Part shown: positions 1 to 64,000 of the stretch, one piece after another
Numbering within the stretch: position 1 is the stretch's first letter
How the letters are laid out: each line of letters opens with the position of its first letter
Assembly: GCA_000091205.1 (NCBI GenBank)
Contig: AP006495.2
Origin: Cyanidioschyzon merolae
Taxonomy: Eukaryota
Direction: 5' to 3' (one strand)
Length of the DNA stretch: 64,000 nt
The notes under the pieces: model-generated
Told to the model about the DNA's origin: nothing
What the model saw: the letters and a program-made list of their open reading frames with translations, nothing else
The model's database searches: none
Program-made: the position numbers and the translations under genes

Positions 1-58
1 CTTAACTACTGCTTAGACTGCAAAGCTGCTGCCCGATCACGTGGTCTTGGGCTGAAGC

Positions 59-1750
59 ATGACAAACGCAGCGGAAACAGATGCAAGAGACAGAACCCGT
101 CGAGGCTCGTTTGCTGAGTTTCGCGTTGTGCTTCTCGCCGGGGATGTTGGGTCGCGCATGCGTCTCTTCACGGACGCTGTCCCAAAGTGTTTGCTACCCA
201 TAGGCAATCGGCCGATGCTCTTCTACGCGCTGTACACGATCGAACGCAACAGCATTCCGGAGGTTACGCTAGTCACCACGGAGCGCGCACTCGAACGCGT
301 CACGTCCTACGTGGAGGAACTCTACGGGAACGATCCAGCGGTTATGGCGCTTCGGAGCTCAAGGTCATCGCAGCCGGATCTGCATGTTTGCATTGAGGCG
401 GTGCCGGCTGAACTGGGCAGCGGTGAAGCGCTTCTAAAGGTCACGAAATACCTTGACGCTGAGGACGTGCTCGTTGTCAGTGCCGACACGTTCGGACTCT
501 GGGATTTAGCATCGCTGGCAACAACGCATCGGGTCACTGGGGCTACCTGGACAATGATGCTAGCCAACGCAAAGTTCGGAGCCAAGAGCGACCACAACAA
601 GCGTTCTGCCAAGTCGCTGGGGCCTGCCCACGGCTCAAGCACGGCTGCCGATCAGATGGCCATCGGCACGCCTAGTCGAGACTGTATCGTCGTCGACGAA
701 GTTACGCAGCGAATTCTGTACTTGAAACCGGATGTAGGCGCTTTCGGGAGCGCGGATAACATTCGCCTACCGGGGGATGCGCTGCAAGCGGTCGGCCCGA
801 TGATGATCCACCGCGATCTGCTGGACCTGCACATCTACTTGTTTCGAAAAACGGCACTAGAGCTGCTTAGCGTGCGACCGCAATTGACAAGTTTGCGCGC
901 AGACCTGTTACCATATCTGGCCCGCAACCAGTTTGTACTTGAGAGGAGGCTTGCGCGTGCCCTAGGATCCGAGATGACGGGTGGAAGGGAGTCGCCGCTG
1001 CGAACGGCGTGGCAGCGATACCGGAATGCGCCCGCTGGCAGCGCTTCTCGAGTCCGATCGGTATCACCACATCGAAAAAGTGGTGAGAAAGACAATTGCT
1101 GGCTGCCGAGCCTGGAGCCTCTGCCTCTGCACAGTATCATGATTGGTCAGAGCCAAACTGACTCAGTGCGCCACGGACCCGTAAGTATTCGATGCCAGGG
1201 GTGTTTCAGCGCTCCCGAGGCAGGTCGAATTATTCGAGTTAATACAATCAGCGCCTACATAGAGGCTAATCGCCTCGTAGCTGCGGGCGTGGTATACGGC
1301 GACCTCAGAGGCGCTAGCGCCGTCACGCCAAAACGATGGTGCAGCGAGGCGGCAACGCAAGGAGGTACAGTGCAGATCACTGGAAAGAACGAAGAGACAC
1401 AGGCCACGCGCGGGGAACAAGCTTCGGCGCGCGTTCATATCGCAAAGGATTGCTTGATAGCGGCGGAGGGTGTCGAAATATCTCCAGGATCTACGATCAA
1501 AAACCAAACCGTGGTGCATGTACACACGATCGTCGGTAGGCGGTGCAAGCTGAGTGCCTGCATTATTATGGATCATGTTAGGATCGGAAATGAATGCCTG
1601 CTCCAGAACTGCGTCGTCGGGAGTAACGCGCAGATCCACGACCGTTGCCAGCTACGCGACTGTCTCGTTGGACCCGACACGGAAGTGCCCGCTGGTACGA
1701 TCGAAACCGGTGAAGTGTTCACGCGCGCCGATATCCCTTTGGTGGATTGA
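59..1750 (+). CDS. eIF2B gamma-like subunit (nucleotidyl-transferase domain plus left-handed beta-helix)
   Basis: Uninterrupted 563-aa ORF from the ATG at 59. The N-terminus carries an NTP-transferase motif (VVLLAGDVGSRM ... LPIGNRPML). The C-terminus carries hexapeptide LbH repeats (VHIAKDCLIAAEGVEISPGSTI ... IGNECLLQNCVVGSNAQI). NT plus LbH without a W2 domain is the eIF2B-gamma architecture. A GDP-mannose-pyrophosphorylase-like enzyme cannot be excluded. Confidence 0.6.
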   Translation: MTNAAETDARDRTRRGSFAEFRVVLLAGDVGSRMRLFTDAVPKCLLPIGNRPMLFYALYTIERNSIPEVTLVTTERALERVTSYVEELYGNDPAVMALRSSRSSQPDLHVCIEAVPAELGSGEALLKVTKYLDAEDVLVVSADTFGLWDLASLATTHRVTGATWTMMLANAKFGAKSDHNKRSAKSLGPAHGSSTAADQMAIGTPSRDCIVVDEVTQRILYLKPDVGAFGSADNIRLPGDALQAVGPMMIHRDLLDLHIYLFRKTALELLSVRPQLTSLRADLLPYLARNQFVLERRLARALGSEMTGGRESPLRTAWQRYRNAPAGSASRVRSVSPHRKSGEKDNCWLPSLEPLPLHSIMIGQSQTDSVRHGPVSIRCQGCFSAPEAGRIIRVNTISAYIEANRLVAAGVVYGDLRGASAVTPKRWCSEAATQGGTVQITGKNEETQATRGEQASARVHIAKDCLIAAEGVEISPGSTIKNQTVVHVHTIVGRRCKLSACIIMDHVRIGNECLLQNCVVGSNAQIHDRCQLRDCLVGPDTEVPAGTIETGEVFTRADIPLVD

Positions 1751-3211
1751 GGAAAAGCGACGTACTTCGTTTACGATTCGATCATGAAGGCGTTCATGAT
1801 ACCGAGGATCTTCAGGATCGCCACTGCGAACTAAAGAGCGTGGCATTGGATTTCGCCCGAGCTGGCATGCGGTACGCGGTACCTGAGCAGCGTGCCAGCG
1901 AGCGCTTCAAGCGAAGATGCAGCCAGTGGGATTGAAGGGCCCATTTCCACCGATGAACATGCCAATATTAGATGAACGCATCCCCCATGGATGCAGTAGC
2001 ATCGAAGTATAGAACCACATGACGGTTCACTCGTTCGCCCAGGGACATCGTTCTCGATGAATGGATGCGACGCTCGAGCCGTGCTGGAACGCTCAGCTGC
2101 ACGATGTCAGCGGCTGCGTCGGGGCGACCATCCAATGCCCTCTGTACCTGTCACTGACGTCAATTCATCGCAAGTGTTCAGCGTGCCCATACAATGCCCC
2201 AATGAGTACAAAATGGTGCGTTTGAAGGTGCGCTCGACACAGAGCCGCTTGACGATGAGGAAGCACAGTACGTTTTCGGGTATTGATCGAGACGTTCCAG
2301 TTTCGATATAGCGCGAGCCTTTAGCGGATGGGTGCTGGTTGCGTCACCGCGAACCATTGGTCTCGAATTCAGCTGCCTTACCATCTCGTGCATTCGGCTC
2401 CATTTCATGCTCATCTTTTGGATGTGTTTAAATGGGCACTTGTGCTCTTGATGCGAATATATGTCGTCCTGAACGCATTCATAGGAATTGCCCAGAATCG
2501 ATTCCTGTATGCAGTGTACGCTTTTGTCGGAAGCGCAAGATTGCAGACCTTTGCGAGCTACGGCACGTCCCGTGCAACAACCTACCTGCAAAAGATGCGA
2601 ACTTTAAGTAGTTTCCTCGTCCAGTTCATTGAACCAGTTGAAAAATGCACGCATCTTGCCTCCGCTCCACTGAAGCCGATCGCGACCCCAGCACTGCCTC
2701 ATATACGCCTGCCAGTGGTCGTCTACACGAGCCATCTGGACGCTCATGTGCTCTGTGGAACGTGGAATCCCCTCCATCAGACCCGCATTTTTCTGGGTCT
2801 GTGAGGTCAGGCTGAAACCGCTGGAGGAAGCGATCCTTGAAGCACGCAGTATTGACCTGCACACAGTTTCAGTATATGAGGTTGGTTGCATACGTATTGA
2901 CACCGCCGCTGCAGATGCTCCGGTTGCCGACACCGAGCGACGACGCGTCCGTGTATGCTCGGAGACGCGTGTGCAGAAGCAGATGCAACGATCAGGCCGT
3001 ACTGCATCTCCTGCTCCGAAAATCAGTAGTCGCACGAAGATTGGATCGAATACTTCCGAAGAATGCAGACTTTCCGCGACTATTCTCCAAATAAAACGAT
3101 ACATTCCTTTTGTTGAATAATTTTGATAACAAGATACAAAAACAGCGTGCTGGTGCAGACATTCCAGCATGCACTGCGCAGCGTACCACATCGAGCGGTG
3201 CGCGTGCGAAC

Positions 3212-4453
3212 CTAGTGGAAACCGAACATGTGCGGAATCGCACTGAGGTACCGGTCGCCGGTGTAACTCAGGCTCGGAGCCAATGGATACCGTCCCAGCG
3301 CGCGCCAACGAGCCACATTGGAAGATAAGGTCGACAGAGGGCTACCTACGAACAGGTGCGCCCCATAGACAGCAAGATACATTTCAGATACCACCGAAAC
3401 GATGTGATTCCGTCCAGGGGCCGGCAACGTCGGCGACAGCACCTGCCAGCTCTCTTGCACCAGCGCGGTTAGATCGTAGACTCGACTGGGAGCAGCACCA
3501 CAATCCCCTTGAGCCTCCACGAAAGTTTTCCACAGCGCCAGCGTCTGCAGTGATGCCCCATGCCCGTCGTGCATGACGTAGAAATGGAGCGGACGCGCGT
3601 CCGGATCGCGCCGCTGGATCGCGCACAACTGGCACAGGGCGCAGCGTGCACTCGAAGACACGCAGGCGCTCTCGTTTCCCGCCAAGACCCATGCGTGCAG
3701 CGCGTTTGCCGGGAAATCATCCGGACGTCGTGCGTGCGCGCGCGGCTCGAAGCCACTGCGACGCAGGTGAACGACAACGACGAGCGGCGGTGAGGCGGGC
3801 GCTCCCTCGAGGGCCCCCCAGTGCTGCATCCATAACTTGGCAACAGGGGTTTCGCGCAACGTAATGCGCTGCCAGAGACGCAAGAATGACGCTTCGCTGC
3901 GCGTAAAACATCGCATTAGGCCGTATAGATGGGCGAGCTGGAGCAGGAGCGGCCCTGCGCGTGCCGAGGCATCTCGCAGGCTGCCGAGTGCATCGCCGCA
4001 GGCCGCGTCGCGATGGAGGCGTAGGCTGATGTTGCGGGCGTCGAAGACTGTGGACATGCTGCCACGGCGCCTGCATCGGGCTGCTGTCGATTCTGGTAGG
4101 ATCCATCTACGCAGCAGAGCGGCATCGATATCGAGAACATCGAACCAGGTGTTCGAAGTGGTAGGGCGGGCGCGTTCTACCAGTGCGGGCACCACAAGAC
4201 GGCGGCCTAGCAGCTGTGCTAGATGAATACCGACGAATAGTGCCATGAGCTGGTTATTCCAAGCACCGTATGACGGATCATAGGATAGGAGGTATGTGCA
4301 ATGACTTGAAACCCGGCTCCTCCAGTGGCAAAGCACGAGGCCGCCTAGCCAAGCGAGCAGTACGATGAGCGCCCTACGGCCGAGGAGCTTTAGCGTACCC
4401 GCTGACCAAGCTCTTTGTTGTTGATGGTTGTACTTCGAGACTGTTCTCGGCAT
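3212..4453 (-). CDS. putative type-II membrane glycosyltransferase, fucosyltransferase-like (GT11/GT23/O-FucT-type motifs)
   Basis: 413-aa ORF starting at an ATG. There is an N-terminal signal-anchor (LIVLLAWLGGLVLC). The catalytic region has GAWNNQLMALFVGIHLAQLLGRRLVVP and an HLRRSG motif that recalls the HxRRGD motif shared by alpha2/alpha6/protein-O-fucosyltransferases. Family assignment is tentative. Confidence 0.4.
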   Translation of the reverse strand: MPRTVSKYNHQQQRAWSAGTLKLLGRRALIVLLAWLGGLVLCHWRSRVSSHCTYLLSYDPSYGAWNNQLMALFVGIHLAQLLGRRLVVPALVERARPTTSNTWFDVLDIDAALLRRWILPESTAARCRRRGSMSTVFDARNISLRLHRDAACGDALGSLRDASARAGPLLLQLAHLYGLMRCFTRSEASFLRLWQRITLRETPVAKLWMQHWGALEGAPASPPLVVVVHLRRSGFEPRAHARRPDDFPANALHAWVLAGNESACVSSSARCALCQLCAIQRRDPDARPLHFYVMHDGHGASLQTLALWKTFVEAQGDCGAAPSRVYDLTALVQESWQVLSPTLPAPGRNHIVSVVSEMYLAVYGAHLFVGSPLSTLSSNVARWRALGRYPLAPSLSYTGDRYLSAIPHMFGFH

Positions 4454-5287
4454 TAGCGTATAAAGTTGACAAGAGTGCTACAGAGTTCATGGAGCAACAC
4501 CTGCAAAGGGAGGGAGCTCTCCCGGGGCGAGCTCGCTTCGTCGCCCGGCGCTGGCGTCTACCCTGTCGCCAGCTGTGCGCTGATGGGGCAGGTACCCGCA
4601 CTCCCGTAGCGCTAAGCGCTCGGTGTGGCTTTCTAGCTGCTATAAATATCAGAAATGGGAGCAGCCGCTTTGGTACCCGAGCAAAAACGCTCCGATCCTT
4701 CTGTGCACGTGTTGCAACAGAGCCTGTACTTAGCCGTGCCAGGGGGCGCGCGGGCTGCGCATTGCCCGCTGACCCCCAGAGCGAGTCGCAGCCGCTCCTG
4801 CATGTGCCTACTGGTCGAGTGCCGGTTTCGCTGCAGGAATCCAGAACGGTGTGGTGGTAGTTTTGCGCGTCGCTGGTGACAACTGGGTATCTGGGGACGC
4901 TGTCTCGTGTCAACGGTTTGTGCAACATAAAACATTAGTAGAGCAGGAGCGGTCCCAGGAGCCGTACCGAGTTCCCGCACGACCTGGACCCGAGCCGCAG
5001 TGCGAGCTCTTCAGACCGCTACCCGGAGCCCGGGCTACGGATGCCTCGTGTGCATAGCTTGCAGTTGTGGACGCTGCGTATCGGCTGCACGCTCGAGGCG
5101 GTTACCGAAGCCGCACACCGATCCAACCTTCGTTCGACCGGGTGTACCTCGTGCAGTGGCGCTGCCAGCGGACGAGTTACTCGACAGCGAGGCATCGCCC
5201 GCCGGGAACCGTCCCGTCGGTTGCACGCCTCTTGAGCGCCCAATCGCAGGTGCTGGTGAGGCAGTTATTGTTGTCTAGGCTGGCAAT

Positions 5288-7432
5288 ATGGCTCAAACTG
5301 CAACACTGGTCGAGCGAGACCTGCGTTCTCTGCTATGCTCAACGCGAGCAGGTTGCTGCTTTGCTGCCGCCGTGGCACCGGAGCGCCTCCGGCGCCGAGC
5401 TCTAACAGGCGCAGCCGCGCATCCTCCAAGGCGGAGCGGTTACCATCGTGGGTGTCCTTGTGGGGATGTTCGCATGCCTGGACTCCATGCAGGGAAGCAG
5501 GCATTGCTATGGCGATACCAGAGATCACTGCCTCGACGACAGCAGCAGTATTGGGGTCGGCACGCGTGCCGATCTGGCGTGCTGATGTCCATTAGAAGCG
5601 CACTGAGCGAGCAGCAGGCAGCTGCTTCAACGGATCTCCTGATTCTCAGCAACGGCCCCGGCGAGCTTTATACTTGGGTTCGACCGCTCCTCATGCATCT
5701 CGGCGAGGAGTTTCGCATTTCCATCGCGTTGACGCCTTGTCCACACGCTAGCGGTAGAGAAATGGACGCAGTGCTGCGCTTTCCGCATGTGGCACGGGTT
5801 TTGCCACCAGCCCATTTCTGGCGACTGCTCCTCGGAATCGAGTCGCATGGGTTGTGGGAACCGGGCGACTCAAACGCAGGTTCTTCGTCTGCCGACATGG
5901 AAACGTTCTGGCGTCGACAGGGGGTCGTTCTATTTCTTGGCGGTGACCAGTTTTTTGCAGGCCTTATTGCGAGAAGGCTCGGGTACCCATGCGTAGCCTA
6001 TGCTGAATGGGATGCCATGTGGCCCGGATGGATTTCCTGTTATGCAGTGCGGAGGCAAGCGATCCGCCAACGGGCCCGCAGGCACCTGCTTTATCGGCTT
6101 TTTGTGGCTTGGGCATGGATCCTCGGACTCTGGGGGGTCACTCTCCAGCAGCGACGGCGAGCAGTTCCCAGAATCGTGGTGATCGGCGACCTGACAACGG
6201 ATGCAGTTTGGCAGTACGACAATGTTCGGGAAAAAGCGAAGACGCTACGCGATTTGTACGTTGCGGCCTACGCGGAGACGCATCTGGGCGACTCGACCGC
6301 GCACGAGACGAAGCTTAGCCCCCAAAACCAACATTCCAGTGAGGTGCGCTCGACAGCTGCAGCCCATCAGAATCGAGTGCCTCGTACGTCGGTGTTGCAG
6401 GCCGGCTCCTCGCGGGAAAAGCATATTCTCGTTGGCCTGCTACCGGGATCGAAACCGAGCAAGCTGGCAATCATGGTTCCATTCTTGCTGCTGTGCGCGT
6501 ATCATATACACATGCGCGCAATGCGCTTGGGTGTTGGCCCCGTGGTGTTCGTGCTCCCAGTGGCACCGGGCTTGGATACAGCAACAGTACAGCGCTTTGC
6601 GGATCCCGCTCACAACTCAATGTTTCAGTTCATCCCGGGCGCCTCTGCTCATTCGTCGCTCTGCACCAAATTCACAGCTGCAGACGAGCCAAGCGTAGCC
6701 ACGGAACAAAGTAAGCGACCCGCTCCACATGCGCAAGTCGCACAGGCCATGCCCTCAGCGCTGGACCCAGACGAGCGCAATATGGAGGCCGGCCCTGGCC
6801 CGCTGGCCCCGTGCCTGCTTATTGATCGCGTGCACGCCCCAGCAGCGGGTGCAAGCGGCGTAGGACGTCTCGAAGCTAGCGCTGTTCAAGTGCCGATTTT
6901 TTTACACGAAGAATCCCCCGCGTATGCGTTGCTTGCTGCTACAGACATATGCCTGACAACCGTTGGTGCAAATACGGCGGAACTGGCCTCGCTTTGGACG
7001 CCCGCCCTGGTACTCGTTCCCACGCATCGATTGGATGTAATGCGCGCATGGGACGGAATCTTGGGTATTCTGTGTCGTTTGCCTCTGATCGGTACGATCA
7101 TTACGATCCTGACAAACCGCATCATATTGTGGATGTATGCGACTCGCCGCTGGGGCTACTTTGCGCTCCCTAATCGCTGGGCAGGGAACCGCGAACTACT
7201 TCCAGAGCTGGTTGGTAATTTGGATGCTCAGCAAGTTGCGGCCCGGGCGCTCGGCCTGGCACTCGATCAGGATAGGTTGCAGCTCATTCGACATGCGTTA
7301 CGGAACCATGCGCAGCCAAGTGGTGCAGTGCGTCGCCTTGCGGTGCTTGTGCGGCATGCACAACGCACTGCAGCAGTAGCTGCACCGAGAGAGGCAGTTG
7401 CTGATGCACACGACTCGTTGCGTACCGCATGA
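5288..7432 (+). CDS. lipid-A-disaccharide synthase (LpxB, GT19)-related protein, cyanobacterial-type
   Basis: 714-aa ORF from the ATG at 5288. The conserved core begins near residue 117 (LLILSNGPGELYTW) and contains an LLPGSKPSKL motif matching the LpxB LLPGSR box. The first ~110 aa are Arg/Ala/Ser-rich and look like a targeting peptide. The alternative start MSIRSALSE lies at about 5585. Confidence 0.5.
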   Translation: MAQTATLVERDLRSLLCSTRAGCCFAAAVAPERLRRRALTGAAAHPPRRSGYHRGCPCGDVRMPGLHAGKQALLWRYQRSLPRRQQQYWGRHACRSGVLMSIRSALSEQQAAASTDLLILSNGPGELYTWVRPLLMHLGEEFRISIALTPCPHASGREMDAVLRFPHVARVLPPAHFWRLLLGIESHGLWEPGDSNAGSSSADMETFWRRQGVVLFLGGDQFFAGLIARRLGYPCVAYAEWDAMWPGWISCYAVRRQAIRQRARRHLLYRLFVAWAWILGLWGVTLQQRRRAVPRIVVIGDLTTDAVWQYDNVREKAKTLRDLYVAAYAETHLGDSTAHETKLSPQNQHSSEVRSTAAAHQNRVPRTSVLQAGSSREKHILVGLLPGSKPSKLAIMVPFLLLCAYHIHMRAMRLGVGPVVFVLPVAPGLDTATVQRFADPAHNSMFQFIPGASAHSSLCTKFTAADEPSVATEQSKRPAPHAQVAQAMPSALDPDERNMEAGPGPLAPCLLIDRVHAPAAGASGVGRLEASAVQVPIFLHEESPAYALLAATDICLTTVGANTAELASLWTPALVLVPTHRLDVMRAWDGILGILCRLPLIGTIITILTNRIILWMYATRRWGYFALPNRWAGNRELLPELVGNLDAQQVAARALGLALDQDRLQLIRHALRNHAQPSGAVRRLAVLVRHAQRTAAVAAPREAVADAHDSLRTA

Positions 7433-8933
7433 TCCAGGGAAGCACTGCAACAACTGCAGCGTGAGAAGGGAAAGCCGCGGATCTACGCAACAACCAACGC
7501 ACTGCATCCTACCAAAGTTCACCATGACGGCTTCTTCGTTGACAGAACACCACCTTCGACGCTCCCGCGCCGGCCGCAGAGGCTCGAAAACAACGCGCTC
7601 CTGACGTATCCATGCCCAGGGCCGACGTTCCCGCGCAACGCACGCATATCGCCAGTGCGTGTCACTGCGCCTCGTAGATGCGTGTCGGATCGGTGCTGGC
7701 TGCTGCGTACCCGCAGTGAGGCACCGCCTGGCTGACGTGATCATCCGTGGACGGTTTAAGGCCAGGTACCGGCTACGAAGCCGTCGTCGCGACTCTTCTG
7801 GTGCGGCACGACGGTTCTGGTGTACCGATAAACTTCCTGTGTGCTGTCCGGGAACCAGTGATACGTGTGTGGATCGAAAAGTGTCCCAGGTATGAAAATT
7901 ATATTTTCTTTTCTGTTGACGGGCGACGACAATTGCTAAGAACTGTGTTTATACGAAATTCTGTGGATCGAAATGTAGCGGAACACTGGTGCACGTCGTG
8001 CGGCAGCCGGAGGTGCCGCCTACGTGTCCAAGCTTGGGTCAGTTTTTTTACTTGACAAACGTATCGTCGTGTCGAGAAAAGAAACCTGGTTCCAATGCGT
8101 TCGATTGAGGTACTAGTCAATCACACAGTACCCAGATCTGACGAAAGTTTTCTTTTCAGCTTCAAAGCGACAGCTCCAAGCTCTCTTCACACTAGCTCGC
8201 ACTAGCCGCAGTGGCCACTCGCGCAACTTGACGCGCCTTCCGACCGCTTGAGGTCACTCAGCGTGCGAAACCGCGGGTTCGCTCGCGTCCCTGGAGACGG
8301 CGTTTTCTCCTTGCCGGTTTTCGTAGCCGCGCTCGATGATGCGCTTGGGCGTGACTGCTTCTGCGCGGACCACGTCGGCTGCACCAGCGACAGAAAGAAC
8401 GCTACTAGGAGTCCGTACAGCCACTGGAAGAGCTTGCCAGTGGCGTGCAGCGGGTTCGCCACTAACGAGCGCCAGCCGCGCACAACCTGTCCGTCTTTGC
8501 GTACGTACATAAGCGTTTAGAAACTAGATGCCGTTGTGTCCAAGTGAGTACAAGTCCCGTATACGCTGCGTCTTGCGCTACGTGAGCTAAACGAAACGTT
8601 GCGGAAGAACGTCGCCAACGAACAATCGCGCAGTAAGGGTGCGCTCCGGATTGCACCCGAAAAATGCCCAACGGCAGCGGCCTCGAGCGGAGCACCGATC
8701 GCCATGCAGCAGCCTGCGGACGTTTGCCAGCGCGATGCGTGCGCGGTGGCGGCGCTGCAGCCGCCATCATCGGTCGCATACCTGGGACACGTTTCTCGCT
8801 AGAAATGGATCCTGTCGAAATAGAAACGCGCGCTACGATCGTGGCGTTTACCGTCCGTGCAGGCAGAGCGCGGAAGTAGCCGGTGCGTGTGGTTGTGTGT
8901 GTCCGAGTCGAAAGGCGCACGCTGCCGCGATAA

Positions 8934-10064
8934 ATGTCCTCGCAGAGCACGGCGCTTTCGAACGGTGCCAAGTCGGTAACCAGTGGGCAGCCCGACGGGA
9001 ACTCGGACGCGCGGGTCGTCTACGGCGACCGTCTGCGCTTCGTGCCGCGGAATATCCTTGTGACTGGCGGTGCCGGCTTTATTGCCTCGCACGTAGTCGA
9101 ACGGCTCGTGAGTCGATATCCCCACTACCGCGTGACGGTACTGGACAAGCTCGACTACTGCTCGTCGCTGAGCAACCTCGCGCAGGTGGCAAACCGACCA
9201 AACTTCAAGTTTATTCGCGGCGATATCCGCTCGCATGACCTGGTGCTTTACGTGCTCCAGGAGGAGTGCATCGATACAGTGCTCCACTTTGCGGCGTGCA
9301 CGCATGTCGACAACTCGTTCACGTCCTCGATCCTGTTTACGGAGAACAACGTGCTGGGAACGCACGTCCTCCTGGAGTGCGCACGCCAGTACGGCAAAGT
9401 GCGGCGCTTCATTCACGTCAGCACCGATGAAGTGTACGGCGGCGAGAGCAACATGGAGACAGAGTCATCGATCCTGGCACCCACGAACCCGTACGCATGT
9501 AGCAAGGCCGCCGCCGAATTCATTTGCCGCGGCTACGTCAAGTCGTTCGGATTGCCGGTGATCATCACACGCGGCAACAACGTGTACGGGCCGCACCAGT
9601 TCCCCGACAAGCTCATTCCCAAGAGTATCTGTCTGCTGGCGCAACGCCGGCCCTGCTTTGTACACGGCTCTGGTGAGCATGCACGCAACTTTTTGTACGT
9701 CGAGGACGCTGCGAGCGCCTTTGACACCATCCTGCATTGTGGCGAGACCGATGAGGTCTACAACGTAGGCTCTGAGATCGAGAAACGCAACATTGACGTT
9801 GTGCACGACATTATCGATCTCTTCGGCCTGTCTGCCGAGGCGAACCGCCACATCGAGTTTGTCAAAGATCGCACCCTCAACGATATGCGCTACAGGATCG
9901 ACTCGTCGAAGCTGCATGCGCTGGGCTGGAGGCCGCAGGTGTCCTGGGAAGAGGGCCTGCGCCGAACCAAGACCTGGTACTGTGATCCGAATAACCTGAA
10001 GCGCTGGCCGAATTATCTCAGTGGCCTCGTACCGCATCCGAGTCTCACCGAGGAGAAGCACTAG
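8934..10064 (+). CDS. dTDP/UDP-glucose 4,6-dehydratase (extended SDR, RmlB/RHM/TGDS family)
   Basis: 376-aa ORF from an ATG. It has the Rossmann motif NILVTGGAGFIASHVV, HFAACTHVDNSF, and catalytic YACSKAAAE (the YxxxK motif). The C-terminal EVYNVGS ... NDMRYRIDSSKL ... GWRPQVSWEEGLRRTKTWY is typical of glucose 4,6-dehydratases. Confidence 0.85.
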   Translation: MSSQSTALSNGAKSVTSGQPDGNSDARVVYGDRLRFVPRNILVTGGAGFIASHVVERLVSRYPHYRVTVLDKLDYCSSLSNLAQVANRPNFKFIRGDIRSHDLVLYVLQEECIDTVLHFAACTHVDNSFTSSILFTENNVLGTHVLLECARQYGKVRRFIHVSTDEVYGGESNMETESSILAPTNPYACSKAAAEFICRGYVKSFGLPVIITRGNNVYGPHQFPDKLIPKSICLLAQRRPCFVHGSGEHARNFLYVEDAASAFDTILHCGETDEVYNVGSEIEKRNIDVVHDIIDLFGLSAEANRHIEFVKDRTLNDMRYRIDSSKLHALGWRPQVSWEEGLRRTKTWYCDPNNLKRWPNYLSGLVPHPSLTEEKH

Positions 10065-10561
10065 GACGGCATTCATCGCGTACGCATTGAGCATGCAGCA
10101 GGCGAGAATTCGAGCGACACTGCCGCTGGTCTGTGCATCGCAGACGGCGATCCGCAGAGCAGCGTGGCATAGGATCGCCAGCGGATGCGCCTTTTGTACA
10201 TGTATGACGGTTCCAAGCGTGTCTCAGGTGCGCCTCTCTCGACAAGTCTGTAATACGAGGCGCTTTCGTGTCGCCTGCAACACAGGACGCATCTGAAGCG
10301 ATGCGCACCGACGAAAGCGCGTGAACTCTATCGACCGAGGGTCGTGGGCTTGCGACCTCATGATCTTGTGCCGGTTGCAGAGCGTATGTTACAACACACG
10401 ACAGCAGCAGGGCAGTTGACGCGGCACAGGTTCGCGCGCGGCAGGTACAGCGAGCTCTGGGCGGCCTCGGTTGCACCGATACGCTCTACGCTCGACGCGC
10501 TTCTGTTGCATAAACGTGTACTGAGGCTGTGCTCCAATAACCTGCAAGACGCCCATGTTCT

Positions 10562-11206
10562 ATGCAACGCGGTTTGCAGAGGTATGCTTTCGTCGAGTTT
10601 GCGTCTGGAGGCGCGTTGTTACGGGTGCGGCGGGTGAAGCATTCGGCGTCAAGAACTAGCCGCACACCGGCACGCTGTGCTGTGTCAGAGCCGTCACCAG
10701 CGTCACCGTCCAGTGGCGACCAGCCGACCCAGACAGTGCGTGTACGACCTGGTGAGCGGTCGCTGCGGCTGAATGCGCTACAGCGCTGGTTGCTCGGCCG
10801 ACTGAGGCGAAGCCTCGAGCGTCTCTCCCCCGGCAACGTGCCCAACCTGCTTAGGAGCGCCGTCGCGCGGGCGCGTGGTGCCCCCGCGGACCCACCGCCC
10901 TTGGACGATGACTACCTCGACAGTGTGCTGCTCCCAGAGTCAGATGAGCGGCCCTTTATATCGCCGGCACTCCGACGCGTCCTGCGCGACGCGCCTGTGC
11001 AGCCTGCCAAGGGCGTTTACACAAGCGACCCGTCGCGGACGTTCTGGGAGCAACTGATCCTCTGGGCAGGCGTGGTGCTCGTCGCTCTCGCCGTCCTGCG
11101 CGTCCTTTGGCTCTTTATCAGTGCTATCCTGGGAATTTCGCTGAGTCTCATCGTCATCGCCGTCGTCACCGTGTTCGTTTTCGTGGCGTTCACAGTACTC
11201 GGCTAG
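10562..11206 (+). CDS. hypothetical Pro/Arg-rich protein with C-terminal double transmembrane tail
   Basis: 214-aa ORF from an ATG. It is low-complexity and ends in a hydrophobic segment (ILWAGVVLVALAVL ... IVIAVVTVFVFVAFTVLG). No family was recognised, so it may not be a real gene. Confidence 0.25.
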   Translation: MQRGLQRYAFVEFASGGALLRVRRVKHSASRTSRTPARCAVSEPSPASPSSGDQPTQTVRVRPGERSLRLNALQRWLLGRLRRSLERLSPGNVPNLLRSAVARARGAPADPPPLDDDYLDSVLLPESDERPFISPALRRVLRDAPVQPAKGVYTSDPSRTFWEQLILWAGVVLVALAVLRVLWLFISAILGISLSLIVIAVVTVFVFVAFTVLG

Positions 11207-12214
11207 AGAATCGGGAACTATCAGGGAACCGTACCGCTCCCAAATACATCCACGGGCTCATCGCAGAGCTGCCGACGAAGCAGGTGCAGCTGCGTACGCT
11301 GCCGGTAACCCCGCGGCTCGGGCACCGTACGCGCAACCTGCGTCCAAGCGGCAAGCACCATCCTACCTGTTCCGAAATATGCTCCCAGAGGCGTCGGTCT
11401 CGTCTGTTTGCATCGTAAAGTGTCTTGAGCACGGAGATCAGTCATCGCGGCAATCACTTCCAATAGAGACTGCGTCACCGTTGTGCGTAAAGGGAGCGTA
11501 GACGAATTGGGACCAGTCGCACTGTTCTCCGGCGTGGATTTTCCTCCCGGTACTTATTTCATCATGCAAAACATCGCCTTCCACAATTCTTTTATCGAAT
11601 GAGATAGAGAACTCTCCGAACGATCGCCCACAATCAGCATGCGATCATCTGATGACGCACCGGACACGGAAGCGGAGGATGGCATCGGGACCTGAACTCG
11701 GACACCACCGCCCTCCGACTACTTGCACAGGAGCTGGAGGCTCAATTCGCACCATCAACCTCAAGCAGGAAATCGCATTGAGTACTTGGAAGCATTCCTG
11801 GCAACAACACAACGTTCACTGGTGCTGATGACACTGCAAAGAGATGCAGTCTTCAAGATCCATCCAGTGATGAATCTGGTGAACCTGTTTCGTTCAACTG
11901 CCTGACACAAGGGCAGCGCCTCGCGCACCCCGGCCTGCTGCGTACTCTGACCACATCCAGCGCGCAGCTGGAGCGCTCGCTGCTGGATCGCGCAGGCGAG
12001 CACGACCCGCCACCGCCGCCGCCGCCGCAGTAGCCGTCGTCGACGGCGGCACCACAGCGCGCACACCCTGCACTGCCCCGTGTCCGTAACATCTGCGCTG
12101 CGCTGCGTTACACGACATATCCGCCACACCGTTCCCACATCGTCGTCGCCGTCGACGTCGTCGTCGTCCTCGTACGTTCGCGTGTGTTTATCCCACCTGG
12201 TTCGTGAACGAGCA

Positions 12215-13558
12215 ATGTGGGCGTTTCTTGCGAGTCTTCCATTGCGCAGTCGCAGTGACTTTGTGTCCCGCTCGGTGCGGTTGGGGACGCCTCGTTCACT
12301 CCTCTCTGCTCGGACGACGCGACCCCTGAGCGCAAGCCCCGCAGCGTCGCTGGTAGCAGCAGAGGAGCGCGCAGCGGCTCCTGGCAACGATGCAATTAAG
12401 GTCATAACAGATGCCAGTACTTCTTCGGACACGAAGACCCGCGCGCCGAGTCGCTTCGAGCGAATGAGAGCCAAGTACGGTCTCAGTGACGTTTCTGAGC
12501 CCGAGGCAGCCCCGGCCTACAAGGAGCTCGACCAGGCTGTGCAAAATCTGAGCTACAAATATGAGCTGAACATGATAGTGAAAGGACGAGTGGTGCACTT
12601 TGAGCCGCGCGGCGCCCTGATCGACGTCGGCGCTAAAACTGCGGCGTATCTGCCGCTGAGCGAAGTGGCCATGGACCGAGTCAGCTCTCCCGAGGAGGTG
12701 CTGAAGATTGGCGAGGAGCGCGACTTTCAGATAATCGCCACGGAGGACACCGAGGGTCAGTTGCGAGTATCCATCAAACGGATTGAGTTTACGCGCACCT
12801 GGGAGAAGCTGCAGCAGGCGCTCGCCAACGACGAAGTTGTCCAGTGCGAGGTTGTTGCGGTGAACCGCGGCGGTGCCAGCGTCCGTATCGACTGTCTGCG
12901 CGGCTTTCTGCCGGCATCGCATATCGTGCTGGTACCAGGGTTCATTCCGGGCCTGCCGTCAGACCCGCGTTTGGAGGATCTCATGGGTAAGGAGCTGCCC
13001 GTTAAGCTGTTGGAAGTGGATCCCGAGAAGAGCCGTTTGGTCGTCTCACACCGGAGGGCGCTCGCTGAGAAAAGCCTCAAGAATGTCGAAACCGGGACCA
13101 TACTCGAGGGCACCGTACGCGGAATCAAGCCCTATGGTGTCTTTATCGAGTCGGGCGGTGTGTCGGGCTTGTTGCATATTAGCCAAATCTCCCACGAGCA
13201 CGTCGAAGATCTGACTAGTGTGTTTACGCTCGGCGACAAAGTGAAAGCGCTTGTAGTCTCGCAAGATCGCGAGAAAGGGCGTGTTTCGCTATCGACAAAA
13301 GTTCTGGAGCCAGAGCCTGGCGATATGCTGCGCTCGCCCCAAACAGTCTTCGAGCGTGCAGAGGAGATGGCGGCACGGTATCGCGAGCGGATCGCCGAGG
13401 AAGAACGCGCCCGAGCGGAGTATGCAAGCGATATTGTCGCAGGACTAGACGTTGCTTCTTTGGGCGTTGATGCGGAGGTGAATGGCGACGCAGGAGCGGG
13501 AGCGCAACGAGAGCATCCACGTCCAGATCAGGAAGAATCCTCTCCGGCATCTTCCTAA
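12215..13558 (+). CDS. organellar (plastid-type) 30S ribosomal protein S1 with N-terminal transit-peptide-like extension
   Basis: The track ORF starts at a GTG (12080), and the first ATG is at 12215 (MWAFLASLPLRSRS...). The N-terminal ~110 aa are Ser/Arg/Ala-rich. They are followed by three S1 RNA-binding domains (IVKGRVVHFEPRGALIDVGAKTAAYLPLSEV ... VQCEVVAVNRGGASVRIDCLRGFLPASH ... ILEGTVRGIKPYGVFIESGGVSGLLHISQIS). Confidence 0.8.
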   Translation: MWAFLASLPLRSRSDFVSRSVRLGTPRSLLSARTTRPLSASPAASLVAAEERAAAPGNDAIKVITDASTSSDTKTRAPSRFERMRAKYGLSDVSEPEAAPAYKELDQAVQNLSYKYELNMIVKGRVVHFEPRGALIDVGAKTAAYLPLSEVAMDRVSSPEEVLKIGEERDFQIIATEDTEGQLRVSIKRIEFTRTWEKLQQALANDEVVQCEVVAVNRGGASVRIDCLRGFLPASHIVLVPGFIPGLPSDPRLEDLMGKELPVKLLEVDPEKSRLVVSHRRALAEKSLKNVETGTILEGTVRGIKPYGVFIESGGVSGLLHISQISHEHVEDLTSVFTLGDKVKALVVSQDREKGRVSLSTKVLEPEPGDMLRSPQTVFERAEEMAARYRERIAEEERARAEYASDIVAGLDVASLGVDAEVNGDAGAGAQREHPRPDQEESSPASS

Positions 13559-13635
13559 TAGCCGATAATGACTTGCGCAGAGCGCCGACGCCCGGGTATG
13601 GACGGATGCAGCCCCATGGCGGCGTCAGCGAGGCG

Positions 13636-14355
13636 CTAGCTAAGTTTCGCAGGCCCGAAATCAAAACGACAGGCCTGCCGTTTGGTGGCATATGCTAGCC
13701 CTGGTTCTAACGTAAACTGTGACAAGTCGACGAAGTTGGCGCGATCCATGGCACAAAATAAGGATAACAGTTTGGGCACGCCCTCGAGGCGAAAGATTTC
13801 CTCGTAAAGACAGCGATGGATGAGGAGCACGTCGTGCGCTTCGGGATGCCGCGTCGGGGCCCAGCGCGCCTCAAACAATGGACCTAGGTCGGCAACGAAA
13901 CGCTCAGCAAGCATCAGACGAGCACGGCGCGGGTCTCGTGCGAGAAACAAGCGGAAGCGCACCATCAAGCGCTGCAGCAGTGATACGCTTTGCGGTGTGC
14001 TGTCACCCTGGACGCCGAACCCCTGTCGAACGACTCGGAGGGTGCGCTCTTCGTCGTTACTGAGCAGAGGGTAGAGCGTGCGATAGGCACCCAGCGCCCA
14101 TGAGGCCAAACGCACGTGCGTCTGGGAGCGTTCATCGAGCGTGGTCGTCTCGGGTACGGAAGCGGACGGTGTTCCAGCGGACGGTGCTAAGCGGCTACGT
14201 TCCAGACGCTCCAGGTGGTGCGTGTAGCGATCTTGTGCAGTTGAGGTTATCTGCTTTGCTATGTCAGCGAGCTCGGTTGCAGATGCGGAACGTAGCTCTG
14301 GTTGTTGCACGAGCGGTAGAGCTCGCAAAAATACGAAACGAAATAGCGTGTTCAT
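13636..14355 (-). CDS. hypothetical protein
   Basis: 239-aa ORF from an ATG, with no low-complexity bias and no recognised family. A mitochondrial assembly-factor-like fold is only a guess. Confidence 0.3.
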   Translation of the reverse strand: MNTLFRFVFLRALPLVQQPELRSASATELADIAKQITSTAQDRYTHHLERLERSRLAPSAGTPSASVPETTTLDERSQTHVRLASWALGAYRTLYPLLSNDEERTLRVVRQGFGVQGDSTPQSVSLLQRLMVRFRLFLARDPRRARLMLAERFVADLGPLFEARWAPTRHPEAHDVLLIHRCLYEEIFRLEGVPKLLSLFCAMDRANFVDLSQFTLEPGLAYATKRQACRFDFGPAKLS

Positions 14356-15399
14356 TGAAGAAAACGAGCAAGAAAAAGTGCCAGGGACGGGAGCGCTAGG
14401 GGCGTCACCGGTGCGGCGACGGCAGCCGGAGCAGCGTCCGCGTAAAAACGTACGCTGCCTGGCGTCACGAAGAGGCTGCTAGAGCAGCGAGATGGCAGTA
14501 CTGCGAAATGCGACCTGGCTCGTTGTTAGGGTAGCACGAACGCTATGCAGGCAGATGACTATCGCCAAACGGACGTCCTGATCAGGCTCGTCTACCGGGC
14601 TGCGACTCGCAAGCAACGGGAACCCAGAAACGCGCTGGTAGAACTGGCCTCGCCTCGTCACGAACGCGTAAAACAGCACGAACGAATACGAGTGAAAGCC
14701 CACATGTCGTCTGGAAGATCAACAGGGCTTACACTTTGTCAGGAGCCGATAATCGTGGCATAGCTGGGATCCCCCGGTTCCTGTGAAAGATCCTAGACTC
14801 CGAGAGACGCACGGCTTTGCAGAGAATGTGCGTAGTGAGACGTGAGACGCGGTTCCGGCGTGCGAGTAGCGGCGTTTGTCGACCTCAAACGCCTTATCCG
14901 GGATGAGCGTGCGTATGCGCAGAAACATGTCTGTGAATCAAACAGTGTCCCATGTCCGTATGGAGTAAATGCATACCCACTCATAGAAGCCTCCCGGTCT
15001 TTTTTGACCGGCCGCATACGATCTGTTTCAGTTTATCCGGGCGCTGTCCGAGCGCGAGAGACTGCCCCACGAAGGCAGAACGCCGCATCTCCTCGGGCCA
15101 CGTCTTCAACGTCGCACATTGTCTGATACTGATGGCGGCATTGAAGCCTCGGTTCACGAACTCCATGCGTTCATTGCCTCGGATGAGACGCAACCACGCA
15201 AGAATTGCGAGAACTCGAGCTCTCTATGCCATTTGGTGCTGTGCCAGCTTTCCGTGCTTTGCTATCGCCGAGGCGCTCTGCTGGCCTTTCTCAATCTCGA
15301 TCTTCTGAAGTGTGTGCATCCCAGTTCATCCCCTGGATTTTGAAAATGGCCGCAGTGCTTTATGCACTCGGAAGAGGACACTCCGTGAGAAGGAAGGAC

Positions 15400-16110
15400 T
15401 TGCACAAGAAAGACGTTATGTGCCCCTTTTTCACCATTAGCTGCAAGCTGCAGCGATTCTTCCGATGCAGCGATCATTATGTTCCACGATAGAACACACC
15501 TCTTCGATGGGACTCAACTACGGAGCGTACGAAGGAATGAAAAGCAGCCCTTCACTGGTAGAATCCGCAAAAGCACAAACGCGAACGGTAATGGTGAAAT
15601 GCCACGTTGTACAGTGGAAGGACGTCGAGAAACGTCAGGGGAAAAGTCTTCATTTATTCGACAAAGTGATTGGTGCAGTTGTGTGAGCATTTTCTACGAA
15701 AAATCTGAAAACGCCAAACGATTCCACAGCAGTCAGAACAGATGATGATGCGGTCATTCTCTTCGAGATCGATCGTACATACAACGGGCCCCCTGCGCCG
15801 CGAATACCCATAAACTCTCCGACTTTTTCATCCGAACCAGATCTCATCTACCGAAAAAAAAACAAATTGGTGTCAATCTGTTTTATACCGATCGCAACGT
15901 TCCAGGAATTCTCTTGATGCGATTTCGTTGGAAGAGAGCCGTGCCTGAACGAGGACTGTTTTTTTGCGGCTGTATCCAAGTGTTTTCAGGACCACACGAA
16001 CAAGCTGATGAGAAACGGAGACGCCCGAGGTTGATACGATCGCCGCTTTTGCTTTCCGTACGGCGACCAACATGCCCTTCTCTACCATTGACCGCAAGCG
16101 TGCTTTGAAA
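15400..16110 (-). mobile_element. degenerate Tc1/mariner-like transposase remnant, copy 1
   Basis: Minus-strand ORF fragments encode a Tc1-type HTH (VSTSGVSVSHQLVRVVLKTLGYSRKKTVLVQARL) and a downstream MGIRGAGGPLYVRS fragment. The region is about 70% identical at nucleotide level to an inverted copy at 39100-39810 (for example atgggtattcgcggcgcagggggcccgttgtatgtacgatcgatctc versus ttcgaggtattgggagctcggtgtatgtacgatcgaactc). Frames are broken by stops. Confidence 0.45.
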
Positions 16111-16747
16111 ACACCATGTTTGGCGCGGAGCGCGTATACTTGTACATTTCAGTGTTCCGCAACCGTCCGCGTCCTGTTTTATGACTGACCGGAAGGAGGA
16201 ATACAGTTCTCCTTACACTCTTCAGTAAAGAATATGTATCCTACATACAATTCGTCTACGATCTATTCGATAGATTGCATCGTGATGTCGATTGCCTGCT
16301 ATACACCGCATCAAGGGCGAAACAACATGAAATTGAATGGCGACAGTTACCGAGCCGCTCGCTCGGATTCGTATTCCTCTTCCAGCGGCATTGGCTGAAC
16401 GCCGCTTTACCACGAGGGGTGTCCCATAAAGCGAGTGCTTGTTCAGTGCGCGCCCACAGTGAACACGAAACCTTCTCTGACTGTTTCGTGTTGCCAGTGC
16501 TCGTGGTGCGCCTCGCGTCTACCACGAAAGCGTCCCTCTTCTCAAACGCGTTGCCTCGTGCTGCGCACCGTGCACTCCGCGACGCTGCACCAGCACCGTA
16601 TCGAGCAGCTTTTCTCACACTCAAGCGAGTCTTCTCGTACGGAAAAACGCTCTCGTTTCCATCGGAAAAGAGCTGTAGGTAGCGGGTGCCGCTCGAGTTT
16701 CTGCGGCCAGTCGGCCGGCTGTCGCTCGCGTTTGGTAAACCCTATCC

Positions 16748-17659
16748 ATGGGTAAACGCGTCGCTGACGCCGTTCATGGCTCATTTACCCCGTTCAATCT
16801 TCTGTGCCTTTGCATTCTGGCTTTCGCGGGTTGCTTCACGCCTGCTATTGCGGTAACGACGTTTCCCGGAGCCGGCCAAGTCGTTCAGGCTGGCGAGAGG
16901 CGGCTCGCTCAGCTCGCGCTGAAGGCAACCGACTCGATGCACCCGTGCTGGACGCGCCTCTATGAGCAGTTTGCATACGATACGGAGACGGAGATCGGAT
17001 GCCGTGGTGGTGTCGAACGCCCAGCTATGCTGATGCTAACCTGCCACCTTTCGAGCTCAGGGCGCCTGTCGAACGCGTCGCAACCGCTCCAGCAACTCTA
17101 TACAGATTTCATCAAGTTGACGCGCTACCTCAACACGACGCAATCATCACTGCAGGCAACAAATGAAGCGAACCGCGTCAGTCGCGCTTCCCCGCTATCA
17201 TCGGAGCGCTTCGAGTTTGACGTGTCGGGTATTGCGGCAGAGCTGAGCCCTCATGAGTTCCAGCTGTACTCGCTGTTCTTCGCCCACTGCGCCTCGATCT
17301 GTTACTTCCTGCTGGCATATAGACATACCGCTCAGGTGAAAGAGGCCGTTCAACAGATGCAGGCGGACGCAACGGCTGCAATGCATGCCATGCAGGTGGC
17401 TCTCGAGAGGCAGCCGCCCGGTCACCCGGTACGCGAAGTTTTTCTCGGCTCGCCGCTTCTTTTCGTGGTGACGATCGGATGGTTACTGCACATTCGTTTC
17501 GGTCGCTGGATGCTATTAGTTCTCATTGCTATTTATGCTGCAGGTGGATGGGTCGCGATTGCCGGTATGCCGGTACCGCTCGTGTTCATCCGATTGCTGT
17601 TTTGGCTGCGCCGTCGCTTCGACGAGCCGCTCGCGTTAGCACATTACGCTGGAAGTTGA
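16748..17659 (+). CDS. hypothetical membrane protein (signal peptide plus C-terminal TM helices)
   Basis: 303-aa ORF from an ATG. It has an N-terminal hydrophobic signal (FNLLCLCILAFAGCF) and two or three C-terminal TM helices (LLFVVTIGWLLHI, MLLVLIAIYAAGGWVAIAGMPVPLVFI). No family was recognised. Confidence 0.3.
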   Translation: MGKRVADAVHGSFTPFNLLCLCILAFAGCFTPAIAVTTFPGAGQVVQAGERRLAQLALKATDSMHPCWTRLYEQFAYDTETEIGCRGGVERPAMLMLTCHLSSSGRLSNASQPLQQLYTDFIKLTRYLNTTQSSLQATNEANRVSRASPLSSERFEFDVSGIAAELSPHEFQLYSLFFAHCASICYFLLAYRHTAQVKEAVQQMQADATAAMHAMQVALERQPPGHPVREVFLGSPLLFVVTIGWLLHIRFGRWMLLVLIAIYAAGGWVAIAGMPVPLVFIRLLFWLRRRFDEPLALAHYAGS

Positions 17660-18516
17660 AGCTTCTTGGGACGTATGGCAAAACGCGACGCGCTCTCGAT
17701 ATGTGTCGCTGGGGCAGCGACCTGCGTCCGTAATGATGCCCTCAAGCAGACGACGACGGCGATGACGTTAGCAGCGGCGACGCGAGCGTTCCTCTAGCAC
17801 TCGCCCACGACGGGAGGTGCTTCGGGCGTTCTTCTTCAGAGAGGTAGATCTGGCTCCGAGAAGAGAGCCTCGCCTCCTCTGTCTGTAAAGAACTCGGCTC
17901 CGTCCCAGTCCTGAATGCGTCACAGCGCTTCGCCGCTACTGATTCGGAGCACTGCATCCAACGCTCGCTTGGTCAGCTTTGGTAGCCTCTTGCATGTGTG
18001 GTGCGCAACGCTCACCTGTGCGCTCTGCGTTCTCGGCGGCTCGCGCATTGGATGCATGAGCCGGGATAACGCCCGACTACGGGAGGCACTACGTACCGCA
18101 CAGACGACTCGAGTCATCAATCGATCCGTCGGATCAAAGGATGTGCAGGAACCGAGGCGCAAACATGTTCATTTGTGAGACTGCATCCACAAGAAATCGC
18201 CCATATCCAGCCACAATGTTCCCGATCATCAGGCGACGCCAGCGACGCTACCGCCGTCAACAGCGAAGAGCGATCCACCAGAACACAGGATATTCAAACA
18301 CCCGTCAGGGCACGGTGCTTCAGGCGGGCGTCGACTCCCCGCTCCCGTCAGCGGCATCGCGTCTGCGTTGTGCCAGCCAGTCAGCCAGTCAGTCGGAACG
18401 CAGCACTGGAATCAACAGGCCTGCGCCTCGTGGTGACCAGCGATTGCACATCCTGCAGATCAGGCCAAAAAAGACATCTGGATTATGAAATAAAGAGCGC
18501 GGTACATGGCAGCGCT

Positions 18517-19908
18517 TCAGGATTCCGACACCATCATTGGTGCTTGCGCGTTATCCATTTCCGCGTCGCTGCTCGGGGTGGTAACCGATTCACCTCGGGA
18601 TCTGTTTGCATCGGCCTGCTCGGAAGATTCGGTACCGGATTCTTGTGCAGGATGCGCGAACGTACAACCGGGTCGCGTGCACGACCAACCGTAGCGGCAC
18701 AAGGGAGCGTGGCTGAAGGCGCACGTTCCCAGGGCTATCTTACGACAATCTTTTCCGTAGCGGCAGGCAAGCAGCGGGTGCGCATACGGACAGGAACGAT
18801 CCTTCCGGCGTCGTTCACAGGCGAATCCATACTTGCACGGAATGGGGATGCCGTGATGCAGTGGCATGCCCATCGCTTTCCGCATGAGTGCCAGAGTCGC
18901 CGAGCTGCCAGAGCGACTTGTCGGATGAATAAAGCGACAGCGGTCTCCCGATCGACAGTTTGGATAGAAACGACACAACTCGGTAGGATGGTGGAACTTG
19001 CAGGCGCTCGCATTCCGACAATTTGGCCAAAACTGACACCTCGGAGGCAAGTCGCTTGCCGTTGACGCGCTACCGGGGTCCGAGTCGCACGCGTTGCTGT
19101 CCTGCGGACCCGTGGTCTGCTTCTCGGCTGGTGTGGATTGTGTAGGCGCCTCGTCTCGCGTCTGGACTGGCTCGTCCATAAGCTCACCCCGCTGCTGCGA
19201 TGCGTTCTCGTTCTCCATGCGCCGCTTTTTCCAGGTTTCGCCCGTGTGACTTACCTGCCGTTGTGATGTTCGCGCTTCACGTGAGGTCCTCTGCTGCTGT
19301 CGTTTTCCAGTGGCGCTTGTTGATCTTTTGTCCAGTTGTGGTTCCCTATTATGCACCGACTCTGAGTCAGAAGCTGGTCTAGCTGCTAGGTTTTCCGCGC
19401 CGTTCAACGCTGCCGGCGACTGCTCGACTGGTAGCGCTTGACGTCCCTCGGAAGTCGCCGTTGTCTGAGCCTCCTGGTTCAACGCGCAGGCGTCGCGTTT
19501 TCCATCTACATCTCCCTTAGAGGCGTTGGCGTTCTGGGTTTCGTGCACATCATGATCATTCTCAAGTGACTTCCCGGGACGACTGCGCTTTTGCTCGCGC
19601 TGCGAGGCGGCGTCTGTCGACAGTTGCCTCAGTTCTCCCGAGACCAACTGGATAATTTCATCACCTAGGCCTGCTCGCTCACCCGCAAGAAGAGAGTTAA
19701 GCTCTCCGGCCATAAATTCTGCGCTGCGTCGGTTCTCAACCATGGTCAAGATGTACTCGGGAAGCATTTCCTCCACGGGGTGCGGCCCCGCTCCGAAGAG
19801 TGCACGCAGACGCTCCTGAAGTTTGCCGAGCAACGCAGTCCGTTCTTCATGGTTGAGTTTTCGCTCTAACAGAACCCCGCCTTGCGCACCCTGTGCTGCA
19901 GTGTTCAT
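18517..19908 (-). CDS. Nab2/ZC3H14-type tandem CCCH zinc-finger poly(A)-RNA-binding protein
   Basis: 463-aa ORF from an ATG. It has an N-terminal Nab2-like helical domain (LLGKLQERLRALFG ... LPEYILTMVENRRSAEFMAGELNSLL). The C-terminus carries five to six C-X5-C-X4-6-C-X3-H fingers (CQFWPNCRNASACKFHHP, CRFYPNCRSGDRCRFIHP, CKYGFACERRRKDRSCPYAHP, CRYGKDCRKIALGTCAFSH, CRYGWSCTRPGCTFAHP). Confidence 0.6.
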   Translation of the reverse strand: MNTAAQGAQGGVLLERKLNHEERTALLGKLQERLRALFGAGPHPVEEMLPEYILTMVENRRSAEFMAGELNSLLAGERAGLGDEIIQLVSGELRQLSTDAASQREQKRSRPGKSLENDHDVHETQNANASKGDVDGKRDACALNQEAQTTATSEGRQALPVEQSPAALNGAENLAARPASDSESVHNREPQLDKRSTSATGKRQQQRTSREARTSQRQVSHTGETWKKRRMENENASQQRGELMDEPVQTRDEAPTQSTPAEKQTTGPQDSNACDSDPGSASTASDLPPRCQFWPNCRNASACKFHHPTELCRFYPNCRSGDRCRFIHPTSRSGSSATLALMRKAMGMPLHHGIPIPCKYGFACERRRKDRSCPYAHPLLACRYGKDCRKIALGTCAFSHAPLCRYGWSCTRPGCTFAHPAQESGTESSEQADANRSRGESVTTPSSDAEMDNAQAPMMVSES

Positions 19909-22586
19909 AATACAAACGAAAACTTAGCCGTGAGGTCTGAAACCCCGCCAAAGCGTGTCTCGAGAAGCCTTGTGGATAAAAACGCACGTGGCAGAGTCGG
20001 CTTCGACGCACACCGTTATGCTCATTTGTATAGACTTGTACAGTTCTCGGTTTGAGCGCTGTGTGGCGTACGCGTTTCAACTCCTGCCTCAGCAACCTGA
20101 AAATCGTTCGTCTTTTTGGCACGACTCGCGAGTCAAAGGTCTCTATCGCAGACGCTGCGGTGCCTGGGAAGCGTCAAGATATAGAGGCGCCTTTGCGGCA
20201 CGGTTGGGTTCAGCTCCAGGGTTCAGGGACGTGTACGGTATGCGAGTCCGCTGGCGCTCGTCGAAGAGTGCCGCTGCTGTGCGTGTCTGGTAAGGGCGCC
20301 GTCGACGTTTGGCACCAGCGTTGGGAGTGCAGCCAGCCCTTGTGGACTCGAAGAGCTATTCACAAACATCAAACGGTCTTTCAGTGAAGGTGGCAAGCTG
20401 CGAACTAAAATCGAGCAAGCTATGCTTGACACTAGGACGTGGAGGGCGCTATCCTGGTTTAGAGGCCGCTGCGATGCGCGCCTCGTTCTCGAGTTTCACG
20501 TGGTTGCTGCCGGGCCAGCTTGGGGAGAGCAAATACATTGGGAGCGCATTGGCATAGCGACGGCTTCGGGATAGGGATCAGGCAGGAGCAGACGAATACG
20601 CCCGTGTGGAACGTCGGACAGGTGTCGGCAAACGCATCGTGTCGCCCAAAACGCTCAGCAAGTCACCAATATTCTGTGTATTTGCATCGGTTGCTGGAAG
20701 ACGGCTCATATGTTGTGAAATGCTATATATCGTTCATGAGCATATACAGCGCGTAATGTGTGCTGACGAACGTCTAGAGATCAGTGGGCAACATCCTTGC
20801 AGGTCTGCCGGCCTGATATGGTTAACGTCATTCATTGACGAGAGCGCGCTTTCCTTGAGGGTACCAGGGTGCTTATTGAACGCAGTATGGTGCAAGCTGG
20901 CCAGGGAAATGGAGAATTTTCGCATGTGCCCCGCATTCCCCGCGTCGCCTTTTAGGAGCTCTGTGGATAATCAGCATGGCACGCAGCTGATGAGGTGCTC
21001 CTGCTGCCCTAGTCTCCGTTTATGCCTGAAACAGATGATTGCCATTCAAGTGAATGCAGGATGTGCCAGTAACTCGCATGGAGACGGTTTCGTGCCGTAA
21101 CGCACAGTGGCCCACTGACCACATGCGCGATGAGACTTCTACGCACTCGCACAGTTCGGTAATAGACGCCTGCTGATAAAGGTATCCGCACGCACCTGAT
21201 ATGCTTTGAGAGAGTCCACTGCACAACCAAGTTGTAGCAGAGTAGCACGACCGCTTTGCTCGTTGCTTGGCAACCAGCGGGGTGACAGCCGTGCACGCGC
21301 CACGGCATCCGGCGCGGCTCGTTCCCAAGTGGACGGCATTAGAAGAAGAAGCTCTCCGTTGCTGCATGTAGAGAGTGCCCAATGCATCGAGGCGCTTGAT
21401 CCGACGTGAATTAGAGACGCTTTCGGAGTCAGAGATCGTCCGCAAGACGCCGTGTCCAAGGTCTGCGTAGGAGCTGGCGCACTTGCTGATGGCCGTCTTG
21501 CACCATTCGAGGATACACGAGCGCACTACGGGATATCGTTGCGCAGCGTCTGAAACTCCCTTGTCGTAAACGTTGTCCAAGAGGTCGATCATAATGTCTG
21601 ACGATGTTGGCACCGACAACGAGTCGCAGGATCTAGTGTACGCACGGAACAAGGTGCGCAGCGCCCACACTGCTCATTCAGGACGCTTCGAACGGACTTG
21701 CGCAAGAAAGTCGCTACCGAGGCATCGTTCTGACCCAAATGCGCCTGCTTCGCCGTTTCTGGTCCGCGCTGCTGTGTGCACAATGAGGCAAACGGGCAGG
21801 ATACGGAAGAGCCTTTCATCGTCATGTAGGACATCATGGCGCTGGCCTTGTGGGATCCTCGACACGGACTTGAGGCCGTCCGAGCATGTGCTGGGGCAGT
21901 CCTTCAGCCAACACGTATGTCCGCAGGCGCATGCTCCCCTGCAAGGCATCCTTTAGGGTTTTTGTAAAGGTCTAGGATGTCGCTGGGCCGTCGCTCGCCC
22001 CCGCACCGCTTTGGACGAAGACTCACCAGACCAGACCCGCCTCATTCAGTCACCACCACCAGTACATGGACCGACAGCATTCGTGGCAGAAGGCGCTGGA
22101 ATTCCGTAGCTGCTCGAAAACCGGGGAAGCGTACAAGCATCGCACGCTACGCAAACGTTCGTCTGTGCTGTACGTTGCACCTGGATGCAACTAGAGCAAG
22201 TTACACCACAGAGCACACTGTGCAATGCCCCGGATTCGACTCGAGCCGCAACCGGCAGGCTCAAATTGACAAACCGCCTCTATGCATCAACTGGAGCGTC
22301 CGGAAAAGAGCTGCCTGCTTTTCGCCGGTAATCGACTGTGTCCGTTCATCAAGCGCATGTAGATCAACATGTCATCGATCGCACATGATCTGCGGGCGCG
22401 CGCGCCCGTGCTGACGCATCGCCTGATGAACTACAGGATGGCACTTTTGGGGAATTCCCTGATTTCACGGAGGGAATTCCCTAATCGTAGCGGCATCATC
22501 GGAGCCACTCGATCCCGGCCTGTCGTCATGTGCACGAATCGTTCAACTGAATCTTTGCTTGAAGCGATACGATGGAAGCATCGTAG

Positions 22587-22676
22587 ATGCGGTGTTGTGA
22601 GCTGGGACCGAATACCGGGGCTGATCAACCAGAGCGCACCGAGCCTCCGTCCGAGACCAGCGAAAGTGATGAGGTC

Positions 22677-22708
<32 letters not shown>

Positions 22709-25700
22709 TGGGGATCTCGCCGACCGTCTAACGCGCAGCGTAGACGAACAGAGTCGATCCGCCGGGTGCGCGGCTAGCGGCGCCCAGGACAAGCCGCAGA
22801 CATTGTGCTCGGTGCAAGACGTCACCGCGTCCACTGCACAACGTTTTGACGTGCGCCAAAGCAAGGAGTGCGGCGAAGCTGTCCAGAACTTCAGCGAGCT
22901 TGGCGTGGGGAAGCAGCAAGAGCACGCTGATCCACGAACGGTCTGGCTTCCAGGGTCACCTGAGCCGACCGCGTTTCCCCAAGTCCGACTGGTTGGCAAC
23001 TGGGACCTACCGATGGTGCCCATGAACGAAGAACCCAGCGAATACACATCCTCTGTCAGGGAAGGCGCTGTGCCTGACCTGTGTGAAGAGGGTTCGGTTA
23101 CACGTGCGTCCAGAATAGGAGCTTGCGTGGTGCAAGCCGCGAGCCATTCCCGAGAAGCAGTCGCAGGCGACGCGCAGTCTACCGATGACCAGGAGAGCGA
23201 GATGCACACCGCAAGCGCGTCGACGACGACTGCTAGCTCGTTGAAGCAGTGCACAGCAGACGGGAAAAGCGGCGAATCCACCCAGAGGCTGCATACAGAC
23301 TCGAGAGCGTCCTCTGGCATCGCGTTTGTGCCCTACAAAAGTGAAGAAGAGGTACTGGCGGATTTAGAACTCGAGGATTCGATGGACGATCATACCTACA
23401 CACTGCTTGATCTTAGAAAATCCTTGCCAGAGCAGATGCAGCGCCGGTCCTACGCTTGCCCAACGGTGCGAGACGGCAGCAGGTCAGATCGTCACCTGGA
23501 TAGGCGGGCATTCCGTGGCGAAAACGAAGAAGAACACGACGACGATAGCTCCAGCGGACCAGATCGGGATGTCTGGACGCCACCGGCTACGCCTTTGGAT
23601 AGCGAGATGCCGCTCATCGTGTGTCCACCGGAGCCCGTCTGGCCATGCGAGGAAGATCTGCGGGATCTCACACCCGCTGAACTTGCACGCTCTACGGATG
23701 TATTCATGCAGGTTGCGGAGGAGCTGCATTTCCACTGGCGTGTGCTCAAGCTCGGTACCGATCCGGTAACGCCAACCCCTCTGCTTGAGCGTCTTAAGTT
23801 TCTCTGTATCGTATCGAGCAACCTCGATGAGTACTTTTCCAAAAACATGTACGATGTGTCAAAAACAATGCGCCCACTCTACGAACGGATTTCAGCTGCG
23901 ATACGCGACATCACTGCTCAGCAGGAGTCCTGTTTCACGGACGTTATTCTACCAGCGCTCGCTCGATATGATATGCGCATTCTACGTTACGCAGATCTCA
24001 GTATGACGCAGCGAGCGCAGATGAACGCGTTCTTCCATGCTCGTCTGTTTCCACTGCTTACCCCGCTGACCCTGGATCCGACGCATCCGTTTCCGCTTCT
24101 GCGCAGTCACTCGCTGTACCTGGCGGTGCTGCTGAAAGGCGCTCAGCTGATGCCGCCTTCGGAACACGACGCCCACGACGGCGACGAAAGTCCGATTCCG
24201 GCGCTGAGTCCACCGAACGCCTCCCTGGACCGCTCGATAGCCACTGCGCTGCCCTCTGATACCCACGTCGCCTGGGTCCGAGTCCCGTCGTCGTGTAGTC
24301 GCTTCATTACCGTGGACAATGAGAAGCGTTTTTTGCCGGTCGAGGAGATTATCATCCAGAACTTGGATGCGCTTTTCGAAAACGTGCGCGTCATTGCAGC
24401 GTACCCGTTCCGCGTGACCCGTAATACCAAACTTGAACTGGACAAGATCGAACTCAACGAAAGTGAGGATTTTTTGAAAATTGTCGAAGAGAACCTATAT
24501 AGTCGACAGCGACGAGCCGCAGTGCGGCTGGAGGTTTCGCGCGATATGCCCGACGTGCTGACAACGCTGTTGCGCGAGCAACTGAACCTGGAACCCTTGG
24601 CTATGTATCGCTCAAGGGCTCCGATTATTGGCCTCAACGACTGTTTCATGCTGACGAACGTCAACATCCCTGCTTTGCGATACCCCCCGTGGCGTTTCAA
24701 GACGCACTCTATTCTGGCCGGCTACAAATACGGCGTCCAGAGCGGGCACACGGCCCATATGTTTGAGCTCATTCGACACAACGACGTGCTGTTCTCGTTT
24801 CCGATTCATTCTTTTGATGAGACCACTCTGCGTTTCCTCGAAAGCGCAGTTCGGGACCCCGCAGTGCGCCTGATGAAAATGGTGCTGTATCGATGTGGGA
24901 ACAATTCACCTGTCGTGAAGCTGCTCATGGAGGCGGCTCGGCGTGGCATTGATGTCAATGTGCTGGTTGAACTCAAAGCTTCCTTTGATGAGGATCAGAA
25001 TGTCCTCTACGCTCGCATGCTCCAAGAGGCGGGCTGTAACGTCGCGTACGGGGTCAAGGGCTACAAGACCCACGCGAAACTTATTCTCGTGGTTCGCGAG
25101 GAGAATCATGCCCTGGTCTCGTATTGTAACGTCGCCACTGGCAACTACAATGCAACGACGGCGAAAATCTATACGGATTTTTCGCTGTTCACCAGTCGGG
25201 AGGATATCTGCGCCGATGTCACCGATTTGTTCAATGTGTTTACGGGGTATAGTGCGAAGCGATCGTTTCGCAAACTCCTCGTTTCACCGGTGAACATGCG
25301 CGATCGTTTCCTCGAACTCATTCAGCGCGAGATAGATAACGCTCGTGCGGGCTACCCGGCGAGAATCATCTGCCAGTGCAACGGTATCACTGAGGTGCTT
25401 ATCACCCAGCGACTCTACGAGGCGAGCATGGCCGGCGTTCGTGTCGACCTCATCGTACGCGGTATCTGCCGTGTTCGACCCGGCATCACCGGCATCAGCG
25501 AGAATATTCGCGTGGTGAGCATCCTCGGGCGTTTTTTGCTTCACGCTCGAGTGTTTTATTTTGCGAACGCCCGTGAGGCTAAACCCGAGTACTATATCGG
25601 GTCTGCGGACTGGCGTACACGAAATTTGCTCGCTCGTCTGGAGGCTGTCGCCCCGGTTGAAGACAAGTACCTGCAGCAGACACTCTGGCGACACCTGAAT

Positions 25701-26495
25701 CGGCTGTTGAGTGATTCTGTGAACGGTTGGGAGATGCTCCCCGACGGTCGCTACGTGAAAGGCGAAAGCGAAGCGCTCGGGCATCTCCGAGATGCGATCA
25801 TGGCTGCGCGTCGGGAGGCCGAAGCCGAGGCCCTCAAACCGCCAGCACAAGCACCGGTGTCGGCGGACGAGGTGACACCGGGCTCGTCGGAGGCCGAACA
25901 CTTGCCCGTCGTGCGTAAAGCTGGTTGTGTTCCGGTTCGGTTGAACCGGCGACACAACACGCGTCGAGACGATATTGGCACGCGGTACGAGGTGCTTCTG
26001 ATCACCTCTACCTCGTCGTCGTTTATTGCGCGGCATCCGAATGATTCGCGCGTCTCGGAAATACCGGACGGTGGCATCACGTGGGTCTTCCCCAAAGGCA
26101 GCATGGCGTACGGTGAAGATGGCCGCAGTGCTGCGCTGCGCGAGGCCCTCGAGGAGGCCGGAGTCAGCGGCGAACTCGGGCCGCTCCTCAGTGTCAGCAC
26201 GAAACGCAAACGGAGAACGGTGGTCATGACCGAGTTTTATTTGCTGCATGTGAAACAGCAGCTGTCCCAATGGGGCGAAAGCAGCCAGCGACACCGGCGC
26301 TGGTTTACACTAGACGAGGCAGCGAATGTGATCACCAAAGAGTATCTCTTGGAAGCGCTGATGAAGGCTCGTCAAGCGCTCGGCGAAACGCCTACCAGCC
26401 AACCGACATCGCCACCAGCACCACCAGCACCACCACCAGCAGCAGCAGCAGCAGCAGCATTCGAATCGACTACCAATGGCGGAAAAAAGCACTGA
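22587..26495 (+). CDS. polyphosphate kinase 1 (PPK1) fused to a C-terminal DIPP/Ddp1-type Nudix hydrolase domain
   Basis: 1302-aa uninterrupted ORF whose ATG immediately follows a stop. About 22587-23650 is a low-complexity N-terminal extension. PPK1 motifs include PLLERLKFLCIVSSNLDEYF (N domain) and YGVKGYKTHAKLILVVREENHALVSYCNVATGNYNATTAKIYTDFSLFTSRED (the autophosphorylated-His region). The C2 domain has LGRFLLHARVFYFANAREAKPEYYIGSADWRTRNL, ending near 25810. After a linker, a Nudix domain spans about 25980-26370. It has YEVLLITSTSSSFIARHPNDSRVSEIPDGG and the Nudix box GSMAYGEDGRSAALREALEEAGVSGELGPLL. The following RKRRTVVMTEFYLLHV ... RHRRWFTLDEAANVI aligns with NUDT3/DIPP (RKHRTYVYVLIVTE ... 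RKREWFKIEDAIKVL). The tail is Pro/Ala-rich. The true start may be a downstream Met. Confidence 0.8.
22686..22716. repeat. (CAG)n microsatellite
   Basis: The tract cagcagcagtagcagcagcagcagcagcagc sits inside the PPK1 N-terminal extension and encodes poly-Ala/Ser in frame. Confidence 0.8.
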
Positions 26496-26990
26496 GACGC
26501 ATCACCGCAACGTTTACGCGCTTACGCGACGCGCAGTGCGGGGTGCACTCGACAGCACCTCCGAGACTTGCCCCAGAGGCGACATGCGCGGTCTCTGCGT
26601 GCGAGGTGCAGACGAGTGAGCAGCGGGTATGGAGATCCTGTTTAGGTCGCGCTACCGATATTCGGGAATCGTTGTTCTAAAGCAGTGGTTGTGCGCGTAA
26701 CACCAAAGGAGACTATCGCGAGATGCGGATGGTATGTTCGTGATCGCAAGAGGCATCCTCTTCGCCAAACCGCAAACGCTGCGCGCTTGAATCATGCGCA
26801 TAGAAGCGCGTGCTCCATGCTGAATCCCCAGCAAAGCAGCACTTGGAAGCTGATGGAGCCTTCGCTGCGGCTCTTGTAGCAGCCTCGCAGCAGAGGCTCG
26901 AGGTCAAAAGTTGTTAGCACGGATAGATGGATATGTATGTTACTCGACATATAGAAAATGCACCAAGATCCGTGCTTGCCGCGCAGGTGT

Positions 26991-27224
26991 GCGCACGATC
27001 AGCACTCCGTGATCCATAGGTACATATTCATACATCTTTGGCACTGTTCACCTGGTATCGCTATCAGCGCGCACGATCAGCACTCCGTGATCCATAGGTA
27101 CATATTCATACATCTTTGGCACTGTTCACCTGGTATTCCTATCAGCGCGCACGATCAGCACTCCTTGATCCATAGGTACATATTCATACATCTTTGGCAC
27201 TGTTCATCCATCTCGCTGTGCGCG
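26991..27224. repeat. tandem repeat, 78-bp unit x3
   Basis: The unit gcgcacgatcagcactccgtgatccataggtacatattcatacatctttggcactgttcacctggtatcgctatca recurs at 26991, 27069 and 27147 with single-base differences. It lies between the convergent 3' ends of the PPK1-Nudix and OSCA-like genes. Confidence 0.85.
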
Positions 27225-27255
27225 CTGCGCGCATGTTCTTCGATGTACGCGGCGT

Positions 27256-30039
27256 TCAGGGCGGCGCTGCACGTACCAGCTGCAGTGCGTAGGTTCCGAA
27301 CAGCACGAAACGCTGCCGTATCCGATGCGTAAAACCTACAAGACGATCAGGATGCCACCGCAGCTCAAGCAAAAGTCCCCATAAGTACGCCACGCTCAAG
27401 AGAAGCACCAACAGGAGCCCGGTATTCCCGTATATCCATGACAAGAGCACCAGAAGAACGATCGCAGTGGTCAGCACCACAGCGCCGGCGTTGGTCGCGG
27501 TCCGCGCCATTCGCGTATCCGTTGGATGCGGTGGATGCACTTTGCTCAAATTGTACCGATCTGTAAAATACTTGGTGACAAGATACAGTCCAATAAAAAG
27601 CCACAAAAACGGTACGAATGGACCGAGGAAGAACCCAATCGCGAGCACTTTGATGACCTGGGCGTAGGCGTACGGGTAGTCAAACGGTGCAGCCTGGCCG
27701 GCTTGGGCGAGCACCAGTGGCGTGTAAGCGTGCTGGCGACGCCAAAGAAAGCGTAGCCAGTGCATAGGGTGTAAAAGCGCCAAGCTATTCCCCGTAAGCG
27801 CCAGCTGGATGAGAAAGTTCGTGTAGAAAAAGGCATTATCGCCACGGAAGATCCGCTCGACCACTTGAAGCACTCGTTGGGGTGTCTTTCCGCTCGCCGC
27901 CCGGCGATAAGCCAATAATACAACCTCAGCGGCAGTGTTGATAGCGAGCGACGGTAGAACCAGCGTGTTCAGCAGATAATATGCGATGCTCTTTCGCAGA
28001 ATCGATGCCTCTTCTGCAGAGCGCGTCATATGACTCTCGTGCTTCGCCAATTGTCGCAGCATCCACGGGACGGCACTGTTGATCAACATCAGCAGACCAA
28101 CGGGTAAGTACGAGAATACAAAGGCCGTTGGCCAGGAGCTTCGTCCCGTTCGCATGCCAGTCGCCTCGTCGATCCGGATCAGCGTTCGACGAATCTGCTT
28201 GGACCATGGACTCGAAGCGCGCAGGACATGTTGTATGGCACCATGCATCTCAAAGCGCCTGGAAAGTGTCTTGAAACAGCTCAACATATCGATTCCTCTG
28301 ATGTGAGGATTCCCTACAACACTACCAACTGGACCGTGTTGATGATCGCTGGACTGCCTCCAAAACAGACACCAACGGCTTGCGTTGGGCGCTGTAAACG
28401 CTTGCAGCGAGCTGAGCGGCGCATTCGTCGTTGCGCTCGCCAGCACCTGAAGAACAGACAGAATCGCTACGGGCGAGCTCAGAAACAAGAGACCAAGTGC
28501 GAAGAGCACATTCAATACGACTTCACGTAGCCATCGCTCCCAAGCCGGTATGCCCAGATGGGACCACTGCACGTCCGATAAAGATTCAACAGCCTCGGCG
28601 TGCAGTGGGCGAAAAAACGCCTCGTTCACGTTCTCGTTAGAGGAGGCATCTCGCGTGGGAATCGCCTCCCTTAATTGCAGGCCAGAAGTCGCACTGTCCG
28701 CTACCAGAGGCTGTTGGAATGCATCGTCTACGGAAGCGCACAAGCGACGGCACGCGCTCATGAGCCGTGGCAGCAACCGCCGCTGACGACGATGCCGTTC
28801 GCAATCGACAAGACACTGGTGGAACCACCAAGGCTCCCGGAAAGCGACCAGAATCCAGCCAGTAAAGCGCTCGGCATGCTCGCTGCCCGCAGTCCGTCCA
28901 TCATCATCATCATCATGCTGGTCAAGTTGGGCGAGCTGCTGTGCTAGCCGCGCGAGCTCAGCTTGTCGCCAGAGCTCGCGCTGTTCCAGTTGTGCCGACG
29001 GTGATGTGGTCCACAACCGCAACCCCAGAGGTATGTGGATTTCTTCACTAGGCAGCGAGGCCAAGTACTCGTAGAAGGCTTGCAGGTAGCGACGCCGGCG
29101 CTGGCGCTCTGCAGCTACCAGTTGTCCACGGTAGATGAGCTCTACTTTCTGAATCGATAACTGCGGGTACCTTCTGTAGAGCGCTGCTTCAATACGAGCT
29201 GCATCCCAGCCTTGACGAGGCCAGCCGCCGAGCAACAAATACAGCGGCCTCTGCTTTCGCCTCGAGGCCTGCCCTGCTTCCATCGAGCTCGTTCGTGCAA
29301 GGCTATCGTAGCGGGCCGGTAGATGACTCGCTGCATCCGGTGGCGTCGAACGTTCGTCGGCTGGAGACTCGACAGCACCCACGGAATCGTGCCGCATCGT
29401 TGGACTCAGCGCGAGTCGCCACAGGACAATGGTGGTTACACACGCCATCCAGACTGGAAGCTGCATGAGTACAGCGGCTCGGGCACCAGACTCGAAGCCG
29501 GCAGACAATGTGTAGGCGGTGTGCATTCTTTCCCACCAGGTGCGCCAACCAGAAGCACTTGACGTACTCCTGGTGAACCATAGCATCAATGGCAGTTGGA
29601 CAACAAGCCCATACAGACTAAGCACGCCCGCCAACAAGAGCGCAATCCAGACAAAACTCATGTACAGGTTGCGCTCTAGCGAGATATCCGCCGCAGGGCT
29701 TCTCGATGAGACTGTTGGAGTAGCAGCAGCAGCAGCAGCAGTGATAATCGTAGATGGAACATCTTTCTTGAGCTGCTCGACCGGCACACCTGTTAGCGTT
29801 TGCTGAACCCGTGCCGGTGCTCCCGCAAGCGCATCATCAATGGTATCATCCGCATCTTCCGCTACGATGCGCTGGAAATTGATCAGAATGCGCCGTTGCT
29901 CCGGTGTTAGGTGCGATGCGGGATTACCAACTGCTGCAAATAGCAACAGATTCAGCCCCGCGGTGATTAGGTTGATGCGAATGATCCATCCGACATTGCC
30001 GGTGATCACGAGACCTTCCACGATTTTTGGATCCTCCAT
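27256..30039 (-). CDS. OSCA/CSC1/TMEM63-family hyperosmolality-gated cation channel (DUF221/RSN1_7TM)
   Basis: The track ORF begins at a TTG, and the first ATG gives MEDPKIVEGLVITGNVGWIIRINLITAGLNLLLFAAV (TM1 at the extreme N-terminus, as in OSCA). The C-terminal 7TM region matches family consensus (SIAYYLLNTLVLPSL; FDYPYAYAQVIKVLAIGFFLGPFVPFLWLFIGLYLVTKYFTDRYNLSKVH versus consensus FhyGteYAq ... YlVyRhQiinVY). It contains an in-frame (GAT)6 poly-Asp run at 28899-28916. Confidence 0.6.
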   Translation of the reverse strand: MEDPKIVEGLVITGNVGWIIRINLITAGLNLLLFAAVGNPASHLTPEQRRILINFQRIVAEDADDTIDDALAGAPARVQQTLTGVPVEQLKKDVPSTIITAAAAAATPTVSSRSPAADISLERNLYMSFVWIALLLAGVLSLYGLVVQLPLMLWFTRSTSSASGWRTWWERMHTAYTLSAGFESGARAAVLMQLPVWMACVTTIVLWRLALSPTMRHDSVGAVESPADERSTPPDAASHLPARYDSLARTSSMEAGQASRRKQRPLYLLLGGWPRQGWDAARIEAALYRRYPQLSIQKVELIYRGQLVAAERQRRRRYLQAFYEYLASLPSEEIHIPLGLRLWTTSPSAQLEQRELWRQAELARLAQQLAQLDQHDDDDDGRTAGSEHAERFTGWILVAFREPWWFHQCLVDCERHRRQRRLLPRLMSACRRLCASVDDAFQQPLVADSATSGLQLREAIPTRDASSNENVNEAFFRPLHAEAVESLSDVQWSHLGIPAWERWLREVVLNVLFALGLLFLSSPVAILSVLQVLASATTNAPLSSLQAFTAPNASRWCLFWRQSSDHQHGPVGSVVGNPHIRGIDMLSCFKTLSRRFEMHGAIQHVLRASSPWSKQIRRTLIRIDEATGMRTGRSSWPTAFVFSYLPVGLLMLINSAVPWMLRQLAKHESHMTRSAEEASILRKSIAYYLLNTLVLPSLAINTAAEVVLLAYRRAASGKTPQRVLQVVERIFRGDNAFFYTNFLIQLALTGNSLALLHPMHWLRFLWRRQHAYTPLVLAQAGQAAPFDYPYAYAQVIKVLAIGFFLGPFVPFLWLFIGLYLVTKYFTDRYNLSKVHPPHPTDTRMARTATNAGAVVLTTAIVLLVLLSWIYGNTGLLLVLLLSVAYLWGLLLELRWHPDRLVGFTHRIRQRFVLFGTYALQLVRAAPP

Positions 30040-30195
30040 GGGTGTTCTCCTAGGCGCGAAGCAGGACAAATCGTATGACTGGTGTTGCGCGGGTTTTGTA
30101 CGGCGATCCAGGCGTTTCGGAAATGCGGCGGACTGCCCCAAGCGCCTCGGCAAGAGCAACGCACTTATGATGCTCCCGTTCTACGTTCGAGACGA

Positions 30196-30220
30196 AACAC
30201 ACACACACAAACATACACAC
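30196..30220. repeat. (AC)n microsatellite
   Basis: The tract acacacacacaaacatacacac lies upstream of the OSCA-like gene start. A second (CA)n tract is at 30507-30532. Confidence 0.8.
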
Positions 30221-31449
30221 TGATCAGGTCTCTGGAAAAGGCCTGCAGGTCACACTGCCCGCTGCGATGCACCCACAGTCACTGATGACGCGAACAGCTT
30301 TCCACGGCAATACGAAGCAGCGCAGAAGGGTCTCAGACGCTGCCTCCGATGCAGCAGTGAGGAAACTAGCTGTCCAATGAGACAGCGCTGGCAGCTCGAC
30401 GGCTATGTGCGGCTTACGACCGTCGTTCTCGTCGATAACCTCGGAAAGAAACTGCACTTGCCTCGTGATACAAGAAGCTCGAGGCCAAAGGGCTGGTGCA
30501 GGCCGCACGCACACACACACGCACACACACAGAGACCCCTCTGCGGTACGACAAGCGCCAGCTCGGTGAAGACGTAAACAACGTTCACGGTACTGGTGAG
30601 GATGGTGTTAAAAATGTGCACCTCTGTACCAGCACCAACTCGACTGATCCTGCGATCGCCTATGGTTCGATTACCTGAGAAACCGTTCTTCGCTGATAAA
30701 ATTCCACAGCAGCAGCACTGCTGAAGTATATATTTTCCAGGAAATGACCCACCGGAGGTTGCGTTCCTCTTCGCGACTACCGTTACCGCGACCAGCAGGG
30801 TTTCACTGGTGTCGTTCGCTGGCAGTAGGGCGTAACTTGACCACCGCAAGAACAGGCAACCTGCTCCACTAAACCGATAACTCCGCTCGACTGCCTCCGC
30901 TCAGGTACGCGTAGGCTAATCACAGAAACCGTCAGGTCTATGCACTTTGGCAGACGTCCACTGGTGAGCACACACACAAGTACCAGCAGAGAGAAAGAAA
31001 GAGCACGTGAGCGTGAGATACACCCAGCCTAAAGTTCGGAAACGCCCTGCAACTAGTCAGCGCGCAGCTTCGAAGTGCTTTACCCACCGATCATATGCCT
31101 CCTTCAAGCACTCCCAGCGGAGACTGTGTGATCAATCCCGTTTGACTAGGAAACTCGGTACAGGGCTAAAGCCTATGCAATCGTTTCCCGAGTACGATTC
31201 CACGGAACGCTTCGTCCTCCGCGGACGCCGTGTGCCTCTCCTGGGCGGTATAGAGCTTTCGCGCTGGTGAGCAAAGCCCCGTGCCGGTGCTGAGCGCTTC
31301 GGGGTAACGGAGCAGCGGTGTTCCGTCTTCCTCGTGCTCAGGTTCAGAGAGAATCGTTGCGCTGGAACTAACGAACCGTTCCGGTTTCAGAGCGAGGCTA
31401 CGGGTACAGCGGGCTGCACACCCCCTCTCGCTGCGACGGGACCTCGTCC

Positions 31450-33264
31450 ATGGTACTCAGTTGCTTTGTGCCGCCGGACTATGAGAGAGGTCAACCGACC
31501 GACCGAGTGTGCATCGGGCCACCAGTGGACTTGCCGCTGACAACAACGTCCTTACAGCTGGCCCAGTTGCTGTTGAGTTTTCTCGCACAGGAGCGAGAGC
31601 GAGCCTCCAAAGAGCGATGGGCTAACCTGCGAACGCTCGCTGCAGCCAGCCGCAACCGCAAACGAGACAACTCCCGGAACGCTAGTGACGCCGATCAGCT
31701 CACTGAGAGCCAGATCCTAGCTGATCAGGAACGTCTGGCTGTTCTCCAAGCAGAGCACTGGGAGGCCTCGGAGAAAGAGCGTGCCGAAGCAGAGCTCTAC
31801 GCCGACTGGTCGAAACGACTAGAGCACTTGGCGCGTGAACTAGAAGCCAGCACCACGCCCGATGACACGAATAGTGCTGGTGCTGCTGGTATCGCTTTGC
31901 AGCAACTAGCGGCATTGCCGTTCGCATTCGTTGTCCTGGAGACCGGTCGCGAAGTCCGACAAACCTTGGCGGACGCACTATCTACTACGCAGATGACCAG
32001 CACCGAACGCTTGCTGCATATTCAGTTCTTTCTCCAGGCTTCTTTCCGCATTCGCTTGATATCACGATGCTCGGCTACTGTGCCGGGACACACGGATGCA
32101 ATCCTGTGTCTGAGTTTCTCGCCTGATGCCAAGTGGCTGGCGTCGGGCTCTGGGGATAAAACGGTACGGCTATGGGACCCGGACGCTCAGCTTCCACGAG
32201 CGATGCTCAACGGACACCAGGGATGGGTCCTCAATCTCGCCTGGTCACCGGATGGGCGTTGGCTTGCCTCCGGATCCATGGATCATACGGTCCGGATCTG
32301 GGATATGGAGTCTTGTTTGGTGTCGGGTCGCGGGTCCAAAACGAACGCATCCGATGTGCGCTGGGTATTTACAGGCCATAGCCGCTGGATAACGGCGCTG
32401 TGCTGGGAGCCGTACCATTGTAACCAGGGACGCTGTGAGCGACTCGCTTCTGCAAGCAAGGATGGTAGTATTCGCGTGTGGAACATCCGACTCGGACGCT
32501 GTGAGCGCTCCCTAACTGGTCACTCTGCCAGCGTCACCGCACTGCGTTGGAGTGGGCACGGAATGCTCTACTCCGCGAGCCAGGACTGTACGATTCGGGT
32601 GTGGGAACCAAGCACTGGCGTCTGCTGGAAAGTTCTGCCAATCCACGGCCACTGGGTGAATGCCATGACCCTCCATACTGACCATCTGTTGCGTTGTGGT
32701 GCATATAGCGTTGAGGACAACGCTGGGCGCTCGAACGGTGCCGCTGCTTCCCGCATTCGGCGCTTGTCGGTGGAGGAGGCAGCGGATCGCGTTGCCCGCC
32801 TTGGTCCAGAGCGACTTTGCGCGGGCTCAGATGATCATACGCTCTCGCTGCTGACGCTGGAATTCGACAGAAACCAAGACTGGTCGACGGCACGTTGGCG
32901 CGTCAAGCGCCTGACCGGACATCAGCAGCTGGTGAATCATGTGAGTTTCTCGCCAGATGGGCGATGGATCGCCTCAGCGTCGTTCGACAAGTCGGTTCGA
33001 TTATGGAACGGGTTTTCGGGTCAACATGTTGCCACGTTTCGCCAGCATGTACAGGCAGTGTATATGTGTTGCTGGAGCTCAGATTCCCGTCTTCTTGCCA
33101 CGGCAAGCAGGGATAGCACCGTGAAGGTCTACGATATTCGGGAAGGTCTTCTCAAAAGGGATCTTCCCGGTCATGCTGATGAGGTCTACGCAATCGATTG
33201 GTCTGTGGACGGTCGAACAGCTGCTTCCGGGGGCAAGGATTGCGTACTAAAGCTCTGGCGCTAG
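31450..33264 (+). CDS. Notchless (NLE1) homolog, NLE domain plus eight WD40 repeats
   Basis: 604-aa ORF from an ATG. The WD40 repeats carry Notchless-diagnostic stretches (GHTDAILCLSFSPDAKWLASGSGDKTVRLWD; RLASASKDGSIRVWN; LYSASQDCTIRVWE; SFDKSVRLWNG; ASRDSTVKVYD; AASGGKDCVLKLWR). The N-terminal NLE-like segment is interrupted by an ~100-aa Glu/Ala-rich coiled-coil insertion. Confidence 0.75.
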   Translation: MVLSCFVPPDYERGQPTDRVCIGPPVDLPLTTTSLQLAQLLLSFLAQERERASKERWANLRTLAAASRNRKRDNSRNASDADQLTESQILADQERLAVLQAEHWEASEKERAEAELYADWSKRLEHLARELEASTTPDDTNSAGAAGIALQQLAALPFAFVVLETGREVRQTLADALSTTQMTSTERLLHIQFFLQASFRIRLISRCSATVPGHTDAILCLSFSPDAKWLASGSGDKTVRLWDPDAQLPRAMLNGHQGWVLNLAWSPDGRWLASGSMDHTVRIWDMESCLVSGRGSKTNASDVRWVFTGHSRWITALCWEPYHCNQGRCERLASASKDGSIRVWNIRLGRCERSLTGHSASVTALRWSGHGMLYSASQDCTIRVWEPSTGVCWKVLPIHGHWVNAMTLHTDHLLRCGAYSVEDNAGRSNGAAASRIRRLSVEEAADRVARLGPERLCAGSDDHTLSLLTLEFDRNQDWSTARWRVKRLTGHQQLVNHVSFSPDGRWIASASFDKSVRLWNGFSGQHVATFRQHVQAVYMCCWSSDSRLLATASRDSTVKVYDIREGLLKRDLPGHADEVYAIDWSVDGRTAASGGKDCVLKLWR

Positions 33265-33583
33265 AGATGATGACGGAATCTTGTGGTAGACGGTGTAGGT
33301 CTTCGATTCCGAACGACGTTCATTTCGCTTGCGTTCGACGTTTGGTGCCTGTTTGGGCGAACAGGCAGCACCGCACAGCGCTTCTGATGCCTGCAAGCCA
33401 CTTTTCGCCTGGTGTGTGCGCGCTCGCGTGCATGCTCACATGTGCAAAAGCACACGGCCTTGTTCGCAACGCCTACTCAGACACTTGCGTTTCCACGTCA
33501 CTATGGGACGACCCGAAAGCGCTCGCTGGTGTCCCTCGTGGACAGCATAGAGGGCATGTGATGCGATCATTCCGATTTCTGCA

Positions 33584-33630
33584 TCTGCTGCTCTTGCTGC
33601 TGCTGCTGCTACTGTTGCTGTTGCTGTTGA
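33584..33630. repeat. (CTG)n/(TTG)n microsatellite
   Basis: The tract ctgctgctcttgctgctgctgctgctactgttgctgttgctgttg is in a region with no recognised gene. Confidence 0.8.
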
Positions 33631-35068
33631 TGTGCCGAGCCATGTGGGCGTTTTACGACGCAAGCACAAGCGCCGAATCTCTGAGGCCGCTCTACGATTT
33701 CTCTGGGTGCGTCCCGTGTACTCAAGAAAACCGATATGTCGACACGGCGGATGCAGAAAGCGTCATTTAGAGCGAGCGACAGTCTCCCAAGGCGTGGCTC
33801 TAGTTCCAGCTGCTCCAAGCATCGCAGTGCACCATCATTGAACCCAAAACACTGCTTCGTTTGGTAAAAATCGCGGTAAAGGATGCCCACCCGTTCGAGC
33901 ATGCGTTCTCGATACCTGCAATGCTCACGACGACGTGTAAACGGGCCAGGTTTTGACATCGAGAGCACTGGGCGTATCCGATACCGGATGCTGCGCGGAC
34001 ACGGGGATCATTTGCGGGTTGAGCGCTTGTTTACCTGGAGACACAAGCGCTCAACCCGCAACAAAGCAGCTATGCAGCCCGCGATGGCAGCGTCTTCAAG
34101 AGGGAACCGAGTCGGTCCACGGCAGCGCTCGTGAATCTGTCATCAGATTCCTTGAAGGCAGAGCGTGGGCGCCAGTTTCGTGCGAGCTTGGGGCAAGTTC
34201 GGTCATCGGTATCACGGACTCGAACTGCACCATGGACTGCACAGACGAGGACTCGCTTTTCGTTTACGAACAGGTCTCGTGAGCACTGCCGTTCCCCACA
34301 GCGGGTCACGACACCTAGGTCTTGACGATGCGCCTTCTGGCTCGAGTTGCGCTCAGTGTGAGGGGCGTCTCACGGAAGGTCCAGACCAACCGTATCTCAG
34401 ACACGTGCAGCAACAGTCGCAGCAGGAACAGCAGTGGCAGTGCACCCGGGGGACCGCTCGTGACAGGGTATCATGTGAGACGCTCACGAGTGCATGCACC
34501 TCAGCGCTGCTGTGCGTCGATACCAGGTGAACGCTTTCGAGCCAGTTCGCATCCATCCATAAACTAGGCGGCTCCGAAGTTTCGATGCTTCTAATCCTTC
34601 ACTGTACTGAGAAATGCACCAGGCGGATAACGCAGTGCCAGCCGAGTGAAGGCGCTAGCGGAAGAAGTGCAGCAGCAGCAGCAACCCAGCCTGTCCTTGT
34701 TCGGGTCTGGTGTACGGCGCTCTCGAAACAAGCGATACATGGCGAAAGCGGAAGCAGTCCAGCACCGTTTCCGACCGTCCGGTATCGTATGCAGTTCGCG
34801 GGGTGAAAAGTTCATGTGCGGAACAAGGCAATCCATAGGGGTATCGGAATCGTGTGTGAAGCACCGACAACCAGGAACGATTGTGTGTTGCGGAATGCAC
34901 GTAGCGACGCTGTGCTCTGAAACACACCTACCACGCCTCGGGTACTCAGACCTATCCGGAACACAGCTGTTGCTTCAGAGATCAGCCGGAGTACACAAGA
35001 TCCATCTCAGGGCACAGGCTAAAGTCTCCGGTGTGGTACGTGCAATCCAACCCGTTCGCCGATACGCT

Positions 35069-35437
35069 TCAGCGGATCATCTCCGAGTGCGGAGGAAGCG
35101 AGCGCTCACACAACTCCGGCGGTGGGGGAACGTTGCGCTGGTACGTGCAGCCGCCTGGTAAATACGGTGCGGTGTAGGGCTCTGGGTGCCTCATCTCTAG
35201 CAAGCGACTGAGACCCCGGTTCAACAGGATCTGGGCCTCGCGAGGACCTGCGTTTTTATTGCGCTGAAACTCGGCTTGGATCTCTCGCGATCGCTCCAGC
35301 CACAAGTCAACGTCCACGAACCAGTCGCGCGCTGTCCGCAAAGCGTGACGATAGAGGCGCGTTACTCGCTGCTGGTGGGTCAGCCCCGGGGCGAACGGAG
35401 CTGCCCGCTGAGCTGGCATCGATACCGCGGCACCCAT
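35069..35437 (-). CDS. NDUFB9: NADH dehydrogenase (ubiquinone) 1 beta subcomplex subunit 9 (NDUFB9/B22, LYR family)
   Basis: 122-aa ORF from an ATG. It has the LYR motif RVTRLYRHALRTARDW. HPEPYTAPYLPGGCTYQRNVPPPPELC aligns with the NDUFB9 HPQPYIFPDSPGGTSYERY ... VPEWC segment. Confidence 0.6.
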   Translation of the reverse strand: MGAAVSMPAQRAAPFAPGLTHQQRVTRLYRHALRTARDWFVDVDLWLERSREIQAEFQRNKNAGPREAQILLNRGLSRLLEMRHPEPYTAPYLPGGCTYQRNVPPPPELCERSLPPHSEMIR

Positions 35438-35536
35438 GTGCCAGTGCAGTCTCAGCGAATGTGCAGCAGATTCCCTGGTATACGCCAGCGTCTACACTTG
35501 CCCGAAGTGTTGATGCGGAAACAACCAGGTAGACTC

Positions 35537-35557
35537 CACACACACACACACACACAC
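35537..35557. repeat. (CA)n microsatellite
   Basis: The tract cacacacacacacacacacac lies just upstream of NDUFB9. Confidence 0.8.
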
Positions 35558-35676
35558 TGGGCCGTCAGTACGTAACAACCGTTTCTCGAGGAAGCTTGCC
35601 GGCGAGTCCCGAGCAGCGCCTGCCCCCAAGGTGGCGCTCTTGGGGCAGCTAGCGACTAGAGCTATCAAATGATTAC

Positions 35677-36050
35677 GGACGGAACAGAGCGTTCAGTGAT
35701 CGCAGCATGAATATGTCCATAAGATTCCATAAGATTCAGAAATATCCAAGAGCGTAGAAGAGACTCGAAGGCCAGCATCGGATACGGAGCGTTCAGTGAT
35801 CGTAGCATGAATGTGTCCATAATATTCCATAAGATTCAGAAATATACAAGAGCGTAGAAGAGACTCGAAGGCCAGCATCGGATACGGAGCGTTCAGTGAC
35901 TGCAGCATGAATGTGTCCACGTTGGTACATAAGATTCAGAAATATACAAGAGCGTAGAAGAGACTCGAAGGCCAGCATCGGATACGGAGCGTTCAGTGAT
36001 CGCAGCATGAATATGTCTATAGTATTCCATAAGATTCAGAAATATACAGG
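35677..36050. repeat. tandem repeat, ~100-110-bp unit x3.7
   Basis: The unit gagcgttcagtgatcgcagcatgaatatgtccataagattccataagattcagaaatatacaagagcgtagaagagactcgaaggccagcatcggatacg begins at 35681, 35791, 35891 and 35991. The first copy has an internal 10-bp duplication. Confidence 0.85.
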
Positions 36051-36410
36051 ATGCATGGGTACTCCTCAGGGGTCAGCCGCGCGCTGGGAACCCAGCGTCA
36101 CTGCAGCGAGAATCCTCATGCATGCGGAATCGTTCCATCGATCAGCGCCTTTATAGCACCCATGACCGAGAATGCCTCATGTTTGACGTTTGCCGGACCT
36201 GAGCGCTTCAGAGACGGCAGGTCGCAAATACCGCCGCGGACGCCAGCACGTTCGAGTCATTAGAAGAATGCTCCCGCCCCGTGCGCCGCCCGTAACATAC
36301 CTGGAACCCCATCGCAGCTACGCAGCAGGTATTCAAAACAGAGAAGCCAATCGCCGGCGAGTGCAAGTTAGTGGCGCCCCAAAAACATCTCAGTCGTAGT
36401 AGCAAATAGC

Positions 36411-38072
36411 CTAACAGTGTGGACGAACCTGCAGCTCGTGCTGGAGCTCCGGCAGCCACCACTCCCGATCTGGATGCATCAGACGCTCCACGACAAAGCT
36501 CCAGTTTCGAGGTTGCGCCCAGCGCTCGCCGAAAAATGCACGCGGCATTGCGTGTCGACTTCGCCTCCACATGGGACGATTTGCCTTGCTAATGCGCTGT
36601 GGAGATGAACGCCCACTCCCAGGGACAGCACTGTTTTCGCCCCGCAGGCAAACATATTCCGGCCAGTACAGCGCGCCCGGAGGCTCGCCGACCGTCCGCA
36701 GTTGCCAAGGCGCCTGAACGAGGCTGCACGGCAAAGGCGCCGCCTCCGGATCGCTGTAATTTGATGGAAACTGCGGTGGTACCAGAACAGTGCTGTGTAC
36801 GGGCATCAGTCGAGCGACAAGCTGCGAGAAAGCGCTGCGAGACCCCACGAAGATATCTGCGCTCGTCATCTCGATCAGGGCGTCAATAGTAGTCATGTCC
36901 AGATGCTGCGTGATCTTGGCACCAGGAAAGCGCTCATACAACCACTGCTTAAGCCGGCTTGGATAACCATCCATGTCCACCAGCGGTGACTCGGAGAAAA
37001 TGCGAATACGAAGGAGGTGCGGAGCGCAAAAGACGGGTCCAGCGCGGTGGCAGTGAGCCTTGAATGCCGCGTCTGCAGCCGCCACATACCATGAATCAGG
37101 GAGGTTTCGTCGCAAGCCAGCTTCCACGTAGGCATTCGGCTTGTACATGGGATACCGCGGAACCTGGTCACCCCGTCGGACGTGAAGTGCGATGCTTACG
37201 GTACGCGAAAGTTCCGCAAAGTCGTCTGCATTCTGGTTTCGACGGCTTTCCATGAAGACTGCTCGCTGGCGCTGGAAGACGCTGCGCCACCACGAGGCCG
37301 TACACGCCCAGGAAGACGCCAACGCTCCACCAGGACTGAAAACAGCCTCGAACTGGAAAAAGAGTGCTCGTGTGCGGAGTGTGGGTTGGCGCTCCACAGC
37401 ACTCCGCCAATGTTGCAGGAGCGCGAGCAGTTCTCGCTCGTCTCTGTGCTTCAGAGTCGATGCAGTGATGCGAATTGCTATATGATCTGATGGGACTGCA
37501 GTTCGTGGCGTTGTGTAAAGCGACAAATTGAAAAACGCTTCAGCTTTGTCGCCGATACCGTGTCCAAGGCCGCGCATCGCCTCTGGGTCGTAGACGTGAC
37601 GCAAACCGAGCCGCTGAGCCAAATGGACGATACGGTTCATGGCGGAGATTGTATGTCCGAGTCCAGCCCTGGAGCAACATCCAGTAAGCGCGATGTAATC
37701 ATCTACGGAGCGCTTACATCCCAGCGGTACTCGAGCGCACCCGTCGAACTGCCTTGGCAATCGCAGGTCAGACGAGACGTTCCGAAAGGCGCGGGGCAGC
37801 CCATGGAGGACGCTCTGTGGCAACAGAAGCAGCAGGAGCCACAGCGACAGTAGCAGGAGTAGCAACTCTGCGACGCGGCGGTGTCTTCCTTGAAAGGAAC
37901 TGAACCAGAGAGCGTGTAGAACAGGTTGCAGGGTGCTTCCGAGGCCGCGGCTGCTGGACAGGTAGCGCCGCATCCGGCGGACCGCCTGTCTCGCGTCAGA
38001 GAGTGCTGTTGAGGTCGTAAGGTGCCGGCTCGTGCCATGGAAAACTGCGAGTTTTGGCCTCAACGCCTGCAT
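36411..38072 (-). CDS. putative type-II membrane glycosyltransferase, fucosyltransferase-like (HVRRGD motif)
   Basis: The track ORF starts at a TTG (about 38132), and the first ATG is at about 38072. It has a poly-Leu signal-anchor (LLLLLLSLWLLLLLL). The catalytic domain has HVRRGDQVPRY (the HxRRGD motif of GT11/GT23/O-FucT fucosyltransferases) and a C-terminal VGSRSAFSQLVARL motif. The exact start is uncertain. Confidence 0.45.
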   Translation of the reverse strand: MQALRPKLAVFHGTSRHLTTSTALSDARQAVRRMRRYLSSSRGLGSTLQPVLHALWFSSFQGRHRRVAELLLLLLSLWLLLLLLPQSVLHGLPRAFRNVSSDLRLPRQFDGCARVPLGCKRSVDDYIALTGCCSRAGLGHTISAMNRIVHLAQRLGLRHVYDPEAMRGLGHGIGDKAEAFFNLSLYTTPRTAVPSDHIAIRITASTLKHRDERELLALLQHWRSAVERQPTLRTRALFFQFEAVFSPGGALASSWACTASWWRSVFQRQRAVFMESRRNQNADDFAELSRTVSIALHVRRGDQVPRYPMYKPNAYVEAGLRRNLPDSWYVAAADAAFKAHCHRAGPVFCAPHLLRIRIFSESPLVDMDGYPSRLKQWLYERFPGAKITQHLDMTTIDALIEMTSADIFVGSRSAFSQLVARLMPVHSTVLVPPQFPSNYSDPEAAPLPCSLVQAPWQLRTVGEPPGALYWPEYVCLRGENSAVPGSGRSSPQRISKANRPMWRRSRHAMPRAFFGERWAQPRNWSFVVERLMHPDREWWLPELQHELQVRPHC

Positions 38073-39099
38073 AAGGCTTTCGTGGCCACCTTGGGACAAG
38101 TGCTCCAAGACATCGACGAACGCTGCGGTCAACGGCGATACGCTTGTTCATCTGTCAGATACTCGGCACTGGGTGCAACGCAATTCGCGTTTGTGCCAGA
38201 ACGATGGCCCGCTGACCGCACCTATCGACAGCAACCAAAGAATAAGTGTTTTATCGATTACTTGCGGGCAAGAAGACTGGTCTATCGGGGGCCGGAACTC
38301 AGAGGACTATGCACACCTGCATGGTGCCGGTTGTGACACGGTTTGCACGACGCAGCGAGAACCTGATTACATGGCTGAATATGATGATTCCAGAAAACTA
38401 GTGGTTTTATTCGAAGCAGGCCGGGCGTTAGGTGTATGTCAGGGCTAAACGCGAGAAACAGCGGTGTGGCTTTGGCCGGAGACCTCGCACCGCTGGGCAG
38501 CATCTGCCAGCGTCCTCCATACCACGAGGTCGGCGAATGCCTCAGCTTGTCCATCTACCAAGGAGCACGCGCGAAACCGATACAATTGTTTGGATACTGT
38601 TGGATTACCGCGTTGAATCAGGGATGCCCGAATACACGTTGTCTATTCGCATTCAGGGAAAGATCCGTACCCGTTAGGGTAGCAGCGTCTAAAAGAATGC
38701 GCACGAACGCGGGCCCGAACGGCACCAGGCGAATCGCTGCACTGTAGCTACCGTTGCACTGAGAAGCACGACTCTAAGCGATAAGGTAGGCATGAGTGGA
38801 TATCCAGGTACTGAGGTCTCTTTCGTGATTCGTTGGAAGCACTTTTGCATCCAAGGGATTCTGGTCATAGACATCGAGATCAATTTTGTGAGACCCTTGC
38901 TGTGATGTATAGCGGACTATCGAAATCACGATGCATTATACCGGATAGCAGGTAAACGTATTATATGTATGTTATTTTGTGTTGAGCAGCTCAAGAAGGC
39001 CGGTATTCCTTCTTGAGGTCAGTCATTACACAGTACTCAGTTGGTTGAGGACTACCAAATGAAACAAATATATGCGCTTCGCGCCAAAAGCCGCTATTG

Positions 39100-39810
39100 T
39101 CAACGTGTGCTTGGAGCTCATGGTACAGAAACAACCGTTAACCACTTTACGGAAACCGCAAGCGGCAGTAGCAGCCGCTAGGAGCGTCTCTGTTTCTCAC
39201 CAGCTTGTTCGTGTGGTCCTGAAAACACTGGGAAACAGTCGGAAAAAATGAGACCTAGTTCACGCACGACCATTTTCCACCGAAATCACAACGACAGCGT
39301 TCTTTCAACATCGCCATCGCATAAAGCACAGGGACATCAGTTCTTTTCAGTCGATGGGAATTCCCTGGGACGAAACGATCGGATCGTATACGAGTATTCG
39401 AGGTATTGGGAGCTCGGTGTATGTACGATCGAACTCGATGAGAACGAGGACCTTATCTATTCTAGAAACAGTGGATTCATTTGGCAGCCTCAGTTTCGCG
39501 CGTAGGGAAGGCGCATACCACAGCATTCACTTTGCCGAATCATCGTGGACTGTTTCTTGACGCCTGGCGACATCCCTCTATTGGAAAAAGTGGCCTTGCA
39601 CCATTCCCCTTTTGTTGGAGCTGTTGCCGATTCTATCGACAAAGAGCTGCTTTTCATTCCTCCATAGTCTGTATGTGTCTCACCGATTGAGGGAGTGCTT
39701 CTCATCGCGAAACGTAATGATCGCTCGACCGAGCGAATTCTTTCATTTAACAAAACATTTGCATTGATCAGGGATTCCAGACTGCGTGAATGGATATTGG
39801 CATTCGGCAA
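39100..39810 (+). mobile_element. degenerate Tc1/mariner-like transposase remnant, copy 2 (inverted relative to copy 1)
   Basis: The plus strand encodes SVSVSHQLVRVVLKTLGNSRKK followed by a stop. It then encodes SIRGIGSSVYVRSNSMRTRTLSILETVDSFGSLSF, matching copy 1 at 15400-16110. The opposite strand gives DYGGMKSSSLSIESATAPT, matching YGAYEGMKSSPSLVESAKAQT in copy 1. The copy also contains a GGGAATTCCC palindrome at 39356. Confidence 0.45.
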
Positions 39811-40492
39811 TGCGTCCGTCTTGATGCACCCTGCCTTCAAGCTCCATAACCCTTCCTTCTTCTCGGATATCGTGGTCGTTACGTATATTCTGTCGTGTGC
39901 TGCGTGACTGCCTTGCTACACCCGCAATAAGAGTTATACCACTGGAGCAGATGCAACGCGGAGACAGAACGTCTGTGCCGTACCACTGAGGCTGTCGGCT
40001 CGAGGCGAGGTTCACTAGTCTCGGAATCGGGCCTCGACATCATTCTGGGGGCCTACAACCCGTACAGACAAGACTACTGCCTGCGGAGGCGCGAAGCGAT
40101 ATCCTACGATACTAGAACGACCAGGTCAACGCTCAGAAGGCGCCTACCTGCTTCGAGTCCCAGAATAAATTGCATTGCGGACAAGCTGCTCAGGTGTCAC
40201 GGCAACAGTAGGCCCGGGGAGAGCTTGAAGTATTAGCCCAGCAGATTCGTAAAGTCCGCGGGACCTGTCGCCTGGAAGGTAAACTTTCGACAATATGGAA
40301 ACCTTTTCCCGCTTTTGACGTTTATCATAGAGGAGGAAAGAAACCATTATCTCGTAGCTACCTAATGGTTCATTTCTCTCTCCCGTGCTAAGCTGCGCGA
40401 TGATCGTGCGCGATACAAGTTGACGAGGCCGCGCTCAACGTCTGCCCAGTGTCGTCGATTGTTGGAAAAAGCGTTCTTTGAACGGGTCCGCT

Positions 40493-40521
40493 GTGTGTGT
40501 GTGTGGGTGTGTGTGGGTGTG
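40493..40521. repeat. (GT)n microsatellite
   Basis: The tract tgtgtgtgtgtgtgggtgtgtgtgggtgt lies upstream of the NDUFS1-like gene. Confidence 0.8.
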
Positions 40522-40962
40522 CTGCCTAGACCCGTGTCTTTGTGACCTGATAAAGCACTGCGTGCAGTGTTGGAAACAGCTCAAGCTCGCTCGGTTCGAA
40601 GGAGCGATAGGCTGTGACTGCTGTGCAATTTCGCGACTCGGGCTACCGGACTGGAGTGAGGCCCAAGTCGACGACCGTGCGTGCGCGCTTTTCGGACAGC
40701 GCAGCTGTTTCGGATTCTCCCAGCGCTCTCGCGTGGTGCTCGGGGTGTCAGTCACCGGCGACGTCGCTCACAAACACGCTCTGATCAGCTGACTCGTCAG
40801 GCACTGCATCAAGGAGAGGCAGTCTCGGTTCTGGAGTCTTGAGTGTCGATTTGCTCCACCTACCTTCGCGGACTGGACGGGAGGCACCGTGCATTGTATA
40901 GCGCGGCACCGAACGATAAGCTGACGTTTCCCTTGAGCAAGATTTGGGTGAGACGGCCAAGC

Positions 40963-42660
40963 ATGCCGGCGCTGGCTCGGACAGTGCTTCGCACGGCGTT
41001 GTCGAAGGTTCTCCACCTGCATCGAGAGCGTCCGCTGCAGCACTGCCGCCGTTTCGGCGCACTAACCTCGAAACCGTACGCGTTTCGTGCTCGACCCTGG
41101 GAACTGAAAAGCACCGAATCGATCGATGTATTCGACGGTGTTGGTTCGAACATTCGCATTGATGCGGTTGGTACGGAAGTCCGTCGTATTTTACCGCGCT
41201 TGAACGAGGAGGTGAATGAAGAGTGGATCAGTGACAAGACGCGTTTCGCCTACGACGGCCTGAAACGGCAGCGCTTGACGGTTCCGATGGTGCGGATACA
41301 CACTGGTGAAGCGAACGAACAACTTGTCGGTGTGGACTGGTACAAAGCAAGGGCTATCCTAGTCAACAAGCTGGTGTCGGCCATTCGGGAGGCCGCCACC
41401 CCAGCAACAACTCAGCGATCTGCGTTCGAGGCCCATGCCATTATCGGGCCCTATGCAGATTGCGAAAGCATAGCAGCGCTACGGCGCATCTTTTACAGCA
41501 TGTTTCCTGAGGGTACCGCTTTTGTCCATGTTCAGGGACACGCGAATACGGGTACACCGCCGACGGACTTTCGCTACGCCTACTGTGCGAATACAACGCT
41601 AGCTGGTTTGGAACACGCCGATGTCATCCTTCTGGTGGCAACGAACCCGCGAGTGGAGGCGCCGCTCCTGAATAATCGTATCCGGAAAGCGGTCTTATTT
41701 GGGAATGCTCGAGTTGGCCTGATCGGCTGCCATGCCGACCTAACGTACAATCGTGAACACCTCTGGCATCTCGGGACCAGTCCCGCAACGCTTCTGCGGA
41801 TCGCCCAAGGTCGTCATGCTTTTTGCTCTGTTTTGGCCAAAGCGCAGCGACCGGCGATTATCGTGAGCCAACAGGCGTTCCAGAGACATGACGGGGCGGC
41901 TATTTTTGGCTGCCTCGCAACGTTGGTGGACCACGTCCCGCGACTTGTGCCCCGGGATGGCTCGTGGAATGGCCTGAACGTACTTCACACTGCCGCGAAT
42001 ACCGTTGGGGCGCTCGACCTTGGCTTTGATCATACGCTGAAAGGAAACCGCTGGATTGATCAGTCCGGGGCGCAACAAACCAGCGAACAGCCCTGGGCGC
42101 GTGCCAAGCTGCTCTATCTGCTGGGTGCCGATGATATCGATGGACTCGAGGAGCTCCCCGAGACCTGCTACGTGGTGTATCAGGGGCATCACGGAGACTA
42201 TGGAGCAAGCATCGCTGACCTGATCCTACCCGGTGCTGCGTATACCGAGAAGAACGGCACGTTTGTGAACACAGAGGGTCGTGTCCAGCGCACGGCACGC
42301 GCGTTCCTGCCTCCTGGCCAGGCCAAAGTCGACGCGGAAATTCTCGATGAGCTCTTGGTAGGTCTGGATCACGCTGCCGGATTTTTCGATGCAGCACAGG
42401 AAATGGAATTCCTGGCTCCTCATCTGGGTGTCCAGTATGGTTTACAGGAACCGGATCTCATTAGAACACCAAACACGGGACAGGTGCAGCTAGGCGGTGC
42501 GAAAGCAGAGCGCGCTCGTTCGTTGCCGCTGTCACCCATGCCGTTTGGACCGGTTATTGAGAATTTTTACATGACAGATCCGATTACCAGAGCGAGTGCT
42601 ACGATGGCGAAATGCGTGCGTGTTGCTCGCTATAGTAATTTTGAGGAATCCAGTTCGTAA
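40963..42660 (+). CDS. NADH-ubiquinone oxidoreductase 75-kDa subunit (NDUFS1/Nad11), C-terminal molybdopterin-oxidoreductase-like domain only, with presequence
   Basis: The track ORF begins at a GTG (40843), and the first ATG at 40963 gives MPALARTVLRTALSKVLHLHRERPLQHCRRF (Arg-rich and amphipathic, like a mitochondrial presequence). From GALTSKPYAFRARPWELKSTESIDVFDGVGSNIRIDAVGTEVRRILPRLNEEVNEEWISDKTRFAYDGLKRQRLTVPMV onward it aligns collinearly with human NDUFS1 residues ~240-727. Further matches include LLVATNPRVEAPLLNNRIRK, YQGHHGDYGASIADLILPGAAYTEKNGTFVNTEGRVQRT and FYMTDPITRASATMAKCV. No Fe-S cluster domain is encoded upstream in any frame. Confidence 0.75.
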   Translation: MPALARTVLRTALSKVLHLHRERPLQHCRRFGALTSKPYAFRARPWELKSTESIDVFDGVGSNIRIDAVGTEVRRILPRLNEEVNEEWISDKTRFAYDGLKRQRLTVPMVRIHTGEANEQLVGVDWYKARAILVNKLVSAIREAATPATTQRSAFEAHAIIGPYADCESIAALRRIFYSMFPEGTAFVHVQGHANTGTPPTDFRYAYCANTTLAGLEHADVILLVATNPRVEAPLLNNRIRKAVLFGNARVGLIGCHADLTYNREHLWHLGTSPATLLRIAQGRHAFCSVLAKAQRPAIIVSQQAFQRHDGAAIFGCLATLVDHVPRLVPRDGSWNGLNVLHTAANTVGALDLGFDHTLKGNRWIDQSGAQQTSEQPWARAKLLYLLGADDIDGLEELPETCYVVYQGHHGDYGASIADLILPGAAYTEKNGTFVNTEGRVQRTARAFLPPGQAKVDAEILDELLVGLDHAAGFFDAAQEMEFLAPHLGVQYGLQEPDLIRTPNTGQVQLGGAKAERARSLPLSPMPFGPVIENFYMTDPITRASATMAKCVRVARYSNFEESSS

Positions 42661-44930
42661 ATGCCTTTGCTCAGAGCATGACCCTAGAGTGGAGTGGGAT
42701 ACCAGTAGCAACAGCAGCAACGGCAGCAGCAACTGAAGCAGGTTTTGCGCGGGTCGTGCGCTGGTGAGCGGTTGCCCTTGCGACGACGGAACCTATGATT
42801 GCTGAACAGAGGCCCCTGGTGATACGCACACGCTTTCAACAAGAATAGCTATGCCCAGTGCTTTCCTCTTAAAGAACAGCAAGCAGCTACCGCACCCGCC
42901 GTGTAGTCCCTTAAATGATGAAAACTGTACGACTAGAGGAGCAGAAATTACCGGCTTGCGTGTAGACGAAGGTTCGTCTTGGAACGAATCAGAGCCAAGC
43001 GGCAACACAAACCCATCCACGCGTACACACACATGAACCGCCTGCACGTGTACACGCCTATCCCCAGTCCCGCAGCATCCTATGGGATATGCGCTGTTTT
43101 CATTGTGCACGAGTTGCGTATGACTCATCCGCCACGGCAAGATAAACATGAAGCAGCCATGCAAGTGCTGGTTGCAATCAATCACAAAGCTTCACACTTG
43201 GAAATGTGAATTCTCGAATGCCTGTACCAAACTGCGTTTTTCGTTTTCGTCTGTCTGTCTCGCAGGAGTCCAACAATGCGATACATGCTGCGGAGAGGCG
43301 ACAGGTCGCGAACGTAGTTTGTGCTGCAACCGCTAGCTTGCGTAAATTGCCCTGTCTGTACAAGTCCGTCATGCTATGGTAAGCAGGTGGATGAAGTGAC
43401 CGCTTTTCTCGTCGTGCTTATGCTGGACGTCGTGCTCCCAAAACAGACCCTGTCAAACGCTGGCTACTGGAGTGTGTTGTCACCATTCCATACCACTCGT
43501 TACGTTCGCTAACAAATACTATCAAAGAAGCTGCAGGATGTGAAGGTTCCGCACCGTTGAATCAGAAGGTGATGGAGAGAAGCGATTCGACAAAGAGGAC
43601 TGCAGTGTTCCAGGGGAGACCATCACGCGATCGACAAGACACCATCGATGACGTATAGACATGCGAACGCTTCTCCCAGGAGAGGCAGATGTACGTCTTT
43701 CTTTATGGGAATTCATTTGGGCGAAATCTTACACCTGTATTCTGCGCGCAATTTGAGATGGGGTAACCGCTGTTCGCAGTGTGGAAACGAGCCAGAATGA
43801 AGACAAAATCAGATCTAGCCGCGATGCTACTGTGTGGTCGTCTGCAGATCGCCAAACGGAGAGCGACATCAACCAGCACATCTTTCGTCGAAGCATTGTA
43901 CGGCTTCTGCGTGCCCCAATGCTCTGCCTTGTTCGCAGATAAGGTCGTTTTACATCACTCGACAGCGGCGCGGCAGAGCGCAGCTGAGCTTGGCATCGAG
44001 CTGTGCTGTGCGTTCCGGCTGCTTCTCCTTTGTTCCATCGAGTCGAGGATGTGTTCTCTGTTGTAAACCGCTATTTCAGCACTCACAGATCTATCGACGA
44101 GTCGTTCGCATCCGTGTCATAAATATGGTTCCAGTAGTCGTTCGTTTCTACGTTCACCGGCCCGGAACATCTCCGTTGCGTCTCTGCTCTTGCGCGGGAG
44201 GGAACGGAAGGACCCGCCTCAGCTCCTAGGCATGCTCGCGACGGAGATGCTGACAACGAGGTTCTCACGGAATCGGGTATACACAGACAGAGAAAATGCG
44301 AAATGCAGTGCCCCCGTCGGCCGAGTGCGTCTCCGTCCCCTGGGAAAATGGGTACGGAGTACGGCAACCATTTCCATGCCACCCCGACATGCGATCGAAA
44401 ACCAGAAGAAATCAACTGACGAAGAAGAGTGAAATGCTCGTGGAAATAGGACGCAGAGTGACAGGAACGAAACCGTGACCGACCAGAGAGATCTGTCTGA
44501 AACCGATGTCGAGGCCTCTCAACTGGAACATATCTATGGGGAGAATACCCCAAAATATGTGATGCAGGATGCCATGAGGGATCGTGTAGCATCCTACTCG
44601 AGGAAGGCTGGCGTAGCTTCTCTCGCGTTGACGCACCTCGTCTAGGAATTGTTCGTTCGAGTTCCGGAATCAGGGATACCCACTGTCCGCATCCCTCTGG
44701 AGTGTATCGAGCAAACCTCAGAGCGACCACACAGCTGACGCTGGGATCAGGTGATACGATACCGCTCGCTGGAACGATTCGAAGTTTGCACACGCACGAG
44801 CCCGTGTCGAGTGCACAACGTCCCGAGCCGACGCCCCCAGAGGTATGGCAAAGCCGTTCAGTCACGATGATGCATCCGCTCCAGTAGTTTCGGCACCAAG
44901 TCGGGTGCCCACGACAGGCACTCGTCGCAC

Positions 44931-45105
44931 GAGAGAAAATACGAAACGACCATAACATCCGAGAAGAAGTATGGGTAATGGAACTTGGAGGTAGGCGCTT
45001 CATGATGGACGCTTTCTCGAAAGCCATTATCGATCCCGAGTGCTGGGATCCATGGTCAATGGAAACGTTTTGTCATCCGGAAAAAAATTTGCGCAGCATC
45101 GCGCT
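44931..45105. repeat. dispersed repeat, copy A (~175 bp)
   Basis: The sequence gagagaaaatacgaaacgaccataacatccgagaagaagtatgggtaatggaacttggaggtaggcg ... aacgttttgtcatccggaaaaaaa matches copy B at 49461-49650 at roughly 80% identity in the same orientation. Confidence 0.6.
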
Positions 45106-45280
45106 GGACAGTAATGTCCATTAATATCCATATGCACCCAATCTCCTCATTTCACAGCAGTGGCAAGCGCTACACTCCCCATACCGCACACGAGAACAAA
45201 CAATCATACCTTTCCGTTCTTCGGGTCGGCAGCGCATCTGCATATGAGGTTCCCTTTTCTAGAATGACGCTGCCATAGAA

Positions 45281-46255
45281 ATGGTGCCGTGTCCTTTCGC
45301 TCAGCGTTTGACTGAACAATCCTCGTTGGGTGAATTGAACACCCCTGGAGAAGCCGAGGCCGAGAACGACCCAAGTCGACGGCCCCAGTGCCCATTTCAA
45401 CGGTCTGTCGAGAGCGGCACGGAAGCGCCGAGCCGCAGCGGTGACCAATGGACACACGCTCGCTCTGAAAGCATCCTGTGCCCGCTGTGTCATACACCGC
45501 CGGTGCCGCGCGCTGGCGGCTACGCCCTAGCACTGCCGTGCACACACGTGTACTGCGGCGCGTGCGCAGCGAACGGTGTACGCGACTGTCTACTCTGTGG
45601 GTGTACGGTCTCGGGGTTTGTGCAAGGCTCCGAGTACGTGAAGGAAGACGCACTGTTCGAGGATATTCGCCAGACGGCCGCAAAGTATTTGACGCTGAAC
45701 GCAGCTCAGCTATGCGTGCAGCTCGGTGTCAAGCGCCGAGAACCGTTCCTGCTTGAAACCGCTATTCGAACGTATGCACGTGAGCTTGAGTGGAGTGAGC
45801 AGAAAGAGGCCCTGACTCAATTGCAGGCTGAAGCAGTTTCTCCGGTTGCGTCAGCGACGTGCCCGTCGATTGCAGAGGGTTCCGCGTCAGAAGATGTTGT
45901 CGCGAACAACGGACCGTCCATGGAGCTTGCGGAAGACGCATGGCTAACAATGCCGAAACTGCGTGCGCGAGTACTCTACGCTGTGGCGTGTGGGATCCTC
46001 GCGGAAATGAAGCTTTCTGCCGACTGGTCGTCCCTGGAGCTTGCAACACGTTCCGATACTGTTCGAGAAGCATATCACTACGCAAAAACCTCAGTCGATG
46101 TTCTTCTTGGTCTAGATCGGTTGGGCTCACCATTCATTGAACAGGCTTTAGAGCAGAGTCTCATGCGTTTGGAATGGGCAGCGCGCGTGCTCAGAAACTT
46201 GCGATCATCGACTACGCGCGCAGACAAACTGCACCTGTCGACTGAAGCGGCTTAG
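45281..46255 (+). CDS. RING-finger (C3HC4-type) protein
   Basis: 324-aa ORF from an ATG. It has the RING signature CPLCHTPPVPRAGGYALALPCTHVYCGACAANGVRDCLLCGC. The rest is not assignable. Confidence 0.45.
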   Translation: MVPCPFAQRLTEQSSLGELNTPGEAEAENDPSRRPQCPFQRSVESGTEAPSRSGDQWTHARSESILCPLCHTPPVPRAGGYALALPCTHVYCGACAANGVRDCLLCGCTVSGFVQGSEYVKEDALFEDIRQTAAKYLTLNAAQLCVQLGVKRREPFLLETAIRTYARELEWSEQKEALTQLQAEAVSPVASATCPSIAEGSASEDVVANNGPSMELAEDAWLTMPKLRARVLYAVACGILAEMKLSADWSSLELATRSDTVREAYHYAKTSVDVLLGLDRLGSPFIEQALEQSLMRLEWAARVLRNLRSSTTRADKLHLSTEAA

Positions 46256-47361
46256 CCGGGCACCAGCCTCGCCAGGTTGCCAGCGGTGCGGCTTGCTGCC
46301 CGCTTGGCATGCAGAACGGGAACATTCTCAGTGGAGACGGCCTTGAGTGGGTGCGTACCTGGCTCGGAAGCACCGGCCAGCGCTATTGCATCGATGTCAG
46401 CGACAGCCGGTGACGCGGGTGATAGGCTCCTGTGGTGTGTCGATGACCGAGCGCCCTGTGCACCCTTTTCTGGTGTTGAGAATTCGGACAGCGCATCATG
46501 CACAGCGGGCGTGCAAGTTCTGGGATCATTTCGTTTGGCACGTTCCCGTTGAGCACAGGAGGCCGGGTCCTCGCGAGGGCACTCCGCCACAGCAGCGGCA
46601 GCTGCACCGCCACCGCTCAGGGCCAGCTGCCGGAGAGCAGCGAGCGTCTGGCGCCAGGACGCTGCAGGGCCCGCCACAGGCGATTCGTTGACTGCAGGTT
46701 CATCGCTTTGCGGCTGTGGAATAGCGCGGTTCGGAGAGTACGCCCAACTGGCAGCCGCAAGCAAGTCTGCGGTGGACGGCGACTTTGCAGCCGCACCGCT
46801 GCCCATGGATGCGGGAGCGTTTCGGGATTGGCGACTCGAGACGCGCACAGGCGATAGCACTAGGCTACTTCCTAGAAGCCGTCTTTGGGCCGGTGATGCA
46901 CGGACAGGGGTTAGCGTGACGCGGGACCCGTACATTGCCGCCGGTTTCATGGAGTCCTGTCGAGTCTTTTCTGGGGCGCGGGCTTCGTTTCCGGCGTTGG
47001 TGCCGATGGTCGCTGAAGTATGGCCAGTTTGTGGCAGTTCGTCGGTGCCGTCAACTCCGAACTCAAGTCTCCGTGGCTGCTGGAAAGCGTCCAGCTCGAG
47101 CTGACGACGCCGTCCGCGGTACAGAAATTGCTCGCCTTCCACAAGAGTTCGATGAAGTGCGGTGTGGCGGCGAGATCGGCTGCGACGGTCCAGCGGAGGC
47201 GCCGTCATCACCAGGGCAGTGTCCGTAGAGGATCTGTCGCAGATGCGACTCGCTCCACGCCGCTCGCTTGTCAACGGCGTCGACGGTAGCTCGAGCACTG
47301 GTACCGTCGACAGGCCTGCGGGCCGATGCAGCGACCTACTTGGCGAACACATGGAAATCAA
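46252..47361 (-). CDS. hypothetical low-complexity (Ala/Ser/Pro/Arg-rich) protein
   Basis: 369-aa ORF convergent with the RING gene and overlapping it by 4 nt. It is compositionally biased and may be a GC-driven spurious ORF. Confidence 0.2.
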   Translation of the reverse strand: MISMCSPSRSLHRPAGLSTVPVLELPSTPLTSERRGASRICDRSSTDTALVMTAPPLDRRSRSRRHTALHRTLVEGEQFLYRGRRRQLELDAFQQPRRLEFGVDGTDELPQTGHTSATIGTNAGNEARAPEKTRQDSMKPAAMYGSRVTLTPVRASPAQRRLLGSSLVLSPVRVSSRQSRNAPASMGSGAAAKSPSTADLLAAASWAYSPNRAIPQPQSDEPAVNESPVAGPAASWRQTLAALRQLALSGGGAAAAAVAECPREDPASCAQRERAKRNDPRTCTPAVHDALSEFSTPEKGAQGARSSTHHRSLSPASPAVADIDAIALAGASEPGTHPLKAVSTENVPVLHAKRAASRTAGNLARLVPG

Positions 47362-47666
47362 GCGGAGGAAAGCGTATCAAACACAGTTCTGCAGCGGTGC
47401 GTGGCGTCAGGGAGGGCTCCAAACGCGGTGCGTTCCGATAGGGTTTGATGGCAGCGTCGGCGTTTTGTGGTGCGAAGCGTTGCCTTCAGCAAGCACGCAA
47501 CAACAGGAAACAAAACTCAAGAACACTAGATCGGCTGATGCACCGCGTCCGTTGCCACAGATAGGACAAGATTGACACGTACGTTAGTACTGGAATATGC
47601 GCCACAGGTGCCAGAAGACGTGTTACGAGCGACTTGAAGAACGACGTGTCCGGAGCTTTTCTGCCG

Positions 47667-47718
47667 CACGCAATCGCACGCAATCGCACGCAATCGCACG
47701 CAATCGCACGCAATCGCA
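47667..47718. repeat. (CGCACGCAAT)n decamer repeat x5
   Basis: The tract is cgcacgcaatcgcacgcaatcgcacgcaatcgcacgcaatcgcacgcaatcgcag. Confidence 0.85.
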
Positions 47719-47840
47719 GGCGAAGCAGGCACCGGCGCGCATCCCAAATCGTAACCGCCATTGGTGCGCGCCATGGTGAGCATGCTTTCTCCCGCGATGC
47801 CGTTTACGATTGCGGCCTGGGGGGTGGTTCCAAATTCGTT

Positions 47841-47960
47841 TGTGTGCGTGTGCGTGTGCGTGTGCGTGTGCGTGTGCGTGTGCGTGTGCGTGTGCGTGTG
47901 CGTGTGCGTGTGCGTGTGCGTGTGCGTGTGCGTGTGCGTGTGCGTGTGCGTGTGCGTGTG
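47841..47960. repeat. (TGTGCG)n hexamer microsatellite, ~20 copies
   Basis: A long uninterrupted run of tgtgcgtgtgcg repeats produces spurious poly-(VR)/(CA) ORFs in all frames. Confidence 0.9.
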
Positions 47961-49460
47961 TCGGTCAGCCATGCTGCAATCCGAAGAAGAGTCGTGCCGC
48001 GGTCGCTGTCGTGCGGGCATGCACGCAGCGTGCAGGCAGCATTTGCCTCGCGGGGCGATGACCGCGCATCACGCTGGTACCGCCTCTTCCATTTTCAGTG
48101 CCCGATGCGTACGAGACCGCGATGGCGTATAGGCGCGTCGCAGAGACTGATATTGGTACCGTAAAGTTTACAATACATTGGAGCGAGTTCTCGGGATACG
48201 TTGCTGCAGCGCTTCTTCATATGAGCAGCTCATCACGAGAGAATGGTTGTGCGGGCCCCTAAGAAAACCGGGTCTTCGTCTCCGTCAATGATGCTTGAAC
48301 GCGGATTGCGTCAGGTAGGTCCCTCGTGGTGCCTTATACAACGTATCGATATGGGTTGAACTGAACCGGGTGCCGACATGAATGATCTACGACGGGGCCG
48401 TTCGCACTGCCCACGTTAGGTGCGACCTGCTGAATCATGGGCATGGATTTGTTGGCAGCGGCTGCTCCACGAGATAAGCAGGTGGCACGGGACAGCATAT
48501 TCAGGGCTGGCGCTGCGATGAAAACCGGCACCTGCCATTCCCGCTGGGTGCGACAGAGCGCGCTCCAGAATCCAGCGTTTCCCTCAACGCACGACGCTAC
48601 GCTGAGGCTGCAACGAATGAAATACCAGTACCTAGACTGGTGCGGTCCCCGAAGGACTCGCGCGGCTCGCAGCGCTGTCGCACAGGCATGCACCGACCGT
48701 GCATAGCATGTGGGTGCCCCGCATACGCCCCACGAGGAAGTGCCGGCATTCTAGCAACCGAATGTATGGCTGCATATGAAACACCCGCGTTTCGAGCTCT
48801 GCCGCCATTGCCATGAGGAACGTCCTCAGCGCGTGGACCCCGAAACTCGATTTTATTTGTTCGTGCGAGTGCCACCAGGTGCAAGCGGATGCAACGAGGA
48901 TCTTGCGTATACAGCGCGCCGCGCTTCGGTGCCGCTGCGCCCAATCGCTCCGCGAACGTCACCGCGAGAGCCCATCAACGGCGTATCCGGCCACGCACTC
49001 TGAGTGTAGCACTGGCAACTGATGGTCCGCTAAACGAGCCTCAGCGCTCATTAGTGGCGCACAAACTCACACTCTACCTTCTAGGCGGAAGGTCCAGCGA
49101 ATCGGATGCGCACCCGGGCTCAATGCGCTCTCTGCGCCTACCTTCTGTGGTGGGTGTCGAGCTCAAACCCGCATTGCCAACCGACAACGCATTCCATGCA
49201 TGATCACGAAGGAGAGAGGCGGCTTCCACGATATATCCTAACAACCAAGTTTCTCCAGCGTGTCGTGCAGCGAAGACAAACCTGCATCCGTAGACTGTCT
49301 GAGCACAAACTGACGACGAGACCCGATTCTACGTCGGGTGAAGCACCCCTCGAGCTGACGCCCTCTATGGTATAGAAATGCTGTTCTAGCTCTACGAACT
49401 ATCTGCTCGAGCGGTTCAGGTGCAAAGGCGGATACAGAAAGGCAGGTTCTAGGCACACAC

Positions 49461-49650
49461 GATAGGACGTATGAAACGACCAGAATATCCGAGACGAAGT
49501 ATAGGTAATGTAACATGGAGGTAGGGGGTTGATGGATACCTCACCGCGCACTGAAAAAAACACACACAAAAAAGTAAGAAAAGAAAAATGCGCATAATCG
49601 GAGAACGCTGGCCTAAGTAAACGTTTTGTCCATGAAAAAAACGGCGTGTC
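49461..49650. repeat. dispersed repeat, copy B (~185 bp)
   Basis: The sequence gataggacgtatgaaacgaccagaatatccgagacgaagtataggtaatgtaacatggaggtaggggg ... aacgttttgtccatgaaaaaaac matches copy A at 44931-45105. Confidence 0.6.
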
Positions 49651-49731
49651 CGGCGCCGGTTGTGCTCCCGCGCGACTCTGAATGGAGGCATCGATCTCGC
49701 ACTGTAGGCGGAAAGCGAGCGGCGCGCGTAG

Positions 49732-50276
49732 GAACTCGCGCATTCCGCTGAGAACCGGGACAAGAGCCCGGACTTGGTCACCATCCTGCCGAGATTCGGC
49801 CAGGGGCCTTCGTTAACCGCGGAGACCGAGTCCGGTTCAGTCGAGTTCATGCGAGAGGTGCTTCGCGGCCGCTTGGCATTGGGTGTGCCCGCCCGGCAGC
49901 AGTCCATTGTGGACGTTCGGGATGTTGTGCTGGCGCATCTCCGTGCTGGCAGCGAGAAGAAGCGCGTCCCCAGTGGCCGGTAATTGTCGTTGCTGGGTAA
50001 AAGTCTATTCTGGAGGTGGCGTATGTGCTGCGAGCCAAATGGGGTCAGCGCTTCCGATCACCCCGACGAGAGCTTCCCAAGTGGCTCATATACTTCGCGG
50101 GTCCATTTATCGGACTGCCGTGGGAGATGATTCGTCATCGAGTTGGTATTCCGATTTGCTTCAATGTCGCGAAATCGAAGATGCTTCTTGACATCGAGTA
50201 TCGCAATGCCGATCTGACGATTCGAGAGCATGTTCAGCAGATGATTGCGGATGGCCTGGTTCCTTTGCAGCGCTAG
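49732..50276 (+). pseudogene. C-terminal fragment of an extended-SDR NAD-dependent epimerase/dehydratase (3beta-HSD/NSDHL/CCR-like); frameshifted or spliced
   Basis: Frame 1 (49732-49980) encodes ELAHSAENRDKSPDLVTILPRFGQGPSLTAE ... LALGVPARQQSIVDVRDVVLAHLRAGSEKKRVPSGR. The xVDVRDVAxAHIxA motif is the hallmark of this SDR family. After a TAA, a different frame (50001-50276) continues with ELPKWLIYFAGPFIGLPWEMI ... FNVAKSKMLLDIEYRNADLTIREHVQQMI (the C-terminal ...F-S-x-KAK-x-LGY-P... segment). The Rossmann/YxxxK half is not found within 800 bp upstream, which is stop-rich. Confidence 0.4.
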
Positions 50277-51143
50277 TTTTCGTGGTAATGGTGATAATGG
50301 CGAAGGTGGTGGCAGTGTTGGCATCTCGGAAATGACCTTTGCCTGCGGGAAAGCGGCGATCTTTGCATAAGCGAGCTGCGTCAGCAACGCGACGCGGTCG
50401 GTAGCGCTTTTGCGCAGCGGTTCACGCTGCAAAACTCGAGCAACGAGACCTCTGCGCCCGCGCAGGGCGCAGCATGCACTACATTCTTTTTCTGTGAAAC
50501 AAGCTGGATCCGCCTAATCAGGATTCATAGGATGCGCGAATGGTGCCTGTTACCACGGAAGCGATCTCGCACCAGCCGCAGACGCTTCTATGTGCTACGA
50601 ACCCGAGAACGGTCTCGTCGTCGGGCTTTGACCTTTGATTGACCAAGCAATAAAAGACCTCGAGATGCCGTGCCTGAGATAAAAGTCGCCAACCGCGGAT
50701 CGCACAGTATTGCGGTTCCGTTGCGGCTAGCGACCCGGAGTGCAGCGCCTTCGTCCCCGCTCGCATCATCACTGCGTCGATGCGATGCGACCGTCGATAA
50801 ACGCGTTCGCACATGGACTCGACTGGGGTAGACCTCGTGGACCGCGTCTGGAATTCAAGGACCTAGGTATGCGCGCTTTGCAAAATCACGAGCGCTGTCG
50901 CTTTCCTGACACCGAACGACGAGGGCGACACCCCGCAGTGTCATTTTTGGATGGCGCGGGACGCATGCGACGAAGCTGCACCCCTCGGATGCGCATGTAC
51001 TGTCCACGAAACGGCCTCACAGACACGGGATTCATTGCAAAGCCGTCGGGATCGCTTCACTGGATCGCAACTCTGTTTCTGTGATTCCAGTTCAGATTCA
51101 CAGGCGCAAGCAATGGATTCGACGAAGGTATCCAGCATGTGTC

Positions 51144-51495
51144 AGGGTTTTCACCAAAATAGAGCACGTTTACGGGGAAGACGCACAGGCAGTCGACTTG
51201 ATCATCATGCAAAAGGGGTTCAGCAAAATTCAGGGTTTTCCCCATTATAGAGCACGTGTACGGGGAAAAACGCACAGGCAGTTGATATGATCATCATGCA
51301 AAATGCGTTCAGCAATATGTCAGGGGTTTCACCATATAGAGCACGTGTTCGGGGAAAAACGCACAGGCAGTTGATATGATCATCATGAAAAATGCGTTCA
51401 GCAATATGTCAGGGTTTTCACCAATATAGAGCACGTGTACGGGGAAAAACGCACAGGCAGTTGATATGATCATCATGCAAAATGCGTTCAGCAGC
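51144..51495. repeat. tandem repeat, ~88-bp unit x4
   Basis: The unit cagggttttcaccaatatagagcacgtgtacggggaaaaacgcacaggcagttgatatgatcatcatgcaaaatgcgttcagcaatatgt starts at 51144, 51231, 51321 and 51410. It is followed by a (CATG)5 tract at 51513-51532 and a very GC-rich segment. Confidence 0.85.
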
Positions 51496-52065
51496 CGCTT
51501 CAACCTGACCGCATGCATGCATGCATGCATCGAGCTGCTTGCCCGCCGGTGCGTGCAGCCGAGTCGCGACGCGCACGCCTCGGAATCGACGGCGGGAAGA
51601 TCGACGCGCGCGCAGCGGCAGGCACGCAACTGATGCGAGGCGCGGCAGCAAGATGCGCGCCTGCAGTGCGACCCCCCGGTAGGGCATCCAGAAACGGACA
51701 TGTGAGCGGCTCAGCGCGCCGGGCTTCGGCGTCGCTTCCACAGAATCGTGACAGCACGTAGCGCGTCACTGCGTGTGCTTCTTCTGTTGCAGCGACGTGT
51801 GCATCGTTTGCGCTCGTAACGCGCGGTATTTGGAAAGAAGCTTGCTATTCTACCACACAACGCTGTGTGTGTGTGTGTGCGCTGATTGCGTCGTGTGCTT
51901 GCGACTACGAACCCGAGTGGTGACGGTAAACCCTAGGGCAGCTTCTGCGAGACGAGCGTACGCTTCTTGCTAGCGCGTTGACCAGTATAACGGAACCCTG
52001 TCTGCAAGGTATCCACTCAGCTGAACACCAGTACTACAACTACCTGTACTTTTCGTTGGCGTAAG

Positions 52066-52692
52066 ATGGCTTCAACGACAGTTAACGGTGAAGTAGGCGG
52101 GTCTGCCGCACGGACTGGAGGGAAACGCGGCACAGGCCGCGTCGGGGACGCTGCCAGCGGCGACCTGGTCTTCACGAGTGCGTGCCGCCTCGTGCGTGAC
52201 CAAAGCGAGACTTTGTCTGCGTCAGACGCGAAAAGTCTGCCTTCCATCAAGGTATCGTGGGATCAAAAGCTCTCCACGTACATCTACAGGACAAAGCGTT
52301 TTCTGCTCAGTTCAGAGCGCGTGTCCATAAGTGGTATTGGGATGGCTATCACGAGCGTCGTGATGTGCGCTGAGATACTGCGCAATGAAGGGTTTGTAGA
52401 TATCGTGAGTATCGAGACGTCGATGCTCAAGAGCAAGGCGCAAAACGCCCCTGCGCACCAGAAACCGGTTGTGGAGATCGTCGTGGAGCGCACGCCGCAG
52501 TTCCACGAGCGTATGGAGGCCGAGAATGCAGCCCGTGCTGCCAGGCGACCAGATCGAGAACGCAGGGCTGCGACTGGTGCACCATCCGGGCGCCGAGGCG
52601 GTGGGAATGCTCGCTCTGCCGCAGATGCGCGACCGCACCCACGAGACGGTGAAGAGGAAAGCGAAGAAAACGAGGACGCTGAGCACGAATGA
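52066..52692 (+). CDS. Alba-domain DNA/RNA-binding protein with Arg/Gly- and acidic-rich tail
   Basis: 208-aa ORF from an ATG. The Alba-like core is VSISGIGMAITSVVMCAEILRNEGFVDIVSIETSM (compare the Alba/Rpp25 consensus ISGrGrAIskAVdvAEilk). The C-terminus has RGG-like (RRGGGNAR) and Glu-rich segments. Confidence 0.5.
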   Translation: MASTTVNGEVGGSAARTGGKRGTGRVGDAASGDLVFTSACRLVRDQSETLSASDAKSLPSIKVSWDQKLSTYIYRTKRFLLSSERVSISGIGMAITSVVMCAEILRNEGFVDIVSIETSMLKSKAQNAPAHQKPVVEIVVERTPQFHERMEAENAARAARRPDRERRAATGAPSGRRGGGNARSAADARPHPRDGEEESEENEDAEHE

Positions 52693-53490
52693 CCGACAGC
52701 GGCGAATGACGGCGAGCACGAGCTGTACGACTGCAGCCCGCGGCGACGCGTCTCGTTGTGTACGCAGTTGAGCGCGCGGCACCGATCTTGGGATGAGGTG
52801 CTACCTCGGTTCGCGGACGACTGATATGCTGCTTTACCGTTCGGGTCCGTTGCGGTCTCGCGACATGGCCACGGAATGGATCACGATCGAGTTCGAGTAA
52901 CGTATACAAATTCAAGGAAGTGCATGTGGGTGGCGGATCAAACTTTCAAGATGACGGCAATATATCCCGAACGACATAAAGGAGCGATGTTGTATACGAT
53001 TCCGGACGAAAGCCTTGCGGTACATGAATCGGCACGAGGTGCTGACGACCCAGTCAGGCGCTACGCCGCTTTTGAACCGAGCGGAGCAGCATAGCGCTGC
53101 AGTCACTCGCCCTCTGGCAATAGCAGGACGCGCTGCGCAGCGGTGTTTTACCGCATGGGGTCGATGAACCTAACCAGATGCCCGTGATTCGCGAATGCGC
53201 AGATCCGGTCACCGGGGAAGAGGGCATAGTCCCTTGTGGAACCTCCAACGCTCCACAAGCTCCGAGTCTGTCTTCTCGTCGGAAATCGACGCTAGATGAA
53301 GCAATCCCCGGGTGCTGGGATGCGTGGCCGTTCACGCGTCAAACGCTACCCCGAGCGACACTGCTTCGCCCTGTGCGCAGATACCGACTCGGCATGTAGT
53401 GGGCTGGTGCAGGCCACGCTAGCGAACCGCAGCCACGAACACAGACGGGAACTACCCGCTCCGGCTGCATGCCTGGTTCGGCGTCCTGCG

Positions 53491-53850
53491 TCAGACGGCA
53501 GCAGATCCACCTGCTGCTTCCTCCGTTATCGCTTTCAGAATATCCGAGTCGCCTGGATCTGTTATCGCCATCACCATAACTCGAAAATAACGCCCGCAAG
53601 CTGTACCGAGCTCTATCGAGCTGGCTGGATAGCGGTATACCTGCGCCTTGGCCAACATCGCATAGTAATCGAGGGTGCTCTTTCGCAGGCGCGGACAGTT
53701 ACTCGCGATGATAACAAGCTTACACTTACCCTGGCGAAGGCTCTTTAACGTGCTCTTATATCCAAGGTGATATCGACCGGACTTCATAACAAGCGCCAGA
53801 CGCGCGTTGATCGCTTCGGAAACGCTCCTGGTCTTGCGCGTAGCACTCAT
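53491..53850 (-). CDS. RPL30: 60S ribosomal protein L30e
   Basis: Starting from the internal ATG (+ strand cat at 53848-53850) gives 119 aa. The sequence [105 protein letters not shown] is near-collinear with eukaryotic L30e. The 55-codon in-frame extension in the track ORF is not conserved. Confidence 0.9.
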
Positions 53851-54340
53851 GGTAAGCGGCGGTGCGTGAGCTTCAAGTGTATGTTCGAGCTGATCAACGA
53901 GACTTTCGAGAACTAGACTAGAGTGCAGCGCACGCACGAGACAGCGGAGCGTTCCGCGTAGGCCAGTGGATTCGTTCTTGCGTGCCGCTGCTGCGTAGCT
54001 ACAGCACAAATACACGTTTCGAGAATGAAGTTGTTCAGGGGCGCTGAAGCCGCAGCAGCGCGTAGCGCAGGCACCGCGACGCCGTCGTCGCCTGGCTCTA
54101 TAAAGCTGTACTATAATGTAATTTATGGTTCAAAACTTTCCATCACCAATCGTGTCGATCGCAACGTCACGCAGCGGATGCGCCTCAGCGCTCCGCGCTG
54201 CTCGAATACACAACATGTAGCGTGGCATATACACCATCGTGGTACAGGAAGCGTTTATGAAGTCACAGTGGCTACTGAACCAGTAGAAACTAGATGCACT
54301 GTCCTGGTGGCTACCGCTGTAGAGGTATTCCACGCTGAAA

Positions 54341-54736
54341 ATGAGTGAAATCGCCTGGTATAGGCTTCGAAACCTATATCGCAGTATCCTCCGGAAACAT
54401 CAACAGTGTCTGCCGTTGGAACTCCGCGTCCTCGGTGACCAGTACGTAGCAGAAGAGTTTCGACGAATGCGCGAATTCTTGTTGCGTTCCCAGTCTCAAA
54501 CTGCTAGTAGGCAGCTCTCCGAGTTCCTAGAGCAGTGGCAAATGTACCTTGAGAGCGTCGGCCCCGAAGGACTGACCACTGTGGACGTGGAACCGGCTCT
54601 GTGGCAGCAGCTCAGCCCGGAGCAGCGACTGCAGCTGGAGCGACTCCGCGCAACAGCAACAACGCGCGGAGAAGGCAAGGCGCCTGCAAGTGTGTTTGGG
54701 CGGGCAGGGCCCCCGACGAGATCGAGCTCCGAATAA
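54341..54736 (+). CDS. SDHAF3: succinate dehydrogenase assembly factor 3 (SDHAF3/ACN9, LYR-motif family)
   Basis: 131-aa ORF from an ATG. LYRSILRKHQQCLPLELRVLGDQYVAEEFRRMRE ... SEFLEQWQMYLESV matches the SDHAF3/ACN9 core (LYRRVLQLHRGLP ... LGDQYVRDEFRRH ... FLQEWEVY). Confidence 0.6.
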   Translation: MSEIAWYRLRNLYRSILRKHQQCLPLELRVLGDQYVAEEFRRMREFLLRSQSQTASRQLSEFLEQWQMYLESVGPEGLTTVDVEPALWQQLSPEQRLQLERLRATATTRGEGKAPASVFGRAGPPTRSSSE

Positions 54737-55702
54737 AGGCGGACTTCAAGCAGCGCGCGTTCACGTTGACGCGTTATTCGACGTGGATCACCGCGGACAC
54801 CGCCCGTGTCCGTACTGGTGAGAGACTGTATTTGAAGGTCCTTGACACTAGAGAGGAACACGGAACGTATTTGCACAGACAAGGGTTTTCATGAAAACTG
54901 GAGAAACGGGCTTTGGAAGATGTCTCCAATGAAAGCAGGGCTCGGGAAGCGCGTCATCGTCGCAGGTGCTGACGCTGTAACCATTTCAGCTAGCGGCCGC
55001 GTCTGCCACGGTGATCGACCCCGCAGCAAGTGCTTTCCGCCATTCACTTGCCTCTATCGGACGGGTTCCATCAAATAACGCTCAGCGATCATGACCATCA
55101 AGAGTACAGACCGAAAGCATGACGCATACTGTGTGATTGCAGCTGGCGGAGATTGCGTCGATGCGGCCCCGTACACGACGCCTATGGCGATGCACAGGTC
55201 GGCACTGGGCCTGATCCGAAGACGCATCATCGATGCGAATGTGTGCTCCTGCTGAATCGTTGCCAGGAGAAGGCACATATGTAGAGCACGCCGCGCTACA
55301 TCAACGGGGCAGGCGCGCGAGCCAGCTCAGGCGCTACGGTGTCAACGCTTCTCGGACGTAGACGCATCTTTCGAAGTGACAGCCGCTGGTGGCGTCTTTC
55401 CGAACAACGCGCTCATTCAGATGTCGCGGAAACACCACCATGTGGTGCCTCTTGGCTGGCTTACACGCGGAAAGCATGAGAAAGCGCTAGAGGTTACCGC
55501 ACAGGGCCCCGATCGATGATGAGCATCAGCGGCTGCGAGACTGGAAGCGACGCTGCATGCGTCTATATCTGGGATGCGAAGCTATATCGTACAAGCACTA
55601 CGCCCCAGTTGCAGTATGTTGGCGTCGGACGCTACCAACTAGGTTATATTACGGACGTGAACGTCCAGAGGCGCTCGCTTGTGCAACTTCGGAGGCGGCA
55701 TC

Positions 55703-55731
55703 TCGCCTCGCCTCGCCTCGCCTCGCCTCGC
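55703..55731. repeat. (CGCCT)n pentamer microsatellite
   Basis: The tract tcgcctcgcctcgcctcgcctcgcctcgc lies about 200 bp upstream of the TCF25-like gene. Confidence 0.8.
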
Positions 55732-55940
55732 ATCATTTCATAAAGTTCGTCTCAGCGACGATCAACGCGAGTTCTGGTGTAAAACACGCCTCGATATTAC
55801 GTACAAAGACAGAGGTTTTGGTCACGACCGCTGCGCAAAAATAGAAAACAGCTTCCTATCAGAGTAGGCACCGGCGCTTAGCACCGAGACTGGCGGATCA
55901 CCTGCTTGGCACGAGGCGAAGCTGGCACCCGCCCCAAACC

Positions 55941-57836
55941 ATGTCAAGCCGTGCCGTTCGCAAGCTGCTCTCCGCGGACTCGGTCCCGGAAACGAACGCA
56001 AGCGAAGAGCCTGGCGTTGCGGTGGACGATCACTCGGTGGCTGCAAACGAGGCTCAGGTCGGTGTCCGGAACCCCTTCGCTGTGCTCGCTGACCAGCAGG
56101 AGCACGAGGATGGCTTCGGAGAACCTGAGAAACCTCAAAACCAGCTCTCTGATTCTGTGGAAACTTTTCTGGTGCCGGAATCAGGTGCACCGTCACGCCG
56201 TAAAGGCAGATCAAGACGAGCAAGCCGGGTTGCAGGCCAAAAAGTCTCAGCGGAAACGGAGTTTACTATAGGCTATCGGGAGCGCACCTTGCATGGCACC
56301 CGAAAGGACGCCTCTCGAGAACCACAAGTTGACGATGAAAACCTCAGCCATCACTCTGAACTGAAGCATCGTTGGTATGCACAAACATGTGCCGGATTCG
56401 AGCCCTTTGCTGTGGACACGAGCAAACTCAATGCGGACGGTGAGCTGAAGCACTTGTTCGGTCGTGAGGTCGTCGAGCGCGACCATCTCGACCAACAACG
56501 TGCCCAGTCCGCAACCGCTACCAGCAGTCGAGGCTCGCGGGCGATTCGCCAGCAGCAACGTCGTTATCGGGAACGCAACAAGTCGTCGCGATACGCGCTA
56601 GACCTGCGACGGCGCTCATTATTCGTGTACCCGAACCCGGACTGGTTTCAGTTGGTACGGGGCCTCACAATGGAGCCAGCACCAAACTGGAATGCGCCTC
56701 GTCCAGTGTATAGGTACCGCTTCCGAGATCCATACAATTCACTTGAGGAAGGTTTTGAGCAGGTGGTGCGCTCCGGAGACCATGAGCTTTTAATCGAGTT
56801 CTCATGGACGAATCCGTTTCACGTCGGCGCTCTGTTGCAGCTTTCGGAACTCTATCGCGTTTTCGCTGAGGCCGAACGCGAACAAGAGGCGATAGAGCGA
56901 GCGCTTTGGGCTCTAGAAATCAGTACACATCCGCGTTATCGACCGGGCGAGGCATATCTGCCTTTCGCATACGTTGAAAACCGACAGTACTACCGAGCGC
57001 TATGCTGCGCAGCGGAGCGCGCGCGAAGCAAAGGCGCCTACCGCTCCGCCACGGAAATCGCCAAGGTGCTCTGTACCCTCGATCCACCGGTCGACGAGAC
57101 AGGCTCGACAAGACGTCCGTGGAGCGACCCAGTAGGCGCGTTGCTGGTGATAGACGCGTACGCGTTACTGGCAAAGGAGTGGCAATGGATCTGCCAGTGC
57201 CTAGAAAGCGAACATCCTGCGGCGGTGTTGCTGCGCGATCTCCCGAATTGGCAGTTCAGCTATCTGTATGCGAAATACAAAAAGAATGGGATCGGAGCCT
57301 CGCAGATTCACGCGTCGCTAGTCGACGCGCTGCTCCTGAAGCAGCTACGCATGTGTGTGGAGCGCTTTCCTCATCTAGCTCGACTGCTCGCCTTCGATGC
57401 ACGTGACGGTATGGAGTCGTTGCCACTGCTGTGCCGCCGCGCGATGTTCGGCTACGCCTCACGTACCGCTGCTCTCTGGCGGAACAGTCCGCTCATGGAT
57501 TGTATCCGGCAGTGTCTGGGAACCTCAGACGCACGAAGTATTCCAGCGTACCCGATATCCACGACCGATGCGTCTTGGATCGGATGCGTTGGCTATAGCG
57601 ATGATATTCGGTACACGGAATGGATTCATCGAGGCGATACCGCTCCAGCGAATGGCAGTGTATCGTTCGGCGAGGAGGAGGCAGCTGCATCGGCAACGAC
57701 CATAGCGGATGAGCTGCAGTTCTTGTCCATGGGCACCAACACCGAATCAAACCTTGACACAAATGCGAGTTCAGAAGTGGAATCAGGCGAAATGACACCC
57801 AACGGATCCGATAGCGACGCAGTTGCCGAACGTTAG
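55941..57836 (+). CDS. TCF25/Nulp1/Rqc1-family protein (ribosome quality-control, DUF654)
   Basis: 631-aa ORF from an ATG. The central region TNPFHVGALLQLSELYRVFAEAEREQEAIERALWALEISTHPRY ... NRQYYRALCCAAERARSKGAYRSATEIAKVLCTLDPPVDETG ... PVGALLVIDAYALL is collinear with human TCF25. The matching TCF25 motifs are NPYHVDSLLQLSDVCRMQGD ... ERALYSLECAFHP ... [52 protein letters not shown]. Confidence 0.75.
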   Translation: MSSRAVRKLLSADSVPETNASEEPGVAVDDHSVAANEAQVGVRNPFAVLADQQEHEDGFGEPEKPQNQLSDSVETFLVPESGAPSRRKGRSRRASRVAGQKVSAETEFTIGYRERTLHGTRKDASREPQVDDENLSHHSELKHRWYAQTCAGFEPFAVDTSKLNADGELKHLFGREVVERDHLDQQRAQSATATSSRGSRAIRQQQRRYRERNKSSRYALDLRRRSLFVYPNPDWFQLVRGLTMEPAPNWNAPRPVYRYRFRDPYNSLEEGFEQVVRSGDHELLIEFSWTNPFHVGALLQLSELYRVFAEAEREQEAIERALWALEISTHPRYRPGEAYLPFAYVENRQYYRALCCAAERARSKGAYRSATEIAKVLCTLDPPVDETGSTRRPWSDPVGALLVIDAYALLAKEWQWICQCLESEHPAAVLLRDLPNWQFSYLYAKYKKNGIGASQIHASLVDALLLKQLRMCVERFPHLARLLAFDARDGMESLPLLCRRAMFGYASRTAALWRNSPLMDCIRQCLGTSDARSIPAYPISTTDASWIGCVGYSDDIRYTEWIHRGDTAPANGSVSFGEEEAAASATTIADELQFLSMGTNTESNLDTNASSEVESGEMTPNGSDSDAVAER

Positions 57837-59299
57837 ATGCAACGGGGTGAGTATTTCCAAGGTTTGGTGCTGGCAGCGCACACTCGCGGATGTATGCGCG
57901 ATGCTCCGTTTGCCTCGCGAACTAGCTCTTCGAGAAGAAACATTGTGTTTGGCTGCTCATCGCTCATCGCTGCAATACTCGGGTACGGCAGGCATTTCCG
58001 CAGCAAGTGCAAAGCTCTTCATGCCGAAGAGCGTGGATCACTTCTAACCGGGACATCGACTCGCTCTGGGAGAATCTGGGCGAGCATGCAATGCTCGGCC
58101 GTACCACCTCGTTCCGACGCACTGCTCGACAAAACCCAGCGCTTTTTTTTCGCGAGTATCCGCTACGGTGCTTCGATGTACGGGCTGGTGGTACGTGCCC
58201 AGCAATATTGAAAATCGAGCGCCATGATCGTTCAGCAGTGGCCCAGGAGAACTGTTTCAGGTGTATACACGGGGCGCCAGAGCCCTGCTGGATTCCCGAC
58301 ACGTCACGTACCGCTGCCTCGTGCCGAGCTGGGGATTCAATGCCCTCTCGCCTGATCAGTGCTTCTTTCATGCAAGTATTGGGCGTTTCGGTACGATACC
58401 CGTGCGGCGTACTAAACGATGCTTTCGACAGTTCGCTCGTTAGAAAGCCACTGGACGATCCGGAAGTAGCAAATATTTCTGAATGTTGATCGATACTTTC
58501 AACTCTCGGTCCAGAAAGTGCTTCCACGCAATGGTGCTGATGGAGTCACACCGCAGCCAGCACCTCAACCTCCATGGTCTCGCTATCCGGCAATCGATGA
58601 GCGTACCGCACACTCGTTGGAGCATCGGACTCGGTTTCATTCTCTTATTCTGTACCAGTTTCAGCATGCACGCGTGCTCGCGATGCGTTGATATGCTCCT
58701 GAATGCATCGATGCGAATCGTTTACAATCGATTCCTGTACTCGTTGTACGCTCTCGTCGAGCGAGCAGGCGAGAAGCGTTGCGCGCTCCAGTACGTCCAG
58801 CGCCAAAGGCTACTCTAAAGCGAAGCGACTCGCTGGTCATTGCCGTTTCCAACTCATTCAGCAGGCTGCCGAAAATGCGCTTCTTGTCGTCGTACGACCG
58901 AAACCGTTGGCGAACCAGCTGGATCTCATGGCTGTCTGTCAAAAAGATCGTCTGCATGATCCATTTTTACGTTCATGTTCGCTCTGAATGAAGCGTACGA
59001 AACATGCCGTCTGGTCGGTACGGTGTCCGGAGCGTTGGGACAAGCTCTGACGCGGTCATTTGATTTTTCGGGGGAATCCTCCTAGTGCCTATGATGCACG
59101 TGTCTCGATGATGTTGAGCCGTCGAAAAATCTGAGCAGCGCCATCCGCTTTTCTTTCAGGTCTTCGGCTGCGTTCTCTTGATGTGGAGGCACGGCGGCAT
59201 CCATGATGTCCTTGAAAGCGGGATCCGCGCCCATAAAGAACTCTGTCTCTCTCCATCTGCCGTGAACGATTAAAATCAGTCTCGTAGCGCGACTCGGAC

Positions 59300-59950
59300 C
59301 AAGGTTTCAAACAGCGCCTGCGAATGGGTATGTCGTCGATCGGGATCGTCGCTGTAGAATTGAAACCGTGAGCGAGCTCCACCAGTGCCTGTCGTGGAGC
59401 TGTTCGAAGGCGTTGTACGTGCTAGCAGAGCCCAGCCACAGCTCGCTGAGGAAACCGCACAGTACAATATAGTACCGAAACGTCCTGTAATATATTCGTC
59501 CTTGATGTGACAGACGAGGTCCATACCGCATAATACCAATTTCAGTCGCGAGCTGCACTACCGCTCTTGAATGATGGAAAGCGAGGTTGTCTACCAGCAG
59601 GACAGAGGTATTTAAGAGTGAGGAACCGGGAAGCGTGCGTCGAAAAAGAATGGTGTGTTGCACGATCCTATCTTTTCGGCGATTTGTAAGCGACTACAGG
59701 ATTGAATCATCGCTAGGGCTGATCTTTTCGTGATTATTGCTAGTTGCTTTCTGATGAGCGGCGGTTTCCCCATTTTTGAATACTCATATGCAACTGGTCT
59801 ATCCCTTCTCCCGACTGAGGTCTCGTCGAGCGAGACGAACGCTCGCTAACCTTGTCATAAACGTTCGCATTGCAGTACAACATCCATTGCGTGTCGGTCA
59901 ACAAGTGACGATCGTCTACACAAGCGTGCATTTTCGTTTGTCCATCCGTG
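59300..59950 (-). mobile_element. possible degenerate PIF/Harbinger-like DDE transposase remnant
   Basis: Minus-strand fragments HACVDDRHLLTD (compare the Harbinger GAIDGTHI first-Asp motif) and NLAFHHSRAVVQLATEIGIMRYGPRL (compare the C-terminal N..HS.ARnvVE.aFG.LK.RF..L motif) fall in the expected order. Frames are broken. The evidence is weak. Confidence 0.25.
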
Positions 59951-62120
59951 CCCCTTTATCAACTTTCTTCTCAACGGTATGGAAACGCCCATCCTGTGAC
60001 CTCTTTGTTCGCATTTTTTCCTGAACGTGTGGAGTGGGACGGATCGACGACGAGACAGTCGAGCAGATACACTTTCCCCAGTTCTTTCTTGGATGCACGA
60101 CGTTCAGGATATTGACCACGGAGTGCGTGGCTCATTCACCTCCTGATCGTAAAATGAATGACTTGCACAACTAAGGCCGTTTTCGCGAGCGAGCAGGGAC
60201 AGCGACCGTCTTTCCGCGACCTCTCATCAATCCACCGCATACAATCGTCTTGGAACGGACTCGCGAGAAAACAAACAAACAAACCGAAAACGACGCACTG
60301 GTATATGTATTCGAGCGGTCACGGCTCTGAGTCAAACGGCCAGTTCTGAGCGCTGCCCGCCTGCAATCGCACATCGACGGTGCCGTCTTCGTTTCCAGTG
60401 CCTGGATAAATGCTGAAACATGACGAAAGGTTGCCTCTGTGCGGTTCGAGGTGTGCACCGGTCACTTGGATCGAACGACCAACCGAAGCAGACACTGTTG
60501 AACGCATCACCCCTTCAACGATGATAGATGCCCACTCAAGCTGTCCCGATGATCCGCAAGGTGCCAAACATCGCGATGGCCGACAATTTTCGTAGAATTG
60601 CGTAGTTGTGTGAAAAACTGCGATATGGACGTGGACGCTTGTACACTGCCTTCATTGCAAGTGCGTCTAGCGCTAAAAAACCTCAATACTTCAATTTGAC
60701 AATCGCACCGAACACCGAGAGCATGTGACTCGGCCAACGCATTCGAGGATCAATGGAGATTTGTATCCTTGCTAGCAACAACAGCTGGCACACGTCCCGA
60801 AATGACACGCTCGTTTTCTTGATTTTTGCGAAAGGAGAACCCATGCGTTGCGAGCAGACACGTTCCCATCGAGTGTTTGGCGATGGAGATCAACGCCTTG
60901 CCAAACAAGCGGTGCCTTGCACGCCAACATATCCACCGCAGTCAGTTTCAGATGGTGTTCGCGGAGTGGCGGACCGCTCTATCCAGTGTGAGTAGCAGTG
61001 GCGGTCCCTCAACACGCGTTTCGAACGAAGTGGTGCAGCACCGTTTTATGCATGTGTTCGTGACAAGGCCAGAGTCGCTCCAGCCGAACGACATGAAACC
61101 AAGACGCAGCGCCACCGGAGAAACATCGAAAAAGCTTATCTAGCTCCACACGCTGCCTAAGGACTTGCCAGTACGTAAGTCAGCGCATTCATGAAGCGTG
61201 GCAAGCGTTCGGTGACGTGAGGCGCTACGAGCACTCGAGAAAGCATACATGCAAGGAGCGTAGTTTCCTGTATGCGGTCTGCTTCTATTCTGGCCAATCG
61301 GTGACTCAGGTTCAGCACAAATACATGGAACACGAAAGCGTCGTGCAGAAGCACTTTAGGGTTCGTGTCTCTCTCTGCAAACCAAAACACACACCATTTC
61401 CTGAGCATATGCCGGTGCAAGCGCGGCTGCGTAGACGCAGCGACGGACAAGCCAACAACAGAGCAGTGTTTTGTTCGCGGGAACGTTTACACTAACCGGG
61501 GAACCTCGGAGTGCCCAGTTAGTAACGGCACTCGGAAAAACGTTCATTGCTCAACGTCCTACCTCCAAGCTCCACTACGCCTGCTTCCCGCTCGGACGTA
61601 CTGGTCACTTGCCACGTTCTATCGTACGTCGAGCCTGCCGTGAGCGCCCGCGATAGCACATGTGCCGCCAGTACGGACGCAGCACGGAGACAGAGCGACT
61701 TTGACGTCTCATGAAGGGTACCGACTCCCGGCGTCGTTCACCCGACACGGTGCCGCCTCTCGTCGTCGATTCGCGCTCGGACAGTCTACGTCCGCAAGCG
61801 TGCCTTTGCGGCACGACGCTTTCGAGAGAGCTGGCTCTTCGGATGAAGACCCTAAGGTCCTCACCCGTCTCCTGCGCAAACCTGTGTGGAAAGCGTTCTC
61901 GGTTGACAGCGCGGGCTTTTGATCCGCAACCATCTGTGTGAAAGTCCCCAAAACACTAGACCCGCGTTCTCATCCAGTTCACGGAGCCTTGCACCTGGAG
62001 TCAACAGCGCAAGGCCTTGCCACCCGACCTGAGCCCTGCACTGGACGCCGCGGAGCGCCGACGCCGTGGCTTGGGCGCGTCCTCCACACTCGGGTTCCAC
62101 TGGGGAGGCCCTCGCTCAAC

Positions 62121-63398
62121 ATGACGCCCAAGTCTAGTGCTAGTCTTGCCGAGCAGCAACGTTCCCTATCGTTTCAGATACCGTCTGATGCTGGTGAGAA
62201 CGGATTGTCTACAGATTCGTGGCCTCTTTTGCTAAAAAACTATGATCGCCTCAACGTGCGTACCACGCACTACACACCGATACCGGATGCAGGCTACTCG
62301 CCACTGAAACGACCGATACAGGAGTACATCCGAAGCGGTGTGATCAACCTGGACAAGCCGGCAAATCCGTCCTCGCACGAGGTTGTGGCCTGGATCAAGC
62401 GGATTCTGCGTGTGGAGAAGACCGGGCACTCGGGTACACTGGACCCGCAGGTCACTGGTTGTCTGATCGTATGTATCGAACGAGCGACGCGTCTGGTTAA
62501 GTCACAACAGTCCGCGGGTAAAGAATATGTCGCTGTTTTGCGTCTGCATGGTATGCGTCCCGAGCTCGACGAGGCGACTGTGCGGCGAGCGATCGAGACG
62601 CTGACTGGACCGCTGTACCAGCGGCCGCCTCTGATCAGTGCCGTGAAGCGACAGCTTCGGATCCGAACCATCTATGAATCAAAACTATTAGAATATGATC
62701 CGAAACGAAGACTGGTGCTTTTCTGGGTATCATGCGAGGCAGGAACGTACATTCGGACGCTATGCGTGCATCTAGGTCTGCTGCTTGGTGTCGGTGGTCA
62801 TATGCAGGAGCTTCGCCGCGTTCGCTCCGGGGTTCACAGCGAGTACGACGGTATGGTCACCATGCACGACGTTCTTGATGCCCAGTGGCTCTTCGACACC
62901 ACCAAGGACGAATCTTACCTGCGACGAGTCATCAAGCCCTTGGAAAGTCTCTTAGTTCACCACAAGCGCATTGTGATCAAAGACTCGTGCGTGAACGCGG
63001 TTTGCTATGGTGCAAAGCTCATGCTTCCTGGTGTGCTGCGATACGAAAACGACATTGAATGCGGGGAAGAAGTGGTGATCATGACGACCAAGGGTGAGGC
63101 TGTTGCCTTGGCCATAGCGCACATGAGCACATCGGAAATCGCCAGTTGCGATCACGGCGTTGTTGCCCGGATCAAGCGTGTAGTCATGGAGCGAGACTTG
63201 TATCCGCGGCGATGGGGTCTCGGCCCGGTAGCGAGTCGCAAAAAAGCGATGATCCAACGCGGTGAACTCGACAAGCACGGTCGTCCAAATGAACACACAC
63301 CGTCTGACTGGCGACGTGTCCAACCTGAGCTCGAATCAGCACCAAGTCGAATGGAGAGACAAGCGGGTCCACCGGTTCGCCCGCCTAAATCGCACTGA
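62121..63398 (+). CDS. CBF5: H/ACA snoRNP pseudouridine synthase dyskerin/Cbf5
   Basis: The first ATG with conservation is at 62121 ([15 protein letters not shown] ...). The 61-aa upstream extension in the track ORF is unconserved. The TruB domain has [26 protein letters not shown] (catalytic Asp) and AVLRLHG ... [27 protein letters not shown]. The PUA domain has [23 protein letters not shown] ... [22 protein letters not shown]. The C-terminal tail is Lys/Arg-rich. Confidence 0.9.
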
Positions 63399-64000
63399 GC
63401 GATCCAGAGTGCTACACCCGAGAGAATCAGTGGACGCTGCAAACCGAATGCTCACATATTGCCGGCGTACTCGGGTTCATAGATGCGCACCCGAGCCTAG
63501 GGGGCAAATTCTTCCAGTTCAACTTTGCGGTATTCCATGCACAACGCAGAATGCTTGGTGACGCGAGCTGTCGTAACGGCGGCTGATGCGCAGCGGGGCT
63601 GCTTTTTTCCAGCACGGAATACTCGGGCGGTGTTGCGTCGAGAACCTGCGAGCGTCCATGAATTCGAAGCAGCCTCGCCATGCGTTTGGATGTTTTGTAC
63701 GAACGCATCCCCAGAGAAACATACGTGTATACACAAGTATCCAAGTGAGCTTGATTTGTGTTGCTTGCTCGCCAGCGGACTCTTTTCATGGACCCGGTGA
63801 GGGCAGCATTGCCGCACGTCTGGGAAAACTGGGCGATCCATGCTCCAGGAACCGTACCGGAGCACCTTACGATGCATTCGTCTGACGTATCATCGGTCGG
63901 CACCGAACCCTACACTGGATTTACTTTGACAAAGAAGCAGGCGAATCCGAGACCTCTGACCCGTCAGCAACCCGCAAAGTCACTGAACGAGACACGCAAC

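Follow-up and report, generated by a model that had tools for sequence, protein, structure and literature searches.

The open reading frame at 22587–26495 of the window (the whole 64,000-nucleotide stretch of DNA that was analysed) very probably, with a likelihood that we put near 0.88, encodes an orthologue of the published C. merolae fusion protein in which a nuclear polyphosphate kinase 1 (PPK1) of bacterial origin is followed by a C-terminal Nudix hydrolase of the DIPP family. Judged from its sequence, a predicted fold and analogy with characterised relatives, the protein would unite a polyphosphate (polyP) synthase and a phosphoanhydride hydrolase. The PPK1-Nudix fusion is already known, and the locus is a further orthologue, not a discovery. 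The initial annotation had described one 1302-aa frame joining two domains without stop or frameshift, and this description was confirmed: the ORF list of the window contained no internal stop, the frame was continuous and five Pfam domains were matched, all the PPK1 families and NUDIX being recovered above their gathering scores. Four PPK1 domains are followed by a linker of ~40 aa and then by a complete Nudix domain. The protein corresponded at 100% to the entry P0001, and its exact sequence was found in JGI metagenomes only. The three strings quoted in the annotation were all located in the translation, with KTHAKLILVVRE at H829, FLLHARVFYF at H986 and the Nudix box at 26097–26165. The features are as follows:

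22587–26495, plus strand: PPK1-Nudix fusion ORF, ATG start, 1302 aa plus stop (ORF list, 8-orthologue alignment)
22587–23633, plus strand: N-terminal extension (aa 1–349), low-complexity (Pfam, identity comparison, repeat)
23320–23381, plus strand: conserved island 1 in the extension, FVPYKSEEEVLADLE (protein and DNA alignment with the Cyanidiococcus-clade orthologue)
23544–23671, plus strand: conserved island 2, DDSSSGPDRDVWTPP...IVCPPEPVWPC, running into the PPK1 core (orthologue and DNA alignments)
23724–23981, plus strand: PPK1 N-terminal domain, PF13089 PP_kinase_N, aa 380–465 (Pfam E 7e-14)
24009–24647, plus strand: PPK1 middle/head domain, PF02503 PP_kinase, aa 475–687 (Pfam E 9e-46)
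24759–25256, plus strand: PPK1 C-terminal domain 1 (C1), PF17941 PP_kinase_C_1, PLD-like, aa 725–890 (Pfam E 1e-61)
25275–25769, plus strand: PPK1 C-terminal domain 2 (C2), PF13090 PP_kinase_C, aa 897–1061 (Pfam E 3e-56)
25773–25898, plus strand: inter-domain linker, aa 1063–1104 (in frame in all orthologues)
25899–26372, plus strand: DIPP-type Nudix hydrolase domain, aa 1105–1262 (profile search, AlphaFold2 model and Foldseek)
26013–26081, plus strand: loop insertion of ~22 aa (aa 1143–1165) between the TSTSSS strand and W1166 (alignments)
26097–26165, plus strand: Nudix box GSMAYGEDGRSAALREALEEAGV, G1171–V1193 (sequence, 8-orthologue alignment)
26373–26492, plus strand: Pro/Ala-rich C-terminal tail, aa 1263–1302, not conserved (identity comparison)

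In the PPK1 half, the proposed core of four domains (N, head, C1 and C2) was recovered as the Pfam domains listed above and by TIGR03705 (polyphosphate kinase 1, NCBIfam), which scored 629.8 bits (cutoff 465.85); NF003921 was also matched (712 bits, cutoff 701), as was PLDc_2. H829 (codon 25071–25073) lies in the C1 domain and H986 (codon 25542–25544) in the C2 domain, and they aligned to chain positions 434 and 591 of the structure 1XDO, which we read as E. coli H435 and H592 on the assumption that the chain lacks the initiator Met. In E. coli PPK1, H435 is the autophosphorylated histidine of the phospho-enzyme and H592 is the second catalytic histidine. The two residues were invariant in 8/8 cyanidiophyte orthologues, and the annotation of both catalytic histidine regions as intact agrees with this alignment. 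The likeness to bacterial PPK1 (E. coli Ppk, 1XDO/1XDP) covers the four domains, both catalytic histidines and the C1 and C2 domains, which align well, whereas the 350-aa N-terminal extension, an insertion in the head domain and the C-terminal Nudix domain are carried by the protein described here. The head insertion, of ~35 aa (aa ~525–560), was lineage-specific and missing from Galdieria in the 8-orthologue alignment. PPK1s without a Nudix domain, whether prokaryotic or metagenomic, were at best ~40–43% identical to the fusion. The PPK1 of Dictyostelium discoideum (DdPPK1) is likewise a bacterial-type enzyme acquired by a eukaryote; it has an N-terminal extension, as the fusion does, and to our knowledge no Nudix domain. 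DdPPK1 was placed by Whitehead et al. (2013) in a eukaryotic PPK1 group separate from the red algal enzymes, and the C. merolae PPK1 gene is CMM026C in the same work. PPK1 had been described in the annotation as rare and patchy in eukaryotes, and the literature bears this out, reporting a patchy distribution (PMC3680246).

By its nearest solved relatives, in sequence profile and in predicted fold, the Nudix domain is of the DIPP type. The Pfam NUDIX match extended over aa 1159–1245 (E 1e-10). When the Nudix profile was compared with the PDB, DIPP1/2/3 came first (E 4e-18 to 1e-16), followed by Ap4A hydrolase (3e-10) and Ddp1 (8e-8). An AlphaFold2 model of the domain, obtained with a 67-sequence alignment (a 5-sequence alignment gave a pLDDT of 58 and was discarded), had a pLDDT of 89.2 and a pTM of 0.84. 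With this model the best 16 Foldseek matches were all DIPP1/2/3 or Ddp1, and the probability of 1.00 against many Nudix structures points to an alpha/beta/alpha Nudix fold. The alignment with DIPP/Ddp1 and not with generic MutT, as originally proposed, was thus upheld, and MutT and ADP-ribose enzymes are not the closest solved relatives, DIPP1/2/3 and Ddp1 being nearer by both profile and predicted fold. The identity with DIPPs was 28–30%. The Nudix box follows the pattern GX5EX7REUXEEXGU (G1171-x5-E1177-x7-R1185 E1186 A L E1189 E1190 A G1192 V1193), with Ala at the "U" position after RE, and E1177, R1185, E1186, E1189, E1190 and G1192 were invariant in 8/8 orthologues. In addition to the box, the domain has in common with human DIPP1/2/3 (NUDT3, NUDT4, NUDT10/11) and yeast Ddp1 W46/W1166, G75, G78, R115, R117, W119, K133 and a serine-rich strand ahead of the active site. 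In the 8-orthologue alignment this strand is confined to the sequences of Cyanidioschyzon, Cyanidiococcus and Cyanidium. Human DIPPs and Ddp1 are stand-alone proteins of ~150–190 aa, whereas here the domain sits in a 1302-aa protein.

The residues of the ligand pocket gave a mixed picture. The basic positions R20, R115, R117 and K133 of DIPP1 correspond to K1111, R1235, R1237 and K1251, which are kept and invariant among cyanidiophytes, and a K1206–R1210 basic cluster occupies the region of DIPP1 R89/K90. S39 is kept as S1141, K18 is replaced by V1109, and the mapping of R41 is ambiguous owing to the loop insertion. We take the clamp of human DIPP1 on the phosphates of InsP or polyP ligands to consist of K18, R20, S39/S40, R41, R89, R115 and K133; residues 1–31 of the human sequence are assumed, which makes the K18 and R20 mappings tentative, and residues 32–130 agree with the PDB. 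Other DIPP1 positions are changed (G50 to K1170, G52 to S1172, G82 to S1202, F84 to S1204) and H91 is lost. G72, G75, G78, G82, F84 and H91 are taken as the signature positions of the family from DIPP mutagenesis work. Of the glycines that follow the box, G72, G75 and G78 remain but G82 does not, so that the glycine-rich/F84/H91 signature is incomplete here. Within the 62 nearest stand-alone homologues G78, F84 and H91 were not conserved either, and G82 was Gly in 46. At the level of these alignments, the G72–G82/F84/H91 signature defines animal DIPPs more than the whole DIPP/Ddp1/Aps1 subfamily. The ~22-aa loop lies near the serine-rich strand; Galdieria has a shorter version of it and human DIPP1 has none. 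It forms the low-pLDDT block of the AlphaFold2 model, and is placed differently from the 25-residue insert reported for yeast Ddp1 (the "nose"). In view of the changed DIPP1 positions and of this loop, the substrate preference may differ from that of animal DIPPs.

A further seven cyanidiophyte lineages share this architecture: Cyanidiococcus, Cyanidium, four species of Galdieria and the assembly P0002. One of the seven keeps synteny at the orthologous locus. The orthologues have diverged to ~47% identity, yet both halves and the in-frame junction are conserved. Between the window and Galdieria the identity was 58–59% in the PPK1 core and 38–40% in the Nudix domain, compared with 7–14% in the linker and N-terminal extension, a contrast which suggests purifying selection on both halves. 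The linker showed 83–86% identity within the Cyanidioschyzon/Cyanidiococcus clade against 7–10% to Galdieria, and its sequence is conserved only in this clade.

It could be asked whether the fusion is an artefact of assembly or of gene modelling, PPK1 and Nudix being in reality two adjacent genes. In Galdieria metagenome contigs, prokaryotic gene callers do give a 781-aa PPK and a MutT-like ORF of ~310 aa. This split was restricted to the Galdieria contigs, however, and the eukaryotic gene models of four Galdieria species are fused; Galdieria is intron-rich, and the split is probably due to its introns. The frame was unbroken in the window, in Cyanidiococcus, in Cyanidium, in P0002 and in several independent metagenome contigs, which carried 1300–1304-aa versions with the same read-through, and the linker was kept in frame throughout the 8-orthologue alignment. 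A PPK1-Nudix fusion protein is moreover named in the title of a published paper (PMID 39699696). We consider a two-gene arrangement extremely improbable, and the sequencing error in the linker that the annotation had feared was rejected together with it, the same frame recurring across the seven other lineages and in independent contigs.

The gene lies in a nuclear chromosome segment of a cyanidiophyte red alga resembling Cyanidioschyzon: the window contains eIF2B-epsilon, dyskerin, TCF25, NDUFS1 and OSCA/RSN1-type genes. When the Nudix domain alone was searched in a word-indexed database, 7 weak matches were obtained and the fused orthologues were missed; an exhaustive profile search was used instead. 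Among 1.84 billion representatives, only two cyanidiophyte fusion clusters reached E<1e-30 in this search, and its best 150 matches included no further protein of more than 640 aa. A junction query (PPK C2, linker and Nudix) recovered bacterial PPK1 fragments only and no fusion outside cyanidiophytes, in databases that did not include eukaryotic genome assemblies. No Porphyra-type PPK1 was present among the best 120 matches of the first homology search. The nearest bacterial PPK1 with usable flanks (P0011) had no Nudix neighbour, and another bacterial PPK1 contig (P0009), of 4.1 kb, ends ~110 bases past the gene, too short for its neighbours to be judged. The nearest stand-alone Nudix relatives were eukaryotes (Physarum, Lapot) mixed with bacteria. 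Neither the P0011 neighbourhood nor these relatives lend support to a co-transfer of PPK1 and Nudix from a bacterial operon.

The annotation had further implied that no equivalent was described, and this does not stand. In a functional study of 2024, Yagisawa et al. (Plant Mol Biol 115:9, PMID 39699696) name in their title a PPK1-Nudix hydrolase fusion involved in C. merolae polyP accumulation, and a 2025 review describes eukaryotic PPK homologues as mostly fused to DIPP-family Nudix hydrolases. The present protein is likened to the published one by that title and by the description in the review (PPK1 with a DIPP-family Nudix), within the same taxon group. It is likewise a single polypeptide of a red alga in which a DIPP-type Nudix domain comes after PPK1, and among named relatives Cyanidiococcus, Cyanidium and Galdieria stand nearest. 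The sequence may be that of C. merolae 10D itself, of a different C. merolae strain or of a sister lineage.

From what is known of the two families, we propose that the PPK1 half would make polyP from ATP via a phospho-His829 intermediate and would be the polyP synthase of a lineage lacking VTC4. The Nudix half would hydrolyse phosphoanhydride bonds in polyP, as an endopolyphosphatase, in inositol pyrophosphates (PP-InsPs) or in Ap5/6A. Both polyP endopolyphosphatase activity and a complex with polyP15 are reported for Ddp1. Such hydrolysis might limit or trim the polyP made by a cytosol-facing enzyme of bacterial type, or might tie synthesis to the level of PP-InsPs. The annotation had likewise proposed a synthesis-plus-trimming or PP-InsP-sensing module, a reading that stays conjectural, several contact or signature positions of DIPP1 (K18, G50, G82, F84, H91) being changed. 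Published work offers a rationale: polyP that bacterial PPK makes in the cytosol was toxic to both yeast and plants, and yeast needed Ddp1, with Ppx1, to overcome this toxicity. A eukaryotic lineage that lacks VTC4 would owe its polyP to a horizontally acquired bacterial synthase, joined to a hydrolase of eukaryotic type from a family that degrades both polyP and inositol pyrophosphates.

The Nudix domain might instead act mainly as a ligand sensor that binds PP-InsPs or polyP and regulates PPK1 allosterically, in replacement of the SPX domain of VTC4. According to the 2025 review, red algae are without VTC4, the SPX-bearing polyP polymerase, and microalgal VTC4 homologues share with yeast VTC4 the phosphate-sensing SPX domain; DIPP-type pockets are reported to bind InsP6 and PP-InsPs tightly, and the change of some DIPP1 signature residues together with the lineage-specific loop would also suit a sensor. 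However, the box residues E1177, R1185, E1186, E1189 and E1190 are invariant in 8 orthologues at ~40% Nudix identity, a pattern that fits an active hydrolase. We regard a role mainly in sensing as unlikely, although sensing and hydrolysis are not mutually exclusive. A related proposal, equally doubtful in our view, is that the domain provides PP-InsP-responsive control of polyP synthesis and not simply polyP trimming: InsP7/InsP8 would be bound or hydrolysed at the enzyme and the tunnel of PPK1 gated, as an independently evolved functional analogue of SPX control, and the lineage-specific 22-aa loop, with the changes at K18, G50 and H91, would adjust the response.

The hydrolase could also be directed at nucleotide polyphosphates or ApnA, clearing side products of PPK1 (nucleoside tetraphosphates, Ap5/6A) and not acting on polyP or PP-InsPs. 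PPK1 can also form nucleoside 5'-tetraphosphate according to review text, published work lists Ap5A and Ap6A among the substrates of DIPP and Ddp1, and the next-best profile and fold matches after DIPPs were Ap4A/Ap6A hydrolases and MutT1. Against this, the profile search favoured DIPPs over ApnA hydrolases by ~7 orders of magnitude, and the basic residues R1235, R1237, K1251 and K1111 of the open phosphate-clamp pocket are conserved; the restricted occurrence of the serine-rich strand was also noted beside this reading. We hold such a restricted role to be rather improbable, and the DIPP-type hydrolase acting on phosphoanhydride bonds next to a polyP synthase is preferred.

Both terminal features of the annotation, an N-terminal extension of ~350 aa and a Pro/Ala-rich tail, are present, and a Pfam search matched no known domain in either. 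Their length and sequence differed by lineage in the 8-orthologue alignment, and the extension shared 35% identity with its nearest orthologue, where the PPK1 core shared 90%. PPEPVWPC of island 2 was kept in 7/8 cyanidiophyte sequences of the alignment and is missing from the G. sulphuraria model. In both islands most of the nucleotide changes that the alignment shows seem to fall at third codon positions, which suggests that at least the distal part of the extension is coding. A (GCA)n poly-Ala tract lies inside the extension at 22677–22708, and at the other end of the protein the Pro/Ala tail is partly encoded by a CAG/CACCAGCAG repeat at 26413–26459.

The PPK1-Nudix ORF extended from 22587 to 26495 (+), exactly the coordinates proposed in the initial annotation. 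In the ORF listing of the window it started with ATG and ran through 1302 codons without any internal stop. The Pfam domains, in order along the protein, were:

aa 380-465: PP_kinase_N, E 7e-14
aa 475-687: PP_kinase, E 9e-46
aa 725-890: PP_kinase_C_1, E 1e-61
aa 897-1061: PP_kinase_C, E 3e-56
aa 1159-1245: NUDIX, E 1e-10

The predicted four-domain PPK1 core was recovered in full, and the protein scored 630 bits with the NCBIfam PPK1 equivalog TIGR03705, for a cutoff of 466. In the alignment to E. coli PPK1 (PDB 1XDO), H829 (in YKTHAKLI) paired with H435 and H986 (in FLLHARVF) with H592, in agreement with the two catalytic histidine regions recognized earlier; the aligned 1XDO residue is, we presume, the autophosphorylated H435. 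The Nudix box, also correctly located from the sequence, corresponded to G1171-V1193 (GSMAYGEDGRSAALREALEEAGV, positions 26097-26165) and matched GX5EX7REUXEEXGU.

The fusion of the two enzymes into one polypeptide, as had been claimed, is real. All eight aligned cyanidiophyte sequences carried the Nudix domain in frame after PPK1. The linker (aa 1063-1104) was in frame in all eight, with 83-86% identity within the Cyanidioschyzon/Cyanidiococcus clade. The orthologous locus of a second cyanidiophyte assembly (GCA_041825655.1) showed the identical downstream order, RSN1_7TM on the opposite strand and then WD40. A gene-model artefact is effectively excluded. Between the window protein and Galdieria, identity was 58-59% in the PPK1 core and 38-40% in the Nudix domain, compared to 7-14% in the linker and N-terminal extension, and both halves are under purifying selection. 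The eukaryotic gene models of four Galdieria species also contained the fused form. On Galdieria metagenome contigs (cluster P0008), prokaryotic gene callers reported a 781-aa PPK and a MutT/NUDIX ORF of approximately 310 aa. This split in hot-spring metagenomes corresponds to a eukaryotic gene mis-split in annotation, and introns are the likely cause.

The best protein matches were from the cyanidiophyte red algae Cyanidiococcus, Cyanidium and Galdieria. Identity to the window protein was 88% for Cyanidiococcus yangmingshanensis (across the conserved three quarters), 70% for Cyanidium caldarium, 48-49% for Galdieria partita, G. phlegrea and G. sulphuraria, and 47% for G. yellowstonensis in the eight-sequence alignment. 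The identity matrix placed the window protein as sister to a pair of Cyanidiococcus-clade orthologues, P0002 and P0137 (which share 83% identity and are each approximately 75% identical to the window protein), with Cyanidium and then Galdieria further out. This places the window in a Cyanidioschyzon-like lineage, possibly C. merolae. An exact match of 1302 aa was found only in JGI metagenomes, where variants of 1300-1304 aa were present on independent contigs.

Previous work in 2013 identified the PPK1 of C. merolae (CMM026C) and Porphyra as a bacterial enzyme acquired horizontally and forming a red-algal group (PMC3680246); the Nudix domain goes unmentioned in that report. According to a recent review, red algae are without VTC-type polymerase genes and most eukaryotic PPK homologues carry fused DIPP-family Nudix hydrolases (2025; PMC12526157). 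A study by Yagisawa et al. associates, in its title, a PPK1 and Nudix hydrolase fusion with polyP accumulation in C. merolae (cited in PMC12526157 and PMC12345225). On the strength of this title, the fusion has already been described and functionally studied, and the novelty implied in the initial annotation has to be abandoned. The finding itself is real and its molecular interpretation was right.

Three tests, based on the single sequence, a profile and the predicted fold, showed the Nudix domain to be of the DIPP type, and not generic MutT, as had been proposed. In the single-sequence search of the PDB, human NUDT4 and NUDT3 came first (E 6e-12 to 1e-9), followed by yeast Ddp1 (2e-5) and Ap4A hydrolases (4e-5). 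When five cyanidiophyte Nudix domains were combined in a profile, DIPP1/2/3 reached E-values of 4e-18 to 1e-16, the runners-up being Aquifex Ap4A hydrolase (3e-10), Ddp1 (8e-8) and NUDT2 (8e-7); MutT, ADP-ribose and decapping enzymes were much weaker or absent in this profile search. The AlphaFold2 model of the domain (67-sequence alignment, pLDDT 89.2, pTM 0.84) retrieved DIPP1, DIPP3, DIPP2 and Ddp1 at Foldseek ranks 1-16, and then M. smegmatis MutT1 and ApnA hydrolases.

Residues were mapped on human DIPP1 (hDIPP1), the R89 region being taken from the phmmer alignment. The hDIPP1 sequence used agrees with the PDB over residues 32-130; the mappings of K18 and R20 fall in its first 31 residues and are provisional.

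Correspondence between hDIPP1 and window protein residues
E57, R65, E66, E69, E70: E1177, R1185, E1186, E1189, E1190; Nudix box, kept, invariant
G72: G1192; kept, fits the Nudix-box consensus
R20 (residues 1-31, provisional): K1111; kept, invariant in cyanidiophytes
S39: S1141; kept in Cyanidioschyzon, Cyanidiococcus and Cyanidium sequences
R115, R117: R1235, R1237; kept, invariant
W119: W1239; kept, invariant
K133: K1251; kept, invariant
R89/K90 region: basic cluster K1206-R1210; basic character kept
K18 (residues 1-31, provisional): V1109; lost
G50, G52: K1170, S1172; lost
G82, F84: S1202, S1204; lost
H91: no equivalent kept; lost

A loop of approximately 22 aa (aa 1143-1165) was inserted ahead of W1166. 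According to the Ddp1 structural study, InsP, ApnA and polyP ligands are clamped through their phosphates by the mapped basic and serine residues, and the yeast and human enzymes already differ at some of these positions (PMC8064635). The domain, with its mixture of kept and lost positions, is therefore a divergent DIPP/Ddp1-type enzyme domain whose catalytic apparatus is intact.

The Nudix profile was run exhaustively with HMMER against 1.84 billion representative proteins. Only two cyanidiophyte fusion clusters reached E <1e-30. The next match was a Galdieria fusion fragment (approximately 1e-27), and below it came small stand-alone Nudix proteins and bacterial proteins of approximately 430-540 aa. 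No other PPK1-sized protein was present among the best 150 matches from these representatives. The named relatives were mixed, with Physarum, the rhizarian Lapot gusevi, and bacteria including an alphaproteobacterial MAG. No Nudix gene was found beside the closest bacterial PPK1 whose flanks were usable; for a second one the contig was too short to judge neighbours. The absence of a Nudix neighbour and the mixed relatives thus provide no evidence for a joint transfer of PPK1 and Nudix from a bacterial donor. Among the closest Nudix-domain relatives, three bacterial proteins of approximately 430-540 aa (P0162, P0166 and P0246, outside the window) began with a TIR domain of the CAP12/Pycsar type and continued with two DIPP-like Nudix stretches, a defence-system-like architecture.

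The PPK1 core, the Nudix box and the DIPP-like fold are intact and conserved together. By analogy with their families, the PPK1 half would polymerise phosphate from ATP via phospho-His829, and the Nudix half would cleave phosphoanhydride bonds of polyP, PP-InsPs or Ap5/6A, like DIPPs and Ddp1. Yeast and plants suffer toxicity when bacterial PPK1 makes polyP in their cytosol, and yeast needs Ddp1 together with Ppx1 to overcome it. An attached DIPP could thus limit or trim polyP, or make its synthesis depend on PP-InsP levels where SPX-VTC4 is absent, as in this lineage. It is also possible that the Nudix domain acts as a sensor, or that it clears nucleotide-polyphosphate side products.

The N-terminal extension (aa 1-349) evolves fast, sharing just 35% identity with its nearest orthologue, and had no Pfam match. 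The three sequences of the Cyanidioschyzon/Cyanidiococcus clade (1246-1302 aa) all kept its frame open; Cyanidiococcus gene models differ in length, one having 978 aa and another 1248 aa. The following features were located in the extension and tail:

22677-22708 (+): (GCA)~11 in-frame repeat inside the ORF, poly-Ala
23320-23381 (+): conserved island 1, FVPYKSEEEVLADLE
23544-23671 (+): conserved island 2, DDSSSGPDRDVWTPP...PPEPVWPC
26413-26459 (+): CAG/CACCAGCAG in-frame repeat inside the ORF, part of the Pro/Ala tail

Because the islands are conserved and the DNA differences visible in both look mostly third-position, the distal part of the extension, at least, is coding. Triplet repeats encode both the poly-Ala tract and the Pro/Ala tail and probably explain the 1300-1304-aa metagenome variants; these variants suggest that repeat length is polymorphic in natural populations.

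Elsewhere in the window, the long ORFs encoded typical eukaryotic nuclear proteins, among them eIF2B-epsilon-like, NAD-dependent sugar dehydratase/epimerase, S1-domain, Nab2-type zinc-finger, RSN1/OSCA-type channel, WD40, NDUFS1, TCF25 and dyskerin proteins. No tRNA gene was found within the 64 kb. The GC content was approximately 56-57% throughout, with a local dip to 0.50 at 38001-40000 (background 0.55-0.60), upstream of the NDUFS1-like gene (40843-42660). Seven ORFs of 300-714 aa had no Pfam match at E<=0.001:

3212-4453 (-)
5288-7432 (+)
16748-17659 (+)
36411-38132 (-)
44083-45027 (-)
45281-46255 (+)
46252-47361 (-)

These ORFs may encode proteins specific to the cyanidiophyte lineage; alternatively, some could have arisen spuriously from the high GC content. 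A 78-bp tandem repeat (26991-27206, 2.8 copies, 97% identical) occupied the short 3' gap between the convergent PPK1-Nudix (end 26495) and RSN1_7TM/OSCA-like (27256-30159, -) genes, and yielded a spurious ORF with a peptide repeated three times. The RSN1_7TM/OSCA-type ORF measured 967 aa from a TTG start, compared to 866 aa as called for the relative's gene (5064-7664, -, in locus L004 of GCA_041825655.1), so that the true start in the window is probably a downstream ATG.

Follow-up and report, generated by a model that had tools for sequence, protein, structure and literature searches.

Among the core subunits of complex I, the 75-kDa subunit NDUFS1 is the largest, and it holds three clusters of the electron wire. 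In some protists this subunit is specified in two pieces. A split nad11 is known among stramenopiles from brown algae and the PX clade, eustigmatophytes, some diatoms, bicosoecids and labyrinthulids, and in brown algae the C-half is nuclear and carries a predicted transit peptide (Sevcikova et al., 2016, PMC4824035). In Euglena gracilis, complex I was solved by cryo-EM (PDB 8iuf) with two chains, NDUFS1A and NDUFS1B, both called nuclear-encoded (He et al., 2024, PMC10884005). This structure proves directly that NDUFS1 can be built into a working complex I as two chains. The same 2024 study still described a split hydrophilic core subunit as previously unreported for eukaryotic complex I. A further example of fission with nuclear relocation, cited in PMC4824035, is cox2a/cox2b in chlorophycean algae and Myzozoa. 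Like the NDUFS1 halves treated here, Cox2 is a respiratory subunit split at a domain boundary into nuclear-encoded pieces with their own import signals, which are putative in our case. It belongs, however, to another complex, and it is a membrane protein, the split of which is usually put down to its hydrophobicity; NDUFS1, by contrast, is a hydrophilic protein.

We analysed a window of 64,000 nucleotides (the whole stretch of DNA presented here) from Cyanidioschyzon merolae. Sequence comparisons make it very probable that the 75-kDa subunit of this species, and apparently of all red algae, comes from two unlinked nuclear genes, and that the gene in the window encodes the cofactor-less, molybdopterin-like half. 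The preliminary description had proposed that positions 40963-42660 encode only the C-terminal domain of NDUFS1 behind a presequence-like leader; phmmer, Pfam and the leader composition agree with this, and the two separate genes that it expected for the subunit are those of BAM80927.1 and BAM82506.1. In the literature searched, with most subscription journals (e.g. the complex-I surveys in BBA) lying outside it, no description of a red-algal split was found. The features of the locus are as follows.

40476..40962, + strand: probable 5' untranslated region (public short-read contig, from an RNA or DNA library)
40492..40521, no strand: (TG)n microsatellite, to which no function is assigned (read from the sequence)
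40840..40842, + strand: in-frame TGA that closes the frame 41 codons 5' of the ATG (read from the sequence)
40963..42660, + strand: complete, intron-less C-half CDS, 565 aa plus stop (identity to BAM80927.1, match to solved NDUFS1 chains)
40963..41055, + strand: putative mitochondrial presequence of 31 aa, ending RRF before G32 (composition, orthologue comparison)
41056..41085, + strand: junction peptide GALTSKPYAF, the first conserved residues of the C-half (orthologue alignment)
41104..41256, + strand: Fer4_NDSU1 subdomain, a vestigial, cysteine-free N7 site (PF22151, E = 2e-27, ORF residues 88-138)
41272..42354, + strand: molybdopterin-oxidoreductase-like domain (PF00384, E = 1.8e-79; AF2 core with high pLDDT)
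42475..42615, + strand: NADH_dhqG_C, a C-terminal motif specific to complex-I subunit G (PF09326, E = 1.1e-14)

The open frame spans 40843..42660 on the + strand, with the first ATG at 40963, and the encoded protein begins MPALARTVLRTALSKVLHLHRERPLQHCRRF followed by GALTSKPYAF. It is 100% identical over 100% of its length to BAM80927.1/XP_005536963.1 of the red alga C. merolae 10D, which disposes of the stramenopile lineage suggested earlier. A 99.6%-identical strain showed two differences in the CDS, both synonymous, versus eight in 912 nt of the flanks. The dinucleotide tract that had been noticed upstream as (GT)n is real and lies in the probable 5' untranslated region. Both a tRNA scan and an Rfam scan of the 64-kb window were empty.

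When the protein was compared with the PDB by phmmer, residues 31-555 aligned to residues 228-714 of mouse NDUFS1 (E~1e-113). The match thus begins at mouse precursor residue 228, two residues past the Cys of CPVGALT, which is the final ligand of cluster N4. The abrupt start at GALTSKPYAF, beyond all Fe-S ligands, was therefore described correctly at first, although its placement near residue 240 was not. Pfam found only Fer4_NDSU1 (94.9 bits; gathering cut-off 23.8), Molybdopterin (267.8; cut-off 24) and NADH_dhqG_C (55.2; cut-off 25), and the scan placed none of Fer2_4, NADH-G_4Fe-4S_3 or Fer4_Nqo3 in the C-half. The Pfam title "Fer4_NDSU1, 4Fe-4S domain" does not conflict with an Fe-S-free reading, because the stretch has no cysteine. 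Cluster N7 is missing from mitochondrial NDUFS1 proteins, where the same stretch is likewise cysteine-free. Identity to animal and fungal NDUFS1 is 44-47% along the full length, and the same range holds over the whole C-domain for canonical NDUFS1/NUAM/NuoG chains (mouse 6g2j_G, Arabidopsis 7a23_C, Paracoccus 8qby_G). The canonical proteins share these three Pfam domains and their order, and the AF2 model of the C-half matches solved NDUFS1 chains with a TMq of 0.71-0.73. In contrast to them, the C-half lacks the N-terminal ~230 residues with clusters N1b, N5 and N4, and the leader stands in their place. Since the Fe-S domain is absent from this protein and supplied by the separate BAM82506.1, the C-half is to be regarded as half a subunit and not as a canonical member of the NDUFS1 family.

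The Fe-S half of C. merolae, BAM82506.1 (P0216 in our set), has 278 aa with an N-terminal extension of ~70 aa. It lies on a contig of 1,253,087 bp, versus 866,983 bp for the contig of the C-half, so that the two genes occupy different chromosome-sized contigs. Its Pfam content is Fer2_4, NADH-G_4Fe-4S_3 and Fer4_Nqo3 only, and it carries all 12 cluster ligands, the Cys/His ligands being invariant across N-halves. An exact look-up of the N-half gave no contig, and the locus was read from a 99.6%-identical variant. There, the stop codon follows directly after ...CPVGALTRKRYEH, and no similarity to the C-half was detected 3' of this stop at the N-half locus. A BLAST extension beyond the stop (...EH*KRIW against ...AFTARPW) was judged to be due to chance. 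Another high-scoring match, P0276, with 415 aa and two Fe-S repeats, proved to be a chimeric assembly of soil reads and was ignored.

The halves occur as separate proteins across red-algal classes. Separate N- and C-halves were found within one species in C. merolae, Cyanidiococcus, Porphyridium, Agarophyton and Bangiopsis, and one or the other half in Cyanidium, four Galdieria species, Hildenbrandia, Porphyra, Pyropia, Rhodosorus, Timspurckia, Gracilaria and Gracilariopsis. All matches ranked above the first full-length protein (49 of 49) were truncated alike, and in 48 of them the conserved region opens with GALTSKPYAF. A full-length red-algal NDUFS1, which the preliminary description had envisaged as a possible counter-finding, does not occur among the best matches of either half. 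In a neighbour-joining tree, 48 truncated and 68 full-length C-domains were separated in 100 of 100 bootstraps. The red-algal N-halves were monophyletic in 174 of 200 bootstraps, inside a mitochondrial/alphaproteobacterial clade. Every named nearest relative of the C-half is a red alga, with identities of 83% to Cyanidiococcus and ~50% to florideophytes. Around the C-half gene of Galdieria, ±10 kb contain no gene for an Fe-S domain, so that the halves are not neighbours there either.

This distribution bears on the possibility that the C-half no longer belongs to complex I, whether as a relic or as a neofunctionalised paralogue, while the Fe-S half alone, or another protein, acts as NDUFS1. 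In favour of this, mitochondrial NDUFS1 C-domains carry no cofactor, so that the electron wire needs only the N-half. However, the C-half is strongly conserved throughout the phylum with an invariant junction, it retains the complex-I-specific NADH_dhqG_C motif, and its similarity to animal and fungal NDUFS1 extends along the full length. There is moreover no second C-domain gene that could replace it, and every solved structure of complex I has the C-domain as an integral component of the N-module. We therefore consider a function outside complex I improbable, and retain the reading of the C-half as one of two parts of NDUFS1.

The two halves meet at a peptide that is present in both. CPVGALTSKPYAF occurs as overlapping copies, one in each half, versus once only in canonical NDUFS1. 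On the C-half side, GALTSKPYAF is invariant in 48 of 48 truncated orthologues. The N-halves end in CPVGAxTxKx(Y/F)xF, a degenerate copy of the junction at their C-terminus, and Pfam Fer4_Nqo3 stops at GALT. The overlap between the halves amounts to ~14 residues. AlphaFold models of each half alone gave a confidence of <50 at both junction segments. Retention of the junction in both halves suggests that two overlapping copies of the gene once coexisted.

The same overlap speaks against a conventional full-length NDUFS1 whose Fe-S domain would be spliced on in trans or, from an overlooked upstream exon, in cis, because a spliced product would duplicate the junction. Gene models can indeed miss 5' exons, and a stretch of 2.8 kb upstream of the C-half is free of long ORFs. 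Yet a tblastn search with the full Fe-S domain in all six frames of the 64-kb window gave a best E of 0.88; the earlier statement that Fe-S coding capacity is lacking upstream can thus be extended to the whole window, and the upstream Fe-S exon considered at that time was not found in it. The frame is closed by the in-frame stop 5' of the ATG, a stop and a tail belong to the N-half itself, just as an ATG and a leader belong to the C-half. The short-read contig, transcript-like with a library that is either RNA or DNA, starts with an Illumina adapter fused to 40476, 487 nt 5' of the ATG, and is then colinear with the genome to 43119. Truncation recurs in 48 orthologues, transcriptome ORFs marked as complete being included. 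In Galdieria, where the orthologue is also intron-less, a divergent upstream neighbour stops only 26 bp before the ATG. Taken together, these findings leave splicing into one chain hardly credible, and argue for two separately encoded halves.

Under the two-gene reading, each half would need its own way into the mitochondrion. The leader of the C-half contains six Arg, one Lys, three His, one Glu and no Asp. Among 45 red-algal orthologues the leaders vary in length and sequence; Arg, Ser and Ala are abundant in them, acidic residues are scarce, and 35 of the 45 have Arg at -3. The hydrophobic moment of the leader was reached by 455 of 2000 shuffles and is thus not above that of shuffled sequences, so that the assignment as a presequence is based on composition and the conserved Arg at -3. 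We also considered Cys29 (HCRRF|GALT) as a fourth N4 ligand given by the C-half; the idea was rejected, because Cys29 is not kept in other red algae and CPVG of the N-half is invariant.

The red-algal split resembles the known splits in other protists, the closest being stramenopile nad11 and Euglena NDUFS1A/B. As in red algae, fission in stramenopiles falls between the N-terminal Fe-S and the C-terminal molybdopterin-like domains, with the stramenopile breaks at "the equivalent position" by the description in PMC4824035, and a two-polypeptide subunit has been inferred for them as well. Stramenopiles, however, keep at least one half in the mitochondrial genome (both in some diatoms), whereas in C. 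merolae both are nuclear. That C. merolae follows the stramenopile scheme, with a truncated mitochondrial nad11 for the Fe-S domain and a nuclear gene for the C-terminal domain only, can practically be dismissed: the break at the same domain boundary and a presequence-like leader as on the nuclear C-half of Ectocarpus (PMC4824035) would fit, but the host is a red alga, rhodophyte mitochondrial genomes have no nad11 (PMC4226036), and the Fe-S half, which the preliminary description had sought in the mitochondrion, is nuclear on the 1.25-Mb contig with its ~70-aa extension. In the trees, red-algal N-halves and red-algal C-halves each form a clade of their own, and by this criterion the red-algal fission appears independent of that in stramenopiles.

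Euglena differs in the position of the break. NDUFS1A (385 aa) includes the Fer4_NDSU1 region, and its break falls within the beta-sheet of subdomain II (PMC10884005). Residues 250-333 of 8iuf_1A align with residues 30-107 of the C-half, so that Euglena NDUFS1A contains the start of the red-algal C-half. In red algae the break precedes that point by ~100 residues and follows immediately on the last N4 ligand. In sequence, the red-algal C-half resembles animal NDUFS1 (E~1e-113) much more closely than it does the chains of Euglena.

The 278-aa N-half carries the ligands of clusters N1b, N5 and N4, part of the electron wire, and we propose that the 565-aa C-half serves as a structural scaffold. 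Each precursor would be imported separately by means of its own N-terminal presequence, and the leader of the C-half is probably cut just before Gly32, with Arg at -3. Within the N-module of the peripheral arm, the mature halves would then bind each other non-covalently and so restore the fold of canonical NDUFS1, in a co-assembly modelled on the NDUFS1A and NDUFS1B chains of the solved Euglena complex. We put forward tentatively, as a more doubtful extension, that this is an undescribed, phylum-old split with both halves nuclear, in which both have kept a selectively maintained copy of the junction CPVGALTSKPYAF of ~10-14 residues and dock in a manner that differs from a cut canonical chain. 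Two maintained copies would imply a docking other than the simple cut; for example, one copy might take the canonical linker position, and the other might have acquired a different function, either at the N4 cluster or where the halves meet.

The red-algal case would add a whole phylum in which NDUFS1 comes from two nuclear genes, cut exactly between two evolutionary modules. The genetic tractability of C. merolae makes it a natural system for three questions on these modules: how import, loading with Fe-S clusters and docking of the hydrogenase-like and molybdopterin-like modules proceed as the N-module is assembled; why fission has repeatedly occurred at the module boundary; and what role the cofactor-less C-domain plays. 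In databases both red-algal products bear the name "75 kDa subunit", and analyses of orthology and completeness can be misled by this.

Proteins consisting of the N-half only were also observed in glaucophytes and several Amoebozoa. If these are true splits, the boundary would be a recurrent hotspot of fission among eukaryotes and a potential rare-genomic-change marker. A fission shared with glaucophytes was considered; a clade of red-algal and glaucophyte N-halves was recovered in 12 of 200 bootstraps.

We conclude that the ORF at 40963-42660 very probably encodes the C-terminal half (C-half) of an NDUFS1, the complex-I 75-kDa subunit, that is divided between two nuclear genes in C. merolae. 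Two unlinked nuclear genes were observed: their domains are complementary, the ligands are conserved, the genes are retained across the phylum, and each product has a leader peptide. The C-half gene and its upstream region contain the following features:

40492-40521, a (TG)n tract
40840-40842, + strand, an in-frame TGA upstream of the first ATG
40843-42660, + strand, the only long ORF there in the ORF listing
40963, + strand, the first ATG, which gives 565 aa with the N-terminus MPALARTVLRTALSKVLHLHRERPLQHCRRF-GALTSKPYAF

In this protein Pfam found Fer4_NDSU1 (E=2e-27), Molybdopterin (E=1.8e-79) and NADH_dhqG_C (E=1.1e-14), and no match to Fer2_4, NADH-G_4Fe-4S_3 or Fer4_Nqo3, the three families of the N-terminal Fe-S part. 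Among PDB sequences, mouse NDUFS1 228-714 was matched by residues 31-555 in a single stretch (E~1e-113), and the bovine, ovine, human, plant, ciliate, yeast and Paracoccus subunits aligned equally well. When the Fe-S domain of a full-length homologue was used in tblastn, no Fe-S domain coding was detected in any frame of the whole window (best E=0.88). Pfam, the PDB alignment and tblastn thus agree with the preliminary description, which had reported an ORF for the C-terminal domain only, a (GT)n tract upstream and no Fe-S coding there. Its abrupt match start at GALTSKPYAF also held; its position, given as about residue 240, is corrected to about 228 by the mouse alignment. The match begins 2 residues past the Cys of CPVGALT, at about precursor residue 228. 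This Cys is the last invariant one of the Fe-S domain in N-half alignments, and it serves as the fourth N4 ligand.

Over its entire length the protein shows 100% identity to the 'NADH dehydrogenase I iron-sulfur protein 75kDa subunit' of the red alga C. merolae 10D (BAM80927.1, XP_005536963.1, UniProt M1VDN6). This makes the window red-algal nuclear DNA, in keeping with its G+C of ~57% and intron-less genes, and the stramenopile affinity proposed earlier must be abandoned.

In order to find the Fe-S half (N-half), a fungal homologue's Fe-S domain served as query against 1.84 billion cluster representatives. Among the short matches with N-terminal extensions was a 278-aa C. merolae protein, BAM82506.1 (P0216; XP_005538542.1, M1UWD3), annotated as '75kDa subunit' like the C-half. 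The split of the subunit, as proposed in the preliminary description, is supported. It contains Fer2_4, NADH-G_4Fe-4S_3 and Fer4_Nqo3 only, has an N-terminal extension of ~70 residues and ends in ...DLCPVGALTRKRYEH. Its longest contig measures 1,253,087 bp versus 866,983 bp for the C-half, which places the halves on different chromosome-sized contigs. In a 99.6%-identical strain, a stop codon closes the N-half ORF on its genomic contig, and no C-half similarity was found downstream of it. With P0216 as query, N-half-only proteins of 241-349 aa were recovered from Cyanidiococcus, Porphyridium, Timspurckia, Rhodosorus, Pyropia, Agarophyton, Gracilariopsis, Gracilaria and Bangiopsis/Purpureofilum. 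The ligands were invariant in the N-halves (four Cys for N1b, His and three Cys for N5, four Cys for N4), and five species had both halves as separate proteins. Another high match to N-half queries, P0276 (an SRC read assembly, 415 aa), was set aside: it carries a tandemly duplicated NuoG Fe-S segment and looks like an assembly chimera.

The 49 top database matches of the C-half, from Cyanidiococcus, Cyanidium, four Galdieria species, Hildenbrandia, Agarophyton, Porphyridium and Bangiopsis among others, were 514-586 aa long, one partial sequence excepted, and all had the same three-domain architecture without Fe-S domains. A Porphyra C-half appeared further down the list; full-length fungal, animal and alphaproteobacterial proteins first appeared at rank 50, with 43-48% identity. 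The conserved part began exactly at GALTSKPYAF in 48/48 complete or near-complete truncated sequences, and a neighbor-joining (NJ) tree of the C-domain parted these 48 from 68 full-length sequences in 100/100 bootstraps, consistent with a single origin of the truncation. Judged from these sequences, the truncated C-half is a phylum-wide state in red algae and no local accident.

Three other arrangements were considered. An upstream Fe-S exon spliced onto the C-half found no candidate in the window. In Galdieria, where the C-half gene is intron-less, only 26 bp separate its ATG from the end of a neighbour in divergent orientation, leaving no space for such an exon. In L006, a public short-read contig (99.6% identical) colinear with window 40510-43119 by BLAST, positions 1-22 were read directly as the Illumina adapter CAGACGTGTGCTCTTCCGATCT, fused at window 40476, which lies 487 nt before the ATG of the C-half gene. 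The same adapter occupies positions 1-23 of L008 and L009, contigs of the N-half gene, ~49 nt upstream of its ATG. These fusion points resemble RNA-seq 5' ends and are probably where the transcripts begin, which would exclude a spliced upstream exon. The adapter is a contaminant of all three Logan assemblies. A separate full-length red-algal NDUFS1 was absent from the searches with either half, where it would have outranked the non-red matches. A truncated mitochondrial nad11, the partner proposed earlier, is contradicted by the nuclear N-half and by the absence of nad11 from rhodophyte mitochondrial genomes (PMC4226036; also PMC7194472), which makes the Fe-S partner nuclear.

At the junction, the N-halves run past the last Cys as G-A-(L/F/I/V)-T-x-K-x-(Y/F)-x-F; across 62 sequences, G269 and T272 never vary, and A270, K274, Y276 and F278 are at least 90% conserved. 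The C-halves start with (I/L)-R-(A/P)-V, a relic of the preceding residues that matches the ancestral L-C-P-V with Cys changed to Arg, followed by the invariant GALTSKPYAF; GALT is the end of the Pfam Fer4_Nqo3 domain. Since ~14 ancestral residues are present in both genes, we infer that two overlapping copies once coexisted, each losing a complementary part. They may have arisen by duplication in the nucleus, or a mitochondrial nad11 may have been transferred piece by piece.

The leaders of red-algal C-halves are 21-91 residues long and mutually unrelated in sequence. Compared with the mature parts they are rich in Arg (11% vs 7%), Ser (12% vs 6%) and Ala (16% vs 9.5%) and poor in Asp + Glu (4% vs 12%), and Arg stands at -3 from the junction Gly in 35/45, a pattern as expected for MPP-cleaved presequences. 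For the leader of C. merolae, the amphipathic moment was not above that of shuffles (455/2000 reached the same value). Composition and the Arg at -3 support the putative presequence recognized in the preliminary description, and mitochondrial targeting by this predicted leader is likely. In the two-gene arrangement, both halves would be imported separately, their leaders removed and the Fe-S clusters inserted into the N-half, and non-covalent association of the halves in the N-module would then rebuild the NDUFS1 fold. The AlphaFold model of the isolated C-half had a high-confidence core (TMq 0.71-0.73 to NDUFS1 chains) and scores <50 for residues 1-41; that of the N-half was poor around N4. 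Between two strains, the C-half CDS differed at 2 positions in 1698 nt, both synonymous, and the flanks at 8 in 912 nt.

Split NDUFS1 is known elsewhere. In stramenopiles, at least four splits of nad11 have occurred at 'the equivalent position', with one part or both still encoded by mtDNA; in brown algae the C-half is nuclear and carries a transit peptide (PMC4824035; PMC6723347; PMC7194472). In contrast, the red-algal case concerns another lineage, with both halves in the nucleus. In the Euglena complex I structure, NDUFS1A and NDUFS1B are separate chains (PDB 8iuf; PMC10884005), termed nuclear-encoded by the authors (PMC10884005), so that a split is compatible with a functional enzyme; the break, however, comes ~100 residues later there, within subdomain II. 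The annotation of the C. merolae genome had already made gene models of both halves public, and no paper on a red-algal NDUFS1/nad11 split was found in the literature covered, largely outside subscription journals. The genes and the phenomenon are already known; the occurrence and form in Rhodophyta appear undescribed.

Fe-S-half-only NDUFS1 also occurs beyond red algae. The glaucophytes Gloeochaete wittrockiana (P0325) and Cyanophora paradoxa (P0361) have such proteins with N-terminal extensions, ending at the same junction (CPVGALTxKEYxF). Glaucophyte mtDNAs carry nad11 (PMC4224345), which suggests a eustigmatophyte-like nuclear N-half with a mitochondrial C-half; a description of this in glaucophytes was not found in the literature. 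Similar ORFs, 236-325 aa long and in several cases extended at the N-terminus, were present in transcriptomes of the amoebozoans Phalansterium, Cavostelium, Protostelium and Thecamoeba (P0421, P0422, P0424, P0450), and in P0130 and dozens of ~1-kb JGI contigs from abundant environmental transcripts. An NJ tree built on the Fe-S domain grouped red N-halves as a clade in 174/200 bootstraps and glaucophyte N-halves in 199/200; a joint clade appeared in only 12/200. The Fe-S/C-domain boundary looks like a recurrent fission site, and fission there may be much commoner than the stramenopile literature indicates.

The neighbourhood of the C-half gene contains the following:

35069-35437, - strand, a 122-aa LYR-motif protein matching the complex-I accessory subunit NDUFB9/B22 (PDB E=1e-15 at best; Pfam Complex1_LYR)
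36411-38132, - strand, long ORF
38133-40962, ~2.8 kb upstream of the C-half gene, G+C 0.50 at 38-40 kb vs ~0.57 elsewhere
44083-45027, - strand, long ORF
45281-46255, + strand, long ORF
46252-47361, - strand, long ORF

The NDUFB9/B22-like gene lies only 5.5 kb upstream of the C-half gene; such closeness of two complex-I genes in a ~16-Mb genome may be coincidence. Within 38133-40962, no ORF above ~130 aa, tRNA or Rfam match was found. None of the four long ORFs matched a Pfam family at E<=0.001; the same four were called on hot-spring metagenome contigs carrying an identical C-half, and so they are probably real lineage-specific genes.
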